From the NCBI GenBank assembly GCA_003153505.1, contig PLZA01000067.1, forward strand, positions 5,229-69,228: 64,000 nt of DNA. The letters are read 5' to 3'. The notes below the pieces were generated by a model, which saw only the letters and a list, made by a program, of their open reading frames with translations, ran no database searches and had not been told where the DNA came from. This document shows positions 1-64,000 of this stretch, piece by piece; position 1 is the stretch's first letter, and the number at the start of each line of letters is the position of its first letter. Made by a program: the position numbers and the translations under genes. Source of the DNA: Candidatus Dormiibacterota bacterium (GTDB taxonomy: Bacteria > Chloroflexota > Dormibacteria > Aeolococcales > Aeolococcaceae).

Positions 1-200
1 CCTCCGCCTGACCAAACGGCTATCAGCTCTGCTGTGTTAATTGCACGCTGGGGTGCGCCACGATCACCTCTTTCGGGCCGCTCAAGCGGCGGAGAGCAAA
101 CGTTTCGGCCGATTGAGCGGCGTATCTGGAATTCGGGTTCAGACGTTCCACTAAGCGCCGACTGCGCACCCCTTGCGCTGGCGCAACTGGAGGGTGTTCT

Positions 201-767
201 ATGGCCCACTGGGAGGCCGTTGGGATCGTCGCCACGCTCGCGGCCCTCAGCCTTGCCGGCTGCGAACCGACGATCGTGCACCCAAAGCCCACAGCAACGA
301 CGTCGCCATCCCCCGAGCCCTCTCCCGTGACGAGAGGGTGCATTACCAGTGACTTCGAGGTCGGCAGCGGCGGAGCGGGGGCCTATCAGGGAGACGCGGT
401 GTATAGCATGGTCCTGCACAACATTTCGGGTCTTGCTTGTGCTGTGAACGCACCGCCACAGATGACAATCACGCTCCAGTCGGGCGTTCAGGAGCAGGTA
501 GCCGTCGGAAATATCTCTACCTATGTCGGTGTGGACGTCGGACCGGGCCAGATCCTCCACATCATGATCGGCTCCCCGGGGTACTGCGCGAATCCGAGTA
601 ACGCCCTGCCCGCCTCCAGCCTCACTGTGAATCTGCCGGGCGGCAGCCTCACCGATAAGCGTGTGAACCTAGATGTGCGATGCGGCGTACCCACTGTACT
701 TATCTTCACGCCCGTCGACCCGCCAGCGATCACCGCTAGGAACGCGGGCAGCGCAGCGCCGCAATAG
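201..767 (+). CDS. Secreted lipoprotein, DUF4232-like
   Basis: N-terminal signal peptide with lipobox (LSLAGC). Pro/Thr/Ser-rich linker. Cys-containing C-terminal domain resembling actinobacterial DUF4232 lipoproteins. Confidence 0.5.
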   Translation: MAHWEAVGIVATLAALSLAGCEPTIVHPKPTATTSPSPEPSPVTRGCITSDFEVGSGGAGAYQGDAVYSMVLHNISGLACAVNAPPQMTITLQSGVQEQVAVGNISTYVGVDVGPGQILHIMIGSPGYCANPSNALPASSLTVNLPGGSLTDKRVNLDVRCGVPTVLIFTPVDPPAITARNAGSAAPQ

Positions 768-1106
768 CTCGGACTCCCGCGATCGCAGCAAAGTCGCTCG
801 GCGATCCGCTCTGGCGACATTGGCGAATACTGGCCTGCGCCGCCTGTTCCTCCCCGGCGGTCAGCATCTTCGGTTAGAGCCGATGAAGTCGAGGAATTCC
901 AAAACCGCCTTCGCAGCTTGTCGCGCCCGAGGGTCACACCGACGAGCCATGACCGGCCCAGCCGGACTGCTCCTCCTTCGGTAGCGCGGAGTCCCATTGT
1001 GGGCCGGTACGGCGGAGCACGACGAAGAACCTTACGACCCCCGCGTCCTACCGCTCGCCGGGTGCGCGCCTAGAATGTGCTGTCCTCGCGAAACAAGGAG
1101 ACCCAC

Positions 1107-1493
1107 ATGGTTGAGTACGAGCGAAGCAAGACCGTTCCGGCCTCAGGGGCGACCGTATATGCGTACGTCGCAGACCCCGCGAACCTGCCCGCGTACATCT
1201 CCACGATGGTTCGTGCCGGCGCCATGACCGGCGGCGAGCTCCATGTCGCTGCAGAGGTCGAGGGCAGGCACGAGGAGGGTGACGCTCGATTCCAGGCCGA
1301 CTCCGCCGCCAGGCGCATCGAGTGGGGTGGCTCCGGCACCAGCGCCTACCACGGCTGGCTGCAGGTGGCGGACGCCGAGTCGGGAAGCTCGACCGTCACG
1401 ATCCACCTGTCGACCACGAGCGCGGACGATGCCGACCAGGTGGAGCAAGCGCTCGCTGAAACGCTGGCGAACATCGGCCGGGGCGTCGGCTGA
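1107..1493 (+). CDS. SRPBCC (polyketide cyclase/dehydrase-like, START/Bet v1 fold) protein
   Basis: ATG at 1107 preceded by AAGGAG RBS. About 128 aa. Typical SRPBCC N-terminus (MVEYERSKTVPA...VYAYVADP). Confidence 0.6.
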   Translation: MVEYERSKTVPASGATVYAYVADPANLPAYISTMVRAGAMTGGELHVAAEVEGRHEEGDARFQADSAARRIEWGGSGTSAYHGWLQVADAESGSSTVTIHLSTTSADDADQVEQALAETLANIGRGVG

Positions 1494-1566
1494 CCCGAGG
1501 TTCGGGGCGGCGCGGCAGACGAACATTCGGGAAGAGCAAGGCGAGGTCGCCGATATCTTGATAATC

Positions 1567-1700
1567 GCCCAGCCTGGCGGAACCGCTGGTCGACCCACGC
1601 GGCTGCGCGGAGCGCATCTTCGAGTACTCCGAGGGTTTCTACCACCGCGAACGCTGGCACACGACGCTCGGCAATCTCAGTCATGCAGACTACGAATCCG
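1567..1700 (+). pseudogene. IS3-family transposase OrfB (integrase core) C-terminal remnant
   Basis: Frame translates EPLVDPRGCAERIFEYSEGFYHRERWHTTLGNLSHADYE. This is the signature C-terminal rve tail of IS3-family OrfB (…FEYIEGFYNRxRxHSxLGYLSPxEYE). No upstream catalytic region is present. Confidence 0.5.
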
Positions 1701-2138
1701 CGCCCGCTGCTGTGTGCTCGGCTGAGCAAACGTGTCCGTCAAACCGGGGCAGGCCCACTCCCACCAAACATGGTCCTCCCTCGAGGAGGCGATAGAAAGA
1801 TGAGCACTGACCTCCCCCGACCTCGGGCCCGGGATCGACCATAGCCGAGCCCTTGACATCACGCCCGCTCTTCATAGAAAAGCATCGCTGGGGTGCGCGA
1901 GGGCTTCCTCACGTGGCGGCACGGCGACGGCCTTGAACCTCCGCCTAGCGCGGAGTTCCGGACGTCGAGCGTACCTTGTGCTGCACCCCCGTCGCCGGCG
2001 TGTTCGTGCCAGTCGTCTTCGGTTGAGCTGACCGCAGCCAGGGCGTCCATCGATTCGCTACAGGCAAATGGCCGAGAGGCGCTCACAGTGGCAACGCGCA
2101 CGCTCGCATTGCGTGAATACGCCGTGTCTCACCTTGTG

Positions 2139-2567
2139 TCAGTAACGGACGATGGCGGCCGCGCCGCCCGCTGCGGCATCAAGATATTCGCCGCGAACGA
2201 AACGGCACTCTCCGCTGTGGACCGCCCGCTCCACAGCCGCCTCGACAATGTCGTCAACCGGTGCGGTCGGCGCGCCACAGATAGGACACATCGCTTCCGG
2301 GGACGACAGGGCTCGGCAGGATGTGCACAGCGCACCCGGCTGACTCTGCAACTCCGTCGAGATGAGCAATAGTTTGACCCGTCCTTCGGAGAGCGCAGAG
2401 AGGGCCGGCTTCAAGCCGAGAATGGCCAGACCTTCGCCTGAGGCGGTCGCCAGGTCGCTCAGAATCGCTTCGTCGTCGCGCTTCTCGCTCGGTTTCGAGA
2501 CTTCTTGACCATAGTGCCCCGGAAGCCGCGCGCTGCGTCGCCGTTTCGCTGGGACCTTCGGCGCCAT
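2139..2567 (-). CDS. eRF1 domain-3-like protein with C-terminal CxxC...CxxC zinc ribbon (bacterial eRF1-like/Pelota-like fragment)
   Basis: Segment ALSEGRVKLLLISTEL resembles eRF1/Pelota domain 3, followed by CTSC...CPIC. Only 142 aa. Divergent from hsp20. Confidence 0.4.
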   Translation of the reverse strand: MAPKVPAKRRRSARLPGHYGQEVSKPSEKRDDEAILSDLATASGEGLAILGLKPALSALSEGRVKLLLISTELQSQPGALCTSCRALSSPEAMCPICGAPTAPVDDIVEAAVERAVHSGECRFVRGEYLDAAAGGAAAIVRY

Positions 2568-2650
2568 TCTTGTGACTTTCAGCGGTGGTACGAAGTCGTT
2601 GAATTGACCGAGTATGAGATGAAAACATAACAGCGACTGGAGGTGTCACC

Positions 2651-3097
2651 ATGGCGGACACAACGACTCTCACCCCACGATATCCAAACGATGTGCTGGG
2701 TAGATCCTTCGCTGATTTTCTGCGCTGGCCGGTGTTCCCGTTGCTCGGCCTCACGCAGGACTTCCCGATGCGTCTTGAGGAGTTTGCCGACGACGGCCAC
2801 TTGGTCGTTCGCGCGGAGATGCCTGGCGTCGACCCGGACAAGGACGTTCACGTCACCGTCGACGAGGGGTTGCTGACGATCAGCGGCGAGCGGCGCAGCG
2901 AAACCAAGACGGACGAGAAGGGGAAGCACTTCTCGGAGATGCAGTACGGCTCGTTTTCACGGACCATTCCGCTGCCCGATGGAGCTAGCGAGAAGGACGT
3001 GACCGCGAGTTACCACGACGGTATTCTGGAAGTCCGGCTCGCCTTGGCGAAGCCCGCACCTCCGAAGGCCGCGGCGCACATTCCGATCAAGCACTGA
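2651..3097 (+). CDS. Hsp20/alpha-crystallin family small heat-shock protein
   Basis: ACD signature (MRLEEFADDGHLVVRAEMPGVDPDKDVHVTVDEGLLTISGER...YGSFSRTIPLP...ASYHDGILEV). GGAGG RBS upstream. Confidence 0.9.
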   Translation: MADTTTLTPRYPNDVLGRSFADFLRWPVFPLLGLTQDFPMRLEEFADDGHLVVRAEMPGVDPDKDVHVTVDEGLLTISGERRSETKTDEKGKHFSEMQYGSFSRTIPLPDGASEKDVTASYHDGILEVRLALAKPAPPKAAAHIPIKH

Positions 3098-3386
3098 GGC
3101 GCAGGCCCGCCGAGGCACCGCTCCGGCGGGCACTCGCCCGACACGTTGGCCACGTGGGGACGAACGCTGAGATGGCATCGAAGAGAGTCGCAATCGCGCA
3201 GTCTGCAGCGAGCGCCGCGATAGACGGTAACCTCCAACTGATCGCCTGCGTCGGCTCAGGAAAGGACCGGGAGGTGCTGGCCGGGCACCCTGTGGGACCT
3301 GCCCACCAAACGTGACCGCTTCCGCCACCAGATCAGCGCTGACGGAGCCGCGCTGACCCGAACCCCACCACATGAGGAGACACCAC

Positions 3387-4289
3387 ATGAGCGCCAAGAT
3401 CTGGTTCATTACCGGCACATCCCGCGGCTTCGGCCGGGAGTGGGCACTGGCCGCCCTGGAGCGCGGTGACTCCGTGGTCGCCACCGCCCGCAACGCCAGC
3501 AGCCTGGACGCCCTCGTCGCTGCGCACGGCGACGCGGTGCTCCCGATCTCCCTCGACGTCACCGATCGTGAGGCGGTCTTCGCAGCCGTCGCCCGGGCGC
3601 ACGAGCACTTCGGCCGGCTGGACGTCGTGGTGAACAACGCCGGCTACGGCCAGTTCGGCATGGTCGAGGAGCTCAGCGAGGCGGAGGCCCGCGAGCAGAT
3701 CGAGACCAACCTGTTCGGGGCGCTCTGGGTCACCCAGGCGGCGCTGCCGTTCCTGCGGGCCCAGGGCAGCGGTCACTTCCTGCAGGTCTCCTCCATCGGC
3801 GGGATCTCCGCGTTCTCCACCGTCGGCATCTACCACGCGTCGAAGTGGGCGCTGGAAGGTCTGAGCCAATCACTCGCGCAGGAGGTTGCGGGCTTCGGCA
3901 TCAAAGTCACCCTCATCGAGCCCGGCGGTTACTCCACCGACTGGGGCGGCAGCTCGGCCAAGCACGCCACGGCGCTGCCCGCCTACGACGAGGTCCGTAA
4001 GCAGGCTGCCAACCGGCCCAGCCGGCGCGGTACCCCCGGTGACCCGGTTGCGACCAGGAACGCCGTGCTCACCTTGGTGGACTCTGACAACCCGCCGCTG
4101 CGGGTCTTCTTCGGTGAGGCGCCGCTGGCCATCGCCACCGCCGACTACGAGTCCCGGCTCGCGACCTGGAACGAGTGGCAGCCGCTGTCCGTCGCTGCGC
4201 ACGGCGGCCAGGGCTTAAGTCACCTTCAAGCGACAGCTGCTGTTATGGGCAATGTAGGACGACCCACCGCCACCGTCGGCGGCCGCTGA
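3387..4289 (+). CDS. SDR family NAD(P)-dependent oxidoreductase
   Basis: TGxSRGFG Rossmann motif, NNAG, S...YxxxK catalytic motif (YHASK). Start taken at MSAKIWFITG. Confidence 0.85.
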   Translation: MSAKIWFITGTSRGFGREWALAALERGDSVVATARNASSLDALVAAHGDAVLPISLDVTDREAVFAAVARAHEHFGRLDVVVNNAGYGQFGMVEELSEAEAREQIETNLFGALWVTQAALPFLRAQGSGHFLQVSSIGGISAFSTVGIYHASKWALEGLSQSLAQEVAGFGIKVTLIEPGGYSTDWGGSSAKHATALPAYDEVRKQAANRPSRRGTPGDPVATRNAVLTLVDSDNPPLRVFFGEAPLAIATADYESRLATWNEWQPLSVAAHGGQGLSHLQATAAVMGNVGRPTATVGGR

Positions 4290-4591
4290 GGCTCATTCAT
4301 CGGCAACGGTGTCTGCCAGGCTTTCGGCGAGGCGGCGCGACACGCGGTGGTGGCCTTATCGTTCCAAACGGAAGTATCTGCGCCTACTGTGAACCCGAAC
4401 GTGTGGGTGGGTCATGATCTCTGATGCTCGGCGCGTTGTTCATGCTAGTAGTCGGCGTTGATCGTCAGTGGCAGTTCGCTATCACGTATTCGAACGGGCA
4501 GCCTGTCGAAACCTCTCGGGTTCTCGGTGGGGTGCGGGGCGAAGGTGGTAAGCGAGCACCCGTCAGGTGTGATCTCTAATGTTTCGCGAGG

Positions 4592-5449
4592 ATGTCTCTT
4601 CGCAGCTTCTCTCCTCACTGTGCCAACGAAACCTGGAACCAGGATCACGGACAAGCCCGCGCCATTCCTTGTGCAGGTGCTTCGACGCTGAGCTACTCTC
4701 AGCTGTTCCCAGAACCCGGCAGCGGCCGCGTCTACCGGTCCCAGCGGAGGATCCGGCTCTCCGATGCCGCTCCGGACGGCCGTCTGCGCTTCGACGCGAT
4801 GGCTCGCTACATGCAGGACGTGGCGTCCGACGACCTCGCTGACGCGGGAGCGGAGGACGAGGCGCTCGCGTGGGTGGTGCGGCGCACCGCGATGGACGTA
4901 GTGACCCCATTCGGCACCGATCACTCGGTCGCCCTGTCCACCTGGGCCAGCGGCTCTGGATCGCGCTGGGGCGCACGGCGCACCAGCATCGCCGGTGACG
5001 CGGGCGGCCGCACCGAGGCGGAGAGCCTGTGGGTCCTCATCGACCGGGCAAGCTCCCGGCTCACGCGGCTCCCGGCTGTGTTCGACGACCTCTACGCGGC
5101 GTCGACCCAGGGACGAAAGGTGTCCGCGAAGCTCGAGCTCGCGCCCGATCCGGCGCCGGAGGCGAAGCGAGTGCGCTGGCCGCTGCGCGTCGCCGACATT
5201 GACATGCTGGGCCATGCCAACAACGCAGTGTACTGGGCGGCGGTCGAGACAGCGCTCGCCGGGGGTGCGGATGGCACCGACACGCTGGCGGCCCAGCGAC
5301 TGCAGGGGATCCTCGAGTATCGCCATCCCGTCGACCTGACCTCTGACCTCGAGCTCGCCATCGCGGGTGGGCGATCGGGGATGTCGGTCTGGTTCATCGA
5401 CGACGGTGGCACCGCCGCGTGCGCTGTGGTCCGCCGGGCCGCCTCGTGA
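4592..5449 (+). CDS. Acyl-ACP thioesterase family protein
   Basis: Double hot-dog acyl-ACP thioesterase hallmarks (RFDAMARYMQDVASDDL; DIDMLGHANNAVYW). True start likely downstream of the first listed M. Confidence 0.65.
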   Translation: MSLRSFSPHCANETWNQDHGQARAIPCAGASTLSYSQLFPEPGSGRVYRSQRRIRLSDAAPDGRLRFDAMARYMQDVASDDLADAGAEDEALAWVVRRTAMDVVTPFGTDHSVALSTWASGSGSRWGARRTSIAGDAGGRTEAESLWVLIDRASSRLTRLPAVFDDLYAASTQGRKVSAKLELAPDPAPEAKRVRWPLRVADIDMLGHANNAVYWAAVETALAGGADGTDTLAAQRLQGILEYRHPVDLTSDLELAIAGGRSGMSVWFIDDGGTAACAVVRRAAS

Positions 5450-5485
5450 AGTGGAGGCCCAAGTGTCAACAGACTGCGTCAGTTG

Positions 5486-5514
5486 GTAGTGCCTCAGTTT
5501 GACTGAGGCACTAC
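5486..5514. terminator. Perfect hairpin (11-bp stem, 3-nt loop) after the thioesterase gene
   Basis: tagtgcctcagTTTGactgaggcacta immediately 3' of the stop at 5449. Confidence 0.45.
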
Positions 5515-5795
5515 CCAGATTCCGCCTGATGGCACTCACCAGTATCACCATCGTGACCGGCGCCAATATCCTCAAAGGACGGGCCCTGGCTCGAAACGGC
5601 GCGCTCACCCTGGACGACAACCACATCACCCCACCCGCCGGCGCGTGCACGGTTTCCTCGGTCCCGGTTCCCGGCACAGGGGCGGCCTCCGCGCTTCCTG
5701 GCCTTGGCGTTGGCCTGGTGGTTATGGGCGGCCTGATCCTTGCGGTCGGACGCAGACGCGCAAGGGTCGGAACTGAGGCACGCGTTCCCTCGTAG
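5499..5795 (+). pseudogene. C-terminal remnant of a beta-helical surface protein (DUF3494/ice-binding-like last coil) with TM/Arg-rich anchor tail
   Basis: SITIVTGANILKGRALARNGALTLDDNHIT resembles the terminal coil of DUF3494 proteins. Ends with ...ALPGLGVGLVVMGGLILAVGRRRAR (sorting-signal-like). The ORF begins inside the hairpin and has no N-terminal domain. Confidence 0.35.
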
Positions 5796-5803
5796 CTACG
5801 GTG

Positions 5804-6046
5804 GTCGAGCTCTTCCTCCGCGGTCGGCGCGTGGCCAGCCACGCGCGCAGCTACCGGCGCGGCTACAGCACCGACCCGGCGCACATGCCGCCGTCGCACC
5901 GGCGTCATCTGGAGTGGACCCCGGGGCGGATCGGGCGCTAGGCGGAGCAGACCGGCACGGCGACAGCGCAGGTGGTGGCCCACATCCTGACCTCGCGGCC
6001 GCATCCGGAGCAGGGCACGCGCCCTCAGCGGGATCGCAACCTACAT
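5804..6046 (+). pseudogene. IS21-family IstA transposase C-terminal remnant (in-frame stop)
   Basis: VELFLRGRRVASHARSYRRGYSTDPAHMPPSHRRHLEWTPGRIGR*AEQTGTATAQVVAHILTSRPHPEQG matches the conserved IstA C-terminus (…HMPxSHRxxxEWTPxRxxxWAxxIGPxTAxxVxxILxxRPHPEQGYR). Interrupted by a TAG codon. Confidence 0.55.
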
Positions 6047-7321
6047 TTAGGTCACCACCCCTGTCCAGGTCGACAGGTTGACTATCACTGATCCACCCTG
6101 GAAATCACGCTGCCAGTTGCCGTTGCCGTTGAGGTATGCGGCGCCCAGCGCGGCACCAAGGTTCGTGTACATCTCCGGGTAATTGCTCCACAGCATGTCA
6201 CCCGGGCCGAGCGCGCTCGTTCCGTCGGCGTATAGCAGGTAGCTGGCGGTGACGAAGTCGACCAGGGAGGACGGTACGAGTTGGTACGCGCCGACGCGGA
6301 ACCAGCAGAGATCATCGGCGGCCGCACAGGAACGCACCTCATTCTCGAAAGCATTCCAGTCGGCCGCGCTCTGATCGACGGTCGTGTCCCAACTCCATGT
6401 GTACTCGTCCATCAAGCCACTCACAGAGGGAAGCCAGGAGGCCCACAGGCTTGGGTACTTGGTGTCATAGCCGAGGTTGGCGACCGCTAGCTTCCCGGCT
6501 GCCTTGATCTGCCGACCCACCAGCGCGAGCATCGCGGCCATCGCGGTCTGCACGCTGGCATCGGTCGGATGGCTCGGCGACACTCCGTAGGCGTTGGCCG
6601 TGTCGAGCGCGTTGTCCATCTCGACCCCGTCCCAGCCGTGAGCAGCGAGGTCCGCGGCCACGTTGCTCGCCCACTGCTGCTGATACGCGGGGTTGCCATA
6701 GTCCATTTCGAACTGGGTCGGGTAGCCATTCTCCTGCAGCAGGCCGCCCGTGGTGTTGCGCAGGAACCACTCCGGGTGATTCGCCATCGCCCCGCAGTAG
6801 CCGACGCCGGTAGGCAGTTGCGCCTGATCAGCTCCGTCGCTGCATGCGGAGGTGCGCGACGACGTGAGGTCCTTGTATTCAAAGATCTTGACGCTAGGAT
6901 TTGCCGCGCGGATGGCGGGAATCCACGGGTAATCCCACGCGTTCAATGCGATGGCCGCGTAGTGTGGTGCCACTTGCGCCCAGTCGTAGCTCATTCCGTC
7001 CAAGTCCAGTAGGAATGCTTGCGTGTCGCCCGCGGAATTGGCGCCGGGTGTGGGCGACGGTGTAGCTGTCGGGTTCGGCGTCGGCCCCGGCGTGGACACG
7101 GACGTGGGCGTCGGCCCCGGCGTGGACACGGGCGTGGGCGTCGGCCCTGGCGTGGACGCGGGCATGGGCGTCGGCAGCGACCTCTTGTGGTGACCGTCGC
7201 TGTGCTGAGAGCTGGCCAGTGGCGTCGAGGGTACTGCCCGCTGAACTGGGGACGATGCCATTAGCCCCATCCCGACCGTCGCGGAAGCGCATATAAGAAG
7301 TAGACGAGGAATTCGAACCAT
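6047..7321 (-). CDS. Secreted GH114-like (endo-alpha-1,4-polygalactosaminidase-like TIM-barrel) hydrolase with Pro/Thr repeat linker
   Basis: Signal peptide. STPGPTPT tandem repeats. Core with VKIFEYKDL...GWDGVEMDNALD resembling GH114/PelA-hydrolase-type motifs. Confidence 0.55.
   Translation of the reverse strand: MVRIPRLLLICASATVGMGLMASSPVQRAVPSTPLASSQHSDGHHKRSLPTPMPASTPGPTPTPVSTPGPTPTSVSTPGPTPNPTATPSPTPGANSAGDTQAFLLDLDGMSYDWAQVAPHYAAIALNAWDYPWIPAIRAANPSVKIFEYKDLTSSRTSACSDGADQAQLPTGVGYCGAMANHPEWFLRNTTGGLLQENGYPTQFEMDYGNPAYQQQWASNVAADLAAHGWDGVEMDNALDTANAYGVSPSHPTDASVQTAMAAMLALVGRQIKAAGKLAVANLGYDTKYPSLWASWLPSVSGLMDEYTWSWDTTVDQSAADWNAFENEVRSCAAADDLCWFRVGAYQLVPSSLVDFVTASYLLYADGTSALGPGDMLWSNYPEMYTNLGAALGAAYLNGNGNWQRDFQGGSVIVNLSTWTGVVT
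7050..7180. repeat. Tandem 30-bp direct repeats (three full copies plus degenerate flanks) encoding the PT-rich linker
   Basis: gtcggccccggcgtggacacggacgtgggc is repeated at 7080, 7110 and 7140 with 1-3 mismatches. Confidence 0.8.
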
Positions 7322-7615
7322 GGGGTTTTCTCCAGGGGCCCCCGTGCGGCCTTGGGTAGCTCGGCTGTCTCAGTGAGACCCGTGACTTTGCGTGCCCATC
7401 TCGCGATGGGGTTGCCCTTTTCAGGTAGCTGCGACGAGTATGGGACCGCCACGCGGGGTGGCCCCAGGGGTGCGGCCCTCGTCACCCCGACGTCATCGCC
7501 CGTTACGGCATCGTCGTCCAATCGTGACCTGCACGTGACCATATAGGTATGGTGACGATCGTCCAACCAGCCGTGTCCAGTATTACGGCAGCGTCGGTAC
7601 CAGGCGGGCGGGACG

Positions 7616-8752
7616 TCAGACAGCTGTTCGGGGGTCGGGTGCAACGCGTCGGCGATCGGCGGGTACGAGCGACTCGTACAGCGCAGCCAGCGCAAGAGCC
7701 ATGTCGTGTCGACCGTGACGCTGCCACGCCCGACGACGAGCTTCGTCGCCTAGTCGCTGTGCCATCGCAGGATGGTCGAAAAGAAGGACGAGCGCCGCCG
7801 CGATGTCCTCAGGGCGAGCGTTGCATAGCAGGCCGGTGACACCGTCCTCAACGACCTCGTCGATGCCGCCGATACGCACCGCGACCACCGGCACTCCCGC
7901 AGCCATGGCCTCGAGAATCACCAGGGAGCAGCCCTCATAAGTGGACGTGACCAGCACGATACTGGCCCTCGCCAAGAGGTCCGGCACGTCGTGGCGCGGC
8001 CCGAGCAGCACCACTGCCTCGTCGACGCCCAAGGCTGCGGTCAATACCCGCAGCGGGTGTTCCAGGGGGCCGCCGCCGGCTATGGCGAGTCGCATCGCCG
8101 GACGCTGCCGCCTGGCCAGGGCGAGGGCGTGGACGGCGAGCTCGGGACGCTTTTGCGGCACCAGACGACCGACCATCAGAACAAGGTTTGGATCGGGGCT
8201 CCGATCACCAGTCCAGCGCCGCAGATCGATTCCGTTGGGGATGAGGCGATATTGCTCGGCACGGCCGATGCGCAGCCTGAGCCCTTCATGCTGCTCGTGA
8301 CGGGCCACCACGACGATGGCAGCGCAGGCATGCGCCGCCACGCGTTCCAACGCCTCGACCGTCCGGCGGCGCCAACCCGACAGCGCCCAGAACGACCAGG
8401 CGTGTGGGGTGACGACGCAGGATGAGCGCCGCCCTGCGAACAACGCGGACGCCCGGGCCAGCCAGGCGGCCTTGCTGGAGTGAGCATGTATGACGTCGCT
8501 CCTTCGTACCAGTGGGAGGAGCTTGAGCAACCAGGCAACATCGCTCGCGTGAGGTTCACGATGCCGCGTGAACGGGTACAGCCGCACCTCTTCGCGGCCA
8601 ACTAATTGCTCCCAGAGAACTGACTGTGGTGGACATGCGACGGTCACGTTGAAGACCTGCGCGTCGAGCTCGTCCACGATGTCCAGGACGTGGCGGGGAA
8701 CGCCGGCGTCAAGCGGCTGGGCGATGAGTAGCAAACGGATGAGGCGAGCCAT
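7616..8752 (-). CDS. Glycosyltransferase family 4 (GT4, group 1)
   Basis: GT-B fold GT4 N-terminus (PLDAGVPRHVLDIVDEL) and C-terminal EX7E-type region (SIVLVTSTYEGCSLVILEAMAAGVPVVA). Confidence 0.85.
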   Translation of the reverse strand: MARLIRLLLIAQPLDAGVPRHVLDIVDELDAQVFNVTVACPPQSVLWEQLVGREEVRLYPFTRHREPHASDVAWLLKLLPLVRRSDVIHAHSSKAAWLARASALFAGRRSSCVVTPHAWSFWALSGWRRRTVEALERVAAHACAAIVVVARHEQHEGLRLRIGRAEQYRLIPNGIDLRRWTGDRSPDPNLVLMVGRLVPQKRPELAVHALALARRQRPAMRLAIAGGGPLEHPLRVLTAALGVDEAVVLLGPRHDVPDLLARASIVLVTSTYEGCSLVILEAMAAGVPVVAVRIGGIDEVVEDGVTGLLCNARPEDIAAALVLLFDHPAMAQRLGDEARRRAWQRHGRHDMALALAALYESLVPADRRRVAPDPRTAV

Positions 8753-8766
8753 TCGTGCCCTGACTG

Positions 8767-9834
8767 TTAGAGCGGCCGCCGCGTCGCGAGCGATAGCCAG
8801 AGTGAGCGGTAGGCACTGACCATGGCGGCCTCGCTGAACTCATGCTCGAACCGCGCCGCCGCGGCGCCGCCCAGCCGGCATGCCAGGTTGTGATCCGTCA
8901 AGATCGTGGCGATGGCCGTGGCTAGCGCATCGGCGTCACCGGACGGCACCAATAGGCCGTCGACCCCATCGCGGATCAGCTCGCGGAGACCGCGGACCCG
9001 CGTGGCCACCACCGGCCGGGCAGCGCTCATGGCCTCGAGGACTACGAGCGGCAATCCCTCCCAGTCAGAAGGCTGCACAACCACGTCGGCAGCGCCGAGT
9101 ATTGCCCGGGCGTCGGTGCGTGCACCCATAAGTCGCACGCGCCCGCTCAGGCCCAGCTCCTCGATCTGCCGCTCCAGGTTGGGGCGGAGCGTCCCGTCGC
9201 CCACGATGACCAGCGCGGCGTCAGGAAGGCGGACCATTGCGCCGATGGCGAGGTCGTGGCGCTTCTGCGGCATCAGCCGACCGGCGGCGACGATCAGTCG
9301 CAACCCTGACGCCAGCCCCCATTCGCGGCGGAGCGCTGCGATGGCCGCGGGTCGCGGACACGGGCCGACGCCGTTGACGATTGTTCTCAGCGGCTCGGTG
9401 CCGTGCGCGCGCAGCGTCGCGGCGACCCCTGCGCCGCATGCAACGACGGGCAACCCCGTACAGCGGAGCAACCGCGACGTGGCAATATCATCGGCTGGAC
9501 GGACACCGTGAATGGTGACCATTCCCGGCCGCACGGCCCCACGCAGCGTCGCCAGTGCAGTGATCGCGGCCATTCCGGGGTTGTGGGCATGCACTACGTC
9601 GGGATTCCAGTCGCGAACGTGGTCGCGGAGTCGCCAGGACGCCGCCAGAACCTGAGACGGGCGGCGGTGCAGCATGGGGAGTGGTAGGTGTGGGACGCCG
9701 TCGAGCAGAACTGTGGCTCCGCTACAGGCTATGGCGAACTCATCACCTGCCGTCAGGCCTGCCGTGCACAGCTGACGCACCACCTGCTCGGCGCCGCCGC
9801 TGCCGAATTCCTGGATTACGTGGAGGATGCGCAT
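8767..9834 (-). CDS. Glycosyltransferase family 4
   Basis: MRILHVIQEFGSGGAEQVV... and EGLPLVVLEAMSAARPVVAT motifs. Confidence 0.85.
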   Translation of the reverse strand: MRILHVIQEFGSGGAEQVVRQLCTAGLTAGDEFAIACSGATVLLDGVPHLPLPMLHRRPSQVLAASWRLRDHVRDWNPDVVHAHNPGMAAITALATLRGAVRPGMVTIHGVRPADDIATSRLLRCTGLPVVACGAGVAATLRAHGTEPLRTIVNGVGPCPRPAAIAALRREWGLASGLRLIVAAGRLMPQKRHDLAIGAMVRLPDAALVIVGDGTLRPNLERQIEELGLSGRVRLMGARTDARAILGAADVVVQPSDWEGLPLVVLEAMSAARPVVATRVRGLRELIRDGVDGLLVPSGDADALATAIATILTDHNLACRLGGAAAARFEHEFSEAAMVSAYRSLWLSLATRRPL

Positions 9835-10928
9835 AGCTGCTCCCGGTAGAGGTCGAGCATCTCGGTGCCCGCCTCGCTGGCATCGAAGCGCTCGGCGATG
9901 CGGCGGATCCCGGAGCGCCCCATGGCAGCGCGGCGCTCCGGATCGTCCACGAGGGCAGCCAGGGCATTGGCCAACCCGTCGACGTCGTCAGGTTCGACGA
10001 GCAGGCCGGTGACCCCATCCTGCACGAGCTCCGCGATACCGCCAACCCGGGTCGCGACGACTGGAAGCCCGATCGCCATCGCCTCGAGAATGGTGATCGG
10101 CAGATTCTCGCCTCGCGATGGGAGGACGAAGAGGTCGGCCTCGAGAAGACGGTCGCGTACCGAGGGGACCTGGCCGTGGAAGGTGGCGTTGAGTCGGTGC
10201 ATGCGCGCGCGGCGCTCGAGGTCTGGGCGGAGTGAACCGTCGCCGTATATGTCGAGATGAATAGGCGGGGCTTGCTCGGCAAGACGGGCGCAGGCCTCGA
10301 CCAGCACGTCAATCCCCTTATGCCTCTCGAGCCGGGCAACGGCCACCAGTCGAACCGGCTGGTGCGGAGGTCCCGGCTCCCACCGCCGGATGTCGATCCG
10401 CGACGGCAGAACGTGGATGCGCCGCGTTGGGAAGCCGTGCGCTGCGAGGAAGCTAGCGAGTGTCTGCGACGGGACCACAAGGGCTCCGAGGCGAACCAGG
10501 AGGGCCTCGACCCGGAGGTGACCGTGGAGCAGCCAGGCGCTGCGAACCATGGGCCCCACCGGCCGGGCTCCGGGCCGGCCGGGAAGGCCGACGAGTTCCT
10601 CGGGGAGCCCGTGGTAGGTGTGGACCAGCCTTGCTCCCAGCGCACGTGCGGCCGCCCCACAGAGCAGGAGTGCCCGACGATCCTGGGTGTGGACGATGTC
10701 AGCGCCGCGTAGCCGCGGCCACATGCGCACAGCCCGTGCGATGTCTGCTTTGTTGCGGAGTGGCGCGACCTCCGCGTCGAGTCCGAGATCGCGCGCACGC
10801 GCGGCAATGTCAGAGTCGCCGCACAACAGGCGCACATGCGCACCCGCGTGGGCAACCGCAGGTGCGAGGTTGAGCATGTGCGAGACTGGGCCTCCCTCGG
10901 TGAGGGTGCTCACATACACGACTTTCAC
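9816..10928 (-). CDS. Glycosyltransferase family 4
   Basis: GTG start giving VKVVYVSTLTEGGPVSH.... Sugar-binding motif ENLPITILEAMAIGLPVVAT. 4-nt overlap with the upstream wzy-like stop. Confidence 0.85.
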   Translation of the reverse strand: MKVVYVSTLTEGGPVSHMLNLAPAVAHAGAHVRLLCGDSDIAARARDLGLDAEVAPLRNKADIARAVRMWPRLRGADIVHTQDRRALLLCGAAARALGARLVHTYHGLPEELVGLPGRPGARPVGPMVRSAWLLHGHLRVEALLVRLGALVVPSQTLASFLAAHGFPTRRIHVLPSRIDIRRWEPGPPHQPVRLVAVARLERHKGIDVLVEACARLAEQAPPIHLDIYGDGSLRPDLERRARMHRLNATFHGQVPSVRDRLLEADLFVLPSRGENLPITILEAMAIGLPVVATRVGGIAELVQDGVTGLLVEPDDVDGLANALAALVDDPERRAAMGRSGIRRIAERFDASEAGTEMLDLYREQLCASST

Positions 10929-12205
10929 GGAGCGGGGTCGACAGAGGCGACGTCGGGGCTCGCCTTCGCCTCCTGCCACAGGCACGTGGCGAACGCGCCC
11001 ATCAGCCAGAGCGGCGCGTAGTACTGTTCGGAGAGCGTCAGCGCCGCCGTGACGGCAACGATCATGCTGGCAGTCGCGGCGATGGCGAACGAAGGCGGCC
11101 CCACCTGTCGTCGCATGGCGATGTGGAGCCGGCGAAAGCTCGTCAGCACATAGGCTAGGAGCAGGGCGAGCGCAGGTAACCCGACCTCGGCACCGACTTC
11201 AAGGTACGTATTGTGGACCACGGTGGGGTCGTCGGGGGTGGGCGGCCGATTGTCGACCGCGGCCGTGTAGAGCTGAAAGTTTCCGGGTCCAACTCCAATG
11301 AGAGGATGCGCCGCAATGAGCAACAGCGCCGATCGCCAGGCGTCGAAGCGATGATCAACATTGCTTGCGGCCACGATCCCCTTATCTCGAAGCGCAAGGC
11401 TGATCTGCGCTTGTTGAGTAACGGCGACGACGCCGATGCAGGCCGCGACAATCATCGAGGATGCGAGGACCGCACGGAGCTGACTCCGGTGCGTGACCAC
11501 CATCCAGACCAAGGCGCATCCCAGCCCCACGGCGGCACCACGTGACAGGGTCAGCGCATCGGCGATGCCGATCACCGCGACCAGGGTGAGCACGACTAAT
11601 CGCGGGACCCCGCGGCGGCGCAGTAGCCACAGCGTGAGTGGCAGCGTAGTGGAGAGAATGTATGCGAGATCGTTAGCGTCGCCGTAAGTCGGCGTCGCAC
11701 GCGTGTCGAAGCCGATGAGCAGGTTGCGTACGGCCAACACGCCGGCGATCGCGCTGGCCACCGAGAGCACCCAGACAAATCGCTCCAGGGTGCGATGGTC
11801 ACCAGCGAACGCGGTGAGAACGAAATACAAACCGGCGTAGCTGACGTAGCGAACCGTTACTAGCGCGGCGTCGCCCAGGGACGTCGCGGCCACGTCGGCG
11901 ACGAGGATCAAGCTCAGGATCCCAAGCACCATCGCGTGAGTCGCATCGAGACGAAGCCGTCTGCGCCGCGTGGCCAGCTGAATTGCAAAGCTTGCGAAGC
12001 ACAGGGCGCCGGCGAGCTTGACGACGGTGAGCTGGGGGTTGCCGAGAGACACGGAGTACTCCAGCGGAACTGCGGCCGCGAAGAGCAGGAGGGCGAGGTC
12101 GAGTCGCACAAGAGCGGCGACAAGCACCCCGCCGGCGACGGCGCCAGGGATCACTAGGAGAGGCCACCACGTCGTCGCGACAGCCACGGCAGCCGCCGCG
12201 GCCAT
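10925..12205 (-). CDS. O-antigen ligase/polymerase family (Wzy_C) membrane protein
   Basis: About 10-12 TM helices. Wzy_C-type loop motif (TLSRGAAVGLGCALVW). Start uncertain (ATG at 12205 or a GTG at about 12286). Confidence 0.7.
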   Translation of the reverse strand: MAAAAAVAVATTWWPLLVIPGAVAGGVLVAALVRLDLALLLFAAAVPLEYSVSLGNPQLTVVKLAGALCFASFAIQLATRRRRLRLDATHAMVLGILSLILVADVAATSLGDAALVTVRYVSYAGLYFVLTAFAGDHRTLERFVWVLSVASAIAGVLAVRNLLIGFDTRATPTYGDANDLAYILSTTLPLTLWLLRRRGVPRLVVLTLVAVIGIADALTLSRGAAVGLGCALVWMVVTHRSQLRAVLASSMIVAACIGVVAVTQQAQISLALRDKGIVAASNVDHRFDAWRSALLLIAAHPLIGVGPGNFQLYTAAVDNRPPTPDDPTVVHNTYLEVGAEVGLPALALLLAYVLTSFRRLHIAMRRQVGPPSFAIAATASMIVAVTAALTLSEQYYAPLWLMGAFATCLWQEAKASPDVASVDPAP

Positions 12206-12282
12206 CACGCCAGCGGTGACCGGTGCGGTCCACAGCCCGACTCGGAGACGGTCGCGGGGCGGCTCGGTGACTGTTACGACGG

Positions 12283-13818
12283 TCACGGGGCGGACTGTGG
12301 CGTTACGGTTCCGCTTGCGGTGGTGCCCGGTCTTGGCATCGGAGGCGGCTGTTCGACTATCGACTCCGTCGACAACGCCGCGATGGAGGTCGGTGCCGGT
12401 CGCTGCGAGGTTTCCGGGCCCGCGAGAATCCGCCCAGGTATCACCTGTCGTAGGCAGAGTAAGGCGGTGCGCAGCAGGATGAGGACGTCCCCGCTCAGCG
12501 TCCAAGTCGCCAGGTAGTAGTTGTCAAACCTGGCTCGATCCGCGACCGAGGTGTCACCACGCAGACCATGCACCTGAGCCCAGCCCGTGATCCCAGGGCG
12601 GACTCGGTGGCGGCCCGCGTATTCGGCGATCGACTCCGTGAAGATGTCGGCGAACCTGCCGCGCTCCGGTCGCGGCCCCACCAGCGACATGTCACCCCGT
12701 AGCACGTCGACAAGCTGGGGCAGCTCGTCGAGACCCGTGCGGCGCAGGAAGCCGCCCAGCTTGCCCACTGTCGGGTCATGGGCAACAGACCACGTGCGGT
12801 CACCATCGTGGTTGGGGAGGAGGGTGCGGAACTTCAGCATAGTGAAAGGGCGAGCGTCGAGGCCGATCCGGTACTGGCGGAAGATCACCGGCCCAGGGCC
12901 ACTCAAACGGATCACCGCGGCAACGACGGCCATCACCGGCGACAGCAGGATCAGCGCGGCCATCGAGATGACCACGTCGAAGCCGCGCTTCACCACCCGT
13001 GCCGAGCGACGGGACAGCGAACGAGGCACGAGTGTGAGCGGGATGCCCCATAGCTCGTCATGGAGGCGCGCATCGAAGCCGAGCTCGAACAGACGGGGAA
13101 CAACGTAAATCTCAACGGAAAGCCGTTCGCAGGCGCGCAGCAAGCCCACCACCAACGCCTCCGGTGTGGACCAGAAAGCCAGGACGATGCGAGTGACCCG
13201 TTCACGCTTCACAACAGCTTCGAGTTCGTCCAGACATCCCAATCGTGGAACGATGGAGCTGGCGACGCCGGCGTCATCATCGACGAGTCCGGTCGGCCGC
13301 ATCCCGCACTCGGGGTGCTGGAGCATGGCGCGAATCAGTCGCGCGGCGATCTCACCTGAACCCACGATGAGGGTGGGATGGCGGAGCCAGTCGCGTCGAT
13401 AGGCACCGCGTACAGCACCACCGACGAGTCCACGCGCAACCAGCAGGGTCAGGACGACGGTGACGCCGAGACCAGCGAGATCACTGGTACTGCGCCCGGG
13501 GTCGAACGGCACGATGAGCAGGAGCATCGCGCCAACTCGCGCAGCGACAGGAACGACCGCATCATCCAGTCGCGGGGTTACCTGAGCCGCGGCGCGGCGG
13601 TCCAGACCTGTCAGCGAAGCGAGAGCGCCGATCGCCCACAATACCCAGATGAAGGTGAGGCGTCTCTCGGCCGCTAGAACGGCAAAGAACGCCAGCGCCT
13701 CGGACGTGCTGTACGCGACGTGACCGATCAGGAGTGCTGAAACGCGCGGGCCATAATGCGCTGCGAGCGACGTGTCAGCGTGCGCTGGTGTTAGGCCCCC
13801 TCCATCAACCTTCCCCAT
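12283..13818 (-). CDS. Undecaprenyl-phosphate sugar phosphotransferase (WbaP/EpsL-type polyprenyl glycosylphosphotransferase, Bac_transf)
   Basis: N-terminal TM bundle plus C-terminal catalytic domain (KRGFDVVISMAALILLSP...MLKFRTL...DELPQLVDVLRGDMSLVGPRPE). Confidence 0.9.
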   Translation of the reverse strand: MGKVDGGGLTPAHADTSLAAHYGPRVSALLIGHVAYSTSEALAFFAVLAAERRLTFIWVLWAIGALASLTGLDRRAAAQVTPRLDDAVVPVAARVGAMLLLIVPFDPGRSTSDLAGLGVTVVLTLLVARGLVGGAVRGAYRRDWLRHPTLIVGSGEIAARLIRAMLQHPECGMRPTGLVDDDAGVASSIVPRLGCLDELEAVVKRERVTRIVLAFWSTPEALVVGLLRACERLSVEIYVVPRLFELGFDARLHDELWGIPLTLVPRSLSRRSARVVKRGFDVVISMAALILLSPVMAVVAAVIRLSGPGPVIFRQYRIGLDARPFTMLKFRTLLPNHDGDRTWSVAHDPTVGKLGGFLRRTGLDELPQLVDVLRGDMSLVGPRPERGRFADIFTESIAEYAGRHRVRPGITGWAQVHGLRGDTSVADRARFDNYYLATWTLSGDVLILLRTALLCLRQVIPGRILAGPETSQRPAPTSIAALSTESIVEQPPPMPRPGTTASGTVTPQSAP

Positions 13819-14017
13819 GAGCCCCTCGAAAACTATCTGGCGCGGCTTATCCTTGACCGACCGTCAGTCGACCCCTCCACCGGTCCCCGTTAGATCAGGT
13901 CTTTCCTGGAACAATCGAACCGCTCCTTTTCAAACCGGCAGGACAAACTATTATCCTTTGCTTAGGGGGAAGTCAATCTGGCTCGCGAGGGTCGCTATCA
14001 CCCCGGAGGAGGCGAAC

Positions 14018-14911
14018 ATGACGCAGGCAGCCGGGTCGACCACGCGCGGCGCTCGGCTTCTCGAGTTTGACGCAGCGGCCTTGGCCGCGGCGTACCGTGC
14101 GCACGCGCCGATCGCGGTCGAACATGGACTGGCCGACCAACCACTCCTAACCCTCGAGGCGATCGCCGACCTCGCCGACTGGCTGCCCCGCGACTGCGTC
14201 ATCTGCGACACCCCCGACCAGCCGCTTCTCGTCCCCGAGGGCGGGCCGCCGCGAGGATCCGAGCCGCGCCCCGGCGACGTCATTCGCCACCTCGAAGTGC
14301 GCCGCTCGTGGCTGACACTACTCAACATTGAGCAGCAACCCGCTTATCGCGAGCTCATGGACGCGTGCCTCGACCAGATCGCGGCTGTCGTCGAGCATCG
14401 CCCTGGCGACATGCGGCGCAGGGTGGGCTTCATCTTCGTGTCATCGCCGCTGTCGGTGACCCCCGCGCACTTCGACATCGAGCACAGCCTTCTGCTCCAG
14501 ATCTCAGGGCAGAAGGAACTCACGGTGGGGCACTTTGCCACAGCTGCCGTCGAACGGAGGGAGTGTGAGCGCTACTGGGAGGGGTCGCACGGCCGCGTCG
14601 AGGATCTGCCACTCGTCGAAGTCACTCACGACATGGTTCCCGGCCGCGGTGTCTACTTACCCCCCATCCGCCCTCATTGGGTCATCAACAGCGATGCAGT
14701 GACACTTTCGATGACGCTCACCTTTTTCAGCGCCGATTCCGAGCGCGACCAGTTCGTCGAGGCTTTCAACGCCCGACTACGGCGATTCCGCGTCCATCCC
14801 CGGCCACCAGGGAGGTCGCTGGCTGTCGACGAAGTCAAGGCGACTGCGATGCGGACCTGGGGGCTGCGGAGGCGGTTGACCGGCCGGCATGAGGAATCGA
14901 CTCACTACTAA
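14018..14911 (+). CDS. Cupin-like/JmjC-type (Cupin_8) putative hydroxylase
   Basis: ATG at 14018 with GGAGGAGG RBS. Double-stranded beta-helix signature with His-x-Asp/Glu (HFDIEHSLLLQISGQKELTVGHF). Confidence 0.55.
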   Translation: MTQAAGSTTRGARLLEFDAAALAAAYRAHAPIAVEHGLADQPLLTLEAIADLADWLPRDCVICDTPDQPLLVPEGGPPRGSEPRPGDVIRHLEVRRSWLTLLNIEQQPAYRELMDACLDQIAAVVEHRPGDMRRRVGFIFVSSPLSVTPAHFDIEHSLLLQISGQKELTVGHFATAAVERRECERYWEGSHGRVEDLPLVEVTHDMVPGRGVYLPPIRPHWVINSDAVTLSMTLTFFSADSERDQFVEAFNARLRRFRVHPRPPGRSLAVDEVKATAMRTWGLRRRLTGRHEESTHY

Positions 14912-14915
14912 CTAA

Positions 14916-15989
14916 CTAACTAAGCCGAGATGGGTGACGGCGGGCAGCGATAGAACGCAGCCGGCGCCGGGTCCGCCCCGCGAGGTGGCGTCCGCGCTCG
15001 GCGGCGAAGTCGATATGCAGAGCGACCTGCGCCGTCGACCCGACGGCGCAGCGCAGCCGCCACAACTCGCGTCGCTGGTCGGCGAACAAGGTCTTATACG
15101 CCTCGTCACCGCGCAAGAGATCGGCGTCGAGCAAACCCCGACGCGCAGCGTCGTCGATTACGCGAGCGAGTAGCACGATGCCCGCCCCCCGCCAGCGCCG
15201 GGAGGGGATCCGGCCGCTCTGGTAGTAGCTAAGGTGTCCCGCGACCTCGAATGAGACGACGATGGCGCCAGGCTCGTCCCCAGCGCGCAAGACGTTGAAG
15301 ACCACCTCCCTTCGGGCGGCGGCGGCGCGGCAGACGGTCGCGAACCGGCCGAAATCGCCAAGGAAGCTGGACGCCTTACCCCAGCGCTGTGCATGGAAGC
15401 GGTGCAAGACGCGCAGCCCGAGCTCGACATCATCGACGCGCTCCACGATGCAGCTACCGGTATCCCGGACCAGGCGGCGTTCCGTCCGGTGCACAAGACG
15501 GCGCAAGCTAGTCCGTTCCAAGAATCGACTGCTGAGTGCGACCCAGGGCGCGACGGCGCTCCGCTCACAGCGGAAACGGAGGGGCAGGGCGGCTGCGACG
15601 AGCGAGTCAGTGACCATGCCGTCGAGATCCAGAAGCCGGTCGCCTCGCCTAGTCAGCCAAGCGCCCAGAACCGCCGCCACCTCAGCCCTCATCTCGGGGG
15701 CGGCGACGGCGTCGAGGTGATCGGGACACAATGCTCCGGCGCCGAGCAGACGCAGCCGCTCAATGCCGAGATGACGGTCGCGCTCGAGAGCCAGACCGCC
15801 CACCAAGCGGTCGCGCTGAAGGACGAGCACGATGCAGGGGCGCGAGCCGGCCGCCGTGTCGAGCCACCACGAACGCAGGAAGGGCGAGGGGATGGGGAGG
15901 CTCTCGACCAACGAGTCCCAAGCATCGGCGTACGCACCGAGCATGGTTGTGACGCTCACGCGCATCGCAGTCGTGTCCTCTGGCACCAT
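14916..15989 (-). CDS. GNAT acetyltransferase, FemAB/CelD(BcsL)-like (Acetyltransf_6)
   Basis: Length and C-terminal half (…VVFNVLRAGDEPGAIVVSFEVAGHLSYYQSGR) typical of the CelD/FemAB-like GNAT family found in polysaccharide and cell-wall loci. Confidence 0.6.
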   Translation of the reverse strand: MVPEDTTAMRVSVTTMLGAYADAWDSLVESLPIPSPFLRSWWLDTAAGSRPCIVLVLQRDRLVGGLALERDRHLGIERLRLLGAGALCPDHLDAVAAPEMRAEVAAVLGAWLTRRGDRLLDLDGMVTDSLVAAALPLRFRCERSAVAPWVALSSRFLERTSLRRLVHRTERRLVRDTGSCIVERVDDVELGLRVLHRFHAQRWGKASSFLGDFGRFATVCRAAAARREVVFNVLRAGDEPGAIVVSFEVAGHLSYYQSGRIPSRRWRGAGIVLLARVIDDAARRGLLDADLLRGDEAYKTLFADQRRELWRLRCAVGSTAQVALHIDFAAERGRHLAGRTRRRLRSIAARRHPSRLS

Positions 15990-16029
15990 ATGGACTCTGC
16001 CTCCCCGCCCATCGTATCGCGAGTCCCAT

Positions 16030-16761
16030 ATGGACCCCAGGAAGGTCGCGAGCTATGATCGCGACCTCTCGGATACTCGGACGGCCAAGGGGCTCGAATG
16101 GATGCTCGAGCGCCGCCTCATCGACGGTTTGCTCGGCGACCATCCGCACGCACAGCGTGCCGTCGACTTCGCCTGCGGCACTGGGCGCATCCTTGGCTTT
16201 CTGGCTGAGCGATTCCCCGAGGTGATCGGGGTCGACGTCAGCGCCGCGATGATCGAAGTAGCACGTGAGCGCTGCCCCGCGGCGCGTCTCGTCGTGGGGG
16301 ACGTTACAGTCAATCCCGGGCTACTGACGGAATCCGCTGATGTGGTCACGGCTTTTCGCTTCCTGCTCAACGCCGAGCCGCCATTGCGCGCCGCCGCCCT
16401 CGACTGGATGCGTGACCGTCTCCGCCCTGAAGGGCTCCTCATCGTCAACTTCCATCTCAATCCGCGCAGCCTGCGCGGGTGCTACCTGCGCCTGCGCCAC
16501 GCGTCCGACGTCACGATGATGGGGGTGGGCGAAGCCCGTGCGCTGCTTGCCAGTCACGGCCTGACCGTACGCAAGGTTCGTGGGTACAGCTACCTTCCCT
16601 ACCGCCGTGACGGCTCGCGGCTCCTCCTTCCTCGAGTACGCCGAAGCGTCGAGGGGTGGCTGGCCCGAGTCGATCGGCTCACGGGGTGGGGCAGCTGCTT
16701 CTTGCTCCTCGCCGAGCGCAGCCGGGACACGGTATCAACCGGGCCGGCCGGCGAGGGCTGA
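16030..16761 (+). CDS. Class I SAM-dependent methyltransferase
   Basis: Motif I (VDFACGTGRILGFLAE) and motif II (LVVGDV). ATG at 16030. Confidence 0.8.
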   Translation: MDPRKVASYDRDLSDTRTAKGLEWMLERRLIDGLLGDHPHAQRAVDFACGTGRILGFLAERFPEVIGVDVSAAMIEVARERCPAARLVVGDVTVNPGLLTESADVVTAFRFLLNAEPPLRAAALDWMRDRLRPEGLLIVNFHLNPRSLRGCYLRLRHASDVTMMGVGEARALLASHGLTVRKVRGYSYLPYRRDGSRLLLPRVRRSVEGWLARVDRLTGWGSCFLLLAERSRDTVSTGPAGEG

Positions 16762-18156
16762 GATGAGCGGGACAAGGTTCTCGTGTGCCCACCTTGAGCC
16801 CCGGCGATCACCCTCTGGTCCGAGGGCGTGGACGACGATGGCGGCTACAACAGAGGCCGCCCGCAGAGCTGGATCGGCCGCCGGCCACGGGACGCCTCCG
16901 AGCGAGGGCGGCGCCGTCAATGCGCGGGGCTCTCGCACCGCGCGCGCGGCGGCCACGCCGATGGGGATACGCGAGCCGATCGCGAGCCGATACAACTCGA
17001 GGAACACGGCATCAAGGCCGGCGGGCGCGGCGGCTCGCCCCTGCTCCCAGTCGATGACCACTGTTGACCCTCGCCCGAGGACGATGTTTCCTGGCCAAAA
17101 ATCGCCGTGGCACCAGGACGTGGGAAGACGGAACTCCTCAATCGGTAGGAGGGCGGCCTCGATGGCATCGGCATCCTCACCGAACTGGTCTATCCCCCGG
17201 GTCCACGCATGTGCCCATCCTGGACCGGCGTCCGCGGTCGGAGCGGTGGCCGCGAGAAGCCGGGCCACTTCGTGGGCTGCCTTCCAGGTGGATCCCCCAG
17301 TGCGCCATCGCCGTCCGCCAGGGCTGAGGTGACCCTGGTGCCAGGTTTCGGCGCGCCACTCGAGGCCGTGCGTCACACCGACCGCCAGCTCGCGCGGCAT
17401 GTGCGCGTGGAGGTCAGGCGACAGAAGGGCGTCGTCGATACTCGCGAGCACCTGGCGCTGCCGCGCCAGCCGGGCGGTGCCGAGCTCCGTGAGACACAGC
17501 CGAAGAGCCGCCTCCTCGCGGGCCAGCCCGACTCGGACGATGATGTTGTGGCTTCCGCTGACCAGGACGCCACGCAGCGTGGCCCTGCTTCCGACGGCAG
17601 CGCCGAGGTCGGCGACGACGTCGTCGATCAGGCCCGGGCCGTCCGGCTCGATCGCGATTCCAGCGCGACCGCTCAACCGCCAGAGCACGGACGTGGCCAG
17701 TCGTTGCCGTATCCACTGACCTCGCGCATCCGTCGAGGCCGGCCATCCCTTGCGCAGCAGGCGCTCAACCGAGTCGGCACGCGGGTAGGGGACCGTGTCA
17801 TGGCGGCGCCGCGCGGGAACGATGGCCGCGCGGCGTCCCCCCGGGCGAAGCGCCGCGGCCAGAGCCGTGGGGTCTGCTCGGCGTTCGTCCGCCACCAGCA
17901 GCGCCAGAGCACCGTCCGGCAGCGGCCAATGCCGCCCATCCCAGCACATTCCGCGGGCCACTCCCACAAGCGCAGCGCGGTCTGCGCTCACGGTGATTGC
18001 CGACGGGTACGAGCGACGGAAGGCTGCGGCAGTGCCGGGCTCCAGGTCGACGAGGGCGACAAGCCCTGACATGGCAGCTGGAAGAAACACCCGCCAGCTC
18101 CCGTTGCGCTCGCTGGGGTGACGGGGGCTCTCCGCACCAACGGTTTTCGCCATCAT
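16735..18156 (-). CDS. Phosphotransferase (APH/choline-kinase-like) family kinase with N-terminal extension
   Basis: Brenner motif HGDFWPGNIV plus downstream IDWE (D-x-E). Its 3' end converges on and overlaps the methyltransferase 3' end (16735-16761). Confidence 0.65.
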   Translation of the reverse strand: MMAKTVGAESPRHPSERNGSWRVFLPAAMSGLVALVDLEPGTAAAFRRSYPSAITVSADRAALVGVARGMCWDGRHWPLPDGALALLVADERRADPTALAAALRPGGRRAAIVPARRRHDTVPYPRADSVERLLRKGWPASTDARGQWIRQRLATSVLWRLSGRAGIAIEPDGPGLIDDVVADLGAAVGSRATLRGVLVSGSHNIIVRVGLAREEAALRLCLTELGTARLARQRQVLASIDDALLSPDLHAHMPRELAVGVTHGLEWRAETWHQGHLSPGGRRWRTGGSTWKAAHEVARLLAATAPTADAGPGWAHAWTRGIDQFGEDADAIEAALLPIEEFRLPTSWCHGDFWPGNIVLGRGSTVVIDWEQGRAAAPAGLDAVFLELYRLAIGSRIPIGVAAARAVREPRALTAPPSLGGVPWPAADPALRAASVVAAIVVHALGPEGDRRGSRWAHENLVPLISALAGRPG

Positions 18157-18245
18157 GGATAGCCCGTCACAATCAGGTCCACGCCAAATATGGCAAGCTC
18201 CGGAGCGATGTCCAAATTGCGGCGCCGATTCCGAGCGACTCGCTG

Positions 18246-18944
18246 ATGATCGACCTGCCCGACCTTATACTCACCGTGTGGCGCCACCGCGTGATGGCGC
18301 TGGCGACATTGGTTGCCGTCCTGGCGGCGACATCGGTCTACATCGTCACCCAGAAACCGGTCTACCGGTCCACCGAAAGCCTGCAGCTGTCGAGCACCGA
18401 CCCAACCTTCCTCAGCGAGGTCAACACACTGACGCCGCTGTACTCCGAACTGCTCACCGCACAGGCCACGCTCACCCTGGCACAGGCGAGTTTGGGTTCG
18501 ACGCCGCTGGCCAGCATCGCGGTCCGCACCTTCACGGACTCGCCGGTCGTTGACCTCGACGCCAGCGGTGGCTCCGCGGATGTTGCTCAACGTTCCGCGA
18601 CGGCCGACGTCAGCGCTCTGGCCGATCGCCTCGCTTTTCAATCGGCGCTGGGCGTGAGCGGCGTCACGCTCGCCGTGATCGATGGTCCCAGCCAAGCCGA
18701 CATCGTCTGGCCGCGCCCCGCGCTGAGCCTCGGTGTCGCCGCCATCGTCGGCATCCTTCTAGGTGTCGCGGTGTCTTGGCTGGTTGACGCTCGGTGGCGG
18801 CGGCTGCCGGCACTGGCAGTCGCACCATCGACAGCATCCACTGCTCGCGATGCATCAGGCCCAGCGTCGGAGGATACAACCGTCACAATCGGCGACATTA
18901 CCCGACGCTCCCAACGTCGCGCACGCAACACCCATGCCCGATGA
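18246..18944 (+). CDS. Wzz-like polysaccharide chain-length determinant (PCP) protein, no kinase domain
   Basis: Wzz N-terminal motif (IDLPDLILTVWRHRVMALATLVAVLAATSVYIVTQKPVYRSTESL) and a second TM helix near the C-terminus. Confidence 0.7.
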   Translation: MIDLPDLILTVWRHRVMALATLVAVLAATSVYIVTQKPVYRSTESLQLSSTDPTFLSEVNTLTPLYSELLTAQATLTLAQASLGSTPLASIAVRTFTDSPVVDLDASGGSADVAQRSATADVSALADRLAFQSALGVSGVTLAVIDGPSQADIVWPRPALSLGVAAIVGILLGVAVSWLVDARWRRLPALAVAPSTASTARDASGPASEDTTVTIGDITRRSQRRARNTHAR

Positions 18945-19124
18945 CGTCGCGGCCCCCGCGGGCACCCAAAGGTAGCGTCATCGGGGCATGATGCCGCCTC
19001 GAAGACAGTCCTCGAGATGCCGCTGCGAAACCGTCCGGGCATGCACGAAGGCGTGTCGAGGCGGCACGGGTCAGGGACGCGGCCGGTGAACACCGATCTG
19101 GCACGTCGGGCTACACGGGGCACC

Positions 19125-20579
19125 ATGTGGTCGGCTGCCGGGACGTGGCTGAGTCGCGTGTCCGTTCTCGTCGTCATCGTCGTGCTCGCGCGACACCTCG
19201 ACGCTCGCGAGTTCGGAGTCCTCGGGGTGGCCACACTCGCCGCGAACGTCGCTCTGCAGCTCGATGACGGCGGCCTGAGTGATGCGTTGGTGTGGTGGCG
19301 GGGGCTCGTTCGCGAGGCAGCCGAGACCGCACTCCTCGGATGCGTGGCACTTGGCGCGGCGATCGCTGGGGTTCTTGCTCTGGCTGCTCCGGCCATCGCC
19401 GCCGTCTTCCACGCGCCCGATGCGACGCCGCTGCTGCGCGTCTACGCCATCGCGGTTCTCGCGGATGCCATCTCGGGCGTTTACCTGGGGATGCTCACAC
19501 GTGAGTTGGCATTCCGCGCAAGGTTCTTCCCCGAGGTGGTGCCGGCATTGTGTGGGGGCCTGGTGACCGTGGGGTTCGCCCTGAACGGCGCCGGGGTCTG
19601 GTCGTTGGTCATCGGCGACGTTCTCTGCAGCGGGCTCCGGCTCGTCATCGGGTTCCTCATCGTCGGGCGGCGGATGGTTCCACGCTGGCACCGAGAAGTG
19701 GCTTTGGGATTGTGGCGCTACGGGCGCGCCGCTTTGTCCGGGTCATTCCTCGAGTTCGCATTGCAGAACGTCGACTACGCTCTCGTCGGCCTTCTTCTCG
19801 GCCCGGTCGCGCTAGGCCTGTACACCATCGCTTTCCGAGTAGCCATCCTCCCGTTTCTGATCGTGACGTATGTCATCGCCGGAGTCACATTCCCGCTCTA
19901 CGCGCGGATCACAACCGACAGTGCCGCAATTCAGCGGGTGATGCAGCTCACGATGCGAGCAAACTGCAGCCTGGTGTTTCTCATGGGCGCCGGGCTGGCG
20001 ACGCTGGCTCCTTTCCTCGAAGTGCTGGGCCTCCGCTGGCAACCTGCAGTGCCGGTAGCGCGGCTCCTCGGCGTTTACATCTGCTTCCGCTCAGCGGCCT
20101 TCATGCTGAGCATGCTCCTGCGCGTTGTCAGTCCCACGGCGAACGCACTGCTGCGCGGAACGTGGGTGCTGTTGCTGATTGCGCTCATCGCCACGGTCGG
20201 GCGGACCGGCATCACCGCCGTCGCGGCCATCCAGGTCGTCGTGGCTGCAGGGATGCTCGGCGCATCTCTCGTTGTAGCACGGAGACTGGCTGGAATCTCG
20301 ATCGCCACGCTTGTGGTGGATATGGCTCGCGCCGGCATCGCCGCGCTGATTGCAGCTGCTGCCACGATCGCATTGCACCAAGAAGTCGGCGCGCTGTCGA
20401 ATCCCACGTCCATCGGTGCTCTGTTGGTCCTTGGCGGCACCTTCTGTGGAGTGTACATACTCACGCTGGCGTTAATCATGCCTGGCGTCGGGGGCGATCT
20501 GCGCCGACTGCGAGCTGTGGCGGGCCGCACCGCACCGGGAGCCTCCGTTACTGCCCCAAGCACCCTTCCGTCGCAATGA
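19125..20579 (+). CDS. Wzx-type flippase (MOP superfamily polysaccharide biosynthesis protein)
   Basis: About 12-14 TM helices. Polysacc_synt N-terminal signature (LARHLDAREFGVLGVATLAANVAL). ATG at 19125. Confidence 0.8.
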   Translation: MWSAAGTWLSRVSVLVVIVVLARHLDAREFGVLGVATLAANVALQLDDGGLSDALVWWRGLVREAAETALLGCVALGAAIAGVLALAAPAIAAVFHAPDATPLLRVYAIAVLADAISGVYLGMLTRELAFRARFFPEVVPALCGGLVTVGFALNGAGVWSLVIGDVLCSGLRLVIGFLIVGRRMVPRWHREVALGLWRYGRAALSGSFLEFALQNVDYALVGLLLGPVALGLYTIAFRVAILPFLIVTYVIAGVTFPLYARITTDSAAIQRVMQLTMRANCSLVFLMGAGLATLAPFLEVLGLRWQPAVPVARLLGVYICFRSAAFMLSMLLRVVSPTANALLRGTWVLLLIALIATVGRTGITAVAAIQVVVAAGMLGASLVVARRLAGISIATLVVDMARAGIAALIAAAATIALHQEVGALSNPTSIGALLVLGGTFCGVYILTLALIMPGVGGDLRRLRAVAGRTAPGASVTAPSTLPSQ

Positions 20580-20627
20580 GACTGCAAACGCTGCAAAGAG
20601 TATGCGGGTCTTGACAGGGTTGCCACG

Positions 20628-21395
20628 ATGAGGCCGGCGGTCCGGGCGGCCGTTCGGGCGTGGGCGCGTGTGCCGCACCCGCGTGGACCCGGCCTGATGG
20701 TGCTCGGCTACCACCGCGTGGCCGAGCGCGACGACGACATGACTGTGCGTCCCTCGACGTTCGCGGCACACGTCGGTCGACTGGTCGCATACCGCAGGGA
20801 GGTGCCCGTCGTCGACCTCGACCGCGCTATTCGCAACCAACCTGACGGTTGGCCACGACGCGCCGTCGCGATCACCATTGATGACGCCTGGATGGATGTG
20901 CACACAAACGGTCTTCCCGTTTTGGTCGACGCGAAGATTCCCGTGACGATCTACGTTCCAAGCGGGCTGCTAGGCGCTCGCGATCACATGACAAGCACTC
21001 AGGTGTGTGAGTGGATTGATGCGGGGATGACAGTTGGTGGTCACTCGCGCAGTCACGCAGACCTGCGTAGCTGCAACGACGCCGAGCTAGAACGCGAGAT
21101 TCGCGGTTGCCGCGAAGACTTGGAGGATCTGCTCGGCGTCCCGGTGACGAGCTTTGCCTACCCGTTTGGCCACCTCGACCGGCGCGTGCGTGACGCCGTT
21201 GCCGCGGCCGGATTCACAAGTGCCGTATCCACCCGGCGTGGGTGGACACGCCCCGGCACTGACCCGCTGCGCATCCCGAGGTGCATTGTCGAAGACTTCG
21301 ACGCCGTCACGTTCCGCGCCGCGATCAAAGGCGGCCTGAATGTGCTGCGCGGACCAGATGCCGTGCGCGGCCGCTTCGGACGATCCGGGCCGTAG
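20628..21395 (+). CDS. Polysaccharide deacetylase (CE4, NodB homology)
   Basis: NodB motifs TIDDAW (TFDD-like), HSRSHADL (HxxxH), FAYPFG. Confidence 0.85.
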   Translation: MRPAVRAAVRAWARVPHPRGPGLMVLGYHRVAERDDDMTVRPSTFAAHVGRLVAYRREVPVVDLDRAIRNQPDGWPRRAVAITIDDAWMDVHTNGLPVLVDAKIPVTIYVPSGLLGARDHMTSTQVCEWIDAGMTVGGHSRSHADLRSCNDAELEREIRGCREDLEDLLGVPVTSFAYPFGHLDRRVRDAVAAAGFTSAVSTRRGWTRPGTDPLRIPRCIVEDFDAVTFRAAIKGGLNVLRGPDAVRGRFGRSGP

Positions 21396-21954
21396 GTCGA
21401 GCCGAGCTTTGTCGCGGAATGACAGTGGGCCTGACGTACCCGTTCCGTTGAGCCGACACATTCCATTGAGGAGCTGCGATGAATCTCGCCCGCGGAACGC
21501 GTTCAGGCGCACTTGAACCGGCTCACTCGAGGGCCGCCGACGCCGTCGCTGCACCACCGTTCCCCGGCCGCTTCACCGGCGCTGCCGCACCCAGCCCCGC
21601 ACTTGTCGCTGTGCTCGCATCGCGGCTCGCTGCGAACCTCTTCATGCGCGACGGGCGTGTCGCGATCCACGTCGCCGACAGCCACCGCGACGACGCCGTC
21701 ACTCGGCGACTCGGCGACGAAAGCGGAATCATCATGCTGCCCTGCCAGCAACCGAGTAACTAAGGACATCTGCCGGCGAGCTACTCGTCGCCCTTGACCC
21801 TCCGAGACCACTGCGGTGAGCACACCGCGCTCAGCTTGATCGTGGGGTCGCCCGCGTGACGCGACGCCGCCTATTGCCTACGAACCACGATGTCATCGAC
21901 GGGAGGGCGCGGGCTCCTTGACCTTGGCGCCGTCGAGCGGGTCCGAGCCTCACC

Positions 21955-23547
21955 TTACTCGAGCATTTGAAGCCCAGGAAGCGTAAGGAATTCGACGAAG
22001 TCTGGGGACAACGTCAACTGCTTCACAAGCTCCAGTGCATCTACCCAGCGGCCTTGAGAGTAGTTCACGCCTACCACCGAACGAATACGGTCGAATTCCT
22101 CCGCGGTGAGCCGCGAGACCAGCTCTCGTGTGACCACCGCGCCGCTTTCGGTGTGAACACCGTGTCGGATCCACTGCCAGATCTGGGATCGGGCGATCTC
22201 AGCCGTTGCGGCATCCTCCATAAGGCTATTGATAGTCACTGCGCCGTTCCCTCGCAGCCAGGATTCCAGGTACTGGAGAGTTACGCTGAGATTCGCACGC
22301 AAGCCGTTCTCGGTAACGGAGCCCCCGGGAACCTTGAGATCGAGCATTGGCTCAGGCTTGACCGAACCGTCCTCGCGATGCCGATGCAACTGGTTGGGAC
22401 GACTCCCGAGGACCCCGTCGAACACTTTATTCGCGACCTGCACAAGATCTGGGTGCGCGACCCATGTGCCGTCGAAGCCGTCGGTGGACTCGCGCTCTTT
22501 GTCTTCTCGGACCCGGACAAGAGCGCTCTCGTTGAGCTCGCGATCCCTCCGGTTGGGGACATATGCAGACATTCCGCCAATCGCGTGCGCGCCGCGATGA
22601 TGACAGGTCCGTATCAGCCGGTCCGTGTAAGCGCGCATGAACGGCACGGTCATCGTGATCTCAGCACGGTCGGGGAGAACACAGTCGGGACTATTCCGGA
22701 ACTTCTTGATGATGCTGAAGATGTAATCCCAACGACCGGCGTTGAGCCCGGCGGCGCGACTGCGGAGTTCGAAGAGAATCTCATCCATCTCAAACGCAGC
22801 CAAAATGGTCTCGATGAGCACCGTGGCCTTTACGCAACCGTTAGGCAGCCCTAACCTCCCTTCGGCGTAACTGAAGACATCGTTCCAGAGTCGCGCCTCG
22901 AGGTGGCCCTCGAGTTTGGCCAAGTAGAGGTAGGGACCGCTGCCAGCGTCCAGGAGTTGCCGGGCGTTGTGGAAGAGGAAGAGCCCGGCGTCGAACAAGC
23001 TCGCTGACATCGGCTTGCCGCCGATGGCGATGTGCGACTCCTGGAGGTGCCAGCCACGGGGACGCACCATCAGGGTCGCGGTGTGTTCGGCGAGACGGTA
23101 GACCTTGGCCTCCGGCGACGAAAACTCGATCGTCCGAGCTACGGCGTCGATAAGGTTTACGTGTCCCTGGACAATGTTCTCCCATGTCGGCGAGAGGGAG
23201 TCTTCAAGATCGGCCATGAAGACGCGAGCACCCGAGTTGAGAGCGTTGATCATCATCTTGCGCTCGACCGGACCGGTGATCTCGCAGCGCCGGTCCTGGA
23301 GGTCAGGTGGGGTCGGTGCGATCAGCCAGTCCCCCTCACGGATTTCTTGGGTGCCGACTAGAAACGCGGGTTGCTCCCCGGCAGTGATTCTGACCTGGCG
23401 CTCGTCTCGAACCCGTAGAAGTTGCTCGCGTTCGCCTTCGAAGAGGTGGTGCAGGCCCGAGAGAAAGCTGAGCGCCTCTGGCGTCAGCACCTCGTCGGCT
23501 CGGACGACGCTGTTTTCCAGAATGTGGATATCAGCGTCGACTTCCAT
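21955..23547 (-). CDS. aceB: Malate synthase A
   Basis: Full-length match to malate synthase A hallmarks (…[21 protein letters not shown]…; catalytic Arg/Asp regions). Confidence 0.95.
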
Positions 23548-23664
23548 CGCTGGCGCTCCTCGTCATGCGTTGGTGACCCCGCGGAACCAGGGTCAGGATC
23601 TTCAGTGGCAACGCTACGGAGAAGCGGACCACACAGCCGCTACGGTCATCAGGGTTGTCGTGAC

Positions 23665-24048
23665 CTAACCACGACTCGTTTGGCGCAGATACTCTCGCCA
23701 GCCGCCGAAGTGAGTGATGTCGCGGACGCCCGGAGCTCCCAGACACTCCCGTCGCAACCGCATCGACAGTGCCCCACCCCCGTCCTCGAGCTCGATGACA
23801 CTGAGTTCGAGTTCGGCAGGCTCGCCTGGCAGGAGGCTGTCGCGAAGAAGCTCATAGCTCAGCTCATAGACCTCCCCCGCGATCGCGCCGCCGTCCGCAG
23901 CGGGATAGAGGCCAGGGAATTCATCGCGAACGCTATAAAAGTGGTATTTCGCGGCCGTACGCGTCGCGGCTACAAGTTCACTTCCCTTGAGGAGGTGATG
24001 CATCGAGCCGCCGCCCATGGCCGTTCCGTTCAAGAACATCCTTGGCAC
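23665..24048 (-). CDS. Standalone allophanate-hydrolase C-terminal-like / gamma-glutamylcyclotransferase-fold protein
   Basis: FLNGTAMGGGSMHHLL...GEVYELSYELL...HFGGWREYL resembles the GGCT-like C-terminal domain of allophanate hydrolases. Confidence 0.5.
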   Translation of the reverse strand: MPRMFLNGTAMGGGSMHHLLKGSELVAATRTAAKYHFYSVRDEFPGLYPAADGGAIAGEVYELSYELLRDSLLPGEPAELELSVIELEDGGGALSMRLRRECLGAPGVRDITHFGGWREYLRQTSRG

Positions 24049-24434
24049 AGCGATCAGCGCCCACCGGCCAGCGCCCAGTGGGCGGCTGGCGCGACAACCA
24101 GGTCGTCCTCACTCCGACTTCGGAGATCCAACACGCTGATGCTGAGGGTTCGCATGAGCCCCTCGTGCGGTCCTCTCCGCCCCTCACCCGATAACCGTTT
24201 CATCTGTCCTTAATCTCCACCATCCGGAAGTGATCTTTTGTCGTTCGGAAGGAGCCGAGGCTCATTCGAAGTTGACTTTGCTGCCACCGGGACCCATTAT
24301 GGCGCCTGGATGGATCCAGATGCTATCGGGCCGGCGATGGCCCTCCGCCGTTCACGACCTCACCGTCTGCTCGTGAAGGTTCCTCGCGCAGGTCCTTCTG
24401 AAGTAACGGTCCCCTCGAATCATGTGGCCACCTG

Positions 24435-25853
24435 GTGGCTTCGTCGAAGTTGGCGCGCCTTGTAATCCGCGGTGGCACGGTCATCACCGCCTCCTCGAAT
24501 CAGTTGGCAGACGTGCTCGTCGAGGACCGCGTGGTGGCCGCGGTCACCGCTACCGGATCGGACCTGAGCAGAAACTTTTCTGAGGCAGCCGACAGAGTCC
24601 TCGACGCGACCGGCAGGTACGTGATCCCCGGCGGCGTCGACGTGCATACACACATGGAAATGCCGTTTGGTGAGACGTACACGTCCGACACGTTCGAAAC
24701 CGGCACGCGAGCGGCCATCTGGGGGGGGACCACGACGATCGTCGATTTTGCTATCCAGTCCCATGGTGCCTCCCTACAAGATGGCTTGGAGACCTGGTCG
24801 CGGAAGGCGGCCGGCAACTGCGCTACTGACTACGGTTTCCACATGGTCCTCACCGACGTCAACGAGTCAACGCTGCGCGAGATGGATCAGCTGGTCGAGC
24901 AGGGAGTGACCAGCTTCAAGATGTTTATGGCGTATCCCGGCGTCTTCTACTCCACCGACGGACAGATCCTTGCCGCGATGCAGCGTGCGGCCGGCAATGG
25001 CGCCCTCATCCAGATGCACGCCGAGAATGGCATCGCCATCGATCGTCTTGTCACCGAGGCACTCGCGCGCGGCGACGTTTCCCCTCGATTCCACGGGTCG
25101 ACGAGACCCGCAGCCCTCGAAGGGGAGGCGACACATCGGGCAATTCAGCTCGCTCGTGTGTCGGGGTCGCCGCTTTACATCGTTCACCTTTCCGCAGAGG
25201 AGGCGCTCGCGGAGGTGCTCGACGCCCGCGATCGCGGGCAGTCCGTTTTCGCTGAAACGTGCCCGCACTACCTCTTTCTCACCCAGCATGAAATGGCACG
25301 AGATGGATTCGACGGCGCCAAATTTGTCTGCTCACCACCGCTTCGGTCCCACGATGACCAGAACGCCCTCTGGCGCGGTCTCGTCACCGATGACCTAAGT
25401 GTCGTCGCAACGGATCACTGCCCCTTCTGCTTCAAAGAGCAGAAGGAACTCGGTCGCGGCGACTTCTCAAAGATCCCCAACGGCGTCCCCGGGGTTGAGC
25501 ACCGGATGGACCTGCTTTATCAGGGCGTGCTGCAGGGAAAACTCACCCTATCGCGATGGGTCGAGGTCACCGCAACCGCACCCGCTCGGATGTTCGGACT
25601 CTATCCGCAGAAGGGGAGCCTGCAGCCGGGGGCCGACGCTGACATCGTGATCTATGACCCAAGGACGCAGGCGACCATCTCTGCCGAGACGCACCACATG
25701 TCGATCGACTACTCGTGCTACGAAGGCATGACTGTGATGGGTCAAGTGGAGACGGTCTTGCTGCGCGGCTCCGTCGTGCTGGACAAGCGCCAGTACGTCG
25801 GGACGCCCTCTGGACGATTCATCGCTCGGGGGCTTTGCCAGTACGCTCGCTGA
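24435..25853 (+). CDS. Dihydropyrimidinase / D-hydantoinase (cyclic amidohydrolase)
   Basis: Metal-binding HxH (DVHTHMEMP), carboxylated-Lys region (SFKMFMAY), …VATDHCPF…. Start may be a few codons downstream. Confidence 0.9.
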   Translation: MASSKLARLVIRGGTVITASSNQLADVLVEDRVVAAVTATGSDLSRNFSEAADRVLDATGRYVIPGGVDVHTHMEMPFGETYTSDTFETGTRAAIWGGTTTIVDFAIQSHGASLQDGLETWSRKAAGNCATDYGFHMVLTDVNESTLREMDQLVEQGVTSFKMFMAYPGVFYSTDGQILAAMQRAAGNGALIQMHAENGIAIDRLVTEALARGDVSPRFHGSTRPAALEGEATHRAIQLARVSGSPLYIVHLSAEEALAEVLDARDRGQSVFAETCPHYLFLTQHEMARDGFDGAKFVCSPPLRSHDDQNALWRGLVTDDLSVVATDHCPFCFKEQKELGRGDFSKIPNGVPGVEHRMDLLYQGVLQGKLTLSRWVEVTATAPARMFGLYPQKGSLQPGADADIVIYDPRTQATISAETHHMSIDYSCYEGMTVMGQVETVLLRGSVVLDKRQYVGTPSGRFIARGLCQYAR

Positions 25854-26018
25854 ATCAGGCGCGGGTTCGAACTCGGGCATGGTGCGCGTCCGTATGCCTC
25901 GGCGAGCACCTCCAGGAAGTGGTCCGATGGTCGAAAGCCGTGCATCGCACGGGACATGAGCCATGGACACTTGGCTGATTTGACGAGCGAGCCTTTCGGG
26001 ACTCATAATGGCGCCTAG

Positions 26019-26678
26019 ATGGATCCCGGAGGTTTTCAGAGGACGCCGACTGCCGTACGACGAATTGAAGCGGAGCTTAGGTCAGATATCTTGGCTGGGA
26101 ATTTAGCTCCCGGCACGGTCCTGCATCAAGAGGCGCTGGCTTCGCGTTATCACACCGGCAGAACGCCCGTTCGCCAAGCACTCGTCGCTCTCGAAGGAGA
26201 AGGCTTGGTTTCATTGCCGACTGGACGGACCGCGATCGTGAGCGAAGTGACCGCAAAGATGCTGGTGGAGCTCGTGGAGATGCGCTTGCTTCTCGAGCCG
26301 TTCATGGCCGGCAGAGCCGCAACCAACATGCCGACGTCTGTAATCGTCGAACTCCAAGAGCGCGTTCAAGAAGCACGGGGCGCAGCCAACGGGCCTGACG
26401 TTGTGAATACCGTGGATCAGTTGGTGCACGCAACGTTCTCCGCGTGGTGTGGGAACGCTCGCATGGCTCGAACCGTGAATGATCTCCATGCGATGCTCGC
26501 TCTCGCGCGGGTTCAGGACCTCGCGTCGCGGCATGCCGATGTCCTCTCAAGTCTCGAATCAATACTCCGGGCGGCGGCCGCCCGCGACGCGGATGCGACA
26601 GAGGTTGAGATGAGGGAACACATCCGACCCTTCACGACATACTTTGCGTCTCCGTCGCATGGGCCGATGGACCGCTGA
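26019..26678 (+). CDS. GntR-family transcriptional regulator (FadR/FCD subfamily)
   Basis: N-terminal wHTH (LHQEALASRYHTGRTPVRQAL) plus C-terminal FCD-type helical domain. Confidence 0.85.
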   Translation: MDPGGFQRTPTAVRRIEAELRSDILAGNLAPGTVLHQEALASRYHTGRTPVRQALVALEGEGLVSLPTGRTAIVSEVTAKMLVELVEMRLLLEPFMAGRAATNMPTSVIVELQERVQEARGAANGPDVVNTVDQLVHATFSAWCGNARMARTVNDLHAMLALARVQDLASRHADVLSSLESILRAAAARDADATEVEMREHIRPFTTYFASPSHGPMDR

Positions 26679-26849
26679 GGGAGGCATGTGTTCGTGCTCG
26701 TCGGCAGATTGCGGGTATGTGCATGTGCACATACACCACCTTCGCGGCCCTGCCACCGAAGTCATCGTATTCGAGCAACCGGTGCCGCCGTCAGTGATGC
26801 CACGCCTTCAAGAATCAGACGTGACGTGGCCCCGGATCGGAGTCAGTGA

Positions 26850-27179
26850 GTGAACGGGCCGTTGGCGCGGGCTCAGCATCCCGGCTCGGAATCCCATGGG
26901 AGCGATGTCGGTCAGGACGATCTCGGATCCGCGACGTCGTTCAAATGGAATGGCAGTCCGAAGCAAGGATTTTCTCAACAGGTGGTCGCAGCGGCTCTCA
27001 TTGCGGCTGGCGAAGTCGACTTCGGACGGCCGATACGCACGGGCGGCGCGCGTAGTCTCTATTGCGGTATGGGCGTTTGTTGGGAATGCTGCGTGCTCAC
27101 TCCGTCCGGGGAGATCGTTCGGGCGTGCCTAGAGCGGGTCGAGGACCATCCGGTGATGAATTCGGCGCCGCCCGCTTGA
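26850..27179 (+). CDS. (2Fe-2S)-binding small subunit (HcnA / opine-oxidase subunit-like)
   Basis: FKWNGSPKQGFSQQVVAAALIAAGE...YCGMGVCWECCV cysteine pattern. Start probably internal. Confidence 0.7.
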   Translation: MNGPLARAQHPGSESHGSDVGQDDLGSATSFKWNGSPKQGFSQQVVAAALIAAGEVDFGRPIRTGGARSLYCGMGVCWECCVLTPSGEIVRACLERVEDHPVMNSAPPA

Positions 27180-27185
27180 GCATCT

Positions 27186-28592
27186 ATGGAGCAGTTTGAA
27201 ACCGACGTCTTGATCATCGGCGGCGGCCCCGCTGGCATGGCGGCCGCCGTGGAAGCTTCTGCTATCGGCGTGTCTGTTCTGCTCATCGACGACCGTGAAA
27301 ACCTGGGCGGTCAAGCGTATCGGCATCTCGCGCCGCGAGGACGACAGGACACTCCTGGCCACGATTCGGCAAGCCAGCGGCGCGGGATATCGCTGCTTGG
27401 CGAGATACGCGTTGCGCCGATCTCGCAATGGCTGCAATCGACTGTGTTGGATCTACGCGCCGGCGAGGCGATCGCCTCCCGCGCACGCACCGGTCTGGCC
27501 CGTGTGCGGTTCCGTACGTGTGTCGTCGCGACGGGTGCTTACGATTCGCCTTATCCGGTACCGGGTTGGACCACGCCGGGGGTTATGGGTGCCGGCGGGG
27601 CGAGCGCGCTGGTGCGGAACTTGCACTCCGGGGCAGGCATGCGGGCGATCATCGCTGGCACCGGACCGATGCTCATAACGTTCGCTGCTGAGATCCTGAG
27701 AGCTGGCGTCCACCTCGAAGGCGTCTTCGAGAGTGCTCCGAGACCCGGACCAAGACATGCGAATACTGCGCTGAAGGCACCATTCGCCGATCGCGCTGGA
27801 TCCCTCGAACTCGCCAGCAATTTGCTCTTCCTTAGACGACGAGGCGTGCGCGTCCATTGGGGCATGCGCGTGCAGGAAGTTGGCAACAGTGACCAGGGCC
27901 GATGGGTGACGGTGTGCTCGACAGCCACGAAGTCGTCAAAGACCGTGGTTAGTACGCGGATTGACCGCCTAGACCTCGTGTGTCTTGGTTACGGGTTGAC
28001 CCCGTCGGTTGATTTACTTCGGCTCAGCGGCGCCGATGTCCAGTGGCTTCGACCCGACGCCTTTCCGTCGGCTGCTCACGGATCCAACCTGAGGACCACC
28101 GTACCGAGCATCTTCGCCGCTGGGGACTGTGCATCCATCATGGGGGCCTTCGGGGCAGAGGCGGGGGGACGACTTGCAGGCCTCACTGCTGGCGCCGAAG
28201 CGGGACGGATTACGCCAACGCGGTCACTGGTAAGCCACCAAAAGGTGCTTCGCCGCACCCTCAGCCGAGCCGTACGGCTCAAGCGGACCGTTGAGCGGAT
28301 CTATGGAGTTCCGAGTTGGCCGCAGGCGGCGTTGCGGGACGACACCCTCGTGTGTCGCTGCGAAGGCATCTCGCTGAACAGTGTTCGTCAATCTGCTGAG
28401 GAGTGGTCTTCCGACGCGGAAACAGTCAGGGCTATGACACGTCTGGGGATGGGTTGGTGTCAGGGCCGCAACTGCCTCGCCAGAACACTTCGAATCGTTG
28501 CTGGAAGCGACGAGGCACGCTACGAGTGGTGGCCCACTGCGAGACCGCCGGCGCGGCCTGTTGTGATCGCAGACATCGTCGGCGCGCCGTGA
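27186..28592 (+). CDS. FAD/NAD(P)-binding oxidoreductase with BFD-like [2Fe-2S] domain (HcnB / OoxA-like)
   Basis: DVLIIGGGPAGMAAA dinucleotide motif. Second Rossmann motif IIAGTGPM. CRCEGIS BFD-like cysteine motif. Confidence 0.8.
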   Translation: MEQFETDVLIIGGGPAGMAAAVEASAIGVSVLLIDDRENLGGQAYRHLAPRGRQDTPGHDSASQRRGISLLGEIRVAPISQWLQSTVLDLRAGEAIASRARTGLARVRFRTCVVATGAYDSPYPVPGWTTPGVMGAGGASALVRNLHSGAGMRAIIAGTGPMLITFAAEILRAGVHLEGVFESAPRPGPRHANTALKAPFADRAGSLELASNLLFLRRRGVRVHWGMRVQEVGNSDQGRWVTVCSTATKSSKTVVSTRIDRLDLVCLGYGLTPSVDLLRLSGADVQWLRPDAFPSAAHGSNLRTTVPSIFAAGDCASIMGAFGAEAGGRLAGLTAGAEAGRITPTRSLVSHQKVLRRTLSRAVRLKRTVERIYGVPSWPQAALRDDTLVCRCEGISLNSVRQSAEEWSSDAETVRAMTRLGMGWCQGRNCLARTLRIVAGSDEARYEWWPTARPPARPVVIADIVGAP

Positions 28593-28626
28593 GTTAGCCG
28601 GGTTCACACAAAAAGGGAGCAACGTA

Positions 28627-29553
28627 ATGGCGAATCGCGACCTCGTGTCGTGGCGTGGTTACTGGCCCGCATCGACGACGCCTTTCGACGCTCAGGGACA
28701 CCTGGACCTCGCGATGCTGAGCGCCCTGATGGATTTGTACGTATCGCAGGGTATGCACGGAATCGTGGTCAACGGTTCATCTGGAGAGTGGTTCAGCCAG
28801 ACGACGGATGAACGGCGAGCCGTGGCCGACGCCGCGGTCTCGGCAGTAGGCGGACGTGTGCCCGTGCTCGTCGGCTGCAGCTCATTGCGTTTTGCTGACA
28901 CGTTGGACTTGCTTGCGCATGCAGCATCTACCGGTGCGGCCGGCGCCCTCGTGAGCTTGCCGCCATACATGGTTCCGGATGAACGGGAAGCAGTTTCGTA
29001 CTTCGAAGCAGTAGCCGCCGCATCGTCGATTCCGATCATGGCGTACAACTGGCCGCCCGGCACGAACGTCGATATGTCTGCCTCCCTGCTCGAGCGTATC
29101 GCGGCCATCAGCAACGTCGTCGCGGTGAAGGAGAGCACGATCGATGGTGCCAAGGCCATCGAGACCGCGCGCCTTCTTTCTCCGGAGGTACGGGTATTCG
29201 TCGACTTGATGAGCTCATCCGGAGTCGACGTTCTCACGCAAGTCGGCGGAGATGGGTATATCGGGGGCGGAGCCCTTCTCGGCCGCGCTCTTCCTCGGTT
29301 CTACGAGGCAATCTGGAGGGGGGATCTGGCCGAGGCCCGCGCGCTCGGCGACACCGTCTCAGCATTCAACGCGGCACTCACGAACAGAGACTGGAGCGGC
29401 GTCTTCGGGCCGGCGCAAAGCCAGCTCAAGGCGGCGATGAACATACTTGGGCAGCCGGGTGGCTTCCCGCGGTTCCCGCGGCGCGTTTTGAACGATGACG
29501 AGACCTTGGAGCGCCTGGCGACGGCACTGAGCCCAGCCCACGCGTGGCAGTGA
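28627..29553 (+). CDS. DapA/NAL-family aldolase-like protein (dihydrodipicolinate synthase family; possibly pyrroline-4-hydroxy-2-carboxylate deaminase-like)
   Basis: GIVVNGSSGEW, Schiff-base Lys region (VVAVKEST), about 300-aa TIM barrel. Confidence 0.8.
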   Translation: MANRDLVSWRGYWPASTTPFDAQGHLDLAMLSALMDLYVSQGMHGIVVNGSSGEWFSQTTDERRAVADAAVSAVGGRVPVLVGCSSLRFADTLDLLAHAASTGAAGALVSLPPYMVPDEREAVSYFEAVAAASSIPIMAYNWPPGTNVDMSASLLERIAAISNVVAVKESTIDGAKAIETARLLSPEVRVFVDLMSSSGVDVLTQVGGDGYIGGGALLGRALPRFYEAIWRGDLAEARALGDTVSAFNAALTNRDWSGVFGPAQSQLKAAMNILGQPGGFPRFPRRVLNDDETLERLATALSPAHAWQ

Positions 29554-30773
29554 CCTCGTCACCCTCGGCTGCTGAAACGACTCAGTACGACCTCGCGATC
29601 GTCGGCGGAGGTGTGGTCGGATGTGCCATCGCTTTCTTTGCCGCGCGCTCAGGGCTTCGCGTCGTGGTTCTAGAAGCCGCGAACCTCAATCGGGGCTCCT
29701 CTGGAAGCAGCGCGGGTAACCTTCACGGGCAGTTACTCAGTCCCGTCGCGCGGCGGTACGTGGGGTCCGCACGCGCGGAGCGACTGACAATGATTGCACG
29801 AGTGCATCTCAAGGCCGTCGAGATGTGGAAGGCCTTGCCTGACTCGATACAAAGTGATGCTTCGGTCGCCCACACGGGCGGATTCATGGTTGCCGAAACC
29901 ATGGCCGGAGCTCAGATACTCGAAGCTAAGGTCAGCTACGAGAAGGCAGCGGGTTTGCCTTCGAGCCTTCTCTCGCAGGCTGAGGGTCGCCGCCTCTTTC
30001 CGATGCTCGGCGAGACTGTAGTGGCTGCGGAGCACTGCGCGGCCGAGGGGTTTGCCAACGCCCTGACAGCGGGACCTGCACTTGCACGAGCGGCGAGGCG
30101 GCTCGGAGCGTCCATCGAGGTGCATTCGCCGATCCGCCGCATCGAGCGCACTGGGAATGCAGCGACCCTTATAGGCGATAGGACGAGCTGGTCGGCGACG
30201 AAGGTAGTGATAGCCGCAGGCTGGCAATCACCATCTATCGATGTCGCTGGTGCTGCCGACTTTACGGTGGACAAAGAGGCGCTGCAAATGCACGTCACCG
30301 GTGCCATAGGTTTCGAGCCGACCGCAGTCGTGCAGCACATCGAGGACCGCCTCACGGTAAAGAGAACACAGTTCGGCACGTGGCTGATTGGGGGCGGCTG
30401 GCCGAGTACGGTCGCGCCCGATGGAAGCCTGGAAGTGAACTGGGATTCGGTCGAGGGCAATTGTGGCCTTGCTGCCCGCATTGTGCCGACACTCCGCTCG
30501 ACCCCGCTACTGCGGACCTGGCCGGCCTTGAGCGCAAGCGTCGGCGAGCGAGGGGTGGTGGTTGGTTGGCTCGATGATGCGCGCACCTGCGCCCTGGCCG
30601 TTCCGGGCGAGACGGGCTTCACGTTGGCGCCGCTTCTCGGCTGCTATCTCGCTGAGAGCATGGTGAGACCAGGCATTCTCGGAGCCGTTGCGGACGATGG
30701 GATGACGATGCTCGACAGGTGGAATCCCGAGGAATCACGCGCCCCCGATGGCACGCGATGTGTCGTCTTCTAG
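29544..30773 (+). CDS. FAD-dependent oxidoreductase (DAO family; HcnC / D-amino-acid-dehydrogenase-like beta subunit)
   Basis: GTG start overlapping the upstream stop. YDLAIVGGGVVGCAIAFFAA motif. Confidence 0.85.
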   Translation: MAVTSSPSAAETTQYDLAIVGGGVVGCAIAFFAARSGLRVVVLEAANLNRGSSGSSAGNLHGQLLSPVARRYVGSARAERLTMIARVHLKAVEMWKALPDSIQSDASVAHTGGFMVAETMAGAQILEAKVSYEKAAGLPSSLLSQAEGRRLFPMLGETVVAAEHCAAEGFANALTAGPALARAARRLGASIEVHSPIRRIERTGNAATLIGDRTSWSATKVVIAAGWQSPSIDVAGAADFTVDKEALQMHVTGAIGFEPTAVVQHIEDRLTVKRTQFGTWLIGGGWPSTVAPDGSLEVNWDSVEGNCGLAARIVPTLRSTPLLRTWPALSASVGERGVVVGWLDDARTCALAVPGETGFTLAPLLGCYLAESMVRPGILGAVADDGMTMLDRWNPEESRAPDGTRCVVF

Positions 30774-30835
30774 TCTTGAGGGGCCTGATGATAGGGGTCC
30801 CTGAATGACACGGAGTTCGCACGCGCCACACGCAG
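30562..30835. repeat. Direct repeat copy 1 (3' end of the FAD-oxidoreductase gene plus about 60 bp downstream)
   Basis: About 275 bp, roughly 85-90% identical to 31209-31482. Confidence 0.8.
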
Positions 30836-31204
30836 CCCGCACATTGTCTCGTCGGCGAGTCGCAAGAGTAGCTGCTGCTGTGAACCAATGATGTCGCCGA
30901 CAGATCGATCGATCTCAGGAATGATGACACGCGAAAAGTATCTCCCAAGATCAGGCGGCATGCCGTCGATGTGCAAGCCCGAGAGCTGGTTCACATACCG
31001 AAGGCCACAACGCTGAGTGATGGAGGGCGACATGCACTCCTCGAGTGCAGCTAGAAACGCGGCAAGGCGACGCTGAAAACTCTCCTCCCACGTGGTGAAC
31101 GCATTTGCTGTTTGTAGTGATGCAGAGTCGGGGCCGAGCGAGATCGTCCAGGCTCCCGTCTCGGCAGCAATCTGCCACGCGCCGGCGGTTGGTGCCGGCG
31201 CGAC
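30770..31204 (-). pseudogene. About 145-aa C-terminal gene fragment of unknown function lying between the two repeat copies
   Basis: Minus-strand frame reads protein-like (…WTISLGPDSASLQTANAFTTWEESFQRRLAAFLAALEECMSPSITQRCGLRYVNQLSG…). The upstream side is bounded by a stop exactly at the repeat-2 junction. Confidence 0.3.
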
Positions 31205-31208
31205 TTAA

Positions 31209-31482
31209 TTGGTTGGCTCGATGATGCGCGCAACTGCGCCCTGGCGGTTCCGGGCGAGACGGGATTCACGTTGGCGCCGCTTCTCGGCTGCTACGTCGCT
31301 GAGAGCATGGTGAGGCCAGGGATCCTCGGAGCCGTCGCGGACGATGGGATGACGATGCTCGACAGATGGAATCCCGGGGAGTCAGGCGCCCCCGATGGCA
31401 AGCGACGTGCCTTCTCCTAGTCTTGGCAGTTGCGATCATGGACGTCCCTGAACGACGCGGGATTCGCACGCGCACGCCACGC
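31209..31482. repeat. Direct repeat copy 2 (orphan duplicate of the oxidoreductase 3' end, reading frame intact)
   Basis: Encodes ...GWLDDARNCALAVPGETGFTLAPLLGCYVAESMVRPGILGAVADDGMTMLDRWNPGESGAPDGKRRAFS*, which parallels the real C-terminus. Confidence 0.8.
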
Positions 31483-31607
31483 CTTTCTATCGTCGCCTCC
31501 TGAGTCCCGGGTTCCACCACCTGTCGCCCGCCGTGGAACTGGACGTATCTCCAGACGCAAGCAGGTCGCGTTTTCGGGCGCCATCCTTAGTACTACAACG
31601 CTGGTTG

Positions 31608-31995
31608 TCATGGGTGCTCACGAAGCCACCGCTTGCGATGGGATGCGGTGGCCGCGGCTTTGCGGCGGTGCTGATGGCGCAGCCAGGCGAGCGCGGCGGC
31701 CACGTCCCAAGTCACGCGCGGCAGCACCACCTCGAGCAATTGGCGAACCTCGGGCACGCTGAGTGCGCCGGATTTTCCCCCCATCTCCTCTGCACCGACT
31801 TCATGAACGCCAGCGCCAGCAACGACAGCGTGATGTGGTGATACCAGCCACGCAACTTGGTTACCTCGTAGTGATCGAGGCCCACCTCGCCCTTGGCCAG
31901 TTCGAAGTTCTCCTCGATCGTCCAGCGCAGACACCCCGTCCAGGCCATCTCCTGCAGTGTCATCGTGGCGGGGGCGTTGGACAGGTAGTACTTCA
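31608..31995 (-). pseudogene. IS701-family transposase C-terminal remnant (frameshifted)
   Basis: YYLSNAP...RWTIEENFELAKGEVGLDHYEVTKLRGWYHHITLSLLALAFM, then in another frame VRQLLEVVLPRVTWDVAAALAWLRHQHRRKA. Both are typical IS701 transposase tail motifs. Confidence 0.6.
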
Positions 31996-32928
31996 CCTCG
32001 CCGCCGCCCACCGGAGAGCTACTTGTTGATCGCGTTCTACTCGGTGCGGAGCGAGGAGCTGTTCTGTGAGCGGCTGCAGTACGACCTGCTCTTCAAGTGG
32101 TTCCTTGACATGAATGCCGATGCCCCCTCGTTCGATCCCAGTACGTTCAGCAAGAACCGCGAGCGTTTGTTGAACCACGATGTTGCGAAGCGGTTCTTCG
32201 ATCAGGTGCGCGCGGAGGCAGAAAATCGCCAACTCATCTCCGACGAGCACTTCACCGTGGGCGGCACGTTGCTGGAGGCCTGGGCGTCGGTGAAGAGCTT
32301 CCGGCCCAACGACGACAGCGACAAGGCTGGTGGAAAGCCGGCCGGCAAGAACCCGGATGTTAGCTTCCACGGGACCCGGCACAGCAATACGACCCACCAC
32401 TCAAGGACGGACACCGAGGCGCGCCTGGCCCGAAAGAGCAATGGCACCACGGCAAAGATGAGCTACATGGGTCATGCCCTGATGGAGAACCGGCATGGCC
32501 TGGTGGTGGACGTGGAGTTGACACCGGCAGACGGCCATCCGGAGCGAAAAGCCGCGGTGACCATGCTGAAGAGGCGGCGCACAGAACGCGGTCATGGAGC
32601 GAGGTGGACGCTCGGTGCGGACAAGGGTTATGACAGCGCCGACTTCGTGGACGACATGCGGGAGCTCAAGGTGACCCCGCACGTTGCGCAGAACACGTCG
32701 GGCCGCAGCAGCGCGATCGACGAGCGCACAGCCCGACACCCTGGTTACGACATCAGTCAGCACAAGCGGAAGCGTGTGGAGGAGATCTTCGGCTGGCTGA
32801 AAACAGTCGGAGGAGGCCGCAAGCTGCGCTACATCGGCAAGAAACGTAATGCGATGTGGCTGACCTTCACAGCAGCAGCCTTCAACCTCGTTCGAATGGC
32901 CAACATCGAGCTCGCGACGAGCGGGTAG
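31957..32928 (+). mobile_element. IS5-family (DDE_Tnp_1-type) transposase, 5'-truncated
   Basis: Homology begins at …LLIAFYSVRSEELFCERLQYDLLFKWF…. Continues through …DKGYD… and ends …NLVRM. About 80-100 N-terminal residues of the family are absent and the gene abuts the IS701 remnant. Confidence 0.8.
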
Positions 32929-33068
32929 CGCGTGCTGCGACGCGAACCCCGCGGGTTTCTCGAACCGTTCGAGGCCAATCGGCCCCGTCCAGACCCGAGA
33001 AATCCCCGCCGGGTGTGGGATCAGGGCCTATTTCAGGTCCCTTCTAGCCACTGTGCACGCACAGTGAG

Positions 33069-33953
33069 CTAACGACGTTGCAGCCGCACCTCGAGGGCAT
33101 CCCGCAGTGCGTCGCCCACGAAGTTGAATGCGATGACGGTGAGCACGATCGCCGTACCCGCCGGGTAGATGAGCCACCAGTAGCCGACTTGGATGTAGTT
33201 GAGCCCGTCCGTGAGCATCCCGCCCCAGTTGGCCGCGGGCGGCGGTACGCCGAGACCAAGGAACGACAGCGCGGCAAGCAACAAAATGGCGTTGGCGATC
33301 TCAAACGTCGTCTGGACCACGATAGTGCCGATCGAGTTGGGGACGATATGGCGAAGGATGATGCGCGGGCCGTCCGCCCCTACCACCTTCGCAGCCAGTA
33401 CGTAATCACGACTCCGCAGCGACAGCGCATCCCCTCGAACCAGCCGGGCTGTGGACGGCCACGAGACGAAGGTGATCACCACGATCAGCATCAAAGTGCT
33501 CGGCGTGAAGACGCTGGCGAGGAGCAGAATCAGCAGAAGCGACGGAATCGCAAGCAGCGCATCGACCATTCGCATCAGCAGGCCGTCGACCACACCGCCG
33601 AGATATCCGGCGACCGCGCCGACCGCGGTACCCCATACGCTGGCCAGGAAGGCCGCCGCCAAACCGACTTCCAAGGAGGATTGGCCGCCTAGCATGAGAC
33701 GGCCGAGGATGTCGTAACCGACCCCGTCCGTACCCAACGGGTGTCCGGCTCCTGGCCCTAGCGCCGCGTTCAGCGGATCCGTCTGCACCTGGTTCGTGTG
33801 ATAGACGACCGGGCCCAGGAAGCAGAACACGGTTATCAAGGCGATAATGACGAGACCGCAGGCCGCAAGCCGATTCTGAACGAACACCCTCAGCCACATG
33901 CCATGCCCACTGCGCGGATCACGGTCGTCGATGCTCGCCTCGATTAGCGCCAT
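33069..33953 (-). CDS. ABC transporter permease, DppC/OppC family
   Basis: BPD_transp_1 EAA-like loop (…ALSLRSRDYVLAAKVVGA…). 6 TM helices. Confidence 0.9.
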   Translation of the reverse strand: MALIEASIDDRDPRSGHGMWLRVFVQNRLAACGLVIIALITVFCFLGPVVYHTNQVQTDPLNAALGPGAGHPLGTDGVGYDILGRLMLGGQSSLEVGLAAAFLASVWGTAVGAVAGYLGGVVDGLLMRMVDALLAIPSLLLILLLASVFTPSTLMLIVVITFVSWPSTARLVRGDALSLRSRDYVLAAKVVGADGPRIILRHIVPNSIGTIVVQTTFEIANAILLLAALSFLGLGVPPPAANWGGMLTDGLNYIQVGYWWLIYPAGTAIVLTVIAFNFVGDALRDALEVRLQRR

Positions 33954-33987
33954 GGGTCATCAGCTCCCCGCGCCGCCCGCTGACGGG

Positions 33988-34935
33988 TCACGAGTAGCGC
34001 ACCCTGGGATCAACGGTCGTATACACCACGTCCGCGATTAGGTTGCCGAGCACAGTTGCGACACCGACCACGATCGTGACGCCCAGCAGGACGTTGTACG
34101 ACTGGGTCGTCGCCGCTTTCCAAAACAGCAGCCCCATCCCCGGGTAGTTGAACACCGACTCGACAATCACATCGCCGGCGAGAGCCGATGGCAGACTCAG
34201 TCCGATCAGCGTGATGACCGGGATCAGCGAGTTGCGTAGCACGTGGCGGCGAAGGATGGCGAACTCTGAAACGCCCTTCGCACGGGCGGTGCGAATGTAT
34301 TCCTGCACCAGCGTGTCCACGGCGGACGACCTCATGAAACGGCTAAACAGCGCGACTGTGACGATCGTCATCGTCGCCACCGGAAGGACAAGACCGATCG
34401 GTTGGCTTAACACCTGACCGACCGTGTCCCCTTGCGAGGCCGACGAGGGAAAGAGGGGTATGGCCACGGCCAGAAACGAGATCAGCAGGATGCCCAACCA
34501 GAACTCCGGCATCGCGTAGCCAACGAAGGCAACCACCGTGACGACGTAGTCGATTGGCTTGTTCCGACGGACTGCCTGAAGAATGCCCAGCGGCACGGCG
34601 ATGACAAGCGACAGCACGTAGGCGAAACCGACCAAGAGCGCGCTTTTCGGAAGAGCCTGACCGATCAGCGAGTCGACCGTCTGGTTATCTTCGAACGAGT
34701 AGCCGAGATCGCCGTGAAGCAACCGTCCGACGAAGGCGATGTACTGCCGCCACACGGGTAGGTCATAGCCGTTTTCCACGACGAAGTTGTGGATCTGGAT
34801 CGCGCTCGCCTTGGGACCCAGAATGGCCTTCGCAGGACCGCCTGGCAGCAGGTGCAAGATGATGAAGACGATGATGGTCACGCCGATCATGACGACCAAG
34901 GACTGGATCAGTCTGCGGACGATGTAGGAGATCAT
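33988..34935 (-). CDS. ABC transporter permease, DppB/OppB family
   Basis: MISYIVRRLIQSLVVMIGVTIIVF… canonical DppB N-terminus. Confidence 0.9.
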   Translation of the reverse strand: MISYIVRRLIQSLVVMIGVTIIVFIILHLLPGGPAKAILGPKASAIQIHNFVVENGYDLPVWRQYIAFVGRLLHGDLGYSFEDNQTVDSLIGQALPKSALLVGFAYVLSLVIAVPLGILQAVRRNKPIDYVVTVVAFVGYAMPEFWLGILLISFLAVAIPLFPSSASQGDTVGQVLSQPIGLVLPVATMTIVTVALFSRFMRSSAVDTLVQEYIRTARAKGVSEFAILRRHVLRNSLIPVITLIGLSLPSALAGDVIVESVFNYPGMGLLFWKAATTQSYNVLLGVTIVVGVATVLGNLIADVVYTTVDPRVRYS

Positions 34936-36578
34936 TCCTCGCTTTCCACCTCGGCGCGACGCTCGGCGTACTCCTCCTGCAAGAGCTCGATCGGGACGTT
35001 ACCGTTGCGCCATAGGAAGTCATGCAGAGCAGCCAGGTCGAAGCCCTCACCTCGCTCCAGCGACGCAGCCGCGATCCAAGCCAAGATTTGATGCTTGCCG
35101 ATCACGTACGACAGTCCCAGGCCAGGCGTAGAGGCAAATGCCCCGGCCTCGCTGAACGCGGTGGTCTGGTCCATGGGCACGAGGTCGCGCAGCCGTTCGC
35201 CGGCCTCGAGAATCGTAATGTTCCCGAGGACTAGGTCGAGGTCCACATTGACCCGGAGCCCGCGCAGGCGCATCAGGTTGTACATGACCTGCAACGAGTG
35301 TGGCTTGTCGTCGAAGAGCCCCGCGTGGATCATCAGCTCTTCGTTGTAGTAGGCAATGCCTTCGTTTGCTACCGAGTCGTAGTACTCGCGACGGATCTCG
35401 TTCGACTGCGCCCACGACATCGCCAGCTGCATATAGTGCGCGCCCTCGTGAGTGATACCGATCCGAGGGTCACGTGCATTGGTGCCGTGAAAGTACGGCA
35501 GGTCAGGGCTGGGACTCGGCACGTAGCTGACGGCGTCCTGATCCAGACGGTGAGCGTCAGTCAGGTCATCGGTGACTCCGAGCCACCGCAACGGCCAGAC
35601 GTACGCCGGCATCGGCAGGTTCAGGTAATGCCGGAGGCCGTCCGGAAGCGTCAGCAGGTGCTTGTCAGCGTAGAATTTGCGGACCTGCCGCTCCAGCTCG
35701 GCCTCGATTGCACATTGCTCCTCGGCCGTCGTGGCGACTTGGCTGGGGTCCCCCTCGGCGTTGCGGGCGGCTTGCACCGTCTCCATGAGAACTGCACGTC
35801 TCCATTCCTGCGCTCCGATGCTGGAGAGCTCCTCGGGTGACCACGAGACGCAGGCGATTTCGCGCAGGAAATGGAGGAACCGTTCTCTCCCGACCGGCGT
35901 GAACGGACTCATCTCGGCCAGGCTCCCCGCCAGTGACGCGGCGAAGGATTCCAACGCGCTCGCCGCCCGATTAAGAGCATGGCTGACCGCAGCCTGAGGG
36001 TCGGCTGGCAACTGCGCGCGCAGTGCCGTATCGACCGTAACCAGCGTTTCGGTGATGCCCGCCAGCTCGGCAACGGCGATCTCGGCGTACTCCCGGAAGA
36101 CATGACCGGCGAGGTTGTCAAGTCCTGCAGTCAAGATCGTGGGTATGGCGGTCAGCCGGCACATCAGCTCAGCGACGTACCCGGCGTCGAACGGTGGACG
36201 ACGAAGCATCAGCTCAAAGACCGCGCCGAGTGACTGGTCCACGTAGAAGCTGGGGTTGCAGGCCCAGTTGCGAAGGTCATCAAGCTCCCAGCGAGCCCGA
36301 GCGATGGCCGACCGCAGCAGCCGTGCATCGATCCGGTCAGCGAGGGACGCTGAGGATACGTCGACGCGGTCCAAACGCATGGCGAAGACCGCAAGACGCT
36401 GCTGATATGTGGCGACGTCGGTGGCGGCCCACTTCGCCGTCCAGCCAGTTGGGCGCGGCACTCGACAGATGTCGTCCCGGGTGGCCGGGGCCTGACGGTG
36501 CCGCCACTCCCAGAAGTCCTGCCCTATCGCGGCGAGATCGGCGACGGGTGAGCCCGCGGTCTCAGTCTTCGTTGACAT
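34932..36578 (-). CDS. DUF885-family putative zinc metallopeptidase
   Basis: HExxH-type motif (ITHEGAHYMQ). Length and helical architecture typical of DUF885. Embedded in the transporter operon. Confidence 0.7.
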   Translation of the reverse strand: MSTKTETAGSPVADLAAIGQDFWEWRHRQAPATRDDICRVPRPTGWTAKWAATDVATYQQRLAVFAMRLDRVDVSSASLADRIDARLLRSAIARARWELDDLRNWACNPSFYVDQSLGAVFELMLRRPPFDAGYVAELMCRLTAIPTILTAGLDNLAGHVFREYAEIAVAELAGITETLVTVDTALRAQLPADPQAAVSHALNRAASALESFAASLAGSLAEMSPFTPVGRERFLHFLREIACVSWSPEELSSIGAQEWRRAVLMETVQAARNAEGDPSQVATTAEEQCAIEAELERQVRKFYADKHLLTLPDGLRHYLNLPMPAYVWPLRWLGVTDDLTDAHRLDQDAVSYVPSPSPDLPYFHGTNARDPRIGITHEGAHYMQLAMSWAQSNEIRREYYDSVANEGIAYYNEELMIHAGLFDDKPHSLQVMYNLMRLRGLRVNVDLDLVLGNITILEAGERLRDLVPMDQTTAFSEAGAFASTPGLGLSYVIGKHQILAWIAAASLERGEGFDLAALHDFLWRNGNVPIELLQEEYAERRAEVESEE

Positions 36579-38676
36579 GGTCTGGGTGCCTTCGCTCTAG
36601 GAAGGGCGAGTCGGTCGATACGCCGGCGGCAGCCGGCTGGAGCGGGGTCTCGAGGGGGAAGTGGCAGGCAGCCAGATGGCTGCTGACACCGAACGGACGA
36701 AGCGGTGGCTCGGTCGTTGCGCAGAGTTCGGCGGCTCTCGGACAGCGCGTGCGGAACCGGCAGCCCGAAGGTGGATCGACCGCCGACGGGAGGTCGCCCA
36801 TTATGGCAACTCCTTTGCGCCGTGCGAACATCGGATCGGCCACCGGAACGGCTGACAGCAGGCCGTGCGTGTACGGATGGGCAGGCGCGCCGTACACGTC
36901 GTCCGCCGTCCCGATCTCGATTAGTTTGCCGAGGTACATCACCCCGATCCGGTTGGCGAGGTAACGAACCACCGACAGGTCATGGGAGATCAGGACGTAA
37001 GTGAGCCCCTTCTCGTTCTGCAGGCGCCGCATCAGGTTGAGTACTTGTGACTGGATAGATGCGTCGAGCGCCGATACCGGCTCGTCCGCAACGATGAGTT
37101 GCGGTTCGAGCGAGAGAGCCCGCGCCAGCCCGATCCGTTGACGTTGACCCCCAGAGAACTCGTGCGGGTAGAGCCCCAGCGAACGAGGCGCCAGCCCCAC
37201 GTCGCTCAAGGCTTGCGACATGCGCTCGTCCTGGTCGTGGCGGCTTCCGATGTGCTGTACCGCCAGCGGCTCACGCAGTGTCGAGGAGATCCGCATCCGC
37301 GGATCTAGCGACGCGTAAGGGTCCTGAAACATCAGTTGGACGTCTCGACGCTTGCGGCGCAGCAACCGCCCCCTCATCGCGGACAGTTCATCCTGACCGA
37401 AGCGCACCGACCCCGAGTCCGGCTTCTCCAGAGCGACAATCAGCCTGCCAAGCGTGGTCTTGCCGCATCCTGATTCGCCGACGAGGCCGAAGGTATCGCC
37501 CTTGGAAACTGAGAAGGACACATCGGAGACCGCCTTAACCGATCCCACTCGGCGTTGCAGGACGCCCGCGGTAATCGGAAAGGCCTTGACGACGTGGTCA
37601 AGGACGAGCAGTGGTTGATCAGCCGCGACCGGCGCATCGCCGGCGCCGCCGCTAGGTCGTGCCCAGTCTCGTCGCGCATCGGCTGAACCCGACGTAGAGA
37701 ACAGGCCAGCGACCGGGAAGAAGCACGCAACCTCGTGGTTTCGATCGTGCGCGAGGAGAGTTGGCTCCTCTTGCCGGCAGAGGTCTTGAGCAAACCGGCA
37801 ACGCGGCGCAAAGCGGCATGCGTGCTGATGCGGGCGGGACAGGTCCGGCGGCAGCCCCGGAATGCTGTAGAGAACGTCATTCCGATCGGTGTCGAGGTCC
37901 GGAATCGATGCGAGCAACGCCTGTGTATAGGGATGGTGCATGTGGCGGAAGACCGTAGGCGTGTCGGCTGACTCGACGATGCGCCCGGCATACATCACCA
38001 TAGTCCGGTCCGCACATCGCGCGATCACTCCCATGTCATGGGTGATCAGCAGCATGGCCATGTTCAGGCGCGACTTGAGGTCATCAAGGAGATCGAGGAT
38101 CTGGGACTGGATAGTCACGTCGAGCGCAGTCGTCGGCTCGTCCGCTATCAGCAGCCTCGGCTCGCACGCCAGCGCCATCGCGATGACGACCCGCTGACGT
38201 AGACCGCCGGATAGCTGGTGCGGGTACGCTTCGAGTCGTTCCTTGGGCTTCGGCATGCCCACCAGTGCGAGGACGTCGGCCGCCCTTTCCATCCCCTGCG
38301 TTGCTGAGGCGCCGCGATGCACGCGAACCGACTCGGCGATCTGCTCGCCGATGCTCATCGTCGGGTTCAGTGAAGTCATCGGGTCTTGGAAGACCATCGC
38401 AATGTCGTTGCCCCGAATCCTGCGCATCTCCCGCTCGGAGACCGCGCTGATATCTCGACCCTCGAGCGCGATGGTGCCGCCGGCTCGATGTCCGCCAGGC
38501 GGCAGCAGTCGCATGATTGACATCCCCGTCATGGACTTCCCGGAGCCCGATTCTCCGACCAGTCCGACCGTCTCGCCAGCCTTAATCGTCAAGGACAAGC
38601 CATCCACGGCCTCGACCGTCGAATGCCTCATGCGGATGTGAGTCTTCAGGTCCTTTACCACCAAAAGATCAGGCAT
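36562..38676 (-). CDS. ABC transporter ATP-binding protein, fused double NBD (DppD-DppF-like)
   Basis: Two Walker A motifs (GESGSGKS; GESGCGKT), two LSGGQ signatures and two oligopeptide-C-terminal regions. Confidence 0.9.
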   Translation of the reverse strand: MPDLLVVKDLKTHIRMRHSTVEAVDGLSLTIKAGETVGLVGESGSGKSMTGMSIMRLLPPGGHRAGGTIALEGRDISAVSEREMRRIRGNDIAMVFQDPMTSLNPTMSIGEQIAESVRVHRGASATQGMERAADVLALVGMPKPKERLEAYPHQLSGGLRQRVVIAMALACEPRLLIADEPTTALDVTIQSQILDLLDDLKSRLNMAMLLITHDMGVIARCADRTMVMYAGRIVESADTPTVFRHMHHPYTQALLASIPDLDTDRNDVLYSIPGLPPDLSRPHQHACRFAPRCRFAQDLCRQEEPTLLAHDRNHEVACFFPVAGLFSTSGSADARRDWARPSGGAGDAPVAADQPLLVLDHVVKAFPITAGVLQRRVGSVKAVSDVSFSVSKGDTFGLVGESGCGKTTLGRLIVALEKPDSGSVRFGQDELSAMRGRLLRRKRRDVQLMFQDPYASLDPRMRISSTLREPLAVQHIGSRHDQDERMSQALSDVGLAPRSLGLYPHEFSGGQRQRIGLARALSLEPQLIVADEPVSALDASIQSQVLNLMRRLQNEKGLTYVLISHDLSVVRYLANRIGVMYLGKLIEIGTADDVYGAPAHPYTHGLLSAVPVADPMFARRKGVAIMGDLPSAVDPPSGCRFRTRCPRAAELCATTEPPLRPFGVSSHLAACHFPLETPLQPAAAGVSTDSPFLERRHPDHVNED

Positions 38677-38718
38677 CCAAGGTCCTCTCGAAAACCATGC
38701 CCGCCAGCAACGTTAGTA

Positions 38719-40863
38719 TCAGACCCAACTGTGCGTGCCGACGCAGACGGAGAGGGTTCGCGTGAGGAAGTCCAATTCCAGCTTCAGCAGGTTCTCCGCT
38801 ACCACGGGTTGCGGTGTCATATGCGTCACACCCGATAGGACGATCATGCTGTACGGCCGCCCTGCGGCTAGCAGCGCCGCCGCGAACCGAAGACTGTGGC
38901 CGATGACGACGTTGTCATCGGCCAAGCCGTGAACGATTAGCAGCGGACGCTCGAGCTTCGACGCCTCGCCGATTAGGGAGCAGCGGTCGTAGTTCTCGGG
39001 ATATTGGTTCGGGTCCCCAAGGTACCGCTCTTTGAAGTGGGTGTCGTACAGCCGAGCGTCCGAGTCGGGGGCGCCCGCGACAGCCGCGTGGAAGACGTCC
39101 GGCCGCCGCAATACCGCGGCGATTGACATAAAGCCGCCGAACGACCAGCCACGCATCGCCACTCGAGACAGATCGAGGTCCGCGTTCTCAGCGGCCAGCG
39201 CTTGAAGTGCATTGACCTGATCGGCCAGCGGCAGGCTCAGCGTGTCTCCCTTGATGCTCCGCTCCCACGCCAGTCCGCGGGCTGGCGTGCCGTGGCCATC
39301 TGTCACCACGACTGCGAATCCTTGGTCGGCGAACCACTGAGAGACTAGGTATCGCTCGCGCGAGGCAAGGACCCGTTGGCTCGATGGACCGCCGTAGGGA
39401 TCAAGCAGTACCGGCAACGCCCTGCTGCCGGGCACGTGCGACGAAGGCCACAGGACGGCGCACCGCAACTGATCGGGCCCAACCCGACTGATCACGATGT
39501 CAGGCTGGACGACTGGCGTCTCGGCAACCGACTCGATGTGTCCCACTTCCTCCGATCCCCGCCACACGCGGAACGTGGCGCCAGGGGCATCGAGTGAACG
39601 GGTCGTAACGATGGTGATGCCCGCGCCGCGTTGCCCATTGTGGACAGCCGGACCGTCCGCGACCCGAGTCAGGCCATCGGCCGCCGACCAGGTCCAGAGT
39701 TGGATCTCGGTGGGCTCCTCCGACGCGCTGAACAAGACGGCGTCGCCGTCGACATCGAGAACGGCTCGCAGCTCGAGTCCTGGCGGTGTCACGACCGTTT
39801 GCTCGATGAACAGCCGGCGGCTGCCGTCCCGGTCGACCGACCAGACGAGGTCTCCAGAGCTGGTGACGGCGGGCACACCAGGCACGATGTGCACCCAATC
39901 GTCGTCGTTCTCGGCACGGCGCAGATGGGTCGAGCCCGTCGCCGGATCCGCCTGGAGCACCTGCAGACGACGCTGCGCCCGATCCTCGACCAGAAGAAGT
40001 AGGACCCGCTCGGACCATGTGACAGCGACGAGGTACTCGAACTCGACGGAGTCCCACTCGACCGCAATCCGCGAGCCGTCAAGGGCCATCAACCACAGTG
40101 ATACGGCAGCATTCGGAGTACCGACTGCGGGGTAGGCTATCCGTTGCGGCGGGGTCGTCGGTTCGATTGGGTCGCAGATGTAGTAGTGCGACACTTTTGA
40201 AGTGTCCACCCTGGCGACGAGCAACTGCTTGCCGTCGGGTGACCACCAGTAGCCCCTGGTCCGGCCCATCTCCTCGGCCGCTATGAACTCGGCGGTCGCC
40301 CACTCCACATCGGGGTCGTCGCTCTCGACGAGGGACCGGTCGGCTGACCCGTCAACGTTGATCAGCCGTAGTCCGCCAGCAGAAACATAGGACACGACTT
40401 GGCCGGCCGGATCAAGCCGGGGGTCATAGACTGGGCCGCGAGCGGGCAGCTCCCGCACCTCGCCGGACACCGCGTCGGCCAGCCACAGCCGCCCATCCAA
40501 GCTGAACACCACGGCGCGGGCACTGCCGTCAGTCGCGTAGCTTGAGATGCCTTCTGAGAACTCCCGGGTCCGTTCCCGCCTCGCTAGCTCAGGCGCCGGC
40601 AGCCTCTCCGTCGTAGCCCCGAGCAGATCGTTTGGATCGACGAGAACCCGAGCCGAGCCATCCGCCACCTCCAGACGCCACAAGCACTTCACGGGATCCC
40701 TTCCGGTGCGAGTTCGCAGGAACAGCACCGCCGTGCCATCGGGGCAAATGTGGAAATCCCGAGGTACGCCCAGTGTGAATTGGCGAGTGCGGGCGTACTG
40801 GCTGGGAAAGCCCAATGGTGCCGCCGGTGGCGCAGAGGCAACTGGACTCGCGGTCAGCGGCAT
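38719..40863 (-). CDS. S9-family serine peptidase (dipeptidyl aminopeptidase / acylaminoacyl-peptidase-like, beta-propeller plus alpha/beta hydrolase)
   Basis: GWSFGG nucleophile elbow. DPPIV-like N-terminal propeller. Start taken at MPLTASP. Confidence 0.85.
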   Translation of the reverse strand: MPLTASPVASAPPAAPLGFPSQYARTRQFTLGVPRDFHICPDGTAVLFLRTRTGRDPVKCLWRLEVADGSARVLVDPNDLLGATTERLPAPELARRERTREFSEGISSYATDGSARAVVFSLDGRLWLADAVSGEVRELPARGPVYDPRLDPAGQVVSYVSAGGLRLINVDGSADRSLVESDDPDVEWATAEFIAAEEMGRTRGYWWSPDGKQLLVARVDTSKVSHYYICDPIEPTTPPQRIAYPAVGTPNAAVSLWLMALDGSRIAVEWDSVEFEYLVAVTWSERVLLLLVEDRAQRRLQVLQADPATGSTHLRRAENDDDWVHIVPGVPAVTSSGDLVWSVDRDGSRRLFIEQTVVTPPGLELRAVLDVDGDAVLFSASEEPTEIQLWTWSAADGLTRVADGPAVHNGQRGAGITIVTTRSLDAPGATFRVWRGSEEVGHIESVAETPVVQPDIVISRVGPDQLRCAVLWPSSHVPGSRALPVLLDPYGGPSSQRVLASRERYLVSQWFADQGFAVVVTDGHGTPARGLAWERSIKGDTLSLPLADQVNALQALAAENADLDLSRVAMRGWSFGGFMSIAAVLRRPDVFHAAVAGAPDSDARLYDTHFKERYLGDPNQYPENYDRCSLIGEASKLERPLLIVHGLADDNVVIGHSLRFAAALLAAGRPYSMIVLSGVTHMTPQPVVAENLLKLELDFLTRTLSVCVGTHSWV

Positions 40864-40867
40864 GTCA

Positions 40868-42631
40868 CTAATAGGACCAGTCCTCCGGGTTGAACAGGTT
40901 GAAGACATTCTGCGGAATGACACCCTTCAGCGAGGAATTGACGACGGTCACCGCACCGACCGCATTCGGCAGCCAAATCCACGGGAGCTCGCTCGCCACG
41001 TAGTTCTGGTAATTCGTGAGCGTGCCGGGGGCATTGGAGTAAAGGGTCTCGTTGATGAGACTGGTCGTCGTTGGATCGTTCCAGCTACCCGCATTCGATG
41101 CGGCGCCAGGAAGGAACATAGTTTCGCCGGTCGGGATGCCGCTGTAGCCGTCACGACCATAGTCCAGGAGCTGCCACGAGCAGTCTGGGGGGCAAGCGCC
41201 CGTTGCGAAGACTGTGTCCGCGGGAGCGCCCTTCAACTCGAACACGACGCCGGCCTGGCCGGCGACCGACTTCAGGACCTGTGCCTGCTGGCTGATCGCG
41301 AAGTCGCTCGAGTTGTACAGGAACGAGAAGCTCAAGGTCTGGTTCGCGGCCACACCCGCGCCGCACTCGTCGGCGGCAGTGCCTGGTCGGACGCACCTGT
41401 CGGCATCAGAGGTCGTGAGCGACCAGCCGTGGCTGCTCAGCAACGTCTTCGCCGCGGCAAGGTTGAAGCGGAACGGGTAGTTCTTCTCGTACGACGAGAC
41501 GAACGGGTTGTCCGGTTGGAGCGGCACCGGTCCTTGAGTCGGGTACGCGTATCCGGCGTACACAGTCTTGATGAGCTGGTCCTGCGGGACCAACATCTCA
41601 AGCACCTGCCGGATGTAGGTCTGGCGGAGCACCGGCCCAACCGTCGGGTTCTGAAGGTTGGGTACGTAATAGGCGATGCCCCAGGCGTCCTGGCCGACGA
41701 CGGTGTCGCCGGACTTCTGTAGCCTGCTGACGGCGTTCACATCACTCGGTGGGATATATCCGACGTCAATCTGGCCGGAGAGCACGGCGGCAAACTCCGA
41801 GGCATCGCTGGTGAACGGAACCTCAGTGAGCCGGGAAACCTTCGCCTTGTCCGCGCCCAAGTAGTTCGCGTTCGGAGTGAAGGATGCGTGGCCGTCCCGG
41901 CTGTACGCCGACAGCTTCCAAGGTCCGTCGACGGTCGTCCACAGCGGATTCGTCGCGTAGGTGTCGAGGTCCTTGGACTGCCCATCTAGGTAAGCGAACA
42001 CCGCCCGTGCGCCCGCCGGCGTCTGGTCAGTGTCGCCGATCGGGCCCGTGGCGCTGGTCTTGTCCCAGGCGTGCTGCGGAATCGGAGATATCGACGTCAG
42101 CTCGTTCCACGTAAACCACTGTTGGTTATAGTTGCGATCCAATTGCAGAATTATAGTGTGAGTGTCCTTAATCTGATACGACACAATGTCACTCGGGAAT
42201 GCGGTAGGTACATACCAGCAGTCCTGCGTTGCGTTTGCTTTCACTAGGTTCAGATAGAAGGCAATGTCGCGGCTCGTAATCGGCTGCCCGTCCGACCATT
42301 TCGCGGGCTTCAGGGTGATGGTGACCGTCTTGTCGCCGTACGTGATACCTGACTCCATGCTCTTGCCGGAGTCGATCTTCAGTTGCTGACCGTGGCCGAG
42401 CCAGACCAGTGGCCGCCACATCATGTACTCGAACTCGGGCAGGTTGGCGGTCGTGCAGTTGCTCGGCGGCAGCAGCGGGAAAATGTAGTTCGGCGCCGAC
42501 CCGGGTTGCTCGGCGAAGGCTACAGTGTTCGCTTTCGCGCCGGTGGATTTGTTCCCCCCTGACGAATTCGTGCACCCCGTGACCAGGACGACGACCATTA
42601 GGACGGCCGCGAGTGCTCCACGCCGGCGCAT
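40868..42631 (-). CDS. ABC transporter substrate-binding lipoprotein, family 5 (peptide/nickel, DppA/OppA-like)
   Basis: Signal peptide with lipobox (LVTGC). SBP_bac_5 architecture. Start at MRRRGALAAV. Confidence 0.85.
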   Translation of the reverse strand: MRRRGALAAVLMVVVLVTGCTNSSGGNKSTGAKANTVAFAEQPGSAPNYIFPLLPPSNCTTANLPEFEYMMWRPLVWLGHGQQLKIDSGKSMESGITYGDKTVTITLKPAKWSDGQPITSRDIAFYLNLVKANATQDCWYVPTAFPSDIVSYQIKDTHTIILQLDRNYNQQWFTWNELTSISPIPQHAWDKTSATGPIGDTDQTPAGARAVFAYLDGQSKDLDTYATNPLWTTVDGPWKLSAYSRDGHASFTPNANYLGADKAKVSRLTEVPFTSDASEFAAVLSGQIDVGYIPPSDVNAVSRLQKSGDTVVGQDAWGIAYYVPNLQNPTVGPVLRQTYIRQVLEMLVPQDQLIKTVYAGYAYPTQGPVPLQPDNPFVSSYEKNYPFRFNLAAAKTLLSSHGWSLTTSDADRCVRPGTAADECGAGVAANQTLSFSFLYNSSDFAISQQAQVLKSVAGQAGVVFELKGAPADTVFATGACPPDCSWQLLDYGRDGYSGIPTGETMFLPGAASNAGSWNDPTTTSLINETLYSNAPGTLTNYQNYVASELPWIWLPNAVGAVTVVNSSLKGVIPQNVFNLFNPEDWSY

Positions 42632-42940
42632 CACGCGTAGGCCCCTGCGTCTCCCGATTACGTCGCTGCTACCCATTTCGCCCGCTCCCGTACTTTGAGT
42701 GACCGCCTGTCGCAAGCGGCTGGATCCAGAGAGCATCCCACCCGGATCCAAGTCGTGTCAAGGGGTTGTCCGAACGGTCGTGGAATTTGAGGTGACGGTC
42801 CCCCGCGAGGCCTCTGCGTAGCAGAGACTCCGGGGAACTCAAAACCACCGACCCACGGAGGACCGTCACATGGGAACGTACCACCGCGGCCTGGACGTGG
42901 TCACGCCCAGCAGCGCGAAGCAGCTGGCAGCGCGGCGCAC

Positions 42941-44182
42941 ATGCCGGAGCACGTCACCGTCGCCATGGATGACCTCGCCGGCGCCTGCCGTGAAGGCTTG
43001 CTCGCGCTCGCCGTCGGGGCTGGTCTGCAGGTGATGCACACCCTGATCGAGGAGAGTGTCATCGCCGTCGCCGGACCCAAGGGCAAGCATGACCGCGATC
43101 GCCAGGTGACCCGTCATGGCACCGAGGATGGCGCCGTCACCCTGGGTGGCCGGCGTGTCCCCATCCGCCGTCCCCGGGTCCGCACCATCGACGGCAGCGC
43201 CGAGGTGTCGGTCCCGGCCTATGACCTGTTCGCCTCGCGCGACCTGCTCAACCGGATGGCTCTGGAGCGCATGCTCGCCGGGCTCTCGACGCGGCGCTAC
43301 CCGGCGGGCTTGGAGCCAGTGGGCAGCGAGGTCGAGGCCGCGGCCAGGGGCACCAAGAAGAGCGCGGTCAGCCGCCGTTACGTGGCCATGACCCGCACCG
43401 CGCTGTACGAGCTGATGGCCCGCCCGCTCGAGGCGCTGCGTCCAGTGGTGCTGATGATCGATGGCGAACACGTCGCCGATCACCTGTGCGTGGTTGCTCT
43501 GGTGATCGATGCCGATGGCAACAAGATCCCGGTCGGGCTGGTCGAGGGAGCGACCGAGAACGGCACCGTGGTCAAGGACCTGCTCGAGGACCTGGTGGCC
43601 CGCGGGCTCAACGTCAGCGGCGGCATCCTGGTCGTCATCGACGGCTCGCGCGCCCTGGCTGCGGCGGCGCGACGCGTCTTCGGCACGCGCGCCCTGGTGC
43701 ATCGCTGCCAAGTCCACAAGACTCGAAATGTGCTCGACCACCTGCCCAAGGAGAAGCACGGGTTCGTGGAGCGCAAGCTGCGCGCCGCCTACCAGCTCGA
43801 CGACCCCGAGCGAGCGCAGCGGGAGCTCACCGCCCTGGCCACGTCGCTGGAGCGGACCCATCCTGACGCCGCGGCCAGCCTCCGCGAAGGCCTGGCGGAG
43901 ACGCTCACGGTGAACCGACTGCAGCTGAGTCCGACCCTGCAGCGCACCCTGCGCACGACCAACTGCATCGAGTCGATGATCAGCATCTGCCGCACCACGG
44001 CGCGCAACGTCAAGCGCTGGCGCGACGGCGAGATGGCCTTGCGCTGGGTGGCTGATGGCATGAGCGAGGCACAGAAGCAGTTCCGCCGCGTCAAGGGCCA
44101 CCGCGACCTGCCACTGGTCGCCGCCGCCCTCACCCGTCACCTTGAAGATGTCAGACTTGACAAGAACACCAAGGCCGCGTAG
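42941..44182 (+). mobile_element. IS256-family (MULE) transposase, apparently full length
   Basis: …RCQVHKTRNVLDHLPK… and …NRLQLSPTLQRTLRTTNCIESMI… are diagnostic of actinobacterial IS256-family transposases. 413 aa with no internal stops. Confidence 0.85.
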
Positions 44183-44190
44183 CATGCATC

Positions 44191-45228
44191 ACGTCACCGA
44201 ACATCCACGACGGAAGGGACATCCCCGGCATACACAGTGACCTCACATACCTACGCGACCGTCTAACGGTTGCAAGAGACCTCCTGACCGATTCGGGCTC
44301 GGTTTTCGTACAAATCGGTGAAGAGAACATCCATCGCATCCGGCCCCTTATGGATGAGGTTTTTGGTGAGCCGAACTTCGTCAATACGATCGTCTTCAAG
44401 AAGAAGAGTGCGACCTACTCAACCGAGACCGTCTTCGATTACCTGGTTTGGTATTGCCGAAATAGAGAGTTGATCAAGGTGCGAGACCTCTATGAGCCGC
44501 GGTCGGCACCCGAGGGCGAAACAAAGTTCAACACCATAGTGACCCCGGACCTGGTGTTTCACAATGTGGCGTAACTCGGGGCGTCGGAAGCCGAGGCGTT
44601 GGTGAGGAGTGGCGGGGAATGGGCGCGGGTGAATTATCCCATTGTGAGCCAACATCCAAGCGACACTCGCAGCAAGGACTTCCCTTTTCGCGGCAAGATG
44701 AAACAATGCGGCACCAACAAGCAGTGGCGATTCGGGCCCGAAGATGGTCTGCTGCGACTGGAGAAGGCAGATAGGCTCTTTGATGGAGGTGGCGTCTCGC
44801 TCGGAGGCGTCGTTTTCTGGAGGGACTGGAATCAGGTAGCCCGATCCAACATCTGGGCTGACATGCACGGCGAGAAATTCCCAACGTACGTAGTTCAGAC
44901 AGCCACCGCGGCCGTACAACGTTGCATTCTAATGTGCACCGACCCAGGTGACCTTGTCCTCGATCCGATCTGCGGGTCGGGAACCACGGCATTCGTGTCC
45001 GAGCAGTGGGGTCGTCGCTGGATCACCGTTGATACCTCGCGTGTGGCGTTGGCGCTCGCTCGCGCGCGCATCATGGGTCACCGAGGCCTACGCTTCCCAT
45101 CCAGAACGCTTCGTTCGCGTCATGCCGCAGCCGCCGATGCTGCCAACCGCCGTCTGGATCAACCCACCCGAGCAGGAGGTGACGAAAACTCACTAATTAC
45201 CCGACCCGAGTTGTCTCAAAGGGGTTGA
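44191..45228 (+). pseudogene. N6-adenine/N4-cytosine DNA methyltransferase (beta-class, Mod-like), 5'-truncated with in-frame TAA
   Basis: …LTYLRDRLTVARDLLTDSGSVFVQIGEENIHRIRPLMDEVFGEPNFVNTIVFKK… then stop at 44575, then …CTDPGDLVLDPICGSGTTAFVSEQWGRRWITVDTSRVALALARARI (motif I). The DPPY region is missing at the IS256 junction. GC visibly lower than surroundings. Confidence 0.8.
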
Positions 45229-45692
45229 CAAGTTCCGGCATCCTCGCCGCTGGCGCGATGGTGTCCAAGCTGCTCTGGCCGACACCGGCGGACCAGAACA
45301 TCGACTGCACACTTTTGAGCGACGAGGACGAACAGGCACGGCAGCGAACTCTGGCCCGCGGCAAGAGACTGCGCACCGAACTGAAGATCAAGGGTATTCC
45401 TATTCTTGAGAGTCGAAAGGTCCGAAATGCTTTCGAGCACTTCGACGAGCGCCTCGACCGCTACCTCCTCGACCAAGGGAGCCGCTTCATCGGCGACAGG
45501 AATATCGGGCCCAAAGGACCGATCGTGCAGATCGGCGGCAAGCTCCCACCGTTTCTCCGCCATATCGATCCGCACGCCGGGACCGTATCCGTCCTTGACG
45601 AGGAGGTCGACTACCGGGAACTGTCTCGCGCAATCGCGGACGTTTCAGCCCGAGCATCCGAATGGCTGGGTCAGTTTCATAACGCACGATAA
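45225..45692 (+). CDS. Hypothetical protein (about 145-155 aa), no recognisable domain
   Basis: TTG at 45225 or ATG at 45258. Balanced, protein-like composition. 42 bp after the methyltransferase remnant and 15 bp before the next ORF. Confidence 0.5.
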   Translation: MTSSGILAAGAMVSKLLWPTPADQNIDCTLLSDEDEQARQRTLARGKRLRTELKIKGIPILESRKVRNAFEHFDERLDRYLLDQGSRFIGDRNIGPKGPIVQIGGKLPPFLRHIDPHAGTVSVLDEEVDYRELSRAIADVSARASEWLGQFHNAR

Positions 45693-45706
45693 GAGGACGG
45701 GTCACC

Positions 45707-46816
45707 TTGCCCAGCGAATATGTGCACCGGCAAGCCTGGGGCGTCGAGTTGCGATCGATTCGGGCCAACCGCCCGAAGCGAGCGCAGACGGGCGCGCGCG
45801 CTCAGACTTTTGGGGCGGCGCTCGAACAGGCGGAGCAACTCTGGCGTGCCAGCGAAGCCGTTGGGACCATCGCCAGTCCGCTTCTATTGTTCTATGGGCT
45901 GACGCAGGCGGGTCGGGCGATATGTGCCGGCGGAACTCCTGGCAACGCTTGGCGACCCGCCGAGAGCCACGGCCTCGCATTCCAATTCACGCGCCCCGCT
46001 AACGGCGCCAACCTAGACCTCGCCACGGTGGTAGTAAAGCCGAGCGGCGACGGCCTGATACAACAGGTCGCCCGCATCCTGGATTCGCCAGTCCTCAGTG
46101 GTCCAGCCACACTATCCGCACTGCTTGGCTCACTCGACGCGAAGCTGTTGTTCAGCGGTAGCCAGGTCGCGGACCCCAAACCTCTTGAGGTGCACGAGTG
46201 GACGAAGAACCTCACGACACTTGGCACTACAGCCACGAAGAGCCTGTTCCTCGCGCCAGCGCCGGATCGCTTCGCTGCAAACACCAGACTTGTCGCGGCT
46301 GGTCCACAGAATCTCGAACACACAAGAATCATTCCGCCCACCGGTGAACAGATCGCGGAATGGTTGGACACCTATCCGACGCTCCGCGGCCTGGGGGTGC
46401 CCACGGAGGTCCTGGGACCAGAGCCATCGTTGGATAGGTCCGACCGCGGTGACTGGGTCATCAAGCTCATCTGGGATACAGACGCGTCGATGGCCGGTAT
46501 CACGCAGAGCGATTGGACGGTGGAGCACCTCGATGAGCTGTACTCCTACGAGTGGAACGGAACATCCGGCGTCGTTCTCCCGGCGGTGGCGGGAAACACC
46601 GAAGCCCACGACCTCGTCGTCGCGTGGTGGCTTGTCCTGTACTGCCTGTCGATGCTTGCGAGGTACTACCCGAAAGAGTGGACCGAGATACTGGACGTGG
46701 ACCGAAGTCCACTCGCCGTACCTATCGAACACGTCCTATCAGTTGCCTACGCGGCCGTTCCGGCTCTCATCGCCTTTCGGCTCCGCTTGCTTCGCGGCAT
46801 GCAGGATCGAAGGTGA
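45707..46816 (+). CDS. Hypothetical protein (369 aa), no recognisable domain
   Basis: TTG start 9 nt after AAGAGGA RBS. No internal ATG for about 280 codons. Conserved-looking hydrophobic C-terminal segment (HDLVVAWWLVLYCLSMLARYYPKEW). Confidence 0.55.
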   Translation: MPSEYVHRQAWGVELRSIRANRPKRAQTGARAQTFGAALEQAEQLWRASEAVGTIASPLLLFYGLTQAGRAICAGGTPGNAWRPAESHGLAFQFTRPANGANLDLATVVVKPSGDGLIQQVARILDSPVLSGPATLSALLGSLDAKLLFSGSQVADPKPLEVHEWTKNLTTLGTTATKSLFLAPAPDRFAANTRLVAAGPQNLEHTRIIPPTGEQIAEWLDTYPTLRGLGVPTEVLGPEPSLDRSDRGDWVIKLIWDTDASMAGITQSDWTVEHLDELYSYEWNGTSGVVLPAVAGNTEAHDLVVAWWLVLYCLSMLARYYPKEWTEILDVDRSPLAVPIEHVLSVAYAAVPALIAFRLRLLRGMQDRR

Positions 46817-46945
46817 TCAAGGCGGCGTCGGCGAATGCGCCCGGTCGGACCTTCAAGGCGCGACAGTTTGCGCGCACGTCCGCCGCCACCGAGATCAACT
46901 ATCGTAAAGTGTAAGCGCTACGTGAGCGCCCGGGGCGTACACTCG

Positions 46946-47206
46946 ATGTGCATGGATCCTGCCTCCCGACTAGGCGAGACTTCCAAATCGCTGCTACTGA
47001 GCAAGGTTGCTGCGGCCCGGACTCTCAACGTTAGTGTTCGCCAGGTGACCCGGTTCGTCGCCAGCGGTCAGCTCGCGCCCATCAGGCTCGGACCGCGCCT
47101 GGTTCGGTTCACCCCCGCCGAGTTGGAAGCCTTCGTCGCGCGCCAGGCCGCATCGTCCCGGCCGCCGGAGTGGCCGGAGCTCGTGGGGCGACGGCGGCGG
47201 CGCTAG
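46946..47206 (+). CDS. Excisionase/HTH_17 (MerR-like) DNA-binding protein
   Basis: LLSKVAAARTLNVSVRQVTRFVASGQLAPIRLGPRLVRFTPAELEAFV. Immediately upstream of the integrase. Confidence 0.65.
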   Translation: MCMDPASRLGETSKSLLLSKVAAARTLNVSVRQVTRFVASGQLAPIRLGPRLVRFTPAELEAFVARQAASSRPPEWPELVGRRRRR

Positions 47207-47220
47207 GATTCGGCTGACAA

Positions 47221-48414
47221 ATGGCGAAACAACGGAAGCGAGCGCGCCGAGGTACTGGGAGCCACCGCATATGGCGTGGACGGCATCAGATTCGCGTTGT
47301 CATTGCTGGGAGGCTTCGCAGCTTCTCAGCCGATACGCTGGCCGAGGCGCAGGCCCTGGCGGACGTAGCAGCGCATCAAGCGGAGGCGCCCAGCGTCGCA
47401 GCCTCACCGACCGTGCGCGACTGGCTTGCCGAGTGGCTGACCCGCAAGCGGGCGAGCGTGCGGCCACAGACGTACTTCGCGTATGAAGCGCACGCGCGCC
47501 TGCACATCGTTCCGGCGATCGGACACGTTCGACTCGACGCCCTCGCCCCGTCTCACATCGACACGCTGCACGCCGCACTTGCCCGCAGGGTTAGCGGTAC
47601 CACCGCCCATCACGTCCACATGACACTCAAGGCAGCGCTCAACGGTGCTGCCAAGCGTGGTCACCGCGTGTCAAAAGCGCTTGCCGCCGTCGATGCTCCA
47701 CGCCGCCGCCCCAAGGATATCGAGACGCTGAGCCGCGAGGAGGTTGATCGCCTCCTGAAAGCGGCGTATGGTGACCCGCTCGAAGCTCTCTACGTCCTTG
47801 CCGTGACCCTGGGTATGCGCGAAGGCGAGCTGCTCGGCTTGCGCTGGCAGCACGTGCACCTTGAGGCTCGTCGCCTGGTGGTTGCCACCAACGCGACGCG
47901 GGCCCTCGATGGATCTCGAGTCCTGACCGCTCCCAAGACTGCCGCAGGCAAGCGGACACTGTATTTGCCAAGCATCGCCGTCGATGCACTCGTCCGCACC
48001 CCCCGCGCCGGTGATCTGGTGTGGCCCAATTCCGATGGGCAGCCGATGCCCGCTCAAACCTTGTTCTCGCGGCGCTGGTTGCCGATGCGGAAAGCAGCCG
48101 GGATACGACCGGTCTCGTTCCATGCCCTTCGGCACACTGCGGCGACCCTGGCCCTCGAGGACGGCCAGCCACCGCACGTGGTGGCGGCCATGCTTGGCCA
48201 TGCCAGCGTGGCCACGACCCTGCGCCTTTACGCACACGTTACCCATGCCAGCACAGAGGCGTTGGTTGACGCGATCGACGCCCGCTACGGACCGCGCTTG
48301 CGCGTCCTCTCGGAGGAGCTATTGGCCCGGTATTGGCCCAGCGAAACCGAAATCGGCTCCACTGCAACGGAATCGGAGTGCCGAGAAAGGGACTCGAACC
48401 CTTACGCCGCTTGA
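47221..48414 (+). CDS. Tyrosine-type site-specific recombinase (phage integrase family)
   Basis: SAM-like N domain plus catalytic R…HxxR…Y (…FHALRHTAATLAL…LGHASVATTLRLYAHV). 3' end runs into a tRNA-3'-end-like sequence. Confidence 0.9.
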   Translation: MAKQRKRARRGTGSHRIWRGRHQIRVVIAGRLRSFSADTLAEAQALADVAAHQAEAPSVAASPTVRDWLAEWLTRKRASVRPQTYFAYEAHARLHIVPAIGHVRLDALAPSHIDTLHAALARRVSGTTAHHVHMTLKAALNGAAKRGHRVSKALAAVDAPRRRPKDIETLSREEVDRLLKAAYGDPLEALYVLAVTLGMREGELLGLRWQHVHLEARRLVVATNATRALDGSRVLTAPKTAAGKRTLYLPSIAVDALVRTPRAGDLVWPNSDGQPMPAQTLFSRRWLPMRKAAGIRPVSFHALRHTAATLALEDGQPPHVVAAMLGHASVATTLRLYAHVTHASTEALVDAIDARYGPRLRVLSEELLARYWPSETEIGSTATESECRERDSNPYAA

Positions 48415-48420
48415 GCCTAC
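48372..48420 (-). other. tRNA 3'-half-like sequence (T-arm plus acceptor 3' strand): putative att site remnant
   Basis: Reverse complement reads …GGCGTAAGGGTTCGAGTCCCTTTCTCGGCA. A matching 5' acceptor strand or anticodon arm cannot be folded. Confidence 0.4.
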
Positions 48421-48495
48421 GCTGCGCAAGGCATTGCTCAAGGGGGGCCGTGAATGGCAATCCTCATGGCTACAGCCGGCGCTTCGGTATCGTCC

Positions 48496-49245
48496 TTATC
48501 GGCTCTCTCCTGCGAGCTTCGAGCGTTCCTCGAGTGCCCTTTTGGCGGCGTCGAGAGCTGCTTCCGCGGGTAGCCAATCCGCCATCGGCCGCGCCTCGCC
48601 ATCTGCGGAGAACCCGACCTCCGAGCTGAGGGTCCGTACCAGCCACTCAGCACGCCTAAGCTTCGTGCGGTCCCGAGTGATGTCGACCCGCCGGGTTGAA
48701 GTCCGGTCGCTGATGTCCTTGAGCAGTTCAACCAACTGGGTGGCGAGATTGGGGAGGATGCGATACGGGTCATCGCGTGGCATGCGAACCAACCAGTACG
48801 ACACCGCTGGCTTATAAGCGGAGCCGCCTAGCAAAACGCTGTGGAACGCAGTCATCAATTTCACACCGGTGGACCAGATGTGCTGCTCCAGGTCCTGCGC
48901 GCGCAGCTGCCAGGCCGCGCTGGCTTTCTGCCAGGCCGCACGGGCTTTACGTGCCTCTGTGAGTTCAGCCCGAACCGCCTCAACCTGCTGATTCATTTCG
49001 ACTCGAACCGCCTCCGCCTTCTGATCCATTTCGACTCGGTGGGCGTGAGCCGTTTCTTGCCGAGCCGCCTCGACCGCCCTAGCGGCCGCAGCGACGCCGT
49101 CAGAGATGAGAGCGCGGAGATAGTCGGAGTGGCTGAGACCGGCTGCATCAGCCTGTTCAAACATCCGCTGAGCCTGCTCGGACGGCAGGCGACAGCTGAC
49201 CGGGGTCGACGTCGGTCTGGAGACATGACCCTCACCCTGTCGCAT
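48496..49245 (-). CDS. Ribbon-helix-helix (CopG/MobC-like) N-terminus plus coiled-coil protein
   Basis: …AGLSHSDYLRALISDG… RHH-like. Central repetitive coiled coil (VEMDQKAEAVRVEMNQQVEAVRAEL) reflected in DNA tandem repeats around 48960-49090. Confidence 0.5.
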   Translation of the reverse strand: MRQGEGHVSRPTSTPVSCRLPSEQAQRMFEQADAAGLSHSDYLRALISDGVAAAARAVEAARQETAHAHRVEMDQKAEAVRVEMNQQVEAVRAELTEARKARAAWQKASAAWQLRAQDLEQHIWSTGVKLMTAFHSVLLGGSAYKPAVSYWLVRMPRDDPYRILPNLATQLVELLKDISDRTSTRRVDITRDRTKLRRAEWLVRTLSSEVGFSADGEARPMADWLPAEAALDAAKRALEERSKLAGESR

Positions 49246-49297
49246 CTACGGAACCACCCACCGACGCCCGGCGCCGTCGACGATCTCGTCGCGGAGG

Positions 49298-49365
49298 CCG
49301 TCTACGGCCTGTCTCCGATCCCGTCCCTCTTCGTCTACGGCCCGTCTACGGAGCCGTCTACACCC
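49298..49365. promoter_or_regulatory. Four direct copies of CCGTCTACGG(A) (iteron/operator-like) just upstream of the RHH gene
   Basis: Copies at 49298, 49332, 49342 and 49355. Confidence 0.5.
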
Positions 49366-50047
49366 TCTCGATCTCCTGCGTGCGGGTTCCGCGGGCAATG
49401 GACTGGGAATTCCCCAATGGGGCTTCGGGACAGCCGCGGGTTGCAGCGTGCCACGTATGCGTGACTCGCACCGCCGTGACGGGCTCTCGAACGCGTCGGC
49501 GCCCGCCGGGAGATTGCGTTGAACAAGGGATGCCTCGAAGCGCCGCCTCTGGGCCTTCGGAGCTGCCTCACCAGGCGCGCGGCTGGATCCGACCGGGAGA
49601 CTCCACCGAGCCGATCGGGCATGGCCACCGTGAAGAGTGCAGTGGACATCGTCGGCTGTCGTGCCAATGCGCGGCCGCAATATGGGGCCGAGGCGCTCCC
49701 CTGTCCCGGCGACCCTGAGCACCCGCCGGTCATCGGTGCCCTCGTCGCTGGAGGTGAGGGCAACATCTGGATCGATCCGCGACGGAGCCGGGCGACACCT
49801 TCGCTGGCTCCTGAAATGCGGTGAGCCTGCGGACGGCGGTGTCGGCTGGAGGGAGTTGAGAGGGGCGACCATCGATGCCACGCCCCAAGTGGCCGCCAGC
49901 ACGCGCGCGATGCACGACCGAGCACGCCCTGCGGTTGAGGCTCGCGAGTCGGGGTGCGCCGGGCAACCAACGTCCCGTCCTCGAAGACCTTCGCGGCCGT
50001 CACGCCGCCGGTCGGTGGCTGAGTCGTCGTGGTCGCGACGGCCTACC

Positions 50048-51289
50048 TCAAGCGAAGAGCCCGTTCAGCGCCTCCGCTGCGCTCCGTTGCATGGTCTCGG
50101 TCACGTGCGAATAGAGGTCCAGGGTGACCGCGACGGTTGCGTGCCCAAGCATCTCACTGGCCACCTTCGGGTGTACGCCGCGGCTCAACATGAGTGTCGC
50201 AGCCGTGTGGCGCAGATCATGGAAGCGGATGTGAGGGAGCGCTGAGCGAAGCAGCAGGGCCTTGAATTGTTCGGTCAGACGCGACGCGTGCAGGTAACCG
50301 CCGATCGCGCTACAGAACACGAGATCGCGGTCCTGCCACACATTCGCGGCGGCAACACGTTCGGCGACCCACGCACTCCGACGCCGACGCAACGCATCGA
50401 GCGCGACCGTGGTGAGTTCGACGCGCCGACGCGATCGACGGGTCTTCGGCTCGGTCGACTCTAAGTGCGACCGCGGCACCCCCGGCTCTCTGGCGAGCCG
50501 CCGCGGCGTGTAGACGCGCACCAGACTCCCGGTCACCGCCAGCGAGCCACCGTCCAGGTCGACGTCGGACCAGCGCAGGGCGAGCAGCTCGCCCTGACGG
50601 AGTCCTGCCGTCACCGCCAGCACGTAGAGCGCCTCCAAGCGGTCACCCGCGACGGCGTCAACAAGTCGCCGGGCCTGCTCGGGCGAAAGGACGGACATGT
50701 CGCGGTGGGTCACTCGCGGCGGGTCGACAAGTCCCGCGATGTTCGTGGGAAGCACACGCCAGCGGACCGCTTGCTCGAGCGCCCGATGCAGGGTCGCGTG
50801 GCTCCGCTTGACCGTCGCTGGACTCAGGCCGCGATCCAGGAGCGCGGCGTACGCACGTTGGACATCTCCGGGGCCGAGCCGCTCCAACCAGAGCCGGCCC
50901 AAATGGGGAATCAGGTGCAGCCTGACCTGTTCCTCGTAGCGGTCCCACGTGCGCGGTTTTAAGGACGGCCGGACACCATCGAGCCAGTCCATGAGGTATG
51001 ACGCAACCGTCTGTCGCCTCGGCAGTGGGGTGAGTCCAGTGCCGCGATTGCGGGTCGCGTCGCGGAGCTTCTGGGCGGCCTCGTGACGGGTCTTCCCGTA
51101 CACCGCTTTCCGGCTCACGTTGCCCGATGCATCGGTGGTCGTGTAGCGGGCCTGCCAGCGCCCATCCGGCAGCGGCCGCGAGCCGACCGTCCCCTCGCCG
51201 GCGGTGCGTTTCCTCATGCCCTCGACGATACGCCGATTGGCATCGATTGGCATCAGCATTGGCATCAGTTGCCCAAAATGGCCCGGCAA
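50048..51289 (-). CDS. Tyrosine-type site-specific recombinase (integrase)
   Basis: …IRFHDLRHTAATLMLSRG…LGHATVAVTLDLYSHV. Lies next to the 3' end of tRNA-Ser(GGA). Confidence 0.9.
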   Translation of the reverse strand: MPGHFGQLMPMLMPIDANRRIVEGMRKRTAGEGTVGSRPLPDGRWQARYTTTDASGNVSRKAVYGKTRHEAAQKLRDATRNRGTGLTPLPRRQTVASYLMDWLDGVRPSLKPRTWDRYEEQVRLHLIPHLGRLWLERLGPGDVQRAYAALLDRGLSPATVKRSHATLHRALEQAVRWRVLPTNIAGLVDPPRVTHRDMSVLSPEQARRLVDAVAGDRLEALYVLAVTAGLRQGELLALRWSDVDLDGGSLAVTGSLVRVYTPRRLAREPGVPRSHLESTEPKTRRSRRRVELTTVALDALRRRRSAWVAERVAAANVWQDRDLVFCSAIGGYLHASRLTEQFKALLLRSALPHIRFHDLRHTAATLMLSRGVHPKVASEMLGHATVAVTLDLYSHVTETMQRSAAEALNGLFA

Positions 51290-51346
51290 GGCCGCGGTGT
51301 TGGGCTCGCAGCCGGACGCGGAATCCCTTATGCTGTATGAGAAATC

Positions 51347-51436
51347 CGGAGCGAGAGGGATTCGAACCCTCGATACCAGTTACCCGGTATACCGCATTTC
51401 CAGTGCGGCGCCCTCGACCAACTAGGCGATCGCTCC
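51347..51436 (-). tRNA. tRNA-Ser (anticodon GGA)
   Basis: Manual fold. Acceptor GGAGCGA/TCGCTCC. Anticodon stem CCGCA/TGCGG with loop CTGGAAA. Long variable arm. T-arm GAGGGTTCGAATCCCTC. Confidence 0.8.
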
Positions 51437-51556
51437 TCCGCGATTGTATCCGCGACCTCCGGCAGGCCCATCAGATCACCGCCGGGCCGTTTTACCCGAG
51501 CCCCCTGCCGGGTATCTAGCATCTGAGCTTCATTCGCCTCAGGGAGAACCTCCGTC

Positions 51557-51712
51557 ATGTGCGTCCTGTTCGCCTTCCTCCTCTTCACCGCCCTGCTGTT
51601 CGGGTTCGGTTTCGCGCTCCACATCCTCTGGTGGATCGCATTCATCTTCTTGATCTTCTGGTTGATCGGCCTGGCCGTCCGCCCTCGCGGTGGTCGCTGG
51701 TACTACTGGTAA
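51557..51712 (+). CDS. 51-aa highly hydrophobic small membrane protein (Lmo0937/DUF5670-like)
   Basis: AGGGAGA RBS, then ATG. MCVLFAFLLFTALLFGFGFALHILWWIAFIFLIFWLIGLAVRPRGGRWYYW. Below the ORF-track size cutoff. Confidence 0.45.
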   Translation: MCVLFAFLLFTALLFGFGFALHILWWIAFIFLIFWLIGLAVRPRGGRWYYW

Positions 51713-51778
51713 CGGGCTGGCCACACCTCGACCCCCCGATCGAGCTGTGCGAGGCTCGCCCCTATACTCGACGCTCCC

Positions 51779-51867
<89 letters not shown>

Positions 51868-51911
51868 ACCAGACGCCTCGTGTACGGCACCGCCGGCAAT
51901 GCCGGTCGAGC

Positions 51912-52493
51912 TCAGACGGACCCGGCGACGGTTTGGGCCGCAGCCCCGACCTGTGAATCCATGTCGGCCCCGGACTTCGTGCCCGAGGTGACATTGATCA
52001 CGACCAGGTAGTTGTCCTTCACGAAGGCATACGTTGCTGAGTTCGTATCAATCTCCTTGATCGCGGCGCTCCCGAGGCCGGACACCGCCTGCGCGGTTCC
52101 CCCGCTCGACGATGCCTGCCCGCTCAGCGCCGCCGCGATCGCCGCTTGCAGGGCCGCTTGGCCGACGAAGCCGGGGAACGGCTCGACAAAGATCACACCA
52201 CCGCCGCCACCAGTGCCCGTCGTATCCGAGTAGATGCAGGTGGTTGCCGTGCACGCCCCGGAGACCGCGGCGACGCTGGCGTCGCCGCTGATGCTCTGGA
52301 CGTCCGACGCGCTCAGCAGCGTGTTCACGGCCGGTGCCGGTTTGCCGGAGTTGGTGGTCAACCCGGGGATGCTCGGCAAGGTCAGGCCGCCGGTCGAAGG
52401 CGTTGGCGTCGAACCGCTCGAGCCGCCGCACCCGGCGATCCCGGCGATGGCGCCCACGGAGAGGGCTCCCATGAGGAGTTGCTTCATCGTCAT
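51912..52493 (-). CDS. Gly/Ser/Thr-rich lipoprotein of unknown function
   Basis: Signal peptide with lipobox (IAGC). Confidence 0.55.
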   Translation of the reverse strand: MTMKQLLMGALSVGAIAGIAGCGGSSGSTPTPSTGGLTLPSIPGLTTNSGKPAPAVNTLLSASDVQSISGDASVAAVSGACTATTCIYSDTTGTGGGGGVIFVEPFPGFVGQAALQAAIAAALSGQASSSGGTAQAVSGLGSAAIKEIDTNSATYAFVKDNYLVVINVTSGTKSGADMDSQVGAAAQTVAGSV

Positions 52494-52682
52494 CGAGATC
52501 CTCGCTGTCGTGTGTCAGCGCTCCCTCCGCGCTGAATCGCCGCAGATGATAGCGGTCGCAAAGAGCCAGTCGATCCGCGTTACCAAGTCGGGAAAACGAC
52601 TTCACCTTGATACAGTCGAAGCAATGACGTTTGCGACCCGCGCGTGCCCCGGACGGTTGCCGTGATCCACGGAGGCGGCTTC

Positions 52683-54698
52683 ATGAGCGGGAAAAGGGAC
52701 AAGCCCTCCGGACGCGTTCCGAATCGCCAGCTCCTCCGCCAAACGACAGGCCTGTTCAAGGCGCACCGGCTCGGGGTGGCGACCATCGCCTTCCTTGTCG
52801 TGATCACCGCCGGCGCGGGCGTGGTCAACCCGGTGCTCATCAAGGTCGTCTTCGACACGGCCCTCTTCCCCACCAAGACGGTCGGCGGCAAGCCCGTCAC
52901 GCTCCCGCCCGTGGTCCCCCTCCTCGAATTGCTGGTCGGGATCATGATCGGAATCACGATCGTCACCGGGGCGATCGGCGTGCTGCAGACCTATGTGACC
53001 AACCGCGTCGGGCAGCGCGTCATGGAGGAGTTGCGCAACCGCCTGTACGAACACCTGCAGGGGATGTCGCTCCGCTTCTTCACGGGGACTCGCACCGGAG
53101 AGATCCAGTCCCGGCTGACCAACGACGTCGGCGGCATCCAGTCGGTCGTCACCGACACCGCGACCTCGCTGCTCTCGAACGTCGTGACGCTGCTCAGCAC
53201 GCTGGTCGCGATGCTGTTCCTCTCCTGGCAGCTGACCGTTCTCTCGCTCGCCATCACGCCGCTGTTCGTCTTCTACACGTACCGCGCCGGCAGGGTGCGC
53301 CGCCAGATCACCATGCAGGCGCAGGAATCCAAGGCTGAGATCAGCGCCATCACCGAGGAGACGCTCTCGGTCTCGGGCATGCTCCTCGCCAAGGTGTTCG
53401 GCCGCGGCCCGGAGGAGGTCACTCGCTTCCGCAAGGAGAACCACCGCCTCGCCAATCTCGCCATCCGCCAGGAGATGATCGGGCGCGCACTCTTCGCGGT
53501 CATCGGCGCCTTCTTCAGCAGCGCACCTGCGCTCGTGTACCTCATCGCCGGCTTCGTTATCTCGTCCAACCACGGGCATCCCTCGCCGATCACCGCGGGC
53601 ACAATCGTGGCGTTCACCACGCTGCAGAGCCGCCTCTTCTTCCCCATCGGCAGCATGCTCTCGGTGTCCATCGAGATCCAGGCGAGTCTCGCGCTCTTCG
53701 AGCGCATCTTCGACTACCTGAAGATGCCCCACGACATCGTCGACCGCCCCGATGCGCGCGTGGTGGCGGCCAACGACATCAAGGGTGACGTCCGCCTCAA
53801 GCAGGTCTTCTTCCGCTACGACCGGGGCAGCTACGGTCCGATGAGCGAGCCGATCGTTCGGCCGGCGGCCGCCCCGATCCCAAATGGTCACGCCCCCGAT
53901 GAGAGCGACCCCGTACCCAATGAGATCCGCCGGGATTGGGCGCTCGAGGACGTCAGCTTTGACGTCAAGCCCGGCCAGCTCGCCGCGATCGTCGGGCCGA
54001 GCGGCGCCGGCAAGACGACCATCTCCTACCTGATCCCACGCCTCTACGACGTCACCAAAGGCGCGGTCCTCCTCGACGGCATCGACGTCCGCGACTACAC
54101 GATCGCGTCGCTGGCCGGCGCGATCAGCATGGTCACCCAGGAGACGTACCTCTTCCATGCCTCGGTGCGCCGCAACCTCACCTACGCCAAGCCAGACGCA
54201 ACCCAGGAGGAGCTGGAAGCCGCGGCACGCGCAGCGTTCATCCACGATCGCATCGTCGCCCTCGACGAGGGCTACGACACCCTGGTCGGCGAGCGCGGCT
54301 ACCGGATGTCCGGCGGGGAGAAGCAACGTCTCGCTATCGCGCGCGTCGTCCTCAAGGCCCCTCGCGTCCTCATCCTCGATGAGGCAACCTCTGCGCTCGA
54401 CACGACGAGCGAGCGGCTGGTTCAGGCGGCGCTCGAACCGCTGCTGACCGGCCGCACGACGATCGCCATCGCCCACCGGCTCTCGACCATCCTCGCCGCC
54501 GACGTGATCTTCGTCATCGATCGCGGCCGTCTCCTCGAGCAGGGCACCCATGCGGAGCTGCTCCGACGCGGCGGGGCGTACGCCAAGGTCTACGAGCAGC
54601 AGTTCCAGGGCGGCCGCGTCGAGGCCGTCTGCGAGGACGGGATGGTGCTGGCAAGCGGCGAAGTCGTCGCCGCCACTCCGGCAGCACCGGCCGCGTAG
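52683..54698 (+). CDS. ABC exporter, fused TMD-NBD (MsbA-like type I)
   Basis: 6-TM ABC_membrane domain. Walker A (GPSGAGKTT), LSGGEKQR, Walker B (ILILDEATSALD). Confidence 0.9.
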   Translation: MSGKRDKPSGRVPNRQLLRQTTGLFKAHRLGVATIAFLVVITAGAGVVNPVLIKVVFDTALFPTKTVGGKPVTLPPVVPLLELLVGIMIGITIVTGAIGVLQTYVTNRVGQRVMEELRNRLYEHLQGMSLRFFTGTRTGEIQSRLTNDVGGIQSVVTDTATSLLSNVVTLLSTLVAMLFLSWQLTVLSLAITPLFVFYTYRAGRVRRQITMQAQESKAEISAITEETLSVSGMLLAKVFGRGPEEVTRFRKENHRLANLAIRQEMIGRALFAVIGAFFSSAPALVYLIAGFVISSNHGHPSPITAGTIVAFTTLQSRLFFPIGSMLSVSIEIQASLALFERIFDYLKMPHDIVDRPDARVVAANDIKGDVRLKQVFFRYDRGSYGPMSEPIVRPAAAPIPNGHAPDESDPVPNEIRRDWALEDVSFDVKPGQLAAIVGPSGAGKTTISYLIPRLYDVTKGAVLLDGIDVRDYTIASLAGAISMVTQETYLFHASVRRNLTYAKPDATQEELEAAARAAFIHDRIVALDEGYDTLVGERGYRMSGGEKQRLAIARVVLKAPRVLILDEATSALDTTSERLVQAALEPLLTGRTTIAIAHRLSTILAADVIFVIDRGRLLEQGTHAELLRRGGAYAKVYEQQFQGGRVEAVCEDGMVLASGEVVAATPAAPAA

Positions 54699-54707
54699 AC
54701 TGCCGGC

Positions 54708-56141
54708 GTGCCGTCACGCTTGGACGCTGTCGTCGTCGGCAGCGGTCCCAACGGCCTCGCCGCGGCAGTCGAGCTGGCACGCAACGGCGCGGAAGTCCTC
54801 GTCCTCGAAGCCGCTGAGACCATCGGCGGGGGCACGCGCACCGCGGAGCTCACCCTGCCCGGTTATCACCACGATGTGTGCTCCGCGGCGCACCCGCTCG
54901 GCATGCTCTCCCCCTACCTCACCACACTCCCGCTCGAGGAGCACGGCCTCAGCTGGATCCAGCCGCCTGCGTCGGTGGCGCATCCACTCGACAGGGACCC
55001 GGCGATGATGCTCCGGAAATCGCTGGACGCCACGGCCGACTCGCTGGGACCGGACGCTCGGGCATATCGCCGGGGCATCAGTCCCCTCCTCGACCACGGA
55101 CGCGACCTCGTCGCGGAGATCCTTGGTCCTGCCCATCTCCCCCGGCACCCACTCCTGCTCGCTCGCTTCGGTGCCCGGGCGCTGATGCCGGCCACCGTGC
55201 TGAGCCGCACCTGGTTGCGCGGGGAGCGCGCGAGAGCGCTGCTGGCGGGCTGCGCGGCTCACGCGATCCTCCCGCTCTCGCGGCCAGTCACTGGCGGAGT
55301 CGGGCTCCTCTTCCTGCTCACCGGGCACCTGGAGACCTGGCCGATCGCCCGGGGAGGATCCGCAGCGATCACCGATGCGCTCGCCTCATATCTTGGCTCG
55401 CTCGGCGGCAGGATCGAGGCGGGAAGGCCGGTCCGAGCGCTGGCCGATCTCCCGCCATCGCGCATCGTGCTGTTCGACACCAGTCCCAACCAGGTCGCCG
55501 CCATCGCGGCGCCCGTGCTGCCAGCCCGGTACGTCCGGCGGCTGCGCAGTTTCCGGTACGGCCCAGGCATCTTCAAGATCGACTGGGCGCTGGATGGCCC
55601 GATCCCGTGGCGCGACCCCGCCTGCCTCGAGTCCGCAACGGTGCACGTCGGGGGCACGCTCGACGAGATCGCGTCGGCGGAGCGCGCGGTCTGGCGGGGC
55701 GAGCATGCTGAGCGGCCATTCATCATCGTGGTGCAGCCGAGCCTTTTCGACCCGTCCCGAGCACCGGAGGGCAGGCACACCGGCTGGGCGTACTGCCACG
55801 TCCCCGGCAGGTCGACACTCGACCGCACCGAGGTGATCGAGCGCCAGGTCGAGCGCTTCGCGCCGGGATTCCGCGACCGGATCCTGGCGCGGCACGTCAT
55901 GAACACCGCAGATCTCGAGGAGTACGACGCGAACTACGTCGGGGGCGCGATCACCGGGGGTGTCACCGACCTCGGCCAGCTCTTCACCCGGCCGGTGGCC
56001 CGCGTGGATCCATACTCCACGCCCAACCCCGACGTCTTCATCTGCTCCGCATCGACGCCTCCCGGCGGCGGGGTGCACGGCATGTGCGGCTACCACGCCG
56101 CTCGGAGCGCGCTGCGGCGCCTGGCCGCGGCGGCTGTGTGA
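54708..56141 (+). CDS. Phytoene-desaturase-family (CrtI-like) NAD(P)/FAD-dependent oxidoreductase
   Basis: DAVVVGSGPNGLAAAVELARNGAEVLVLEA dinucleotide-binding N-terminus. About 480 aa. Confidence 0.8.
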   Translation: MPSRLDAVVVGSGPNGLAAAVELARNGAEVLVLEAAETIGGGTRTAELTLPGYHHDVCSAAHPLGMLSPYLTTLPLEEHGLSWIQPPASVAHPLDRDPAMMLRKSLDATADSLGPDARAYRRGISPLLDHGRDLVAEILGPAHLPRHPLLLARFGARALMPATVLSRTWLRGERARALLAGCAAHAILPLSRPVTGGVGLLFLLTGHLETWPIARGGSAAITDALASYLGSLGGRIEAGRPVRALADLPPSRIVLFDTSPNQVAAIAAPVLPARYVRRLRSFRYGPGIFKIDWALDGPIPWRDPACLESATVHVGGTLDEIASAERAVWRGEHAERPFIIVVQPSLFDPSRAPEGRHTGWAYCHVPGRSTLDRTEVIERQVERFAPGFRDRILARHVMNTADLEEYDANYVGGAITGGVTDLGQLFTRPVARVDPYSTPNPDVFICSASTPPGGGVHGMCGYHAARSALRRLAAAAV

Positions 56142-56151
56142 AGATTGGGCC

Positions 56152-56484
56152 ATGATCCTGGTCGTCTTTCGTTCGCGCAACCGTCCAGACGGTGACCTCG
56201 ACGAGTACTCGCGGCGCAGCAAGCGGCTCCACGAACTCGTGCAGCAGCACCCGGGCTTCATCTCGATCGAGAGCTTCGAGACACCCGACGGTGAGGAGGT
56301 GTCGCTCGAGCTGTTCGAGAACGACGCGTCGGTGAAAGCGTGGCGCGACAACCCCGAGCACCGTGAGACCCAGCGCTGGGCTCGCGAGAAGTTCTACTCC
56401 TGGTACTCGACGCAGGTCAGCGAGGTCATCCGCGAGCACGAGGTCGACCTGATGCAACGGAGCACGGCGACCACAGCTTCCTAA
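56152..56484 (+). CDS. Antibiotic-biosynthesis-monooxygenase (ABM)/Dabb-fold protein
   Basis: MILVVFRSR…FISIESFE…ASVKAWRDNPEHRE. Ferredoxin-like ABM signature. Confidence 0.6.
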   Translation: MILVVFRSRNRPDGDLDEYSRRSKRLHELVQQHPGFISIESFETPDGEEVSLELFENDASVKAWRDNPEHRETQRWAREKFYSWYSTQVSEVIREHEVDLMQRSTATTAS

Positions 56485-56486
56485 GC

Positions 56487-56915
56487 TCAGCGCCGCGCGC
56501 GGAAGAAGCCCTGGAGCAGCGCCGCGGCTTGGTCAGCGCATACGCCGTCGACCACGTCGATCCGGTGGTTGTTGCGCGAGTTGCGGAGCACGTCGTACAC
56601 GCTGCCATCCGCGCCCTTCTTTGGATCGGCGGCTGCATAGACACATGACGTTATGCGCGCCTGCACCATCGCTCCGGCGCACATCGGGCACGGTTCCAAC
56701 GTCGCGTACACGGTCACGCCCTCGAGCCGCCAGCCAGCGATGATGCGCGCCATGCGGCGCAGGACGAGCATCTCCGCATGCGCGGTCGCGTCGCCGCGCC
56801 GCTCCATCGCATTCCCCGCAGCCGCGACGATCGCACCGTCGCGCACCGCGACCGCGCCGACCGGCACCTCCCCACGCGCGCCGGCGGCACGGGCCACCTG
56901 CAGCGCGCGCAGCAT
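56487..56915 (-). CDS. tadA: tRNA adenosine(34) deaminase
   Basis: HAEMLVL…PCPMCAGA zinc-binding CDA motifs. Length about 140 aa. Confidence 0.85.
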   Translation of the reverse strand: MLRALQVARAAGARGEVPVGAVAVRDGAIVAAAGNAMERRGDATAHAEMLVLRRMARIIAGWRLEGVTVYATLEPCPMCAGAMVQARITSCVYAAADPKKGADGSVYDVLRNSRNNHRIDVVDGVCADQAAALLQGFFRARR

Positions 56916-56938
56916 GAAGCGCTCGTGAAGCTCGATCG

Positions 56939-59161
56939 CTACCCCACCGCGACGAGCGGCAGTGCAACTGTCAGATCCGGGCGCTCGACCACACGCATCG
57001 TGTCGTCGACAAAGCGCACCCGCTCGAACGTGATGCAGTTCACCGGGCAGTGGTCTTCGCAGATCCTGCAGTTGGTGCAGCGATCGTAGTTGATGTAGAT
57101 CTCGCCCTCGTACCCACCCGCCCCCGGCACACCTCCGGACGTCGTGCAGACGAGTGTCTCGCCGCCGGAGGAGCGCTCACGATCCTCACCGAAGACCACG
57201 ACGTCGATCGCCTTCTCGGGACACACGTCGTCGCACGCACCGCAGAGCACGCAGACCGTCTGGTCGTAGTGGTGTACCGAGTCGCACTGGAAGCAGCGGA
57301 TCGCCTGGACGATCGCGGTCTGATCGCTCCAGGACTGCTCGACCTCGGTCATGTCATATCGCTTCGCGGCCTCGAGGATGCCGGGTTCGACCCGCGCGAA
57401 CACCTCTGACTGACGATGATCGTCGGTCCGTTCGACGATGGTCTGGTAGATGCGCTCGCCGGCCGCTTGCATGTCCTCACCGAGGTACTCGCGAATCGAG
57501 CGGGCGACGCGATGCCCCCAGCCGGCCGCATCGACGATGAATGACGGCCCCTGGACGCAGTCACCGCCGCAGAAGAGCTTGGGCACGCCGGTGTGCCCAC
57601 CGCGATCCGCCGACAGCAGCCCGCGTTGTGTGACCGGAACGAGTTCGTCGGGCCGCTCCATGATCTGACCGGACGCGAAGATCACGTAGTCCGCCTTGAC
57701 GGTCCACCGCGGCACGTTCTCCTGCTCCTTCACGGACGAGAAGATGAGCTTGCCGTTGAGGGGATCGAACTGCAGGTCCTGCAGGGGGGCGAAGGAGACC
57801 GACTTGACGCTGCCCCGGTCATCGGCGTCGACCTGCTTGACGATGACGCCGCACTTGATGTGCAGCCCGATCTCCTTGGCTTCGTGAAGCTCATTGCCGA
57901 AGGCCGGCAGGCGATCCTCGGGCTCGATCGCGACCATCCACACATCCTTGGCGCCGAGCTTGATCGACGACTGGCAGGCATCCGTCGCGACCGCGCCACC
58001 GCCGACGACCACCACGGTACCCCCGATCGGGAAGTTCTCCGGGATCTTGTCGTACGACACTGTGCGCAGGAAGCTCATCGCGTCGGTGACCTCGGGCAGA
58101 TCGCTGCCCGGGATCGGCAGGATCCGACCCTTCATCATCCCGATGGAGAAGAACACCGCGTCGTACTCGTCGAGGAGATCCTTGGTCTTGATGTCGTCGG
58201 GGCCGCCGCCGATATTGCTGTTGAGACGGACGTCGATGCCCGTGGACAAGATCATGTCGAGCTCCCACTGGAGCTGGCGATGATCGAACCGGAACGGTGG
58301 AATCGAAGTGCTGAGCAGGCCACCGACCTTGGCCTCGCGCTCGTAGAGGGCGACGTCGTAGCCCTGCACGCGCAGGTCGAGCGCACATGTGAGCCCGGCG
58401 GGTCCGGCGCCGACGACCGCAACGCGCTTCCCCTTGGCAGGAGCGATCTTGTAGTTGATCCACAGGCCCTGCTGGAAGGCGAAATCGGTCGAGAATCGTT
58501 TGATGGATTTGATCGTCACCGGCTCCTCGCCGGGATCCCATCCGCGTTTGCAGTCGGTCTCGCACGGATGGTTGCAGAGCCTCCCGAGCATGCTCGGGAA
58601 GGGATTGGTCTCATGAATGACCGCCCACGAGTCCACGTACCGGCCCTGGCTGACGTAGTCGATGTAGGTCGCGATGTCCTGCCGGATGGGACAGTTGCGC
58701 TGGCAGGGCGTGATCGGGACGTTGAACCCGAGGTCGCGATGGCCGCTCATGATCTTCATCGGCGCCTTGTCGATGACGTTCTTCGCAATCGCACCGAGGA
58801 CGTGCGCGGCGCTCACCATGCCGACCGGGGCGCTGCGACGCGAGAAGACTCCACCAGCCGGCGCGGTGACGATCGCCGCCTCCCCACCGGATTGGCGCAT
58901 CAGGTCGGCGCCGCGCTCGATACGCTCGCCGAGATCGATCTCCGGCGCGGGACGCATGACATCGCGAACTCTGGTCTGGTCGAGCGCATCGAACCAGGAG
59001 ACGACCGCTTCGAGGCCGATGGTGCCAAGCACAGCGTCGCCGCGAACCACGAGCAGCGGCACCGGATCCTGAAGGCGGAGCACCGCCAGCACGTCGGCCA
59101 GCGTGTCCTCAGGGTCGCACTCAGCGCCGAGTGGAGAGGCGATGCTCTCCAGCTCAGGCAT
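56939..59161 (-). CDS. CBS-domain-fused GltD-like (glutamate-synthase small-subunit family) NAD(P)H oxidoreductase with C-terminal 2x[4Fe-4S] ferredoxin domain
   Basis: N-terminal CBS pair. Fer4_20/GltD N-terminal region (…CQRNCPIRQDIATYIDYV…). Two Rossmann motifs (VAVVGAGPAG; VVVVGGGAVA). CxxCxxCxxxCP twice at the C-terminus. Confidence 0.8.
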   Translation of the reverse strand: MPELESIASPLGAECDPEDTLADVLAVLRLQDPVPLLVVRGDAVLGTIGLEAVVSWFDALDQTRVRDVMRPAPEIDLGERIERGADLMRQSGGEAAIVTAPAGGVFSRRSAPVGMVSAAHVLGAIAKNVIDKAPMKIMSGHRDLGFNVPITPCQRNCPIRQDIATYIDYVSQGRYVDSWAVIHETNPFPSMLGRLCNHPCETDCKRGWDPGEEPVTIKSIKRFSTDFAFQQGLWINYKIAPAKGKRVAVVGAGPAGLTCALDLRVQGYDVALYEREAKVGGLLSTSIPPFRFDHRQLQWELDMILSTGIDVRLNSNIGGGPDDIKTKDLLDEYDAVFFSIGMMKGRILPIPGSDLPEVTDAMSFLRTVSYDKIPENFPIGGTVVVVGGGAVATDACQSSIKLGAKDVWMVAIEPEDRLPAFGNELHEAKEIGLHIKCGVIVKQVDADDRGSVKSVSFAPLQDLQFDPLNGKLIFSSVKEQENVPRWTVKADYVIFASGQIMERPDELVPVTQRGLLSADRGGHTGVPKLFCGGDCVQGPSFIVDAAGWGHRVARSIREYLGEDMQAAGERIYQTIVERTDDHRQSEVFARVEPGILEAAKRYDMTEVEQSWSDQTAIVQAIRCFQCDSVHHYDQTVCVLCGACDDVCPEKAIDVVVFGEDRERSSGGETLVCTTSGGVPGAGGYEGEIYINYDRCTNCRICEDHCPVNCITFERVRFVDDTMRVVERPDLTVALPLVAVG

Positions 59162-59567
59162 GGACGGCCACTCGTTGTGCGAGCGCGAAGTCAGCGACCT
59201 CGCGCGGCGTCACCATACCGACCACGGTCTCATCCTCGTGGGTGACGATTGCCAGCCGGCGTTCGTGCTGCGCCATCAGGGAGACGACCTCACTCAAGCG
59301 CTGATGTTCGTCCACCAGCAGCGGCGACGGGCGCAGCATGTTGCGCGCCTGCACATTCGTCGATGGCGGGCGCACGGCGAAGTCGCTGCCGGAGACCACG
59401 ATGTCACCGGCGATGAGGTGGTCGATGACGTCCTCTTTCGCCACGAAACCGACAGGGCGGCGGTCGACGAGGACGACGATCTCGCTCAGGATGTTGTCGG
59501 TGAGGAGCTTGGCGATGGCGTCGGCGGGTGTGCTCGGAAGGCAGAAGACGACCTCGTTTCGCATCAC
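59154..59567 (-). CDS. CBS-pair domain protein
   Basis: Two CBS-like repeats. 8-nt overlap with the downstream oxidoreductase gene. Confidence 0.55.
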   Translation of the reverse strand: MMRNEVVFCLPSTPADAIAKLLTDNILSEIVVLVDRRPVGFVAKEDVIDHLIAGDIVVSGSDFAVRPPSTNVQARNMLRPSPLLVDEHQRLSEVVSLMAQHERRLAIVTHEDETVVGMVTPREVADFALAQRVAVHA

Positions 59568-59641
59568 CGATCCGACCTCCGGGTCGCCCGGCTCGAGTGC
59601 CAGGCTGTCAGGGTCGAGGGAGGCCGAAATGGGGGCCGAGG

Positions 59642-60196
59642 TCACGCTCCCGCCTCTTGCGCCATCTGCTCCTGCAGCCGGCGAAGGACGTCCTGCCATG
59701 TCTCGGTCGTCTCCACGGGCCGAGCCTGGGCACGTGGAGCTGCGCGCTGAATCTTGGTGCGTGTCTTGGTGATCTCGCGCTCGCGCTTGCGATCCTGGAC
59801 CGACCGGGCGGACTCGACCGCCTGGCGAACCTCGGTCTCGACCTCGGCGATCTCCTCGGCCGAGGTGGCCGCACGCAGCGACCGGCCGAGGCGAGAGGTG
59901 ACGTCCGGGGGCAGCTGCGGACCCGCGTCGCGAAGCATGTCGCTGCCGCGACGGCGCAGGAGATCGAGCGCATGTGCGGCCCGGGCACGTTCGGCGTTGG
60001 ATGCGCGCTGCTGCTGGTACAACTCCATGCCGCTCGCGATCAACTGCGGGTACTGAAAGGCCTGACTGAACTTACCGGTGTTGATGCGCGCTGTGATCTC
60101 GTCGACCGAACGCTGCAATTCCTCGCGTGGCTCACCCTCGAGGCTGCCGAGCAGGTCGGCGAGGATCGGGCGCGCCTGTGCATACGCTCGCTTCAC
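59642..60196 (-). CDS. Hypothetical charged/helical protein
   Basis: C-terminal 180 aa read protein-like. N-terminal extension of the listed ORF is low-complexity and overlaps nth, so a later start is assumed. Confidence 0.35.
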   Translation of the reverse strand: MKRAYAQARPILADLLGSLEGEPREELQRSVDEITARINTGKFSQAFQYPQLIASGMELYQQQRASNAERARAAHALDLLRRRGSDMLRDAGPQLPPDVTSRLGRSLRAATSAEEIAEVETEVRQAVESARSVQDRKREREITKTRTKIQRAAPRAQARPVETTETWQDVLRRLQEQMAQEAGA

Positions 60197-60432
60197 CCAC
60201 GCGGGAAGGTGATGGTGCGATGGCTCCGGCACCGGCGCCGGTGTCGTCGCCCGAGGAGCTCCGACTGGACGCACGATTGCCGGGAAGGCGGTCGTGAGGG
60301 GCGCCGGCTGCTGGCTGCGGGCCCTCGTCTGAATCACTGCGATGCCAACATCGTACCCGGCTGCGGGGGGGTCGCGACTCCCCCGTATGTCGATTGACTC
60401 ACAATCCGGCCCCTGAGCATCCCATCCGGAGT

Positions 60433-61179
60433 CTAGCGAGCCTTCGCCACTCGATGTCGTGGGCCGGCGCGGGGCTTCGCAAGGCCAAGCTGGGCTGACG
60501 GACAGATGTCGGCCAGGACGCATTCGTGGCAGCGTGGCTTGTTGGCGATGCAGACCCGTCTGCCGTGGAGGATGAGACGCAGGCTCAGGCCGGTCCATTC
60601 ACTCGGAGGGACGATGCCGCACACGTCCTCCTCGATCTTCACCGGGTCGGATGAGCCGGTGAGCCGGAGCAGCCCCGTGAGCCGTGTCACGTGCGTGTCG
60701 ACAGCGAATCCCGGCTCGCCGAACGCGACGCCGAGCACCACGTTGGCAGTCTTGCGTCCGACACCGCGCAGCTCGACCAGGTCCTCCATCCGCGCCGGGA
60801 CCTCGCCGGCGTGCAGGAGCACGAGGTCCTGGCTCATCTCGCGGATTGCCCGTGCCTTGGAGCGAAAGAAGCCCGTCTTGTGAATGATCGCCTCGACGTC
60901 CGCTTCCTCGGCAACCGCGAGAGCCGCGACGGTCGGATAGCGCATGAACAACGTCGGGGTCACCGCGTTGACGTTGACGTCGGTGGTCTGAGCGCTGAGG
61001 ATCACGGAAACGAGGAGCTGCCAGGGACTGCCGAAGTCCAGCTCCGTATGCGCCGCACCGTACTCGAGCTTGAGACGCTCGACAACGATCGGCGCGCGTT
61101 CACGTGCTCCGGCGGGCAGCCGCCGCTTGCGCGGCTTCGGTCTTGGCTTCGATGCGGGCTTCGCTCCGGCGGCGCTCAC
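60433..61179 (-). CDS. nth: Endonuclease III (DNA glycosylase/AP lyase)
   Basis: HhH-GPD motif (LVELRGVGRKTANVVL) and C-terminal [4Fe-4S] motif (CHECVLADICPS). Confidence 0.9.
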   Translation of the reverse strand: MSAAGAKPASKPRPKPRKRRLPAGARERAPIVVERLKLEYGAAHTELDFGSPWQLLVSVILSAQTTDVNVNAVTPTLFMRYPTVAALAVAEEADVEAIIHKTGFFRSKARAIREMSQDLVLLHAGEVPARMEDLVELRGVGRKTANVVLGVAFGEPGFAVDTHVTRLTGLLRLTGSSDPVKIEEDVCGIVPPSEWTGLSLRLILHGRRVCIANKPRCHECVLADICPSAQLGLAKPRAGPRHRVAKAR

Positions 61180-61625
61180 CGTGCGTTCACCGTGACGCCA
61201 CGCATGCCGTCATGCACGCGCTCCAGCGCCAGTCCCGCAACCGCCCACAGCGGCGCGTAGTCCAATCGCGTCGCCCCGCCCGGCAGCACCCACCGCCCAT
61301 GCCCGCTGTAATCCCACGGAACCACCCCCACCGACCGCCGCAATGCGGTCCCGACCACGTACTCCACCCCCATGATCCCAATGGAGTAGGCGGCAGCACG
61401 CTGCCAGAGGGGCCGCCCACGCATCGAGTCGTGCATCGGCTCAAACAGGAAGGCGCTCAACCCGTAGATCGGCACCATCCAAAGATACGAGTGCCCCCGC
61501 AACCTCCAATCCCGCCGCAGCACGCTGTCACGAGCCCCAGTGAACATGACCTCACTCGCCACCCCGGCGACGCCATAGGCAAACGCCCGCTCCCACCTCC
61601 GCAACGACCGGTGACGAGCGTGCAT
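61176..61625 (-). CDS. DUF1113 (putative ABC-transporter type IV) family membrane protein
   Basis: …SYLWMVPIYGLSAF…GVEYVVGTALRR…VVPWDYSG pattern typical of PF06541. Confidence 0.5.
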   Translation of the reverse strand: MHARHRSLRRWERAFAYGVAGVASEVMFTGARDSVLRRDWRLRGHSYLWMVPIYGLSAFLFEPMHDSMRGRPLWQRAAAYSIGIMGVEYVVGTALRRSVGVVPWDYSGHGRWVLPGGATRLDYAPLWAVAGLALERVHDGMRGVTVNAR

Positions 61626-61907
61626 AGCGATCGCATCCTACGCAGCACGAAGCAGGAACGGACCGACGGACCCAGCGGGTGGACAAACGATCCAAGGCGG
61701 GTGGCATCGCGGGGGGCAGCGCCGACCAGCGGGTGGGCGCCGAGAGTCGCGGTCCCAGAACGCCAGGCGCCCGAGCGGTCAGACCTCACCCGCAGATCGG
61801 CGAGGGGTCCCCGCGATGACAGGACCCGCCTCTGAGCGCCCGCTAGCCCGCGTCCTTGTTCCCGCTAGCCCGGGCCGCCATGCACGCTGCGTAGAATCGC
61901 GAACGAA

Positions 61908-62891
61908 GTGCGCACCAAGATCACTGTCGTCGGCGCCGGCAACGTGGGCGCCACCCTGGCCCAACGCGTCGCGGAACGCGATTACGCCGATGTCGTCCTC
62001 GTGGACATCGTCGAAGGTCTCCCGCAAGGCAAGGCGCTCGACATGCTCGAGTCCGGCCCGATCGTGGGGTATGACTCACTGGTCACCGGCACCAACGGGT
62101 ACGAGGACACGGCGGGATCGCAGGTCGTCGTGATCACCAGTGGCATCCCGCGTAAGCCTGGGATGTCACGCGACGACCTGGTGATGACCAACGCGAAGAT
62201 CGTGTCCGGCGTCGTCCGGCAGGTCGTCGCGCATTCCCCCGATTGCATCCTCATCGTCGTCGCCAACCCCGTCGACGGGATGACCCAGCTGTCGATGGCG
62301 GTTTCGCGTTTCCCCCGATCGCGTGTGATCGGCATGGCGGGGGTGCTCGACACCGCTCGCTATCGCACCTTCATCGCTCAGGAGCTTGATGCGTCGGTGC
62401 ACGACGTGCAGGCGTATGTGCTGGGCGGGCACGGGGACACCATGGTGCCGCTGACCAGATTGACCACTGTTGCCGGTATTCCGGCGGCGGATCTCATCCC
62501 CGCCGAACGTCTCGAGACCATCGTGCAGCGCGCTCGCGATGGCGGCGCGGAGATCGTGAACCTCCTGAAGACGGGCAGCGCCTTCTACGCACCGAGCGCA
62601 GCGGTGGCGCAGATGATCGATGCGATCGTCCTCGATACCCGCCAGGTGTTGCCCTGCACGGTGCATCTCGAGGGCGAATACGGCATCACCGGGCTGTTCA
62701 CCGGCGTTCCCTGCAGGCTCGGCGCCGGCGGGCTGGTGGACGTGGTCGACGTCGCCTTGACCGACGAGGAGCGAGCCGCGCTTCACCGCAGCGCCGCGGC
62801 GGTGCACCAGGTGGTCGAGGTCATGGACGCTCGCCGCGCCGAGATCGATCCGGCCCTCGGGTCGCTGACCGCCGGGATCAGGATCGGCTGA
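61908..62891 (+). CDS. mdh: Malate dehydrogenase (LDH-like type)
   Basis: GTG start. [13 protein letters not shown]. Substrate Arg region. …[11 protein letters not shown]… loop. Confidence 0.95.
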
Positions 62892-63540
62892 GCAACAGCT
62901 CCGGGGAGATCTCGGTCAAGGACTCGATGACCACGTGGGCGTGACTGATATCGCCCGCTAGCGCGCCTTCGGAGCGGAGGCCGATGCAGCGCATGCCCGC
63001 TGCAATAGCGGCGCTCACACCCACCGGTGAGTCCTCTATCGCGACGCAGCACGACGGCATGACGTCGAGCGCCCGCGCAGCGCTGATGTAGACAGCCGGG
63101 TCGGGCTTACCTCGCTCCTCGTCATCGGCACTGCAGACGGCATCGACGAGGTCGCCGATCCCCAGGCGTTCGACCACCGCGTCGATCAACGCTCGACTCG
63201 ACGACGACGCGATCGCCACGCGCAAGCCTGCATCACGCGCGACGTGGATCGCCTCCACTGCACCGGGCATCGGGACACCGCGGGCGCGCACGTGCTCGAC
63301 CATCTCGCGGATGATCTCGCGCTCGACGGCGCGCGGCCGGATGCCGTTCCAGGGCCGGATACGATAGCGGTAGTCGACGACCTCCTCGATGCGCATCCCC
63401 CAGGTCTCGCGCAATTGCGCGTCGGTCAGCTCGACGCCGACGCGTGCAAAGACGTCGTGCTCGGTCTCACGCCACACCGGCTCCGTGTCGATCAGGACTC
63501 CGTCCATGTCGAAGACGCAGGCGGTGGTCGTCCTCCCCAT
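62878..63540 (-). CDS. HAD-IA family hydrolase (beta-phosphoglucomutase-like)
   Basis: DxD motif ([13 protein letters not shown]) and motifs II-IV (…VAIASSS…; …KPDPAVY…; …[10 protein letters not shown]…). Confidence 0.85.
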
Positions 63541-63551
63541 GGCGGCTGATG

Positions 63552-63812
63552 CTACTCGTTCGGCCCCGGCGGAATGATCGTGGCGGGCCGGTCGGGATCG
63601 TCCTCGGGGCCAGGAGCGGACACGCTCGTGATTTCCGGCGGCTCACGCCGGTAGTGATTGCCGAAGATCGGACCGATGACGACCATCGTGTTGAGCAGCG
63701 CCTTCCGCGTCTCCGACTGCCCCCAGGCGGGCGTCCGCGAATAGAAGTAGAACCAGGCGAACACCACGATCATCACCACGACGATTGCGCTCAGGACGAC
63801 GGCGCCGATCAA
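63552..63812 (-). CDS. Small single-TM membrane protein (TTG start overlapping the sdhB stop)
   Basis: LIGAVVLSAIVVVMIVVFAWFYFY… followed by a polar tail. Start assignment tentative. Confidence 0.35.
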   Translation of the reverse strand: MIGAVVLSAIVVVMIVVFAWFYFYSRTPAWGQSETRKALLNTMVVIGPIFGNHYRREPPEITSVSAPGPEDDPDRPATIIPPGPNE

Positions 63813-64000
63813 TCCCCGTTGCGACCGAAGAGCTTTCGCCCGACGAAGCGGACCGGGTCCCAGTGCACGTCGGCCACACGCTCCTTGAGCGGGATGATCG
63901 CGTTGTCGGTGATGTGGATGTGCTCCGGACAAACCTCGGTGCAGCATTTGGTGATGTTGCAGTAGCCGAGACCGCCCTGGTCGCGCGTCTGATCGCGACG
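63809..64000 (-). CDS. sdhB: Succinate dehydrogenase iron-sulfur subunit, C-terminal part (5' end outside window)
   Basis: …GYCNITKCCTEVCPEHIHITDNAIIPLKERVAD… matches the actinobacterial SdhB third cluster motif. Confidence 0.8.
   Translation of the reverse strand, partial: RRDQTRDQGGLGYCNITKCCTEVCPEHIHITDNAIIPLKERVADVHWDPVRFVGRKLFGRNGD

Follow-up and report, generated by a model that had tools for sequence, protein, structure and literature searches.

A two-domain kinase and a SAM-dependent methyltransferase are encoded by adjacent genes of a Wzx/Wzy polysaccharide locus in the stretch of DNA analysed here (64,000 nucleotides of contig PLZA01000067.1, Candidatus Dormiibacterota bacterium; hereafter the window), and their pairing is evolutionarily conserved beyond what chance would give. 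The best explanation, which we hold tentatively and place a little short of probable, is that the two proteins form a conserved cytoplasmic tailoring module of the Wzx/Wzy exopolysaccharide pathway in soil Actinomycetota-like bacteria, with the kinase as an active enzyme of the APH fold.

The gene pair and its locus

The two genes lie tail-to-tail and have 27 bp in common, as seen both in the list of open reading frames and by direct reading of the sequence (Table 1). This overlap codes for the variable C-terminal tail of the methyltransferase, and a sequence scan found no terminator-like site in it. Gap-free ends are also seen in loci L071, L073 and L075, and gaps of 16–33 bp occur in L001, L005, L072 and L074. 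Since L001 and L005 have small gaps instead, the overlap is specific to a clade, unlike the pairing itself. Proteins identical to both products are already called as genes in public assemblies. A first-pass annotation of this DNA had described a convergent kinase and methyltransferase with overlapping 3' ends inside a polysaccharide locus, a description with which the reading frames, the Pfam matches and the surroundings all agree.

Pfam identifies the surroundings as a Wzx/Wzy locus (Bac_transf, Wzy_C, three GT4, a Wzz-like protein, Polysacc_synt_3 and a CE4 deacetylase), and synteny of its assembly block at 6047..13818 extends to L001 and L005. Here 861 bp lie between the kinase gene and the separate gene for Wzx. 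No ABC transporter was found up to 36.6 kb of the window. Nor did Pfam detect a nucleotidyltransferase, a 4,6-dehydratase or an aminotransferase in the locus, or a BY-kinase, though a short polysaccharide co-polymerase (PCP) is present. The putative oxygenase shows H-x-D...H residues in its translation and a weak PDB match to YxbC, a putative asparaginyl hydroxylase; its counterpart in L011 matches JmjC_2 at 3.5e-8. The source annotation names the GNAT a 'CelD/BcsL family acetyltransferase'. Kyte-Doolittle scans revealed no transmembrane (TM) segment in the kinase, the methyltransferase, the GNAT or the JmjC-like protein, which are therefore cytoplasmic; the same scan detected neither a signal peptide nor a TM segment in the CE4 deacetylase.

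Table 1. Features of the kinase/methyltransferase region (window coordinates)
Feature	Position	Strand	Details
Rest of assembly locus: GHL15 hydrolase-like, three GT4, Wzy polymerase, Bac_transf initiating phosphoglycosyltransferase	6047..13818	-	Pfam
JmjC/cupin-like putative Fe(II)/2-oxoglutarate oxygenase	14018..14911	+	297 aa; Pfam JmjC_2 3.5e-4, below cut-off
FemAB/CelD-like GNAT (Acetyltransf_6)	14916..15989	-	357 aa; Pfam PF13480 6.3e-16
Class I SAM-dependent methyltransferase, CalS10/TylM1/DesVI-like	16030..16761	+	243 aa; ATG 16030, TGA 16759-16761
Overlap of convergent 3' ends, methyltransferase/kinase	16735..16761	.	27 bp; direct sequence reading
Two-domain kinase: predicted degenerate methyltransferase-fold domain and APH-fold kinase domain	16735..18156	-	473 aa; ATG 18156, stop 16735-16737
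APH/protein-kinase-like catalytic domain of kinase	16738..17589	-	residues ~190-473; Pfam APH, conserved motifs, Foldseek
N-terminal domain of kinase, predicted class I methyltransferase-like Rossmann fold, degenerate SAM loop	17737..18114	-	residues ~15-140; AF2 and Foldseek
Short CpsC-like polysaccharide co-polymerase, Wzz N-terminal domain	18246..18944	+	2 TM; Pfam Wzz 2.4e-7; divergent from kinase
Wzx (MOP-family) flippase	19017..20579	+	Pfam Polysacc_synt_3 1.1e-50; NCBIfam MOP flippase
CE4 polysaccharide deacetylase	20628..21395	+	Pfam Polysacc_deac_1 6.1e-21

Conservation of the linkage

The survey covered 65 related loci, 56 of which could be assessed for methyltransferase adjacency. 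The methyltransferase adjoins the kinase in 40 of these 56, in two gene orders and orientations and down to 33 % kinase identity. Among the close relatives (9 of 9) it is convergent and lies 0–33 bp from the 3' end of the kinase; in about 31 more distant loci it is found on the same strand, 21–114 bp upstream of the kinase. Wzx, methyltransferase, kinase and GNAT follow one another in this order and in the same direction in about 30 loci, with gaps of 0–114 bp. The kinase is kept without the methyltransferase in 16 loci. The GNAT gene adjoins the kinase in type A and B loci and lies about 2 kb off in type C, and both it and the JmjC-like oxygenase gene co-occur with the kinase across related loci. 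Moreover, the CpsC-like PCP gene diverges from the kinase start, at 44–143 bp, in all type A loci with an upstream flank. Wherever the flank suffices, the kinase family is embedded in a polysaccharide locus; in L002, L009, L010 and L109 several kb separate the kinase from the nearest assembly gene.

These data bear directly on the most trivial reading of the pair, namely an antibiotic-resistance-type APH and a housekeeping methyltransferase brought together by accident. The source annotations do name the kinase an 'aminoglycoside phosphotransferase family kinase', but adjacency in 40 loci, in both orders and at such divergence, effectively refutes a chance encounter; the kinase family, moreover, was met with in polysaccharide loci only, and one clade has it as a fusion with Wzx. 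Accidental neighbourhood is thus scarcely credible. Aminoglycoside resistance was likewise ruled out, as no NCBIfam resistance model was matched and the polysaccharide context is conserved. The first-pass view that kinase and methyltransferase activities occur as separate, linked genes of a Wzx/Wzy locus is upheld by the adjacency counts and by the lack of an ABC transporter. It had also named kinase homologues acting on unrelated known substrates as evidence that would count against its proposal; none was found among the close homologues, and the family was seen only in polysaccharide loci.

The kinase

Residues 200–374 of the kinase match Pfam APH (PF01636; E 3e-7, 30.9 bits against a cut-off of 23.2). 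Within the motif H350-G-D352-x-W-P-G-N357, H350, D352 and N357 are kept in 35 of 35 relatives, fused forms included, and the I-D369-W-E motif with the downstream metal-binding Asp is present in 34 of the 35. At the beta3 position the canonical lysine is replaced by the invariant arginines R208 and R219; arginine at this position is common among APH/choline-kinase-type enzymes. The helices of the kinase C-lobe form the end of the protein, at residue 473. Retention of the bilobal fold, the HxDxxxxN loop and the metal Asp suggests that the kinase is active, a proposal that forms part of the tentative best explanation given above. The protein contains 17 Trp residues (3.6 %), 11 of them conserved in at least 32 of the 35 relatives, a richness that would be typical of carbohydrate-binding surfaces.

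The top Foldseek matches of the kinase are APH(9), fructosamine-3-kinase, MphH, APH(4), NahK and LicA, at a probability of 1.00. Their TM scores (0.3–0.4 on the query, 0.4–0.6 on the target; E 1e-5 to 1e-3) are modest because the full-length AF2 model is mediocre, with a pLDDT of 65 and a poorly modelled catalytic loop region; the alignment behind it stayed shallow since a profile search with a more diverse alignment, which ran into its candidate limit, added only one sequence. What these small-molecule kinases have in common with the window kinase is the fold and the catalytic HxDxxxxN...D motif. However, the matches are at the level of the superfamily, and the window kinase differs in having an additional N-terminal domain and another genomic context.

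The family is small, with 24 close homologues among 5.8e9 proteins and 40 representatives below 1e-30 among 1.84e9 proteins. Sequence searches of solved structures with the kinase alone or with the family profile gave marginal matches only, no NCBIfam equivalog was matched, and an NCBIfam scan of ten of the nearest relatives outside the family returned no informative names. A search of the literature on the kinase family, on kinase-Wzx fusions and on Nocardioides glycopolymers found nothing relevant. By sequence, the family appears to be a small orphan branch of APH found only in polysaccharide loci. Relatives of the L009/L010 type carry an N-terminal extension that matches nothing in Pfam and is absent from the window kinase. 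An anti-phage 'conflict system' was also considered and rejected, the TCAD9 and GT4-conflict Pfam matches being weak, below cut-off or secondary to the standard kinase and GT4 families.

The N-terminal domain of the kinase gave a better AF2 model (pLDDT 84.5, pTM 0.78), whose order of strands and helices is like that of the class I methyltransferase fold, with a two-strand hairpin at the end. SAM methyltransferases account for 49 of its 50 best Foldseek PDB matches (TMq 0.5–0.6), and hhalign relates it to the family of the neighbouring methyltransferase with 69–72 % probability. No Pfam methyltransferase model matches the kinase protein, and a sequence search of solved structures with the profile of the domain produced marginal matches only. 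The position of motif I reads D-L-E-P-G-T-A in the window kinase, and the family as a whole does not preserve a glycine-rich motif at this place. The model thus depicts a vestigial methyltransferase fold that has lost the glycine loop for SAM.

The methyltransferase and the sugar-precursor alternative

The methyltransferase itself matches Pfam Methyltransf_25, _11 and _12 above their gathering scores (E 1.8e-15 to 2.7e-12; 57.9 bits against a cut-off of 27 for Methyltransf_25). All of 26 homologues keep its motif I, D46-F-A-C-G-T-G52, unchanged, and the SAM motifs are intact. No NCBIfam equivalog was reached. In comparisons of the family profile with the PDB, the sugar N-methyltransferases CalS10, TylM1 and DesVI come out best (E 7e-15 to 1e-13): they outrank generic methyltransferases and the alignments reach into the N-terminal region, although identity to the window protein is low. 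These nearest solved relatives use NDP-amino sugars, not lipid-linked glycans or phosphates, which speaks against a phosphate methyltransferase and also counts against the tailoring model favoured here.

Could both enzymes then act on precursors, a NahK/AmgK-like anomeric sugar kinase and a TylM1/DesVI-like NDP-amino-sugar N-methyltransferase together supplying an unusual activated sugar? The profile matches just described favour such a scheme, as do the presence of NahK among the structural matches of the kinase and the DegT aminotransferase and PIG-L deacetylase carried by some related loci. However, the pathways in which CalS10, TylM1 and DesVI work make the deoxysugars of antibiotics and include a dehydratase and an aminotransferase; the window locus has neither of these partners and no nucleotidyltransferase. 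The kinase has no significant similarity in sequence to NahK or AmgK, and a soluble salvage kinase would hardly be expected to be fused to Wzx. We consider a role in precursor supply rather improbable. Phosphocholine-type decoration by a LicA-like kinase and a phosphoethanolamine N-methyltransferase was also rejected: neither a LicC cytidylyltransferase nor a LicD transferase is encoded in the locus, and phosphoethanolamine methyltransferases are matched only weakly.

Comparison with WbdD

In Wzy pathways the chain grows at its reducing end, in the periplasm or at the exterior, and its length is set by the PCP. Soluble cytoplasmic enzymes would therefore modify every repeat unit and not the finished chain, so that a chain-terminating cap is unlikely in such a pathway. 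The first-pass annotation had nevertheless proposed a 'WbdD-like terminator logic', in which kinase and methyltransferase would cap the non-reducing end with methyl-phosphate and thereby stop elongation and fix the length of the chain. WbdD of E. coli O9/O9a (PDB 4AZS series) is a protein of 708 aa, with the methyltransferase-kinase in residues 1–459 and a coiled coil in residues 460–708 (PMC3482155).

The likeness is one of architecture. In both WbdD and the window kinase one polypeptide combines a class I methyltransferase-fold domain with a kinase-like domain immediately behind it, WbdD too matches Pfam APH and Methyltransf_25/_11, and both polysaccharide loci link kinase and SAM-methyltransferase activities, the window locus by tight linkage of the kinase to a methyltransferase with intact SAM motifs. 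The structural comparison suggested by the first-pass annotation thus recovered the order of the domains, but specific homology failed to appear: hhalign of the kinase family against WbdD of E. coli HS yielded probabilities of 0.9 % for the whole protein, 30 % for the kinase domain alone and 0.2 % for the N-terminal domain against the WbdD methyltransferase domain, and WbdD is not among the 50 best Foldseek matches of either model (full-length kinase or N-terminal domain). The stand-alone methyltransferase reaches 58–70 % against the WbdD methyltransferase domain, by generic SAM motifs only. At the level of sequence, the resemblance of the kinase to WbdD is confined to the superfamily.

The differences extend to organization and pathway. 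The N-terminal domain of the window kinase has lost the glycine-rich SAM loop, the presumably active methyltransferase being encoded by a separate gene; the kinase is APH-like, whereas that of WbdD is Src-like; and the C-terminal coiled coil, which serves WbdD as ruler and polymerase-binding region, is missing. The genuine wbdD gene (E. coli HS, L070:17966-20092) is located between wzt and wbdA and operates with the Wzm/Wzt ABC transporter, in contrast to the window locus with its Wzx, Wzy and PCP. Together with the loci that keep the kinase without the methyltransferase, these findings make chain-length control of the WbdD type very unlikely.

Fusion to Wzx and a possible regulatory role

In at least six Nocardioides genomes, cultured isolates among them, one continuous open reading frame joins the kinase module to the N-terminus of Wzx; in Nocardioides sp. 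Root1257 the fusion occupies L011 9908-12805. The fusion is confined to relatives L011–L013 and L016–L019. A comparable arrangement is described in PMC6180346, citing Gee et al. 2012, according to which mycobacterial MurJ/MviN is a MOP flippase with an intracellular kinase-homology domain. In both cases a kinase-fold domain is joined, in Actinomycetota, to a flippase of the MOP superfamily that handles lipid-linked glycans. However, the kinase module is N-terminal to Wzx but the homology domain is C-terminal to MurJ, and the present kinase is APH-like, possesses a methyltransferase-fold domain and forms a separate gene in the window.

The precedent raises the question of whether the APH-like protein controls the export or polymerisation machinery and leaves the glycan unmodified. 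It could do so as a flippase-attached regulatory domain, in the manner of MurJ/MviN, or by phosphorylating a protein, for example the Ser/Thr-rich cytoplasmic tail of the CpsC-like PCP, in place of the missing BY-kinase. Besides the Nocardioides fusion, the short PCP without BY-kinase and the constant divergent position of the kinase next to the PCP in type A loci are consistent with these ideas. On the other hand, the kinase keeps all its catalytic residues even in the fused forms, unlike a pseudokinase of the MurJ/MviN type, and its fold is closer to small-molecule kinases than to protein kinases. It also differs from BY-kinases (Wzc/CpsD) in its APH fold and in lacking a ParA/CbiA match in Pfam, and L002 possesses this kinase in addition to a separate Wzz-ParA BY-kinase, which argues against simple replacement. 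As the linkage to methyltransferase, GNAT and JmjC tailoring enzymes better fits chemical modification, we regard a regulatory function as unlikely.

A model for repeat-unit tailoring

The analysis establishes the identities of the genes, the folds, the conserved catalytic motifs and linkage, and the fusion to Wzx; in the tailoring module that we favour, we infer what the kinase phosphorylates, where it acts and that the two enzymes cooperate. The kinase would be closely associated with Wzx at the inner membrane surface. There it would transfer phosphate either to the undecaprenyl-diphosphate (Und-PP)-linked repeat unit itself or to a group previously attached to it by the GNAT and the JmjC-like enzyme, which are co-conserved with the kinase. 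Where present, the methyltransferase would methylate the same Und-PP-linked repeat unit at the new phosphate or at a sugar amine or hydroxyl. Because Wzy polymerises after flipping, at the reducing end, such phosphate and methyl marks would be carried by every repeat unit; rather than ending the chain as a cap, they would decorate it and might in addition signal export. The LPS core offers a known parallel in WaaP, WaaY and KdkA, which have a kinase fold, work in the cytoplasm and phosphorylate a sugar of the lipid-linked glycan prior to its export. These belong to other Pfam families (Kdo/WaaP), however, act on lipid A-core and not on Und-PP repeat units, and have neither a methyltransferase-fold domain nor a flippase fusion. 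Against the tailoring model stand the mediocre full-length structure model with its poorly resolved catalytic loop, the replacement of the beta3 lysine and the four loci in which several kb separate the kinase from the nearest assembly gene.

A bolder version, to which we give little credence, is modification-coupled flipping: the kinase would tag the finished Und-PP repeat unit with a (methyl)phosphate recognised by Wzx, while the methyltransferase would dock on the vestigial N-terminal domain and so rebuild a WbdD-like enzyme in trans. If modification-coupled flipping were true, completion, decoration and export would be linked by the same logic as in the ABC pathway, where coupling runs from the WbdD cap to the carbohydrate-binding module of Wzt, and the Nocardioides kinase-Wzx fusions would represent a hard-wired version.

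Implications

Two standing questions in polysaccharide biology are by what means Wzx recognises repeat units that are complete, and how decoration in the cytoplasm is kept in step with export. The kinase family offers a concrete, genetically tractable handle on them, with its narrow distribution, its dedication to Wzx/Wzy loci, its apparent fossil methyltransferase domain and its covalent fusion to the flippase in cultured Nocardioides. It also indicates that a WbdD-like methyltransferase-plus-kinase architecture can arise outside ABC-transporter pathways. If the tailoring model holds, soil Actinomycetota, which are abundant, should make exopolysaccharides that are phosphorylated, methylated or both, and such polymers would alter charge, metal binding and soil aggregation.

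The gene pair and its locus

Re-reading of the open reading frames bore out the first-pass annotation in its placement of a methyltransferase gene and a kinase gene tail to tail, with 3' ends that overlap by 27 bp in the sequence, and both exact proteins are carried as called genes in public assemblies. In Pfam, the methyltransferase matches general families of class I SAM methyltransferases, with Methyltransf_25 exceeding its gathering score at E 1.8e-15. The kinase matches APH (PF01636) over residues 200-374 only, at 30.9 bits where 23.2 are required. Judged by its Pfam content, the 6.0-21.4 kb region around the pair is a Wzx/Wzy-type locus, as had been proposed; the genes past 21.4 kb belong to unrelated metabolism. 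Pfam searches found no ABC exporter in the locus or onwards to 36.6 kb, and no BY-kinase in the locus that might partner the CpsC-like co-polymerase or otherwise.

Features of the polysaccharide locus and of neighbouring sequence (window positions)
Feature	Position	Strand	Remarks
519-aa ORF	4445-6004	-	edge of polysaccharide locus; no Pfam match
GHL15 hydrolase-like protein	6047-7321		within 6.0-21.4 kb; N-terminal hydrophobic segment (hydropathy scan)
Three GT4 glycosyltransferases	within 6.0-21.4 kb		Pfam
Wzy	within 6.0-21.4 kb		Pfam
Bac_transf initiating transferase	within 6.0-21.4 kb		Pfam
Wzx	within 6.0-21.4 kb		Pfam
JmjC/cupin-like putative oxygenase	14018-14911	+	
FemAB/CelD-like GNAT	14916-15989	-	Acetyltransf_6
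Methyltransferase	ATG 16030 to TGA 16759-16761	+	243 aa; sequence reading
Kinase	ATG 18156 to stop 16735-16737	-	473 aa; sequence reading
Kinase promoter-like site	18214-18187		
Short CpsC-like co-polymerase	18246-18944	+	Wzz N-terminal domain; two TM segments, Ser/Thr-rich C-terminal tail
CE4 polysaccharide deacetylase	20628-21395	+	
DDE transposase	31957-32928	+	DDE_Tnp_1 + DUF772; between amino-acid/oxidoreductase genes and an oligopeptide ABC permease operon

Within 14018-18944 four tailoring genes are tightly packed on alternating strands (+, -, +, -), with 4 bp between the stops of the JmjC-like and GNAT genes and 40 bp between the starts of the GNAT and methyltransferase genes. The co-polymerase gene diverges from that of the APH-like kinase, their start codons lying about 90 bp apart. 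Within 13.7-19.1 kb no intrinsic-terminator-like sites were seen, where shuffled sequence would give about 2. The distant DDE transposase has no bearing on the kinase-methyltransferase finding.

An uncharacterised kinase family with a probable relic methyltransferase domain

Only 40 kinase representatives below 1e-30 were recovered among 1.84e9 proteins, and 24 homologues among 5.8e9 clustered proteins; one is labelled Candidatus Dormibacteraeota and the genome hits are Actinomycetota. No NCBIfam equivalog was reached, and literature searches gave no published description of the family. The catalytic loop H350-G-D352-x-W-P-G-N357 is found in 35 of 35 diverse members and D369 of the I-D-W-E motif in 34 of them, fused and extended forms included, while conserved arginines (R208 in 33/35, R219 in 34/35) stand in for the beta3 lysine. 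The AF2 model of the full-length protein is mediocre (pLDDT 65), and its best PDB matches (APH(9), fructosamine-3-kinase, MphH, APH(4), NahK and LicA; E 2e-5 to 1e-3) are APH-fold small-molecule kinases. That the kinase instead regulates Wzx or the co-polymerase, in analogy to the MurJ/MviN kinase-homology domain (PMC6180346), is unlikely, and its being a pseudokinase is opposed both by the invariant catalytic residues and by the small-molecule kinase fold. The 17 Trp residues of the kinase (3.6%), 11 of them conserved in at least 32 of the 35 members, would be compatible with a carbohydrate-binding surface.

Modelled alone, residues ~15-140 give a confident structure (AF2; pLDDT 84.5, pTM 0.78) with a class I methyltransferase-like order of strands and helices and a two-strand hairpin at its end. 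Among its top 50 Foldseek matches in the PDB, 49 are SAM-dependent methyltransferases (TMq 0.5-0.6), and the domain aligns to the neighbouring methyltransferase family with 69-72% probability when their profiles are compared. By eye, the conserved W-D-G-R-x-x-P-L-x-x-G-x-x-x-L-L-V-x-D resembles a motif typical of Methyltransf_11-type enzymes, G-D-A-x-x-L-P-F-x-D-x-S-F-D-L-V. The SAM-loop position reads D-L-E-P-G-T-A in the window protein; since this glycine-rich loop is not conserved across the family, the domain is most likely a non-catalytic relic. Some public annotations (JGI) give a 404-aa kinase starting at Met70 (region concerned: 17947-18156 (-)), which would halve the conserved N-terminal domain; the 473-aa start is favoured because conservation begins at about residue 15.

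Comparison with WbdD

The WbdD reference, a 708-aa protein encoded between wzt and wbdA in E. coli HS, serotype O9 (L070:17966-20092), comprises a methyltransferase domain (1-210), a kinase domain (211-459) and a coiled coil (460-708) (PMC3482155). The first-pass annotation had seen WbdD-like logic split into two genes; by the N-domain model and Foldseek, the WbdD order of methyltransferase fold followed by kinase fold is present within the kinase gene itself. Judged by Pfam labels, the analogy is fair (WbdD matches Methyltransf_31/_25/_11 and APH), but profile comparison gives no specific relationship. With hhalign, the kinase family scored 0.9% against whole WbdD, the kinase domain 30% against its counterpart (catalytic-loop region only), the N-domain 0.2% against the WbdD methyltransferase domain, and the stand-alone methyltransferase 58-70% against that domain, over SAM-binding motifs only. 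WbdD was absent from the top 50 structural matches of the full-length and N-domain models, the window kinase lacks the coiled coil and, unlike the WbdD pathway, the locus has no ABC transporter. On these grounds membership of the kinase in the WbdD family was rejected; the architectural resemblance is real and best seen as analogous.

The methyltransferase and a possible sugar-amine acceptor

The SAM motifs of the stand-alone methyltransferase are intact and invariant (D46-F-A-C-G-T-G52, D69, D91). Its closest solved relatives by family profile, CalS10, TylM1 and DesVI (E 7e-15 to 1e-13), are NDP-amino-sugar N-methyltransferases; they outrank generic methyltransferases and the alignment reaches the N-terminal region. 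Their first rank hints, not decisively, at a sugar amine rather than phosphate as acceptor. A simple hydropathy scan of the CE4 deacetylase shows neither signal peptide nor TM segment; the enzyme could therefore produce an amine of this kind inside the cytoplasm, where it may act on the lipid-linked unit. That the pair works at precursor level, as an anomeric kinase and an NDP-amino-sugar N-methyltransferase like these relatives, is quite improbable: nucleotidyltransferase, dehydratase and aminotransferase genes are absent from the locus, and relatives of the kinase are fused to Wzx.

Conservation of the pairing

Across 65 related loci taken from public genome and metagenome data, 56 of them assessable for pairing, four arrangements were distinguished. 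Type A, with kinase identity of 60% or more, comprises the window and 8 loci, all syntenic with it, in which the kinase 3' end and a convergent methyltransferase are 0-33 bp apart and a Wzz-like gene diverges 44-143 bp upstream wherever an upstream flank exists (all except the 2.4-kb fragment L006). In one syntenic metagenomic locus (L001:11460-12385 (-)) either a frameshift or an assembly error has divided the methyltransferase into ORFs of 106 and 132 aa. Type B (about 31 loci; kinase 31-37% and methyltransferase ~50% identical) has the order Wzx, methyltransferase, kinase, GNAT in one direction, an apparent wzx-headed operon; the kinase begins 21-114 bp downstream of the methyltransferase and, where these are detected, is followed by the GNAT after 0-72 bp and by the JmjC-like gene 1.1-2.6 kb further on. 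In type C (12 loci, Nocardioides and relatives) the kinase is fused to Wzx or directly beside it, JmjC-like and GNAT genes lie ~2 kb upstream, and neither a methyltransferase of the window family nor any class I methyltransferase detectable by the HMM of that family was found within 10 kb. In type D (4 loci) several kb separate the kinase from the closest assembly gene, and methyltransferase, GNAT and JmjC-like genes are all absent.

Two type D kinases (L009:8747-11365; L010:about 8930-11437, which L109 matches likewise) carry N-terminal extensions of 250-450 aa. The extensions of this clade (proteins P0147, P0149, P0150, P0152-P0154, P0156 and P0158) are mutually homologous, with no Pfam match and no window counterpart.

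The methyltransferase adjoins the kinase in 40 of the 56 assessable loci and in two different orientations, which is strong evidence that the two are functionally coupled; the pairing is beyond chance, and coincidental neighbourhood is scarcely credible. The kinase is nevertheless independent of the methyltransferase, since 16 loci carry it without one. The JmjC-like oxygenase and GNAT accompany the kinase in types A, B and C, more widely than the methyltransferase does, so that what is conserved is a tailoring module of three to four genes. Aminoacylation, hydroxylation and phosphorylation would be one possible, speculative sequence of its chemistry.

Link to the flippase and proposed role

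Relatives of ~915-980 aa have the methyltransferase-fold and kinase module joined to the N-terminus of a Polysacc_synt_3 (Wzx) flippase. On genomic DNA the fusion forms a continuous ORF in several independent Nocardioides genomes, at least six in number, among them those of the cultured isolates Root1257, strain 503 and N. lijunqiniae; our literature searches found no description of it. Examples are L011:9908-12805 (Nocardioides sp. Root1257), loci L013 and L016-L019, and proteins P0161, P0163, P0165 and P0170. A hydropathy scan detected no TM segments in the kinase, methyltransferase, GNAT or JmjC-like protein; from this, the Wzx fusion and the wzx-headed operon it follows that the module probably works in the cytoplasm beside the flippase.

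The folds, motifs, linkage and Wzx fusion of the module are direct observations. As to substrate and order of reactions, we tentatively favour, at somewhat less than even confidence, a module that tailors the undecaprenyl-diphosphate-linked repeat unit before Wzx and Wzy act. The kinase would phosphorylate a sugar of this unit, or a substituent placed by the GNAT and JmjC enzymes, and the methyltransferase, possibly in cooperation with the relic N-domain, would methylate the same unit; Wzx would then flip the decorated unit and Wzy polymerise it. Because Wzy polymerisation follows flipping and proceeds at the reducing end, phosphate or methyl marks would be carried on every repeat unit rather than at the chain terminus, and the chain-terminator role originally suggested is very unlikely. 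It is decidedly doubtful that a (methyl)phosphate tag serves as the export signal for Wzx; if true, such modification-coupled flipping would parallel, in the Wzx pathway, the coupling of WbdD to Wzt.

Precedents exist both for phosphorylation of lipid-linked glycans by kinase-fold enzymes (WaaP, KdkA, WbdD) and for methyltransferases encoded in polysaccharide loci. The present kinase family is uncharacterised and has a probable relic methyltransferase domain; it is dedicated to Wzx/Wzy loci and, in one clade, fused to the flippase.

Follow-up and report, generated by a model that had tools for sequence, protein, structure and literature searches.

An intact YaaC-family gene beside a truncated gene of an unnamed family in a decayed integrative island of a Candidatus Dormiibacterota bacterium

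Two closely spaced open reading frames (ORF1 and ORF2), placed between the remains of a DNA methyltransferase gene and a xis-int gene pair, raise the question of whether they form an undescribed two-gene system, as an earlier note on this DNA had proposed, or are accessory genes that merely lie side by side. Both are found in a 64,000-nucleotide stretch of contig PLZA01000067.1 (assembly GCA_003153505.1), which was analysed as a whole and is called the window hereafter.

The coordinates of both frames, their plus strand, the 369-aa length of ORF2 and the ribosome-binding site in front of it were confirmed (Table 1), while the spacing between the two frames, given before as 15 bp, was read from the sequence as 14 nt. 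The lower GC content ascribed to the interval also stood, though as a modest dip: 0.619, compared with a window mean of 0.651, where windows of the same size had a standard deviation of 0.025 and 12% of them were as low as the interval or lower. The segment with a markedly low GC content was the methyltransferase remnant (0.57).

The decayed island and the truncation of ORF1

A methyltransferase gene in decay upstream, an IS256 copy and xis-int genes downstream were all present, as the earlier note had described them. The methyltransferase remnant was cut at its 5' end by the IS256 element, interrupted by a stop or frameshift at about 44572-44599, and cut at its 3' end at about 45075. It matched N6_N4_Mtase (1.9e-13) at profile positions 136-217 of 221 and the PADLOC model MTase_III (1.2e-39) at positions 399-533 of 983 only, and it aligned to residues 131-387 of a 652-aa Mod protein encoded beside a relative of ORF2 in another locus (L064). 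The identity to this Mod was only 20-34%, and the idea that the two methyltransferases belong to the same island was therefore rejected.

Between the methyltransferase remnant and ORF1 lies an IS3-family remnant, whose transposase frame ends with a TAA at 45195-45197; the peptide encoded by it, which ends in AYASHPERFVRVMPQPPMLPTAVWINPPEQEVTKTH before the stop codon, gave tblastn matches at the C-terminal end of genes annotated as 'IS3 family transposase'. This remnant supplies the nominal TTG start of ORF1. The frame had been taken for a complete gene of about 150 aa, but its homologues (n = 45 found) were 190-210 aa long, and the window copy aligned to them from about residue 52, with some 47 N-terminal residues missing. 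DNA identity to a 95%-identical locus that carries an intact ORF1 (L001) began abruptly at about 45239, right after the transposase tail. The lengths of the homologues, the breakpoint against the L001 DNA and the transposase tail just upstream show that ORF1 is truncated and comprises three-quarters, on the 3' side, of a gene coding for some 200 aa, with its TTG inside the end of the IS3-family remnant. Helix 1, half of helix 2 and the conserved residues Glu18 and Gln22 have been lost here. An IS3-family insertion followed by a deletion removed the first ~50 codons, and what remains is probably a pseudogene.

Table 1. Features of the island and its neighbourhood (positions in the window)
Feature	Position	Strand	Basis and remarks
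IS256-family (Mutator-type) transposase	42941-44182	+	PF00872 Transposase_mut, E = 1.2e-29; left border of the decayed island
Type III-like N6/N4 DNA methyltransferase (Mod) remnant	44188-45079	+	two frames, 44188-44574 and 44599 to ~45079
IS3-family element remnant	45069-45238	+	last ~40 transposase codons and ~40 bp of terminal sequence
ORF1	45225-45692	+	155 aa; TTG start; stop TAA at 45690-45692
Retained 3' part of the gene for a ~200-aa protein	45239-45692	+	codons ~52-202; alignment to homologues and L001 DNA
Shine-Dalgarno-like AAGAGGA	45691-45697	+	read directly; 9 nt 5' of the ORF2 TTG; overlaps the ORF1 stop codon
ORF2	45707-46816	+	369 aa; TTG start
Excisionase-like HTH_17 ORF	46835-47206	+	PF12728, E = 1.3e-6
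Tyrosine integrase int1	47221-48414	+	Phage_integrase 7e-23; Phage_int_SAM_3 2.2e-10
tRNA-like 3' fragment (T-arm and acceptor 3' strand)	48371-48405	-	read from sequence; overlaps the int1 end
Tyrosine integrase int2	50048-51289	-	Phage_integrase 1.7e-22; directly adjoins tRNA-Ser(GGA)
tRNA-Ser(GGA)	51347-51436	-	ARAGORN and Rfam
tRNA-Ser(CGA)	51779-51867		tRNA call

Downstream of ORF2, the true start of the excisionase-like HTH_17 protein is likely to be the ATG at about 46954, which gives some 84 aa; its orthologue in L001 was called as 86 aa. The integrase int1 belongs to the same element as the two ORFs, and the order ORF1-YaaC-xis-int (YaaC being the family of ORF2, see below) is also that of L001. 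The tRNA-like fragment at the end of int1, which differs from tRNA-Ser(GGA) and which neither ARAGORN nor Rfam reported as a tRNA, is probably a relic attachment site. The second integrase, int2, constitutes together with tRNA-Ser(GGA) a separate neighbouring integrated element, and in this respect the earlier placing of the pair at a tRNA-Ser integration site did not stand.

Direct repeats of tRNA-Ser that could mark att sites were not found around the island, the T-arm of tRNA-Ser(GGA) occurring once in the window, and none of the long direct repeats around the island was informative. The search gave neither a second copy of the tRNA-like fragment nor a left boundary of the element, whose left side is taken up by the IS256 element, the methyltransferase remnant and the IS3-family remnant.

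The YaaC family of ORF2 and its predicted HEPN core

The statement that neither protein had a motif assignable to any family was wrong for ORF2, which matched the Pfam family YaaC (PF14175) with 100.2 bits (cut-off 27, E = 2e-28), its residues 22-356 aligning to positions 24-304 of 307. PF14175 was present in all the ORF2 homologues among the matches listed (n = 120/120), and RefSeq labels the relatives of ORF2 'YaaC family protein'. Judged by its sequence, ORF2 is an intact YaaC-family gene, and its membership of an existing Pfam family leaves the notion of an undescribed system unsupported. The match covered the Pfam profile almost end to end. Within the family, the window protein falls into an actinobacterial YaaC subgroup whose genes lie on plasmids, in integrative elements and in variable islands, and not at the conserved chromosomal position that yaaC has in Bacillus subtilis.

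Since the function of PF14175 is uncharacterised, membership of the family leaves what ORF2 does unexplained, and the supposition that both protein families are uncharacterised was borne out. The searchable literature contained no report of RNase activity or of a phenotype for any YaaC protein and no earlier functional hypothesis for the family, nearly all matches being unrelated uses of the string; the survey of HEPN domains by Anantharaman et al. 2013 (PMC3710099) makes no mention of YaaC.

The AF2 model of ORF2 (pLDDT 92.8) predicts a HEPN-type four-helix bundle formed by helices 29-52, 57-76, 303-320 and 337-368, into which some 225 residues of alpha/beta structure (77-302) are inserted. 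The modelled bundle has the up-down four-helix arrangement and could be superposed on solved HEPN domains, so that the YaaC core shows, at the level of the model, a HEPN-like fold; the HEPN-superfamily bundle is probably one of the AF0298/AbiV type.

His88-Gly89 and Arg319 were invariant in all the YaaC sequences compared (n = 62/62), down to ~30% identity; His88 (codon 45968-45970) lies 12 residues after helix 2, and Arg319 (codon 46661-46663) at the end of helix 3. Gln41, Tyr63 and Gln67 were also strictly invariant in these 62 sequences, and Glu40 and Glu43 were kept in 53/62 and 55/62 of them, respectively. The canonical Rx4-6H motif of HEPN domains is absent, Arg319 standing in R-Y-x-P-x-x-W with no His 4-6 residues downstream. 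Anantharaman et al. 2013 (PMC3710099) describe such an arrangement for AF0298 (2hsb) and AbiV, which lack the motif His but retain the basic residue, a substitute His being contributed by the insert that separates helix 2 from helix 3. [quoted passage not shown] The likeness has its bounds: the insert of ~225 residues corresponds to a short loop in AF0298, the sequence identity to which is only 12%, and, unlike AF0298-type HEPN-T proteins, YaaC has no adjacent gene for a minimal nucleotidyltransferase, catalysis being putative in both.

The ORF1 family and its motif

The family of ORF1 comprises at least 3,223 cluster representatives and carries the signature R-[N/D]-x-x-E-H-[F/Y]-D, the R-[N/D]-x-x-E-H part of which is encoded at 45423-45440 in the window. 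Among 129 cluster representatives, R114 and E118 were invariant (129/129 each), and H119 (128/129), N, D or H at position 115 (127/129), D121 (127/129) and E18 (125/129) were nearly so. The family has the traits by which HEPN motifs are recognised, namely Rx4-6H, a polar N, D or H after the Arg and a conserved acidic residue upstream. According to the published rule for HEPN domains (PMC3710099), N, D or H usually comes right after the Arg of the motif, and position 115 agrees with it. The motif is read as a probable HEPN-type RNase site, and proteins of the family may be RNases.

The structure model of an intact member of the family (P0002) had a pLDDT of 91.7, and in fold searches its similarity to HEPN domains was not above the background of helical bundles. 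Neither single sequences nor profiles of 38 and 129 members gave a usable match in Pfam, NCBIfam, PADLOC or PDB sequences, and the only match in PHROG was non-significant (E = 0.083). A match to HEPN_SAV2148 (residues 1-77 of P0013 against profile positions 108-177) was discarded as noise, because it was below threshold and lay outside the motif.

The stand-alone HEPN RNases (AbiD/F, AbiJ, AbiU2, RnlA/LsoA, HepS and the type VII HEPN-MNT toxins) share with the ORF1 family R-[N/D]-x-x-x-H and the upstream Glu. Like the abortive-infection and toxin RNases among them, the ORF1-family protein is small and helical and is encoded by a solo gene in variable regions and temperate phage; HepS and HEPN toxins were also among its weaker fold matches. 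However, none of these families gave a significant sequence or profile match, and, unlike HEPN-MNT toxin systems, the ORF1 family has no cognate antitoxin or MNT gene nearby. The integron-cassette HEPN protein Vpc_cass2 (PDB 3jrt), which ranked eighth among generic helical bundles and was 7% identical, lacks one helix and the beta-meander of the ORF1 model.

Genomic contexts, pairing and alternative readings

A YaaC relative adjoined TIR_2 and ThiF genes, and one adjoined an intact type III restriction-modification (R-M) system, ArdC and a DUF4011/MTES_1575 helicase; others adjoined BrnT/CopG, SNF2 with NOV_C, reverse transcriptase and integrase genes. A large serine recombinase was encoded in the vicinity of a further YaaC relative, and a STAND/TPR protein next to yet another. 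YaaC genes were found on Streptomyces plasmids as well. Relatives of ORF1 were located near integrases, IS1595, PIN and HipA genes, and one is encoded by temperate Gordonia phages as gp33, its gene lying after the tail genes on one side and the integrase gene on the other. In this handful of loci, taken without statistical control, relatives of both families occupied variable, mobile or defence-type neighbourhoods, and the description of the pair as accessory cargo of a decayed integrative element was likewise supported. A collection of 2.9 million viral contigs held only 4 YaaC loci and 1 ORF1-family locus, no YaaC was found in 50,697 phage genomes, and neither ORF matched the known or candidate defence models of PADLOC-DB v2 at E<=0.1.

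Profile searches of six-frame ORFs found a YaaC gene beside an ORF1 relative only in the lineage of the window (L002-L009) and in L001. No YaaC gene was present near the other ORF1-family loci (n = 0/49; L010-L054, L059, L060, L068 and L070), and no ORF1 relative near the other YaaC loci examined (n = 0/11; YaaC loci without an ORF1 relative were L055-L058, L061-L067, L069 and L071). The pairing was missing even where the ORF1 relative was 79%, 72% or 64% identical, or the YaaC relative 78%, 74%, 67% or 60% identical. No recurrent partner of the ORF1-family genes was seen among 111 neighbouring ORFs, the commonest families being integrase (3), IS1595 (2), PIN (2) and HTH (2+2). Absent as it was from the diverged loci of either family, the pairing lacked the co-occurrence expected of a two-gene system, and with ORF1 truncated at its 5' end the proposal of a functional two-gene module was not sustained.

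The reading that we prefer, with moderate confidence, is that two unrelated, independently mobile accessory genes stand side by side in one lineage, and not that they are a co-evolved two-gene system; at best reading they are independent stand-alone genes of HEPN type, one of them probably dead here. Both genes would have come together in one lineage of a small tyrosine-integrase element. YaaC would act alone or as a homodimer; it may bind RNA or may be a metal-independent RNase of the abortive-infection or toxin kind, its alpha/beta insert possibly serving as a sensor or regulatory domain; a part in defence or addiction may be supposed for such genes. A bolder version, which we consider possible but rather unlikely, would make the ORF1 family a branch of HEPN RNases without a name so far, acting singly as an abortive-infection or superinfection-exclusion toxin, and YaaC a second, sensor-bearing HEPN effector whose alternative active site is of the AF0298/AbiV type; in the intact ancestor (L001) both together might make up the whole cargo of a minimal integrative defence element.

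YaaC could instead be a non-catalytic protein of HEPN fold, binding a ligand or RNA or having a regulatory or housekeeping-type function, that travels on mobile DNA by chance and plays no part in defence or conflict; we regard this as doubtful although several observations speak for it. The family bears the name of a chromosomal B. subtilis gene that has been grouped with core genes co-evolving with polC (PMC3814617), many HEPN domains without Rx4-6H are thought to be binding domains (PMC3710099), and the lack of PADLOC matches, the rarity of YaaC in viral contigs and its absence from the phage genome collection would all fit. Nevertheless, the actinobacterial relatives examined were all in variable or mobile neighbourhoods, and the invariance of His88, Arg319, Gln41, Tyr63 and Gln67, together with polar residues kept on all the helices of the bundle, is a pattern more suggestive of an active site than of a binding surface alone.

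A genuine operon restricted to one lineage, that is, a toxin-antitoxin-like or dual-HEPN module forming the sole cargo of a mini integrative element, with its toxin-like partner inactivated here by an IS, is improbable in view of the 49 ORF1-family and 11 YaaC loci that lack the partner, relatives of 60-79% identity included, and of both families being mostly solo genes. ORF1 and YaaC as paralogous HEPN halves found no support at the sequence level either, the hhalign comparison of the two families giving a probability of 0.8% and thus no relationship. In favour of the operon is L001, where the two genes have the same order and orientation and a spacing of 13-14 nt with a ribosome-binding site, and where nothing but a 375-bp intergenic region parts ORF1 from a chromosomal-looking ABC transporter gene. 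The tight 14-nt spacing and good ribosome-binding site in the window are likewise operon-like, and a pair in which YaaC neutralised a toxic ORF1 would be expected to decay in just this asymmetric way, the motif-bearing ORF1 being lost beside an intact YaaC.

It is very improbable that the two proteins serve to maintain the integrated element (as replication initiator, as regulator or in partition), a role for which the place of their genes immediately 5' of xis-int, with the same orientation, might speak: no HTH, Rep, primase or ParA-type domain was found in either protein, and homologues are mostly without an integrase nearby and occur without any. Close to refuted is the reading that the pair was once the restriction or effector partner of the dead methyltransferase next to it and is now orphaned; this reading could appeal to the type III-like nature of the remnant, to the one YaaC relative beside an intact type III R-M system and to the known theme of HEPN genes inside R-M operons (PMC3710099), but is opposed by the lack of a Res-type helicase or endonuclease domain in either protein, by the IS3-family remnant and deletion junction that part the methyltransferase from the pair, by the low identity to the L064 Mod and by L001, where no methyltransferase lies upstream of the pair.

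The window itself is biologically ordinary, a decayed integrative island full of IS insertions in which one gene of two is most probably dead. What had appeared as a mystery two-gene system becomes two separate testable statements, and the lead that they offer is modest. The widespread YaaC family is predicted to have a HEPN-type core, with His88/Arg319 as candidate catalytic pair, and a large insert, possibly a sensor; and the other, unnamed family, whose ~200-aa members share an invariant R-[N/D]-x-x-E-H and which occurs in variable islands and temperate actinophages, can reasonably be put forward as a possible new RNase toxin or defence gene of the stand-alone kind.

Composition of the locus and truncation of ORF1

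Both ORFs of the two-gene module proposed in the earlier note were found (table), separated by a 14-nt spacer and with AAGAGGA (45691-45697) located 9 nt 5' of the ORF2 start; the tight spacing and this ribosome-binding site suggest that the two genes may be co-transcribed in the window lineage. The IS256 copy, decayed methyltransferase, xis-int and tRNA-Ser named as neighbours were all present as well, and the observation as a whole was partly confirmed. The reported drop in local GC exists but is modest: the whole window is GC-rich (65.1%), as in Actinomycetota, and the locus, at 0.619, lay below the mean of same-length windows (0.651, SD 0.025), 12% of which were equally low or lower.

Features of the island and its flanks
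Feature	Position	Strand	Remarks
IS256-family transposase	42941-44182		
Type III-like DNA methyltransferase remnant	44188-44574 and 44599 to ~45079		two out-of-frame pieces; positions 399-533 of a 983-position model
IS3-family remnant	45069-45238		last ~40 transposase codons plus terminal sequence; between methyltransferase fragment and ORF1
ORF1	45225-45692	plus	155 aa from TTG; stop TAA 45690-45692
ORF2 (YaaC family)	45707-46816	plus	369 aa from TTG
HTH_17 excisionase-like ORF (xis) and tyrosine integrase int1	46835-48414		
Integrase int2	50048-51289	minus	directly adjoins tRNA-Ser(GGA)
tRNA-Ser(GGA)	51347-51436	minus	
tRNA-Ser(CGA)	51779-51867	plus	

ORF1 had no match in Pfam, NCBIfam or PADLOC. 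A large protein collection yielded 45 homologues, nearly all of 190-210 aa, with which the window protein aligned from about residue 52 onward. A metagenomic contig (L001) carried, in order, an intact 202-aa gene 95% identical to ORF1, a 369-aa YaaC gene, an HTH_17 gene and an integrase; its DNA was nearly identical to the window from ~45239 onward, with no similarity upstream. The segment at ~45069-45197 encodes, in a frame other than that of ORF1, a product ending in AYASHPERFVRVMPQPPMLPTAVWINPPEQEVTKTH before a stop, and its tblastn matches were the C-terminal ends of genes annotated as "IS3 family transposase", so that what had been counted as part of the methyltransferase ORF is an IS3-family remnant. 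The nominal TTG start of ORF1 falls within the IS end, with GGGG directly against the TTG and no spacer. Judged from these alignments, ORF1 is a truncated gene, and all other copies of the exact locus in public assemblies (L002-L009) were in the same state.

In the most economical history, an IS3-family element would have landed near codon 51 of the ORF1 gene, and a later deletion would have taken most of the IS along with the ORF1 5' end and the methyltransferase 3' end. The window protein lacks helix 1, half of helix 2, and the family residues Glu18 and Gln22, and this copy is most likely non-functional. Similar motifs were observed just left of the IS256 copy (GTGTCAAGGGGTTGTCC, 42755-42771) and at the end of the IS3 remnant (GTCTCAAAGGGGTTGAC, 45213-45229), a likeness that may reflect a second IS-end remnant or chance.

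The island is a decayed integrative element beside a second integrative element. From left to right it comprises IS256, the methyltransferase and IS3 remnants, truncated ORF1, YaaC, xis, int1 and a tRNA-like fragment, followed by a separate minus-strand block (a 249-aa protein, another ORF and int2) and tRNA-Ser(GGA). The fragment (48371-48405, minus) resembles a tRNA 3' half, with T-arm and acceptor 3' strand, overlaps the last int1 codons and differs from tRNA-Ser(GGA). Neither ARAGORN nor Rfam called a tRNA there. The fragment is probably what remains of an attachment site, in which case two integrase elements would stand in tandem; on the left-hand side of the island, no att repeat was detected. 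The 249-aa ORF (48496-49245, minus) resembles NikA (ribbon-helix-helix) at its N-terminus, below threshold, has a middle part that is repetitive and coiled-coil-like, and contains 21-nt and 33-nt tandem direct repeats at 48907-49029. The two tRNA-Ser genes are divergent and ~340 bp apart, and an integrase flanks the GGA copy only.

ORF2 and the HEPN-type core of the YaaC family

The locus is placed among kinds already known, namely YaaC proteins and the HEPN superfamily. ORF2, previously considered to have no assignable motif, matched Pfam PF14175 (YaaC-like protein) over nearly the whole profile (E=2e-28), and the domain was present in 120/120 homologues among the matches listed, several of them named "YaaC family protein" by NCBI. 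No functional study of YaaC came up in full-text literature searches, and the family is not mentioned in the 2013 HEPN survey (PMC3710099).

The AlphaFold model of ORF2 (pLDDT 92.8, pTM 0.92) showed helices 29-52, 57-76, 303-320 and 337-368 packed round a long alpha/beta insert (residues 77-302), and its lower-ranking HEPN matches included 1wol, the prophage defence protein HepS (9oik), 1wwp, the HEPN toxin 5yep and AbiA (8oz7). The canonical Rx4-6H motif is absent from YaaC, where Arg319, at the end of helix 3, is followed by Y-x-P-x-x-W. Across 62 sequences, down to ~30% identity, Arg319 was invariant, as were His88-Gly89, located 12 residues past helix 2 at the start of the insert, and Gln41, Tyr63, Gln67, Ser315 and Tyr320. 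In AF0298 (2hsb) and AbiV the motif His is missing while the basic residue is kept, and a conserved His from the insert between helices 2 and 3 has been proposed to form an alternative active site (PMC3710099). The arrangement of His88 and Arg319 is as described for these proteins and, by analogy, the two may constitute a putative AF0298/AbiV-type site, in which they would lie close in space.

The ORF1 family

When 1.84 billion cluster representatives were searched with the family profile, 3,223 ORF1-family proteins reached E<=0.001 and 2,065 reached E<=1e-10; the best 150 of the 3,223 were nearly all single-domain proteins of about 160-300 aa. No model for them exists in the 2025 copy of Pfam; the family is thus sizeable, unnamed and outside that copy. 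Conservation was counted in 129 diverse representatives, using the numbering of P0002, an intact protein of ~200 aa. Arg114 and Glu118 were present in all 129, followed by His119 (128/129), Arg92, Asn/Asp/His115 and Asp121 (127/129 each), Glu18 (125/129), Arg159 (122/129), Arg97 (120/129) and Gln22 (119/129).

The R114-[N/D]-x-x-E-H119 segment is an Rx4H motif with a polar N/D/H after the Arg, and fits the published signature of the HEPN RNase site (Anantharaman et al. 2013, PMC3710099). The AlphaFold model of intact P0002 (pLDDT 91.7) was mainly helical, a short helix preceding the motif and another helix following it; Foldseek comparison with the PDB returned nothing below E=0.97. Because the fold searches do not settle the fold, HEPN-type RNase is kept as a motif-based hypothesis, with about an even chance of being right. 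A single sub-threshold Pfam match, to HEPN_SAV2148, covered the wrong region and was discarded.

Pairing and neighbourhoods of the relatives

Loci were collected from a one-genome-per-species collection (11 loci), metagenomes (33 loci), viral contigs (one ORF1-family locus and four YaaC loci), exact-protein look-ups of the closest relatives, and phage and plasmid records, and all their six-frame ORFs were searched with both family profiles. YaaC was beside an ORF1 relative only in L001 and the window lineage (L002-L009). None of the 49 other ORF1-family loci (11 genomic, 10 of these with 8-kb flanks on both sides) had a YaaC gene, relatives at 79%, 72% and 64% identity included, and none of the 11 other distinct YaaC loci (78%, 74%, 67%, 60% and 48% identity included) had even a fragment of an ORF1 relative. 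No recurrent ORF1-family partner of another kind appeared among 111 neighbouring ORFs, and hhalign detected no similarity between the two families. With pairing in 0/49 and 0/11 other loci, the claim of a novel two-gene defence module was not supported; the pair is a recent juxtaposition, not a system.

The suggestion of accessory cargo in a mobile setting was supported. Close relatives of both proteins came from actinobacterial genomes and from metagenomes, wood metagenomes among them, and their neighbourhoods varied, with many mobile and conflict genes. YaaC relatives adjoined a TIR_2 and a ThiF-like protein; BrnT/CopG, SNF2 and NOV_C helicase genes, a reverse transcriptase and an integrase; a large serine recombinase; a 1,118-aa STAND/TPR protein; and, on linear Streptomyces plasmids, IS elements and a DEAD-box helicase. 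In L064 (7461-11982), a 60%-identical relative adjoined an intact type III R-M system (ResIII/RE_endonuc and N6_N4_Mtase), together with a giant DUF4011-AAA_11/12-MTES_1575 helicase, a resolvase and the anti-restriction gene ArdC. ORF1-family genes were found near integrases, IS1595, PIN, HipA and HTH genes, and a homologue is gp33 (163 aa; L068 3911-4402, ZiggyZoo) of the temperate Gordonia phages ZiggyZoo and Samba, within a block of reverse-strand genes that separates the tail genes from the serine integrase, a frequent site of prophage-expressed accessory genes. YaaC itself was found in 0 of 50,697 phage genomes, and PADLOC models recognised neither ORF1 nor ORF2. In this small, uncontrolled sample, the contexts fit accessory or defence cargo. 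Once, an ORF1-family gene had a Hen1-type (Pnkp-associated) RNA-repair gene within 5 kb (in one of L011-L020, probably L016 947-5675), a neighbour that would be of interest if the family were an RNase.

Two results are of most use: a concrete hypothesis on the structure and function of YaaC proteins, with a putative AF0298/AbiV-type HEPN core bearing His88 and Arg319, and a large R-[N/D]-x-x-E-H family, as yet unnamed, that has now been recognised.
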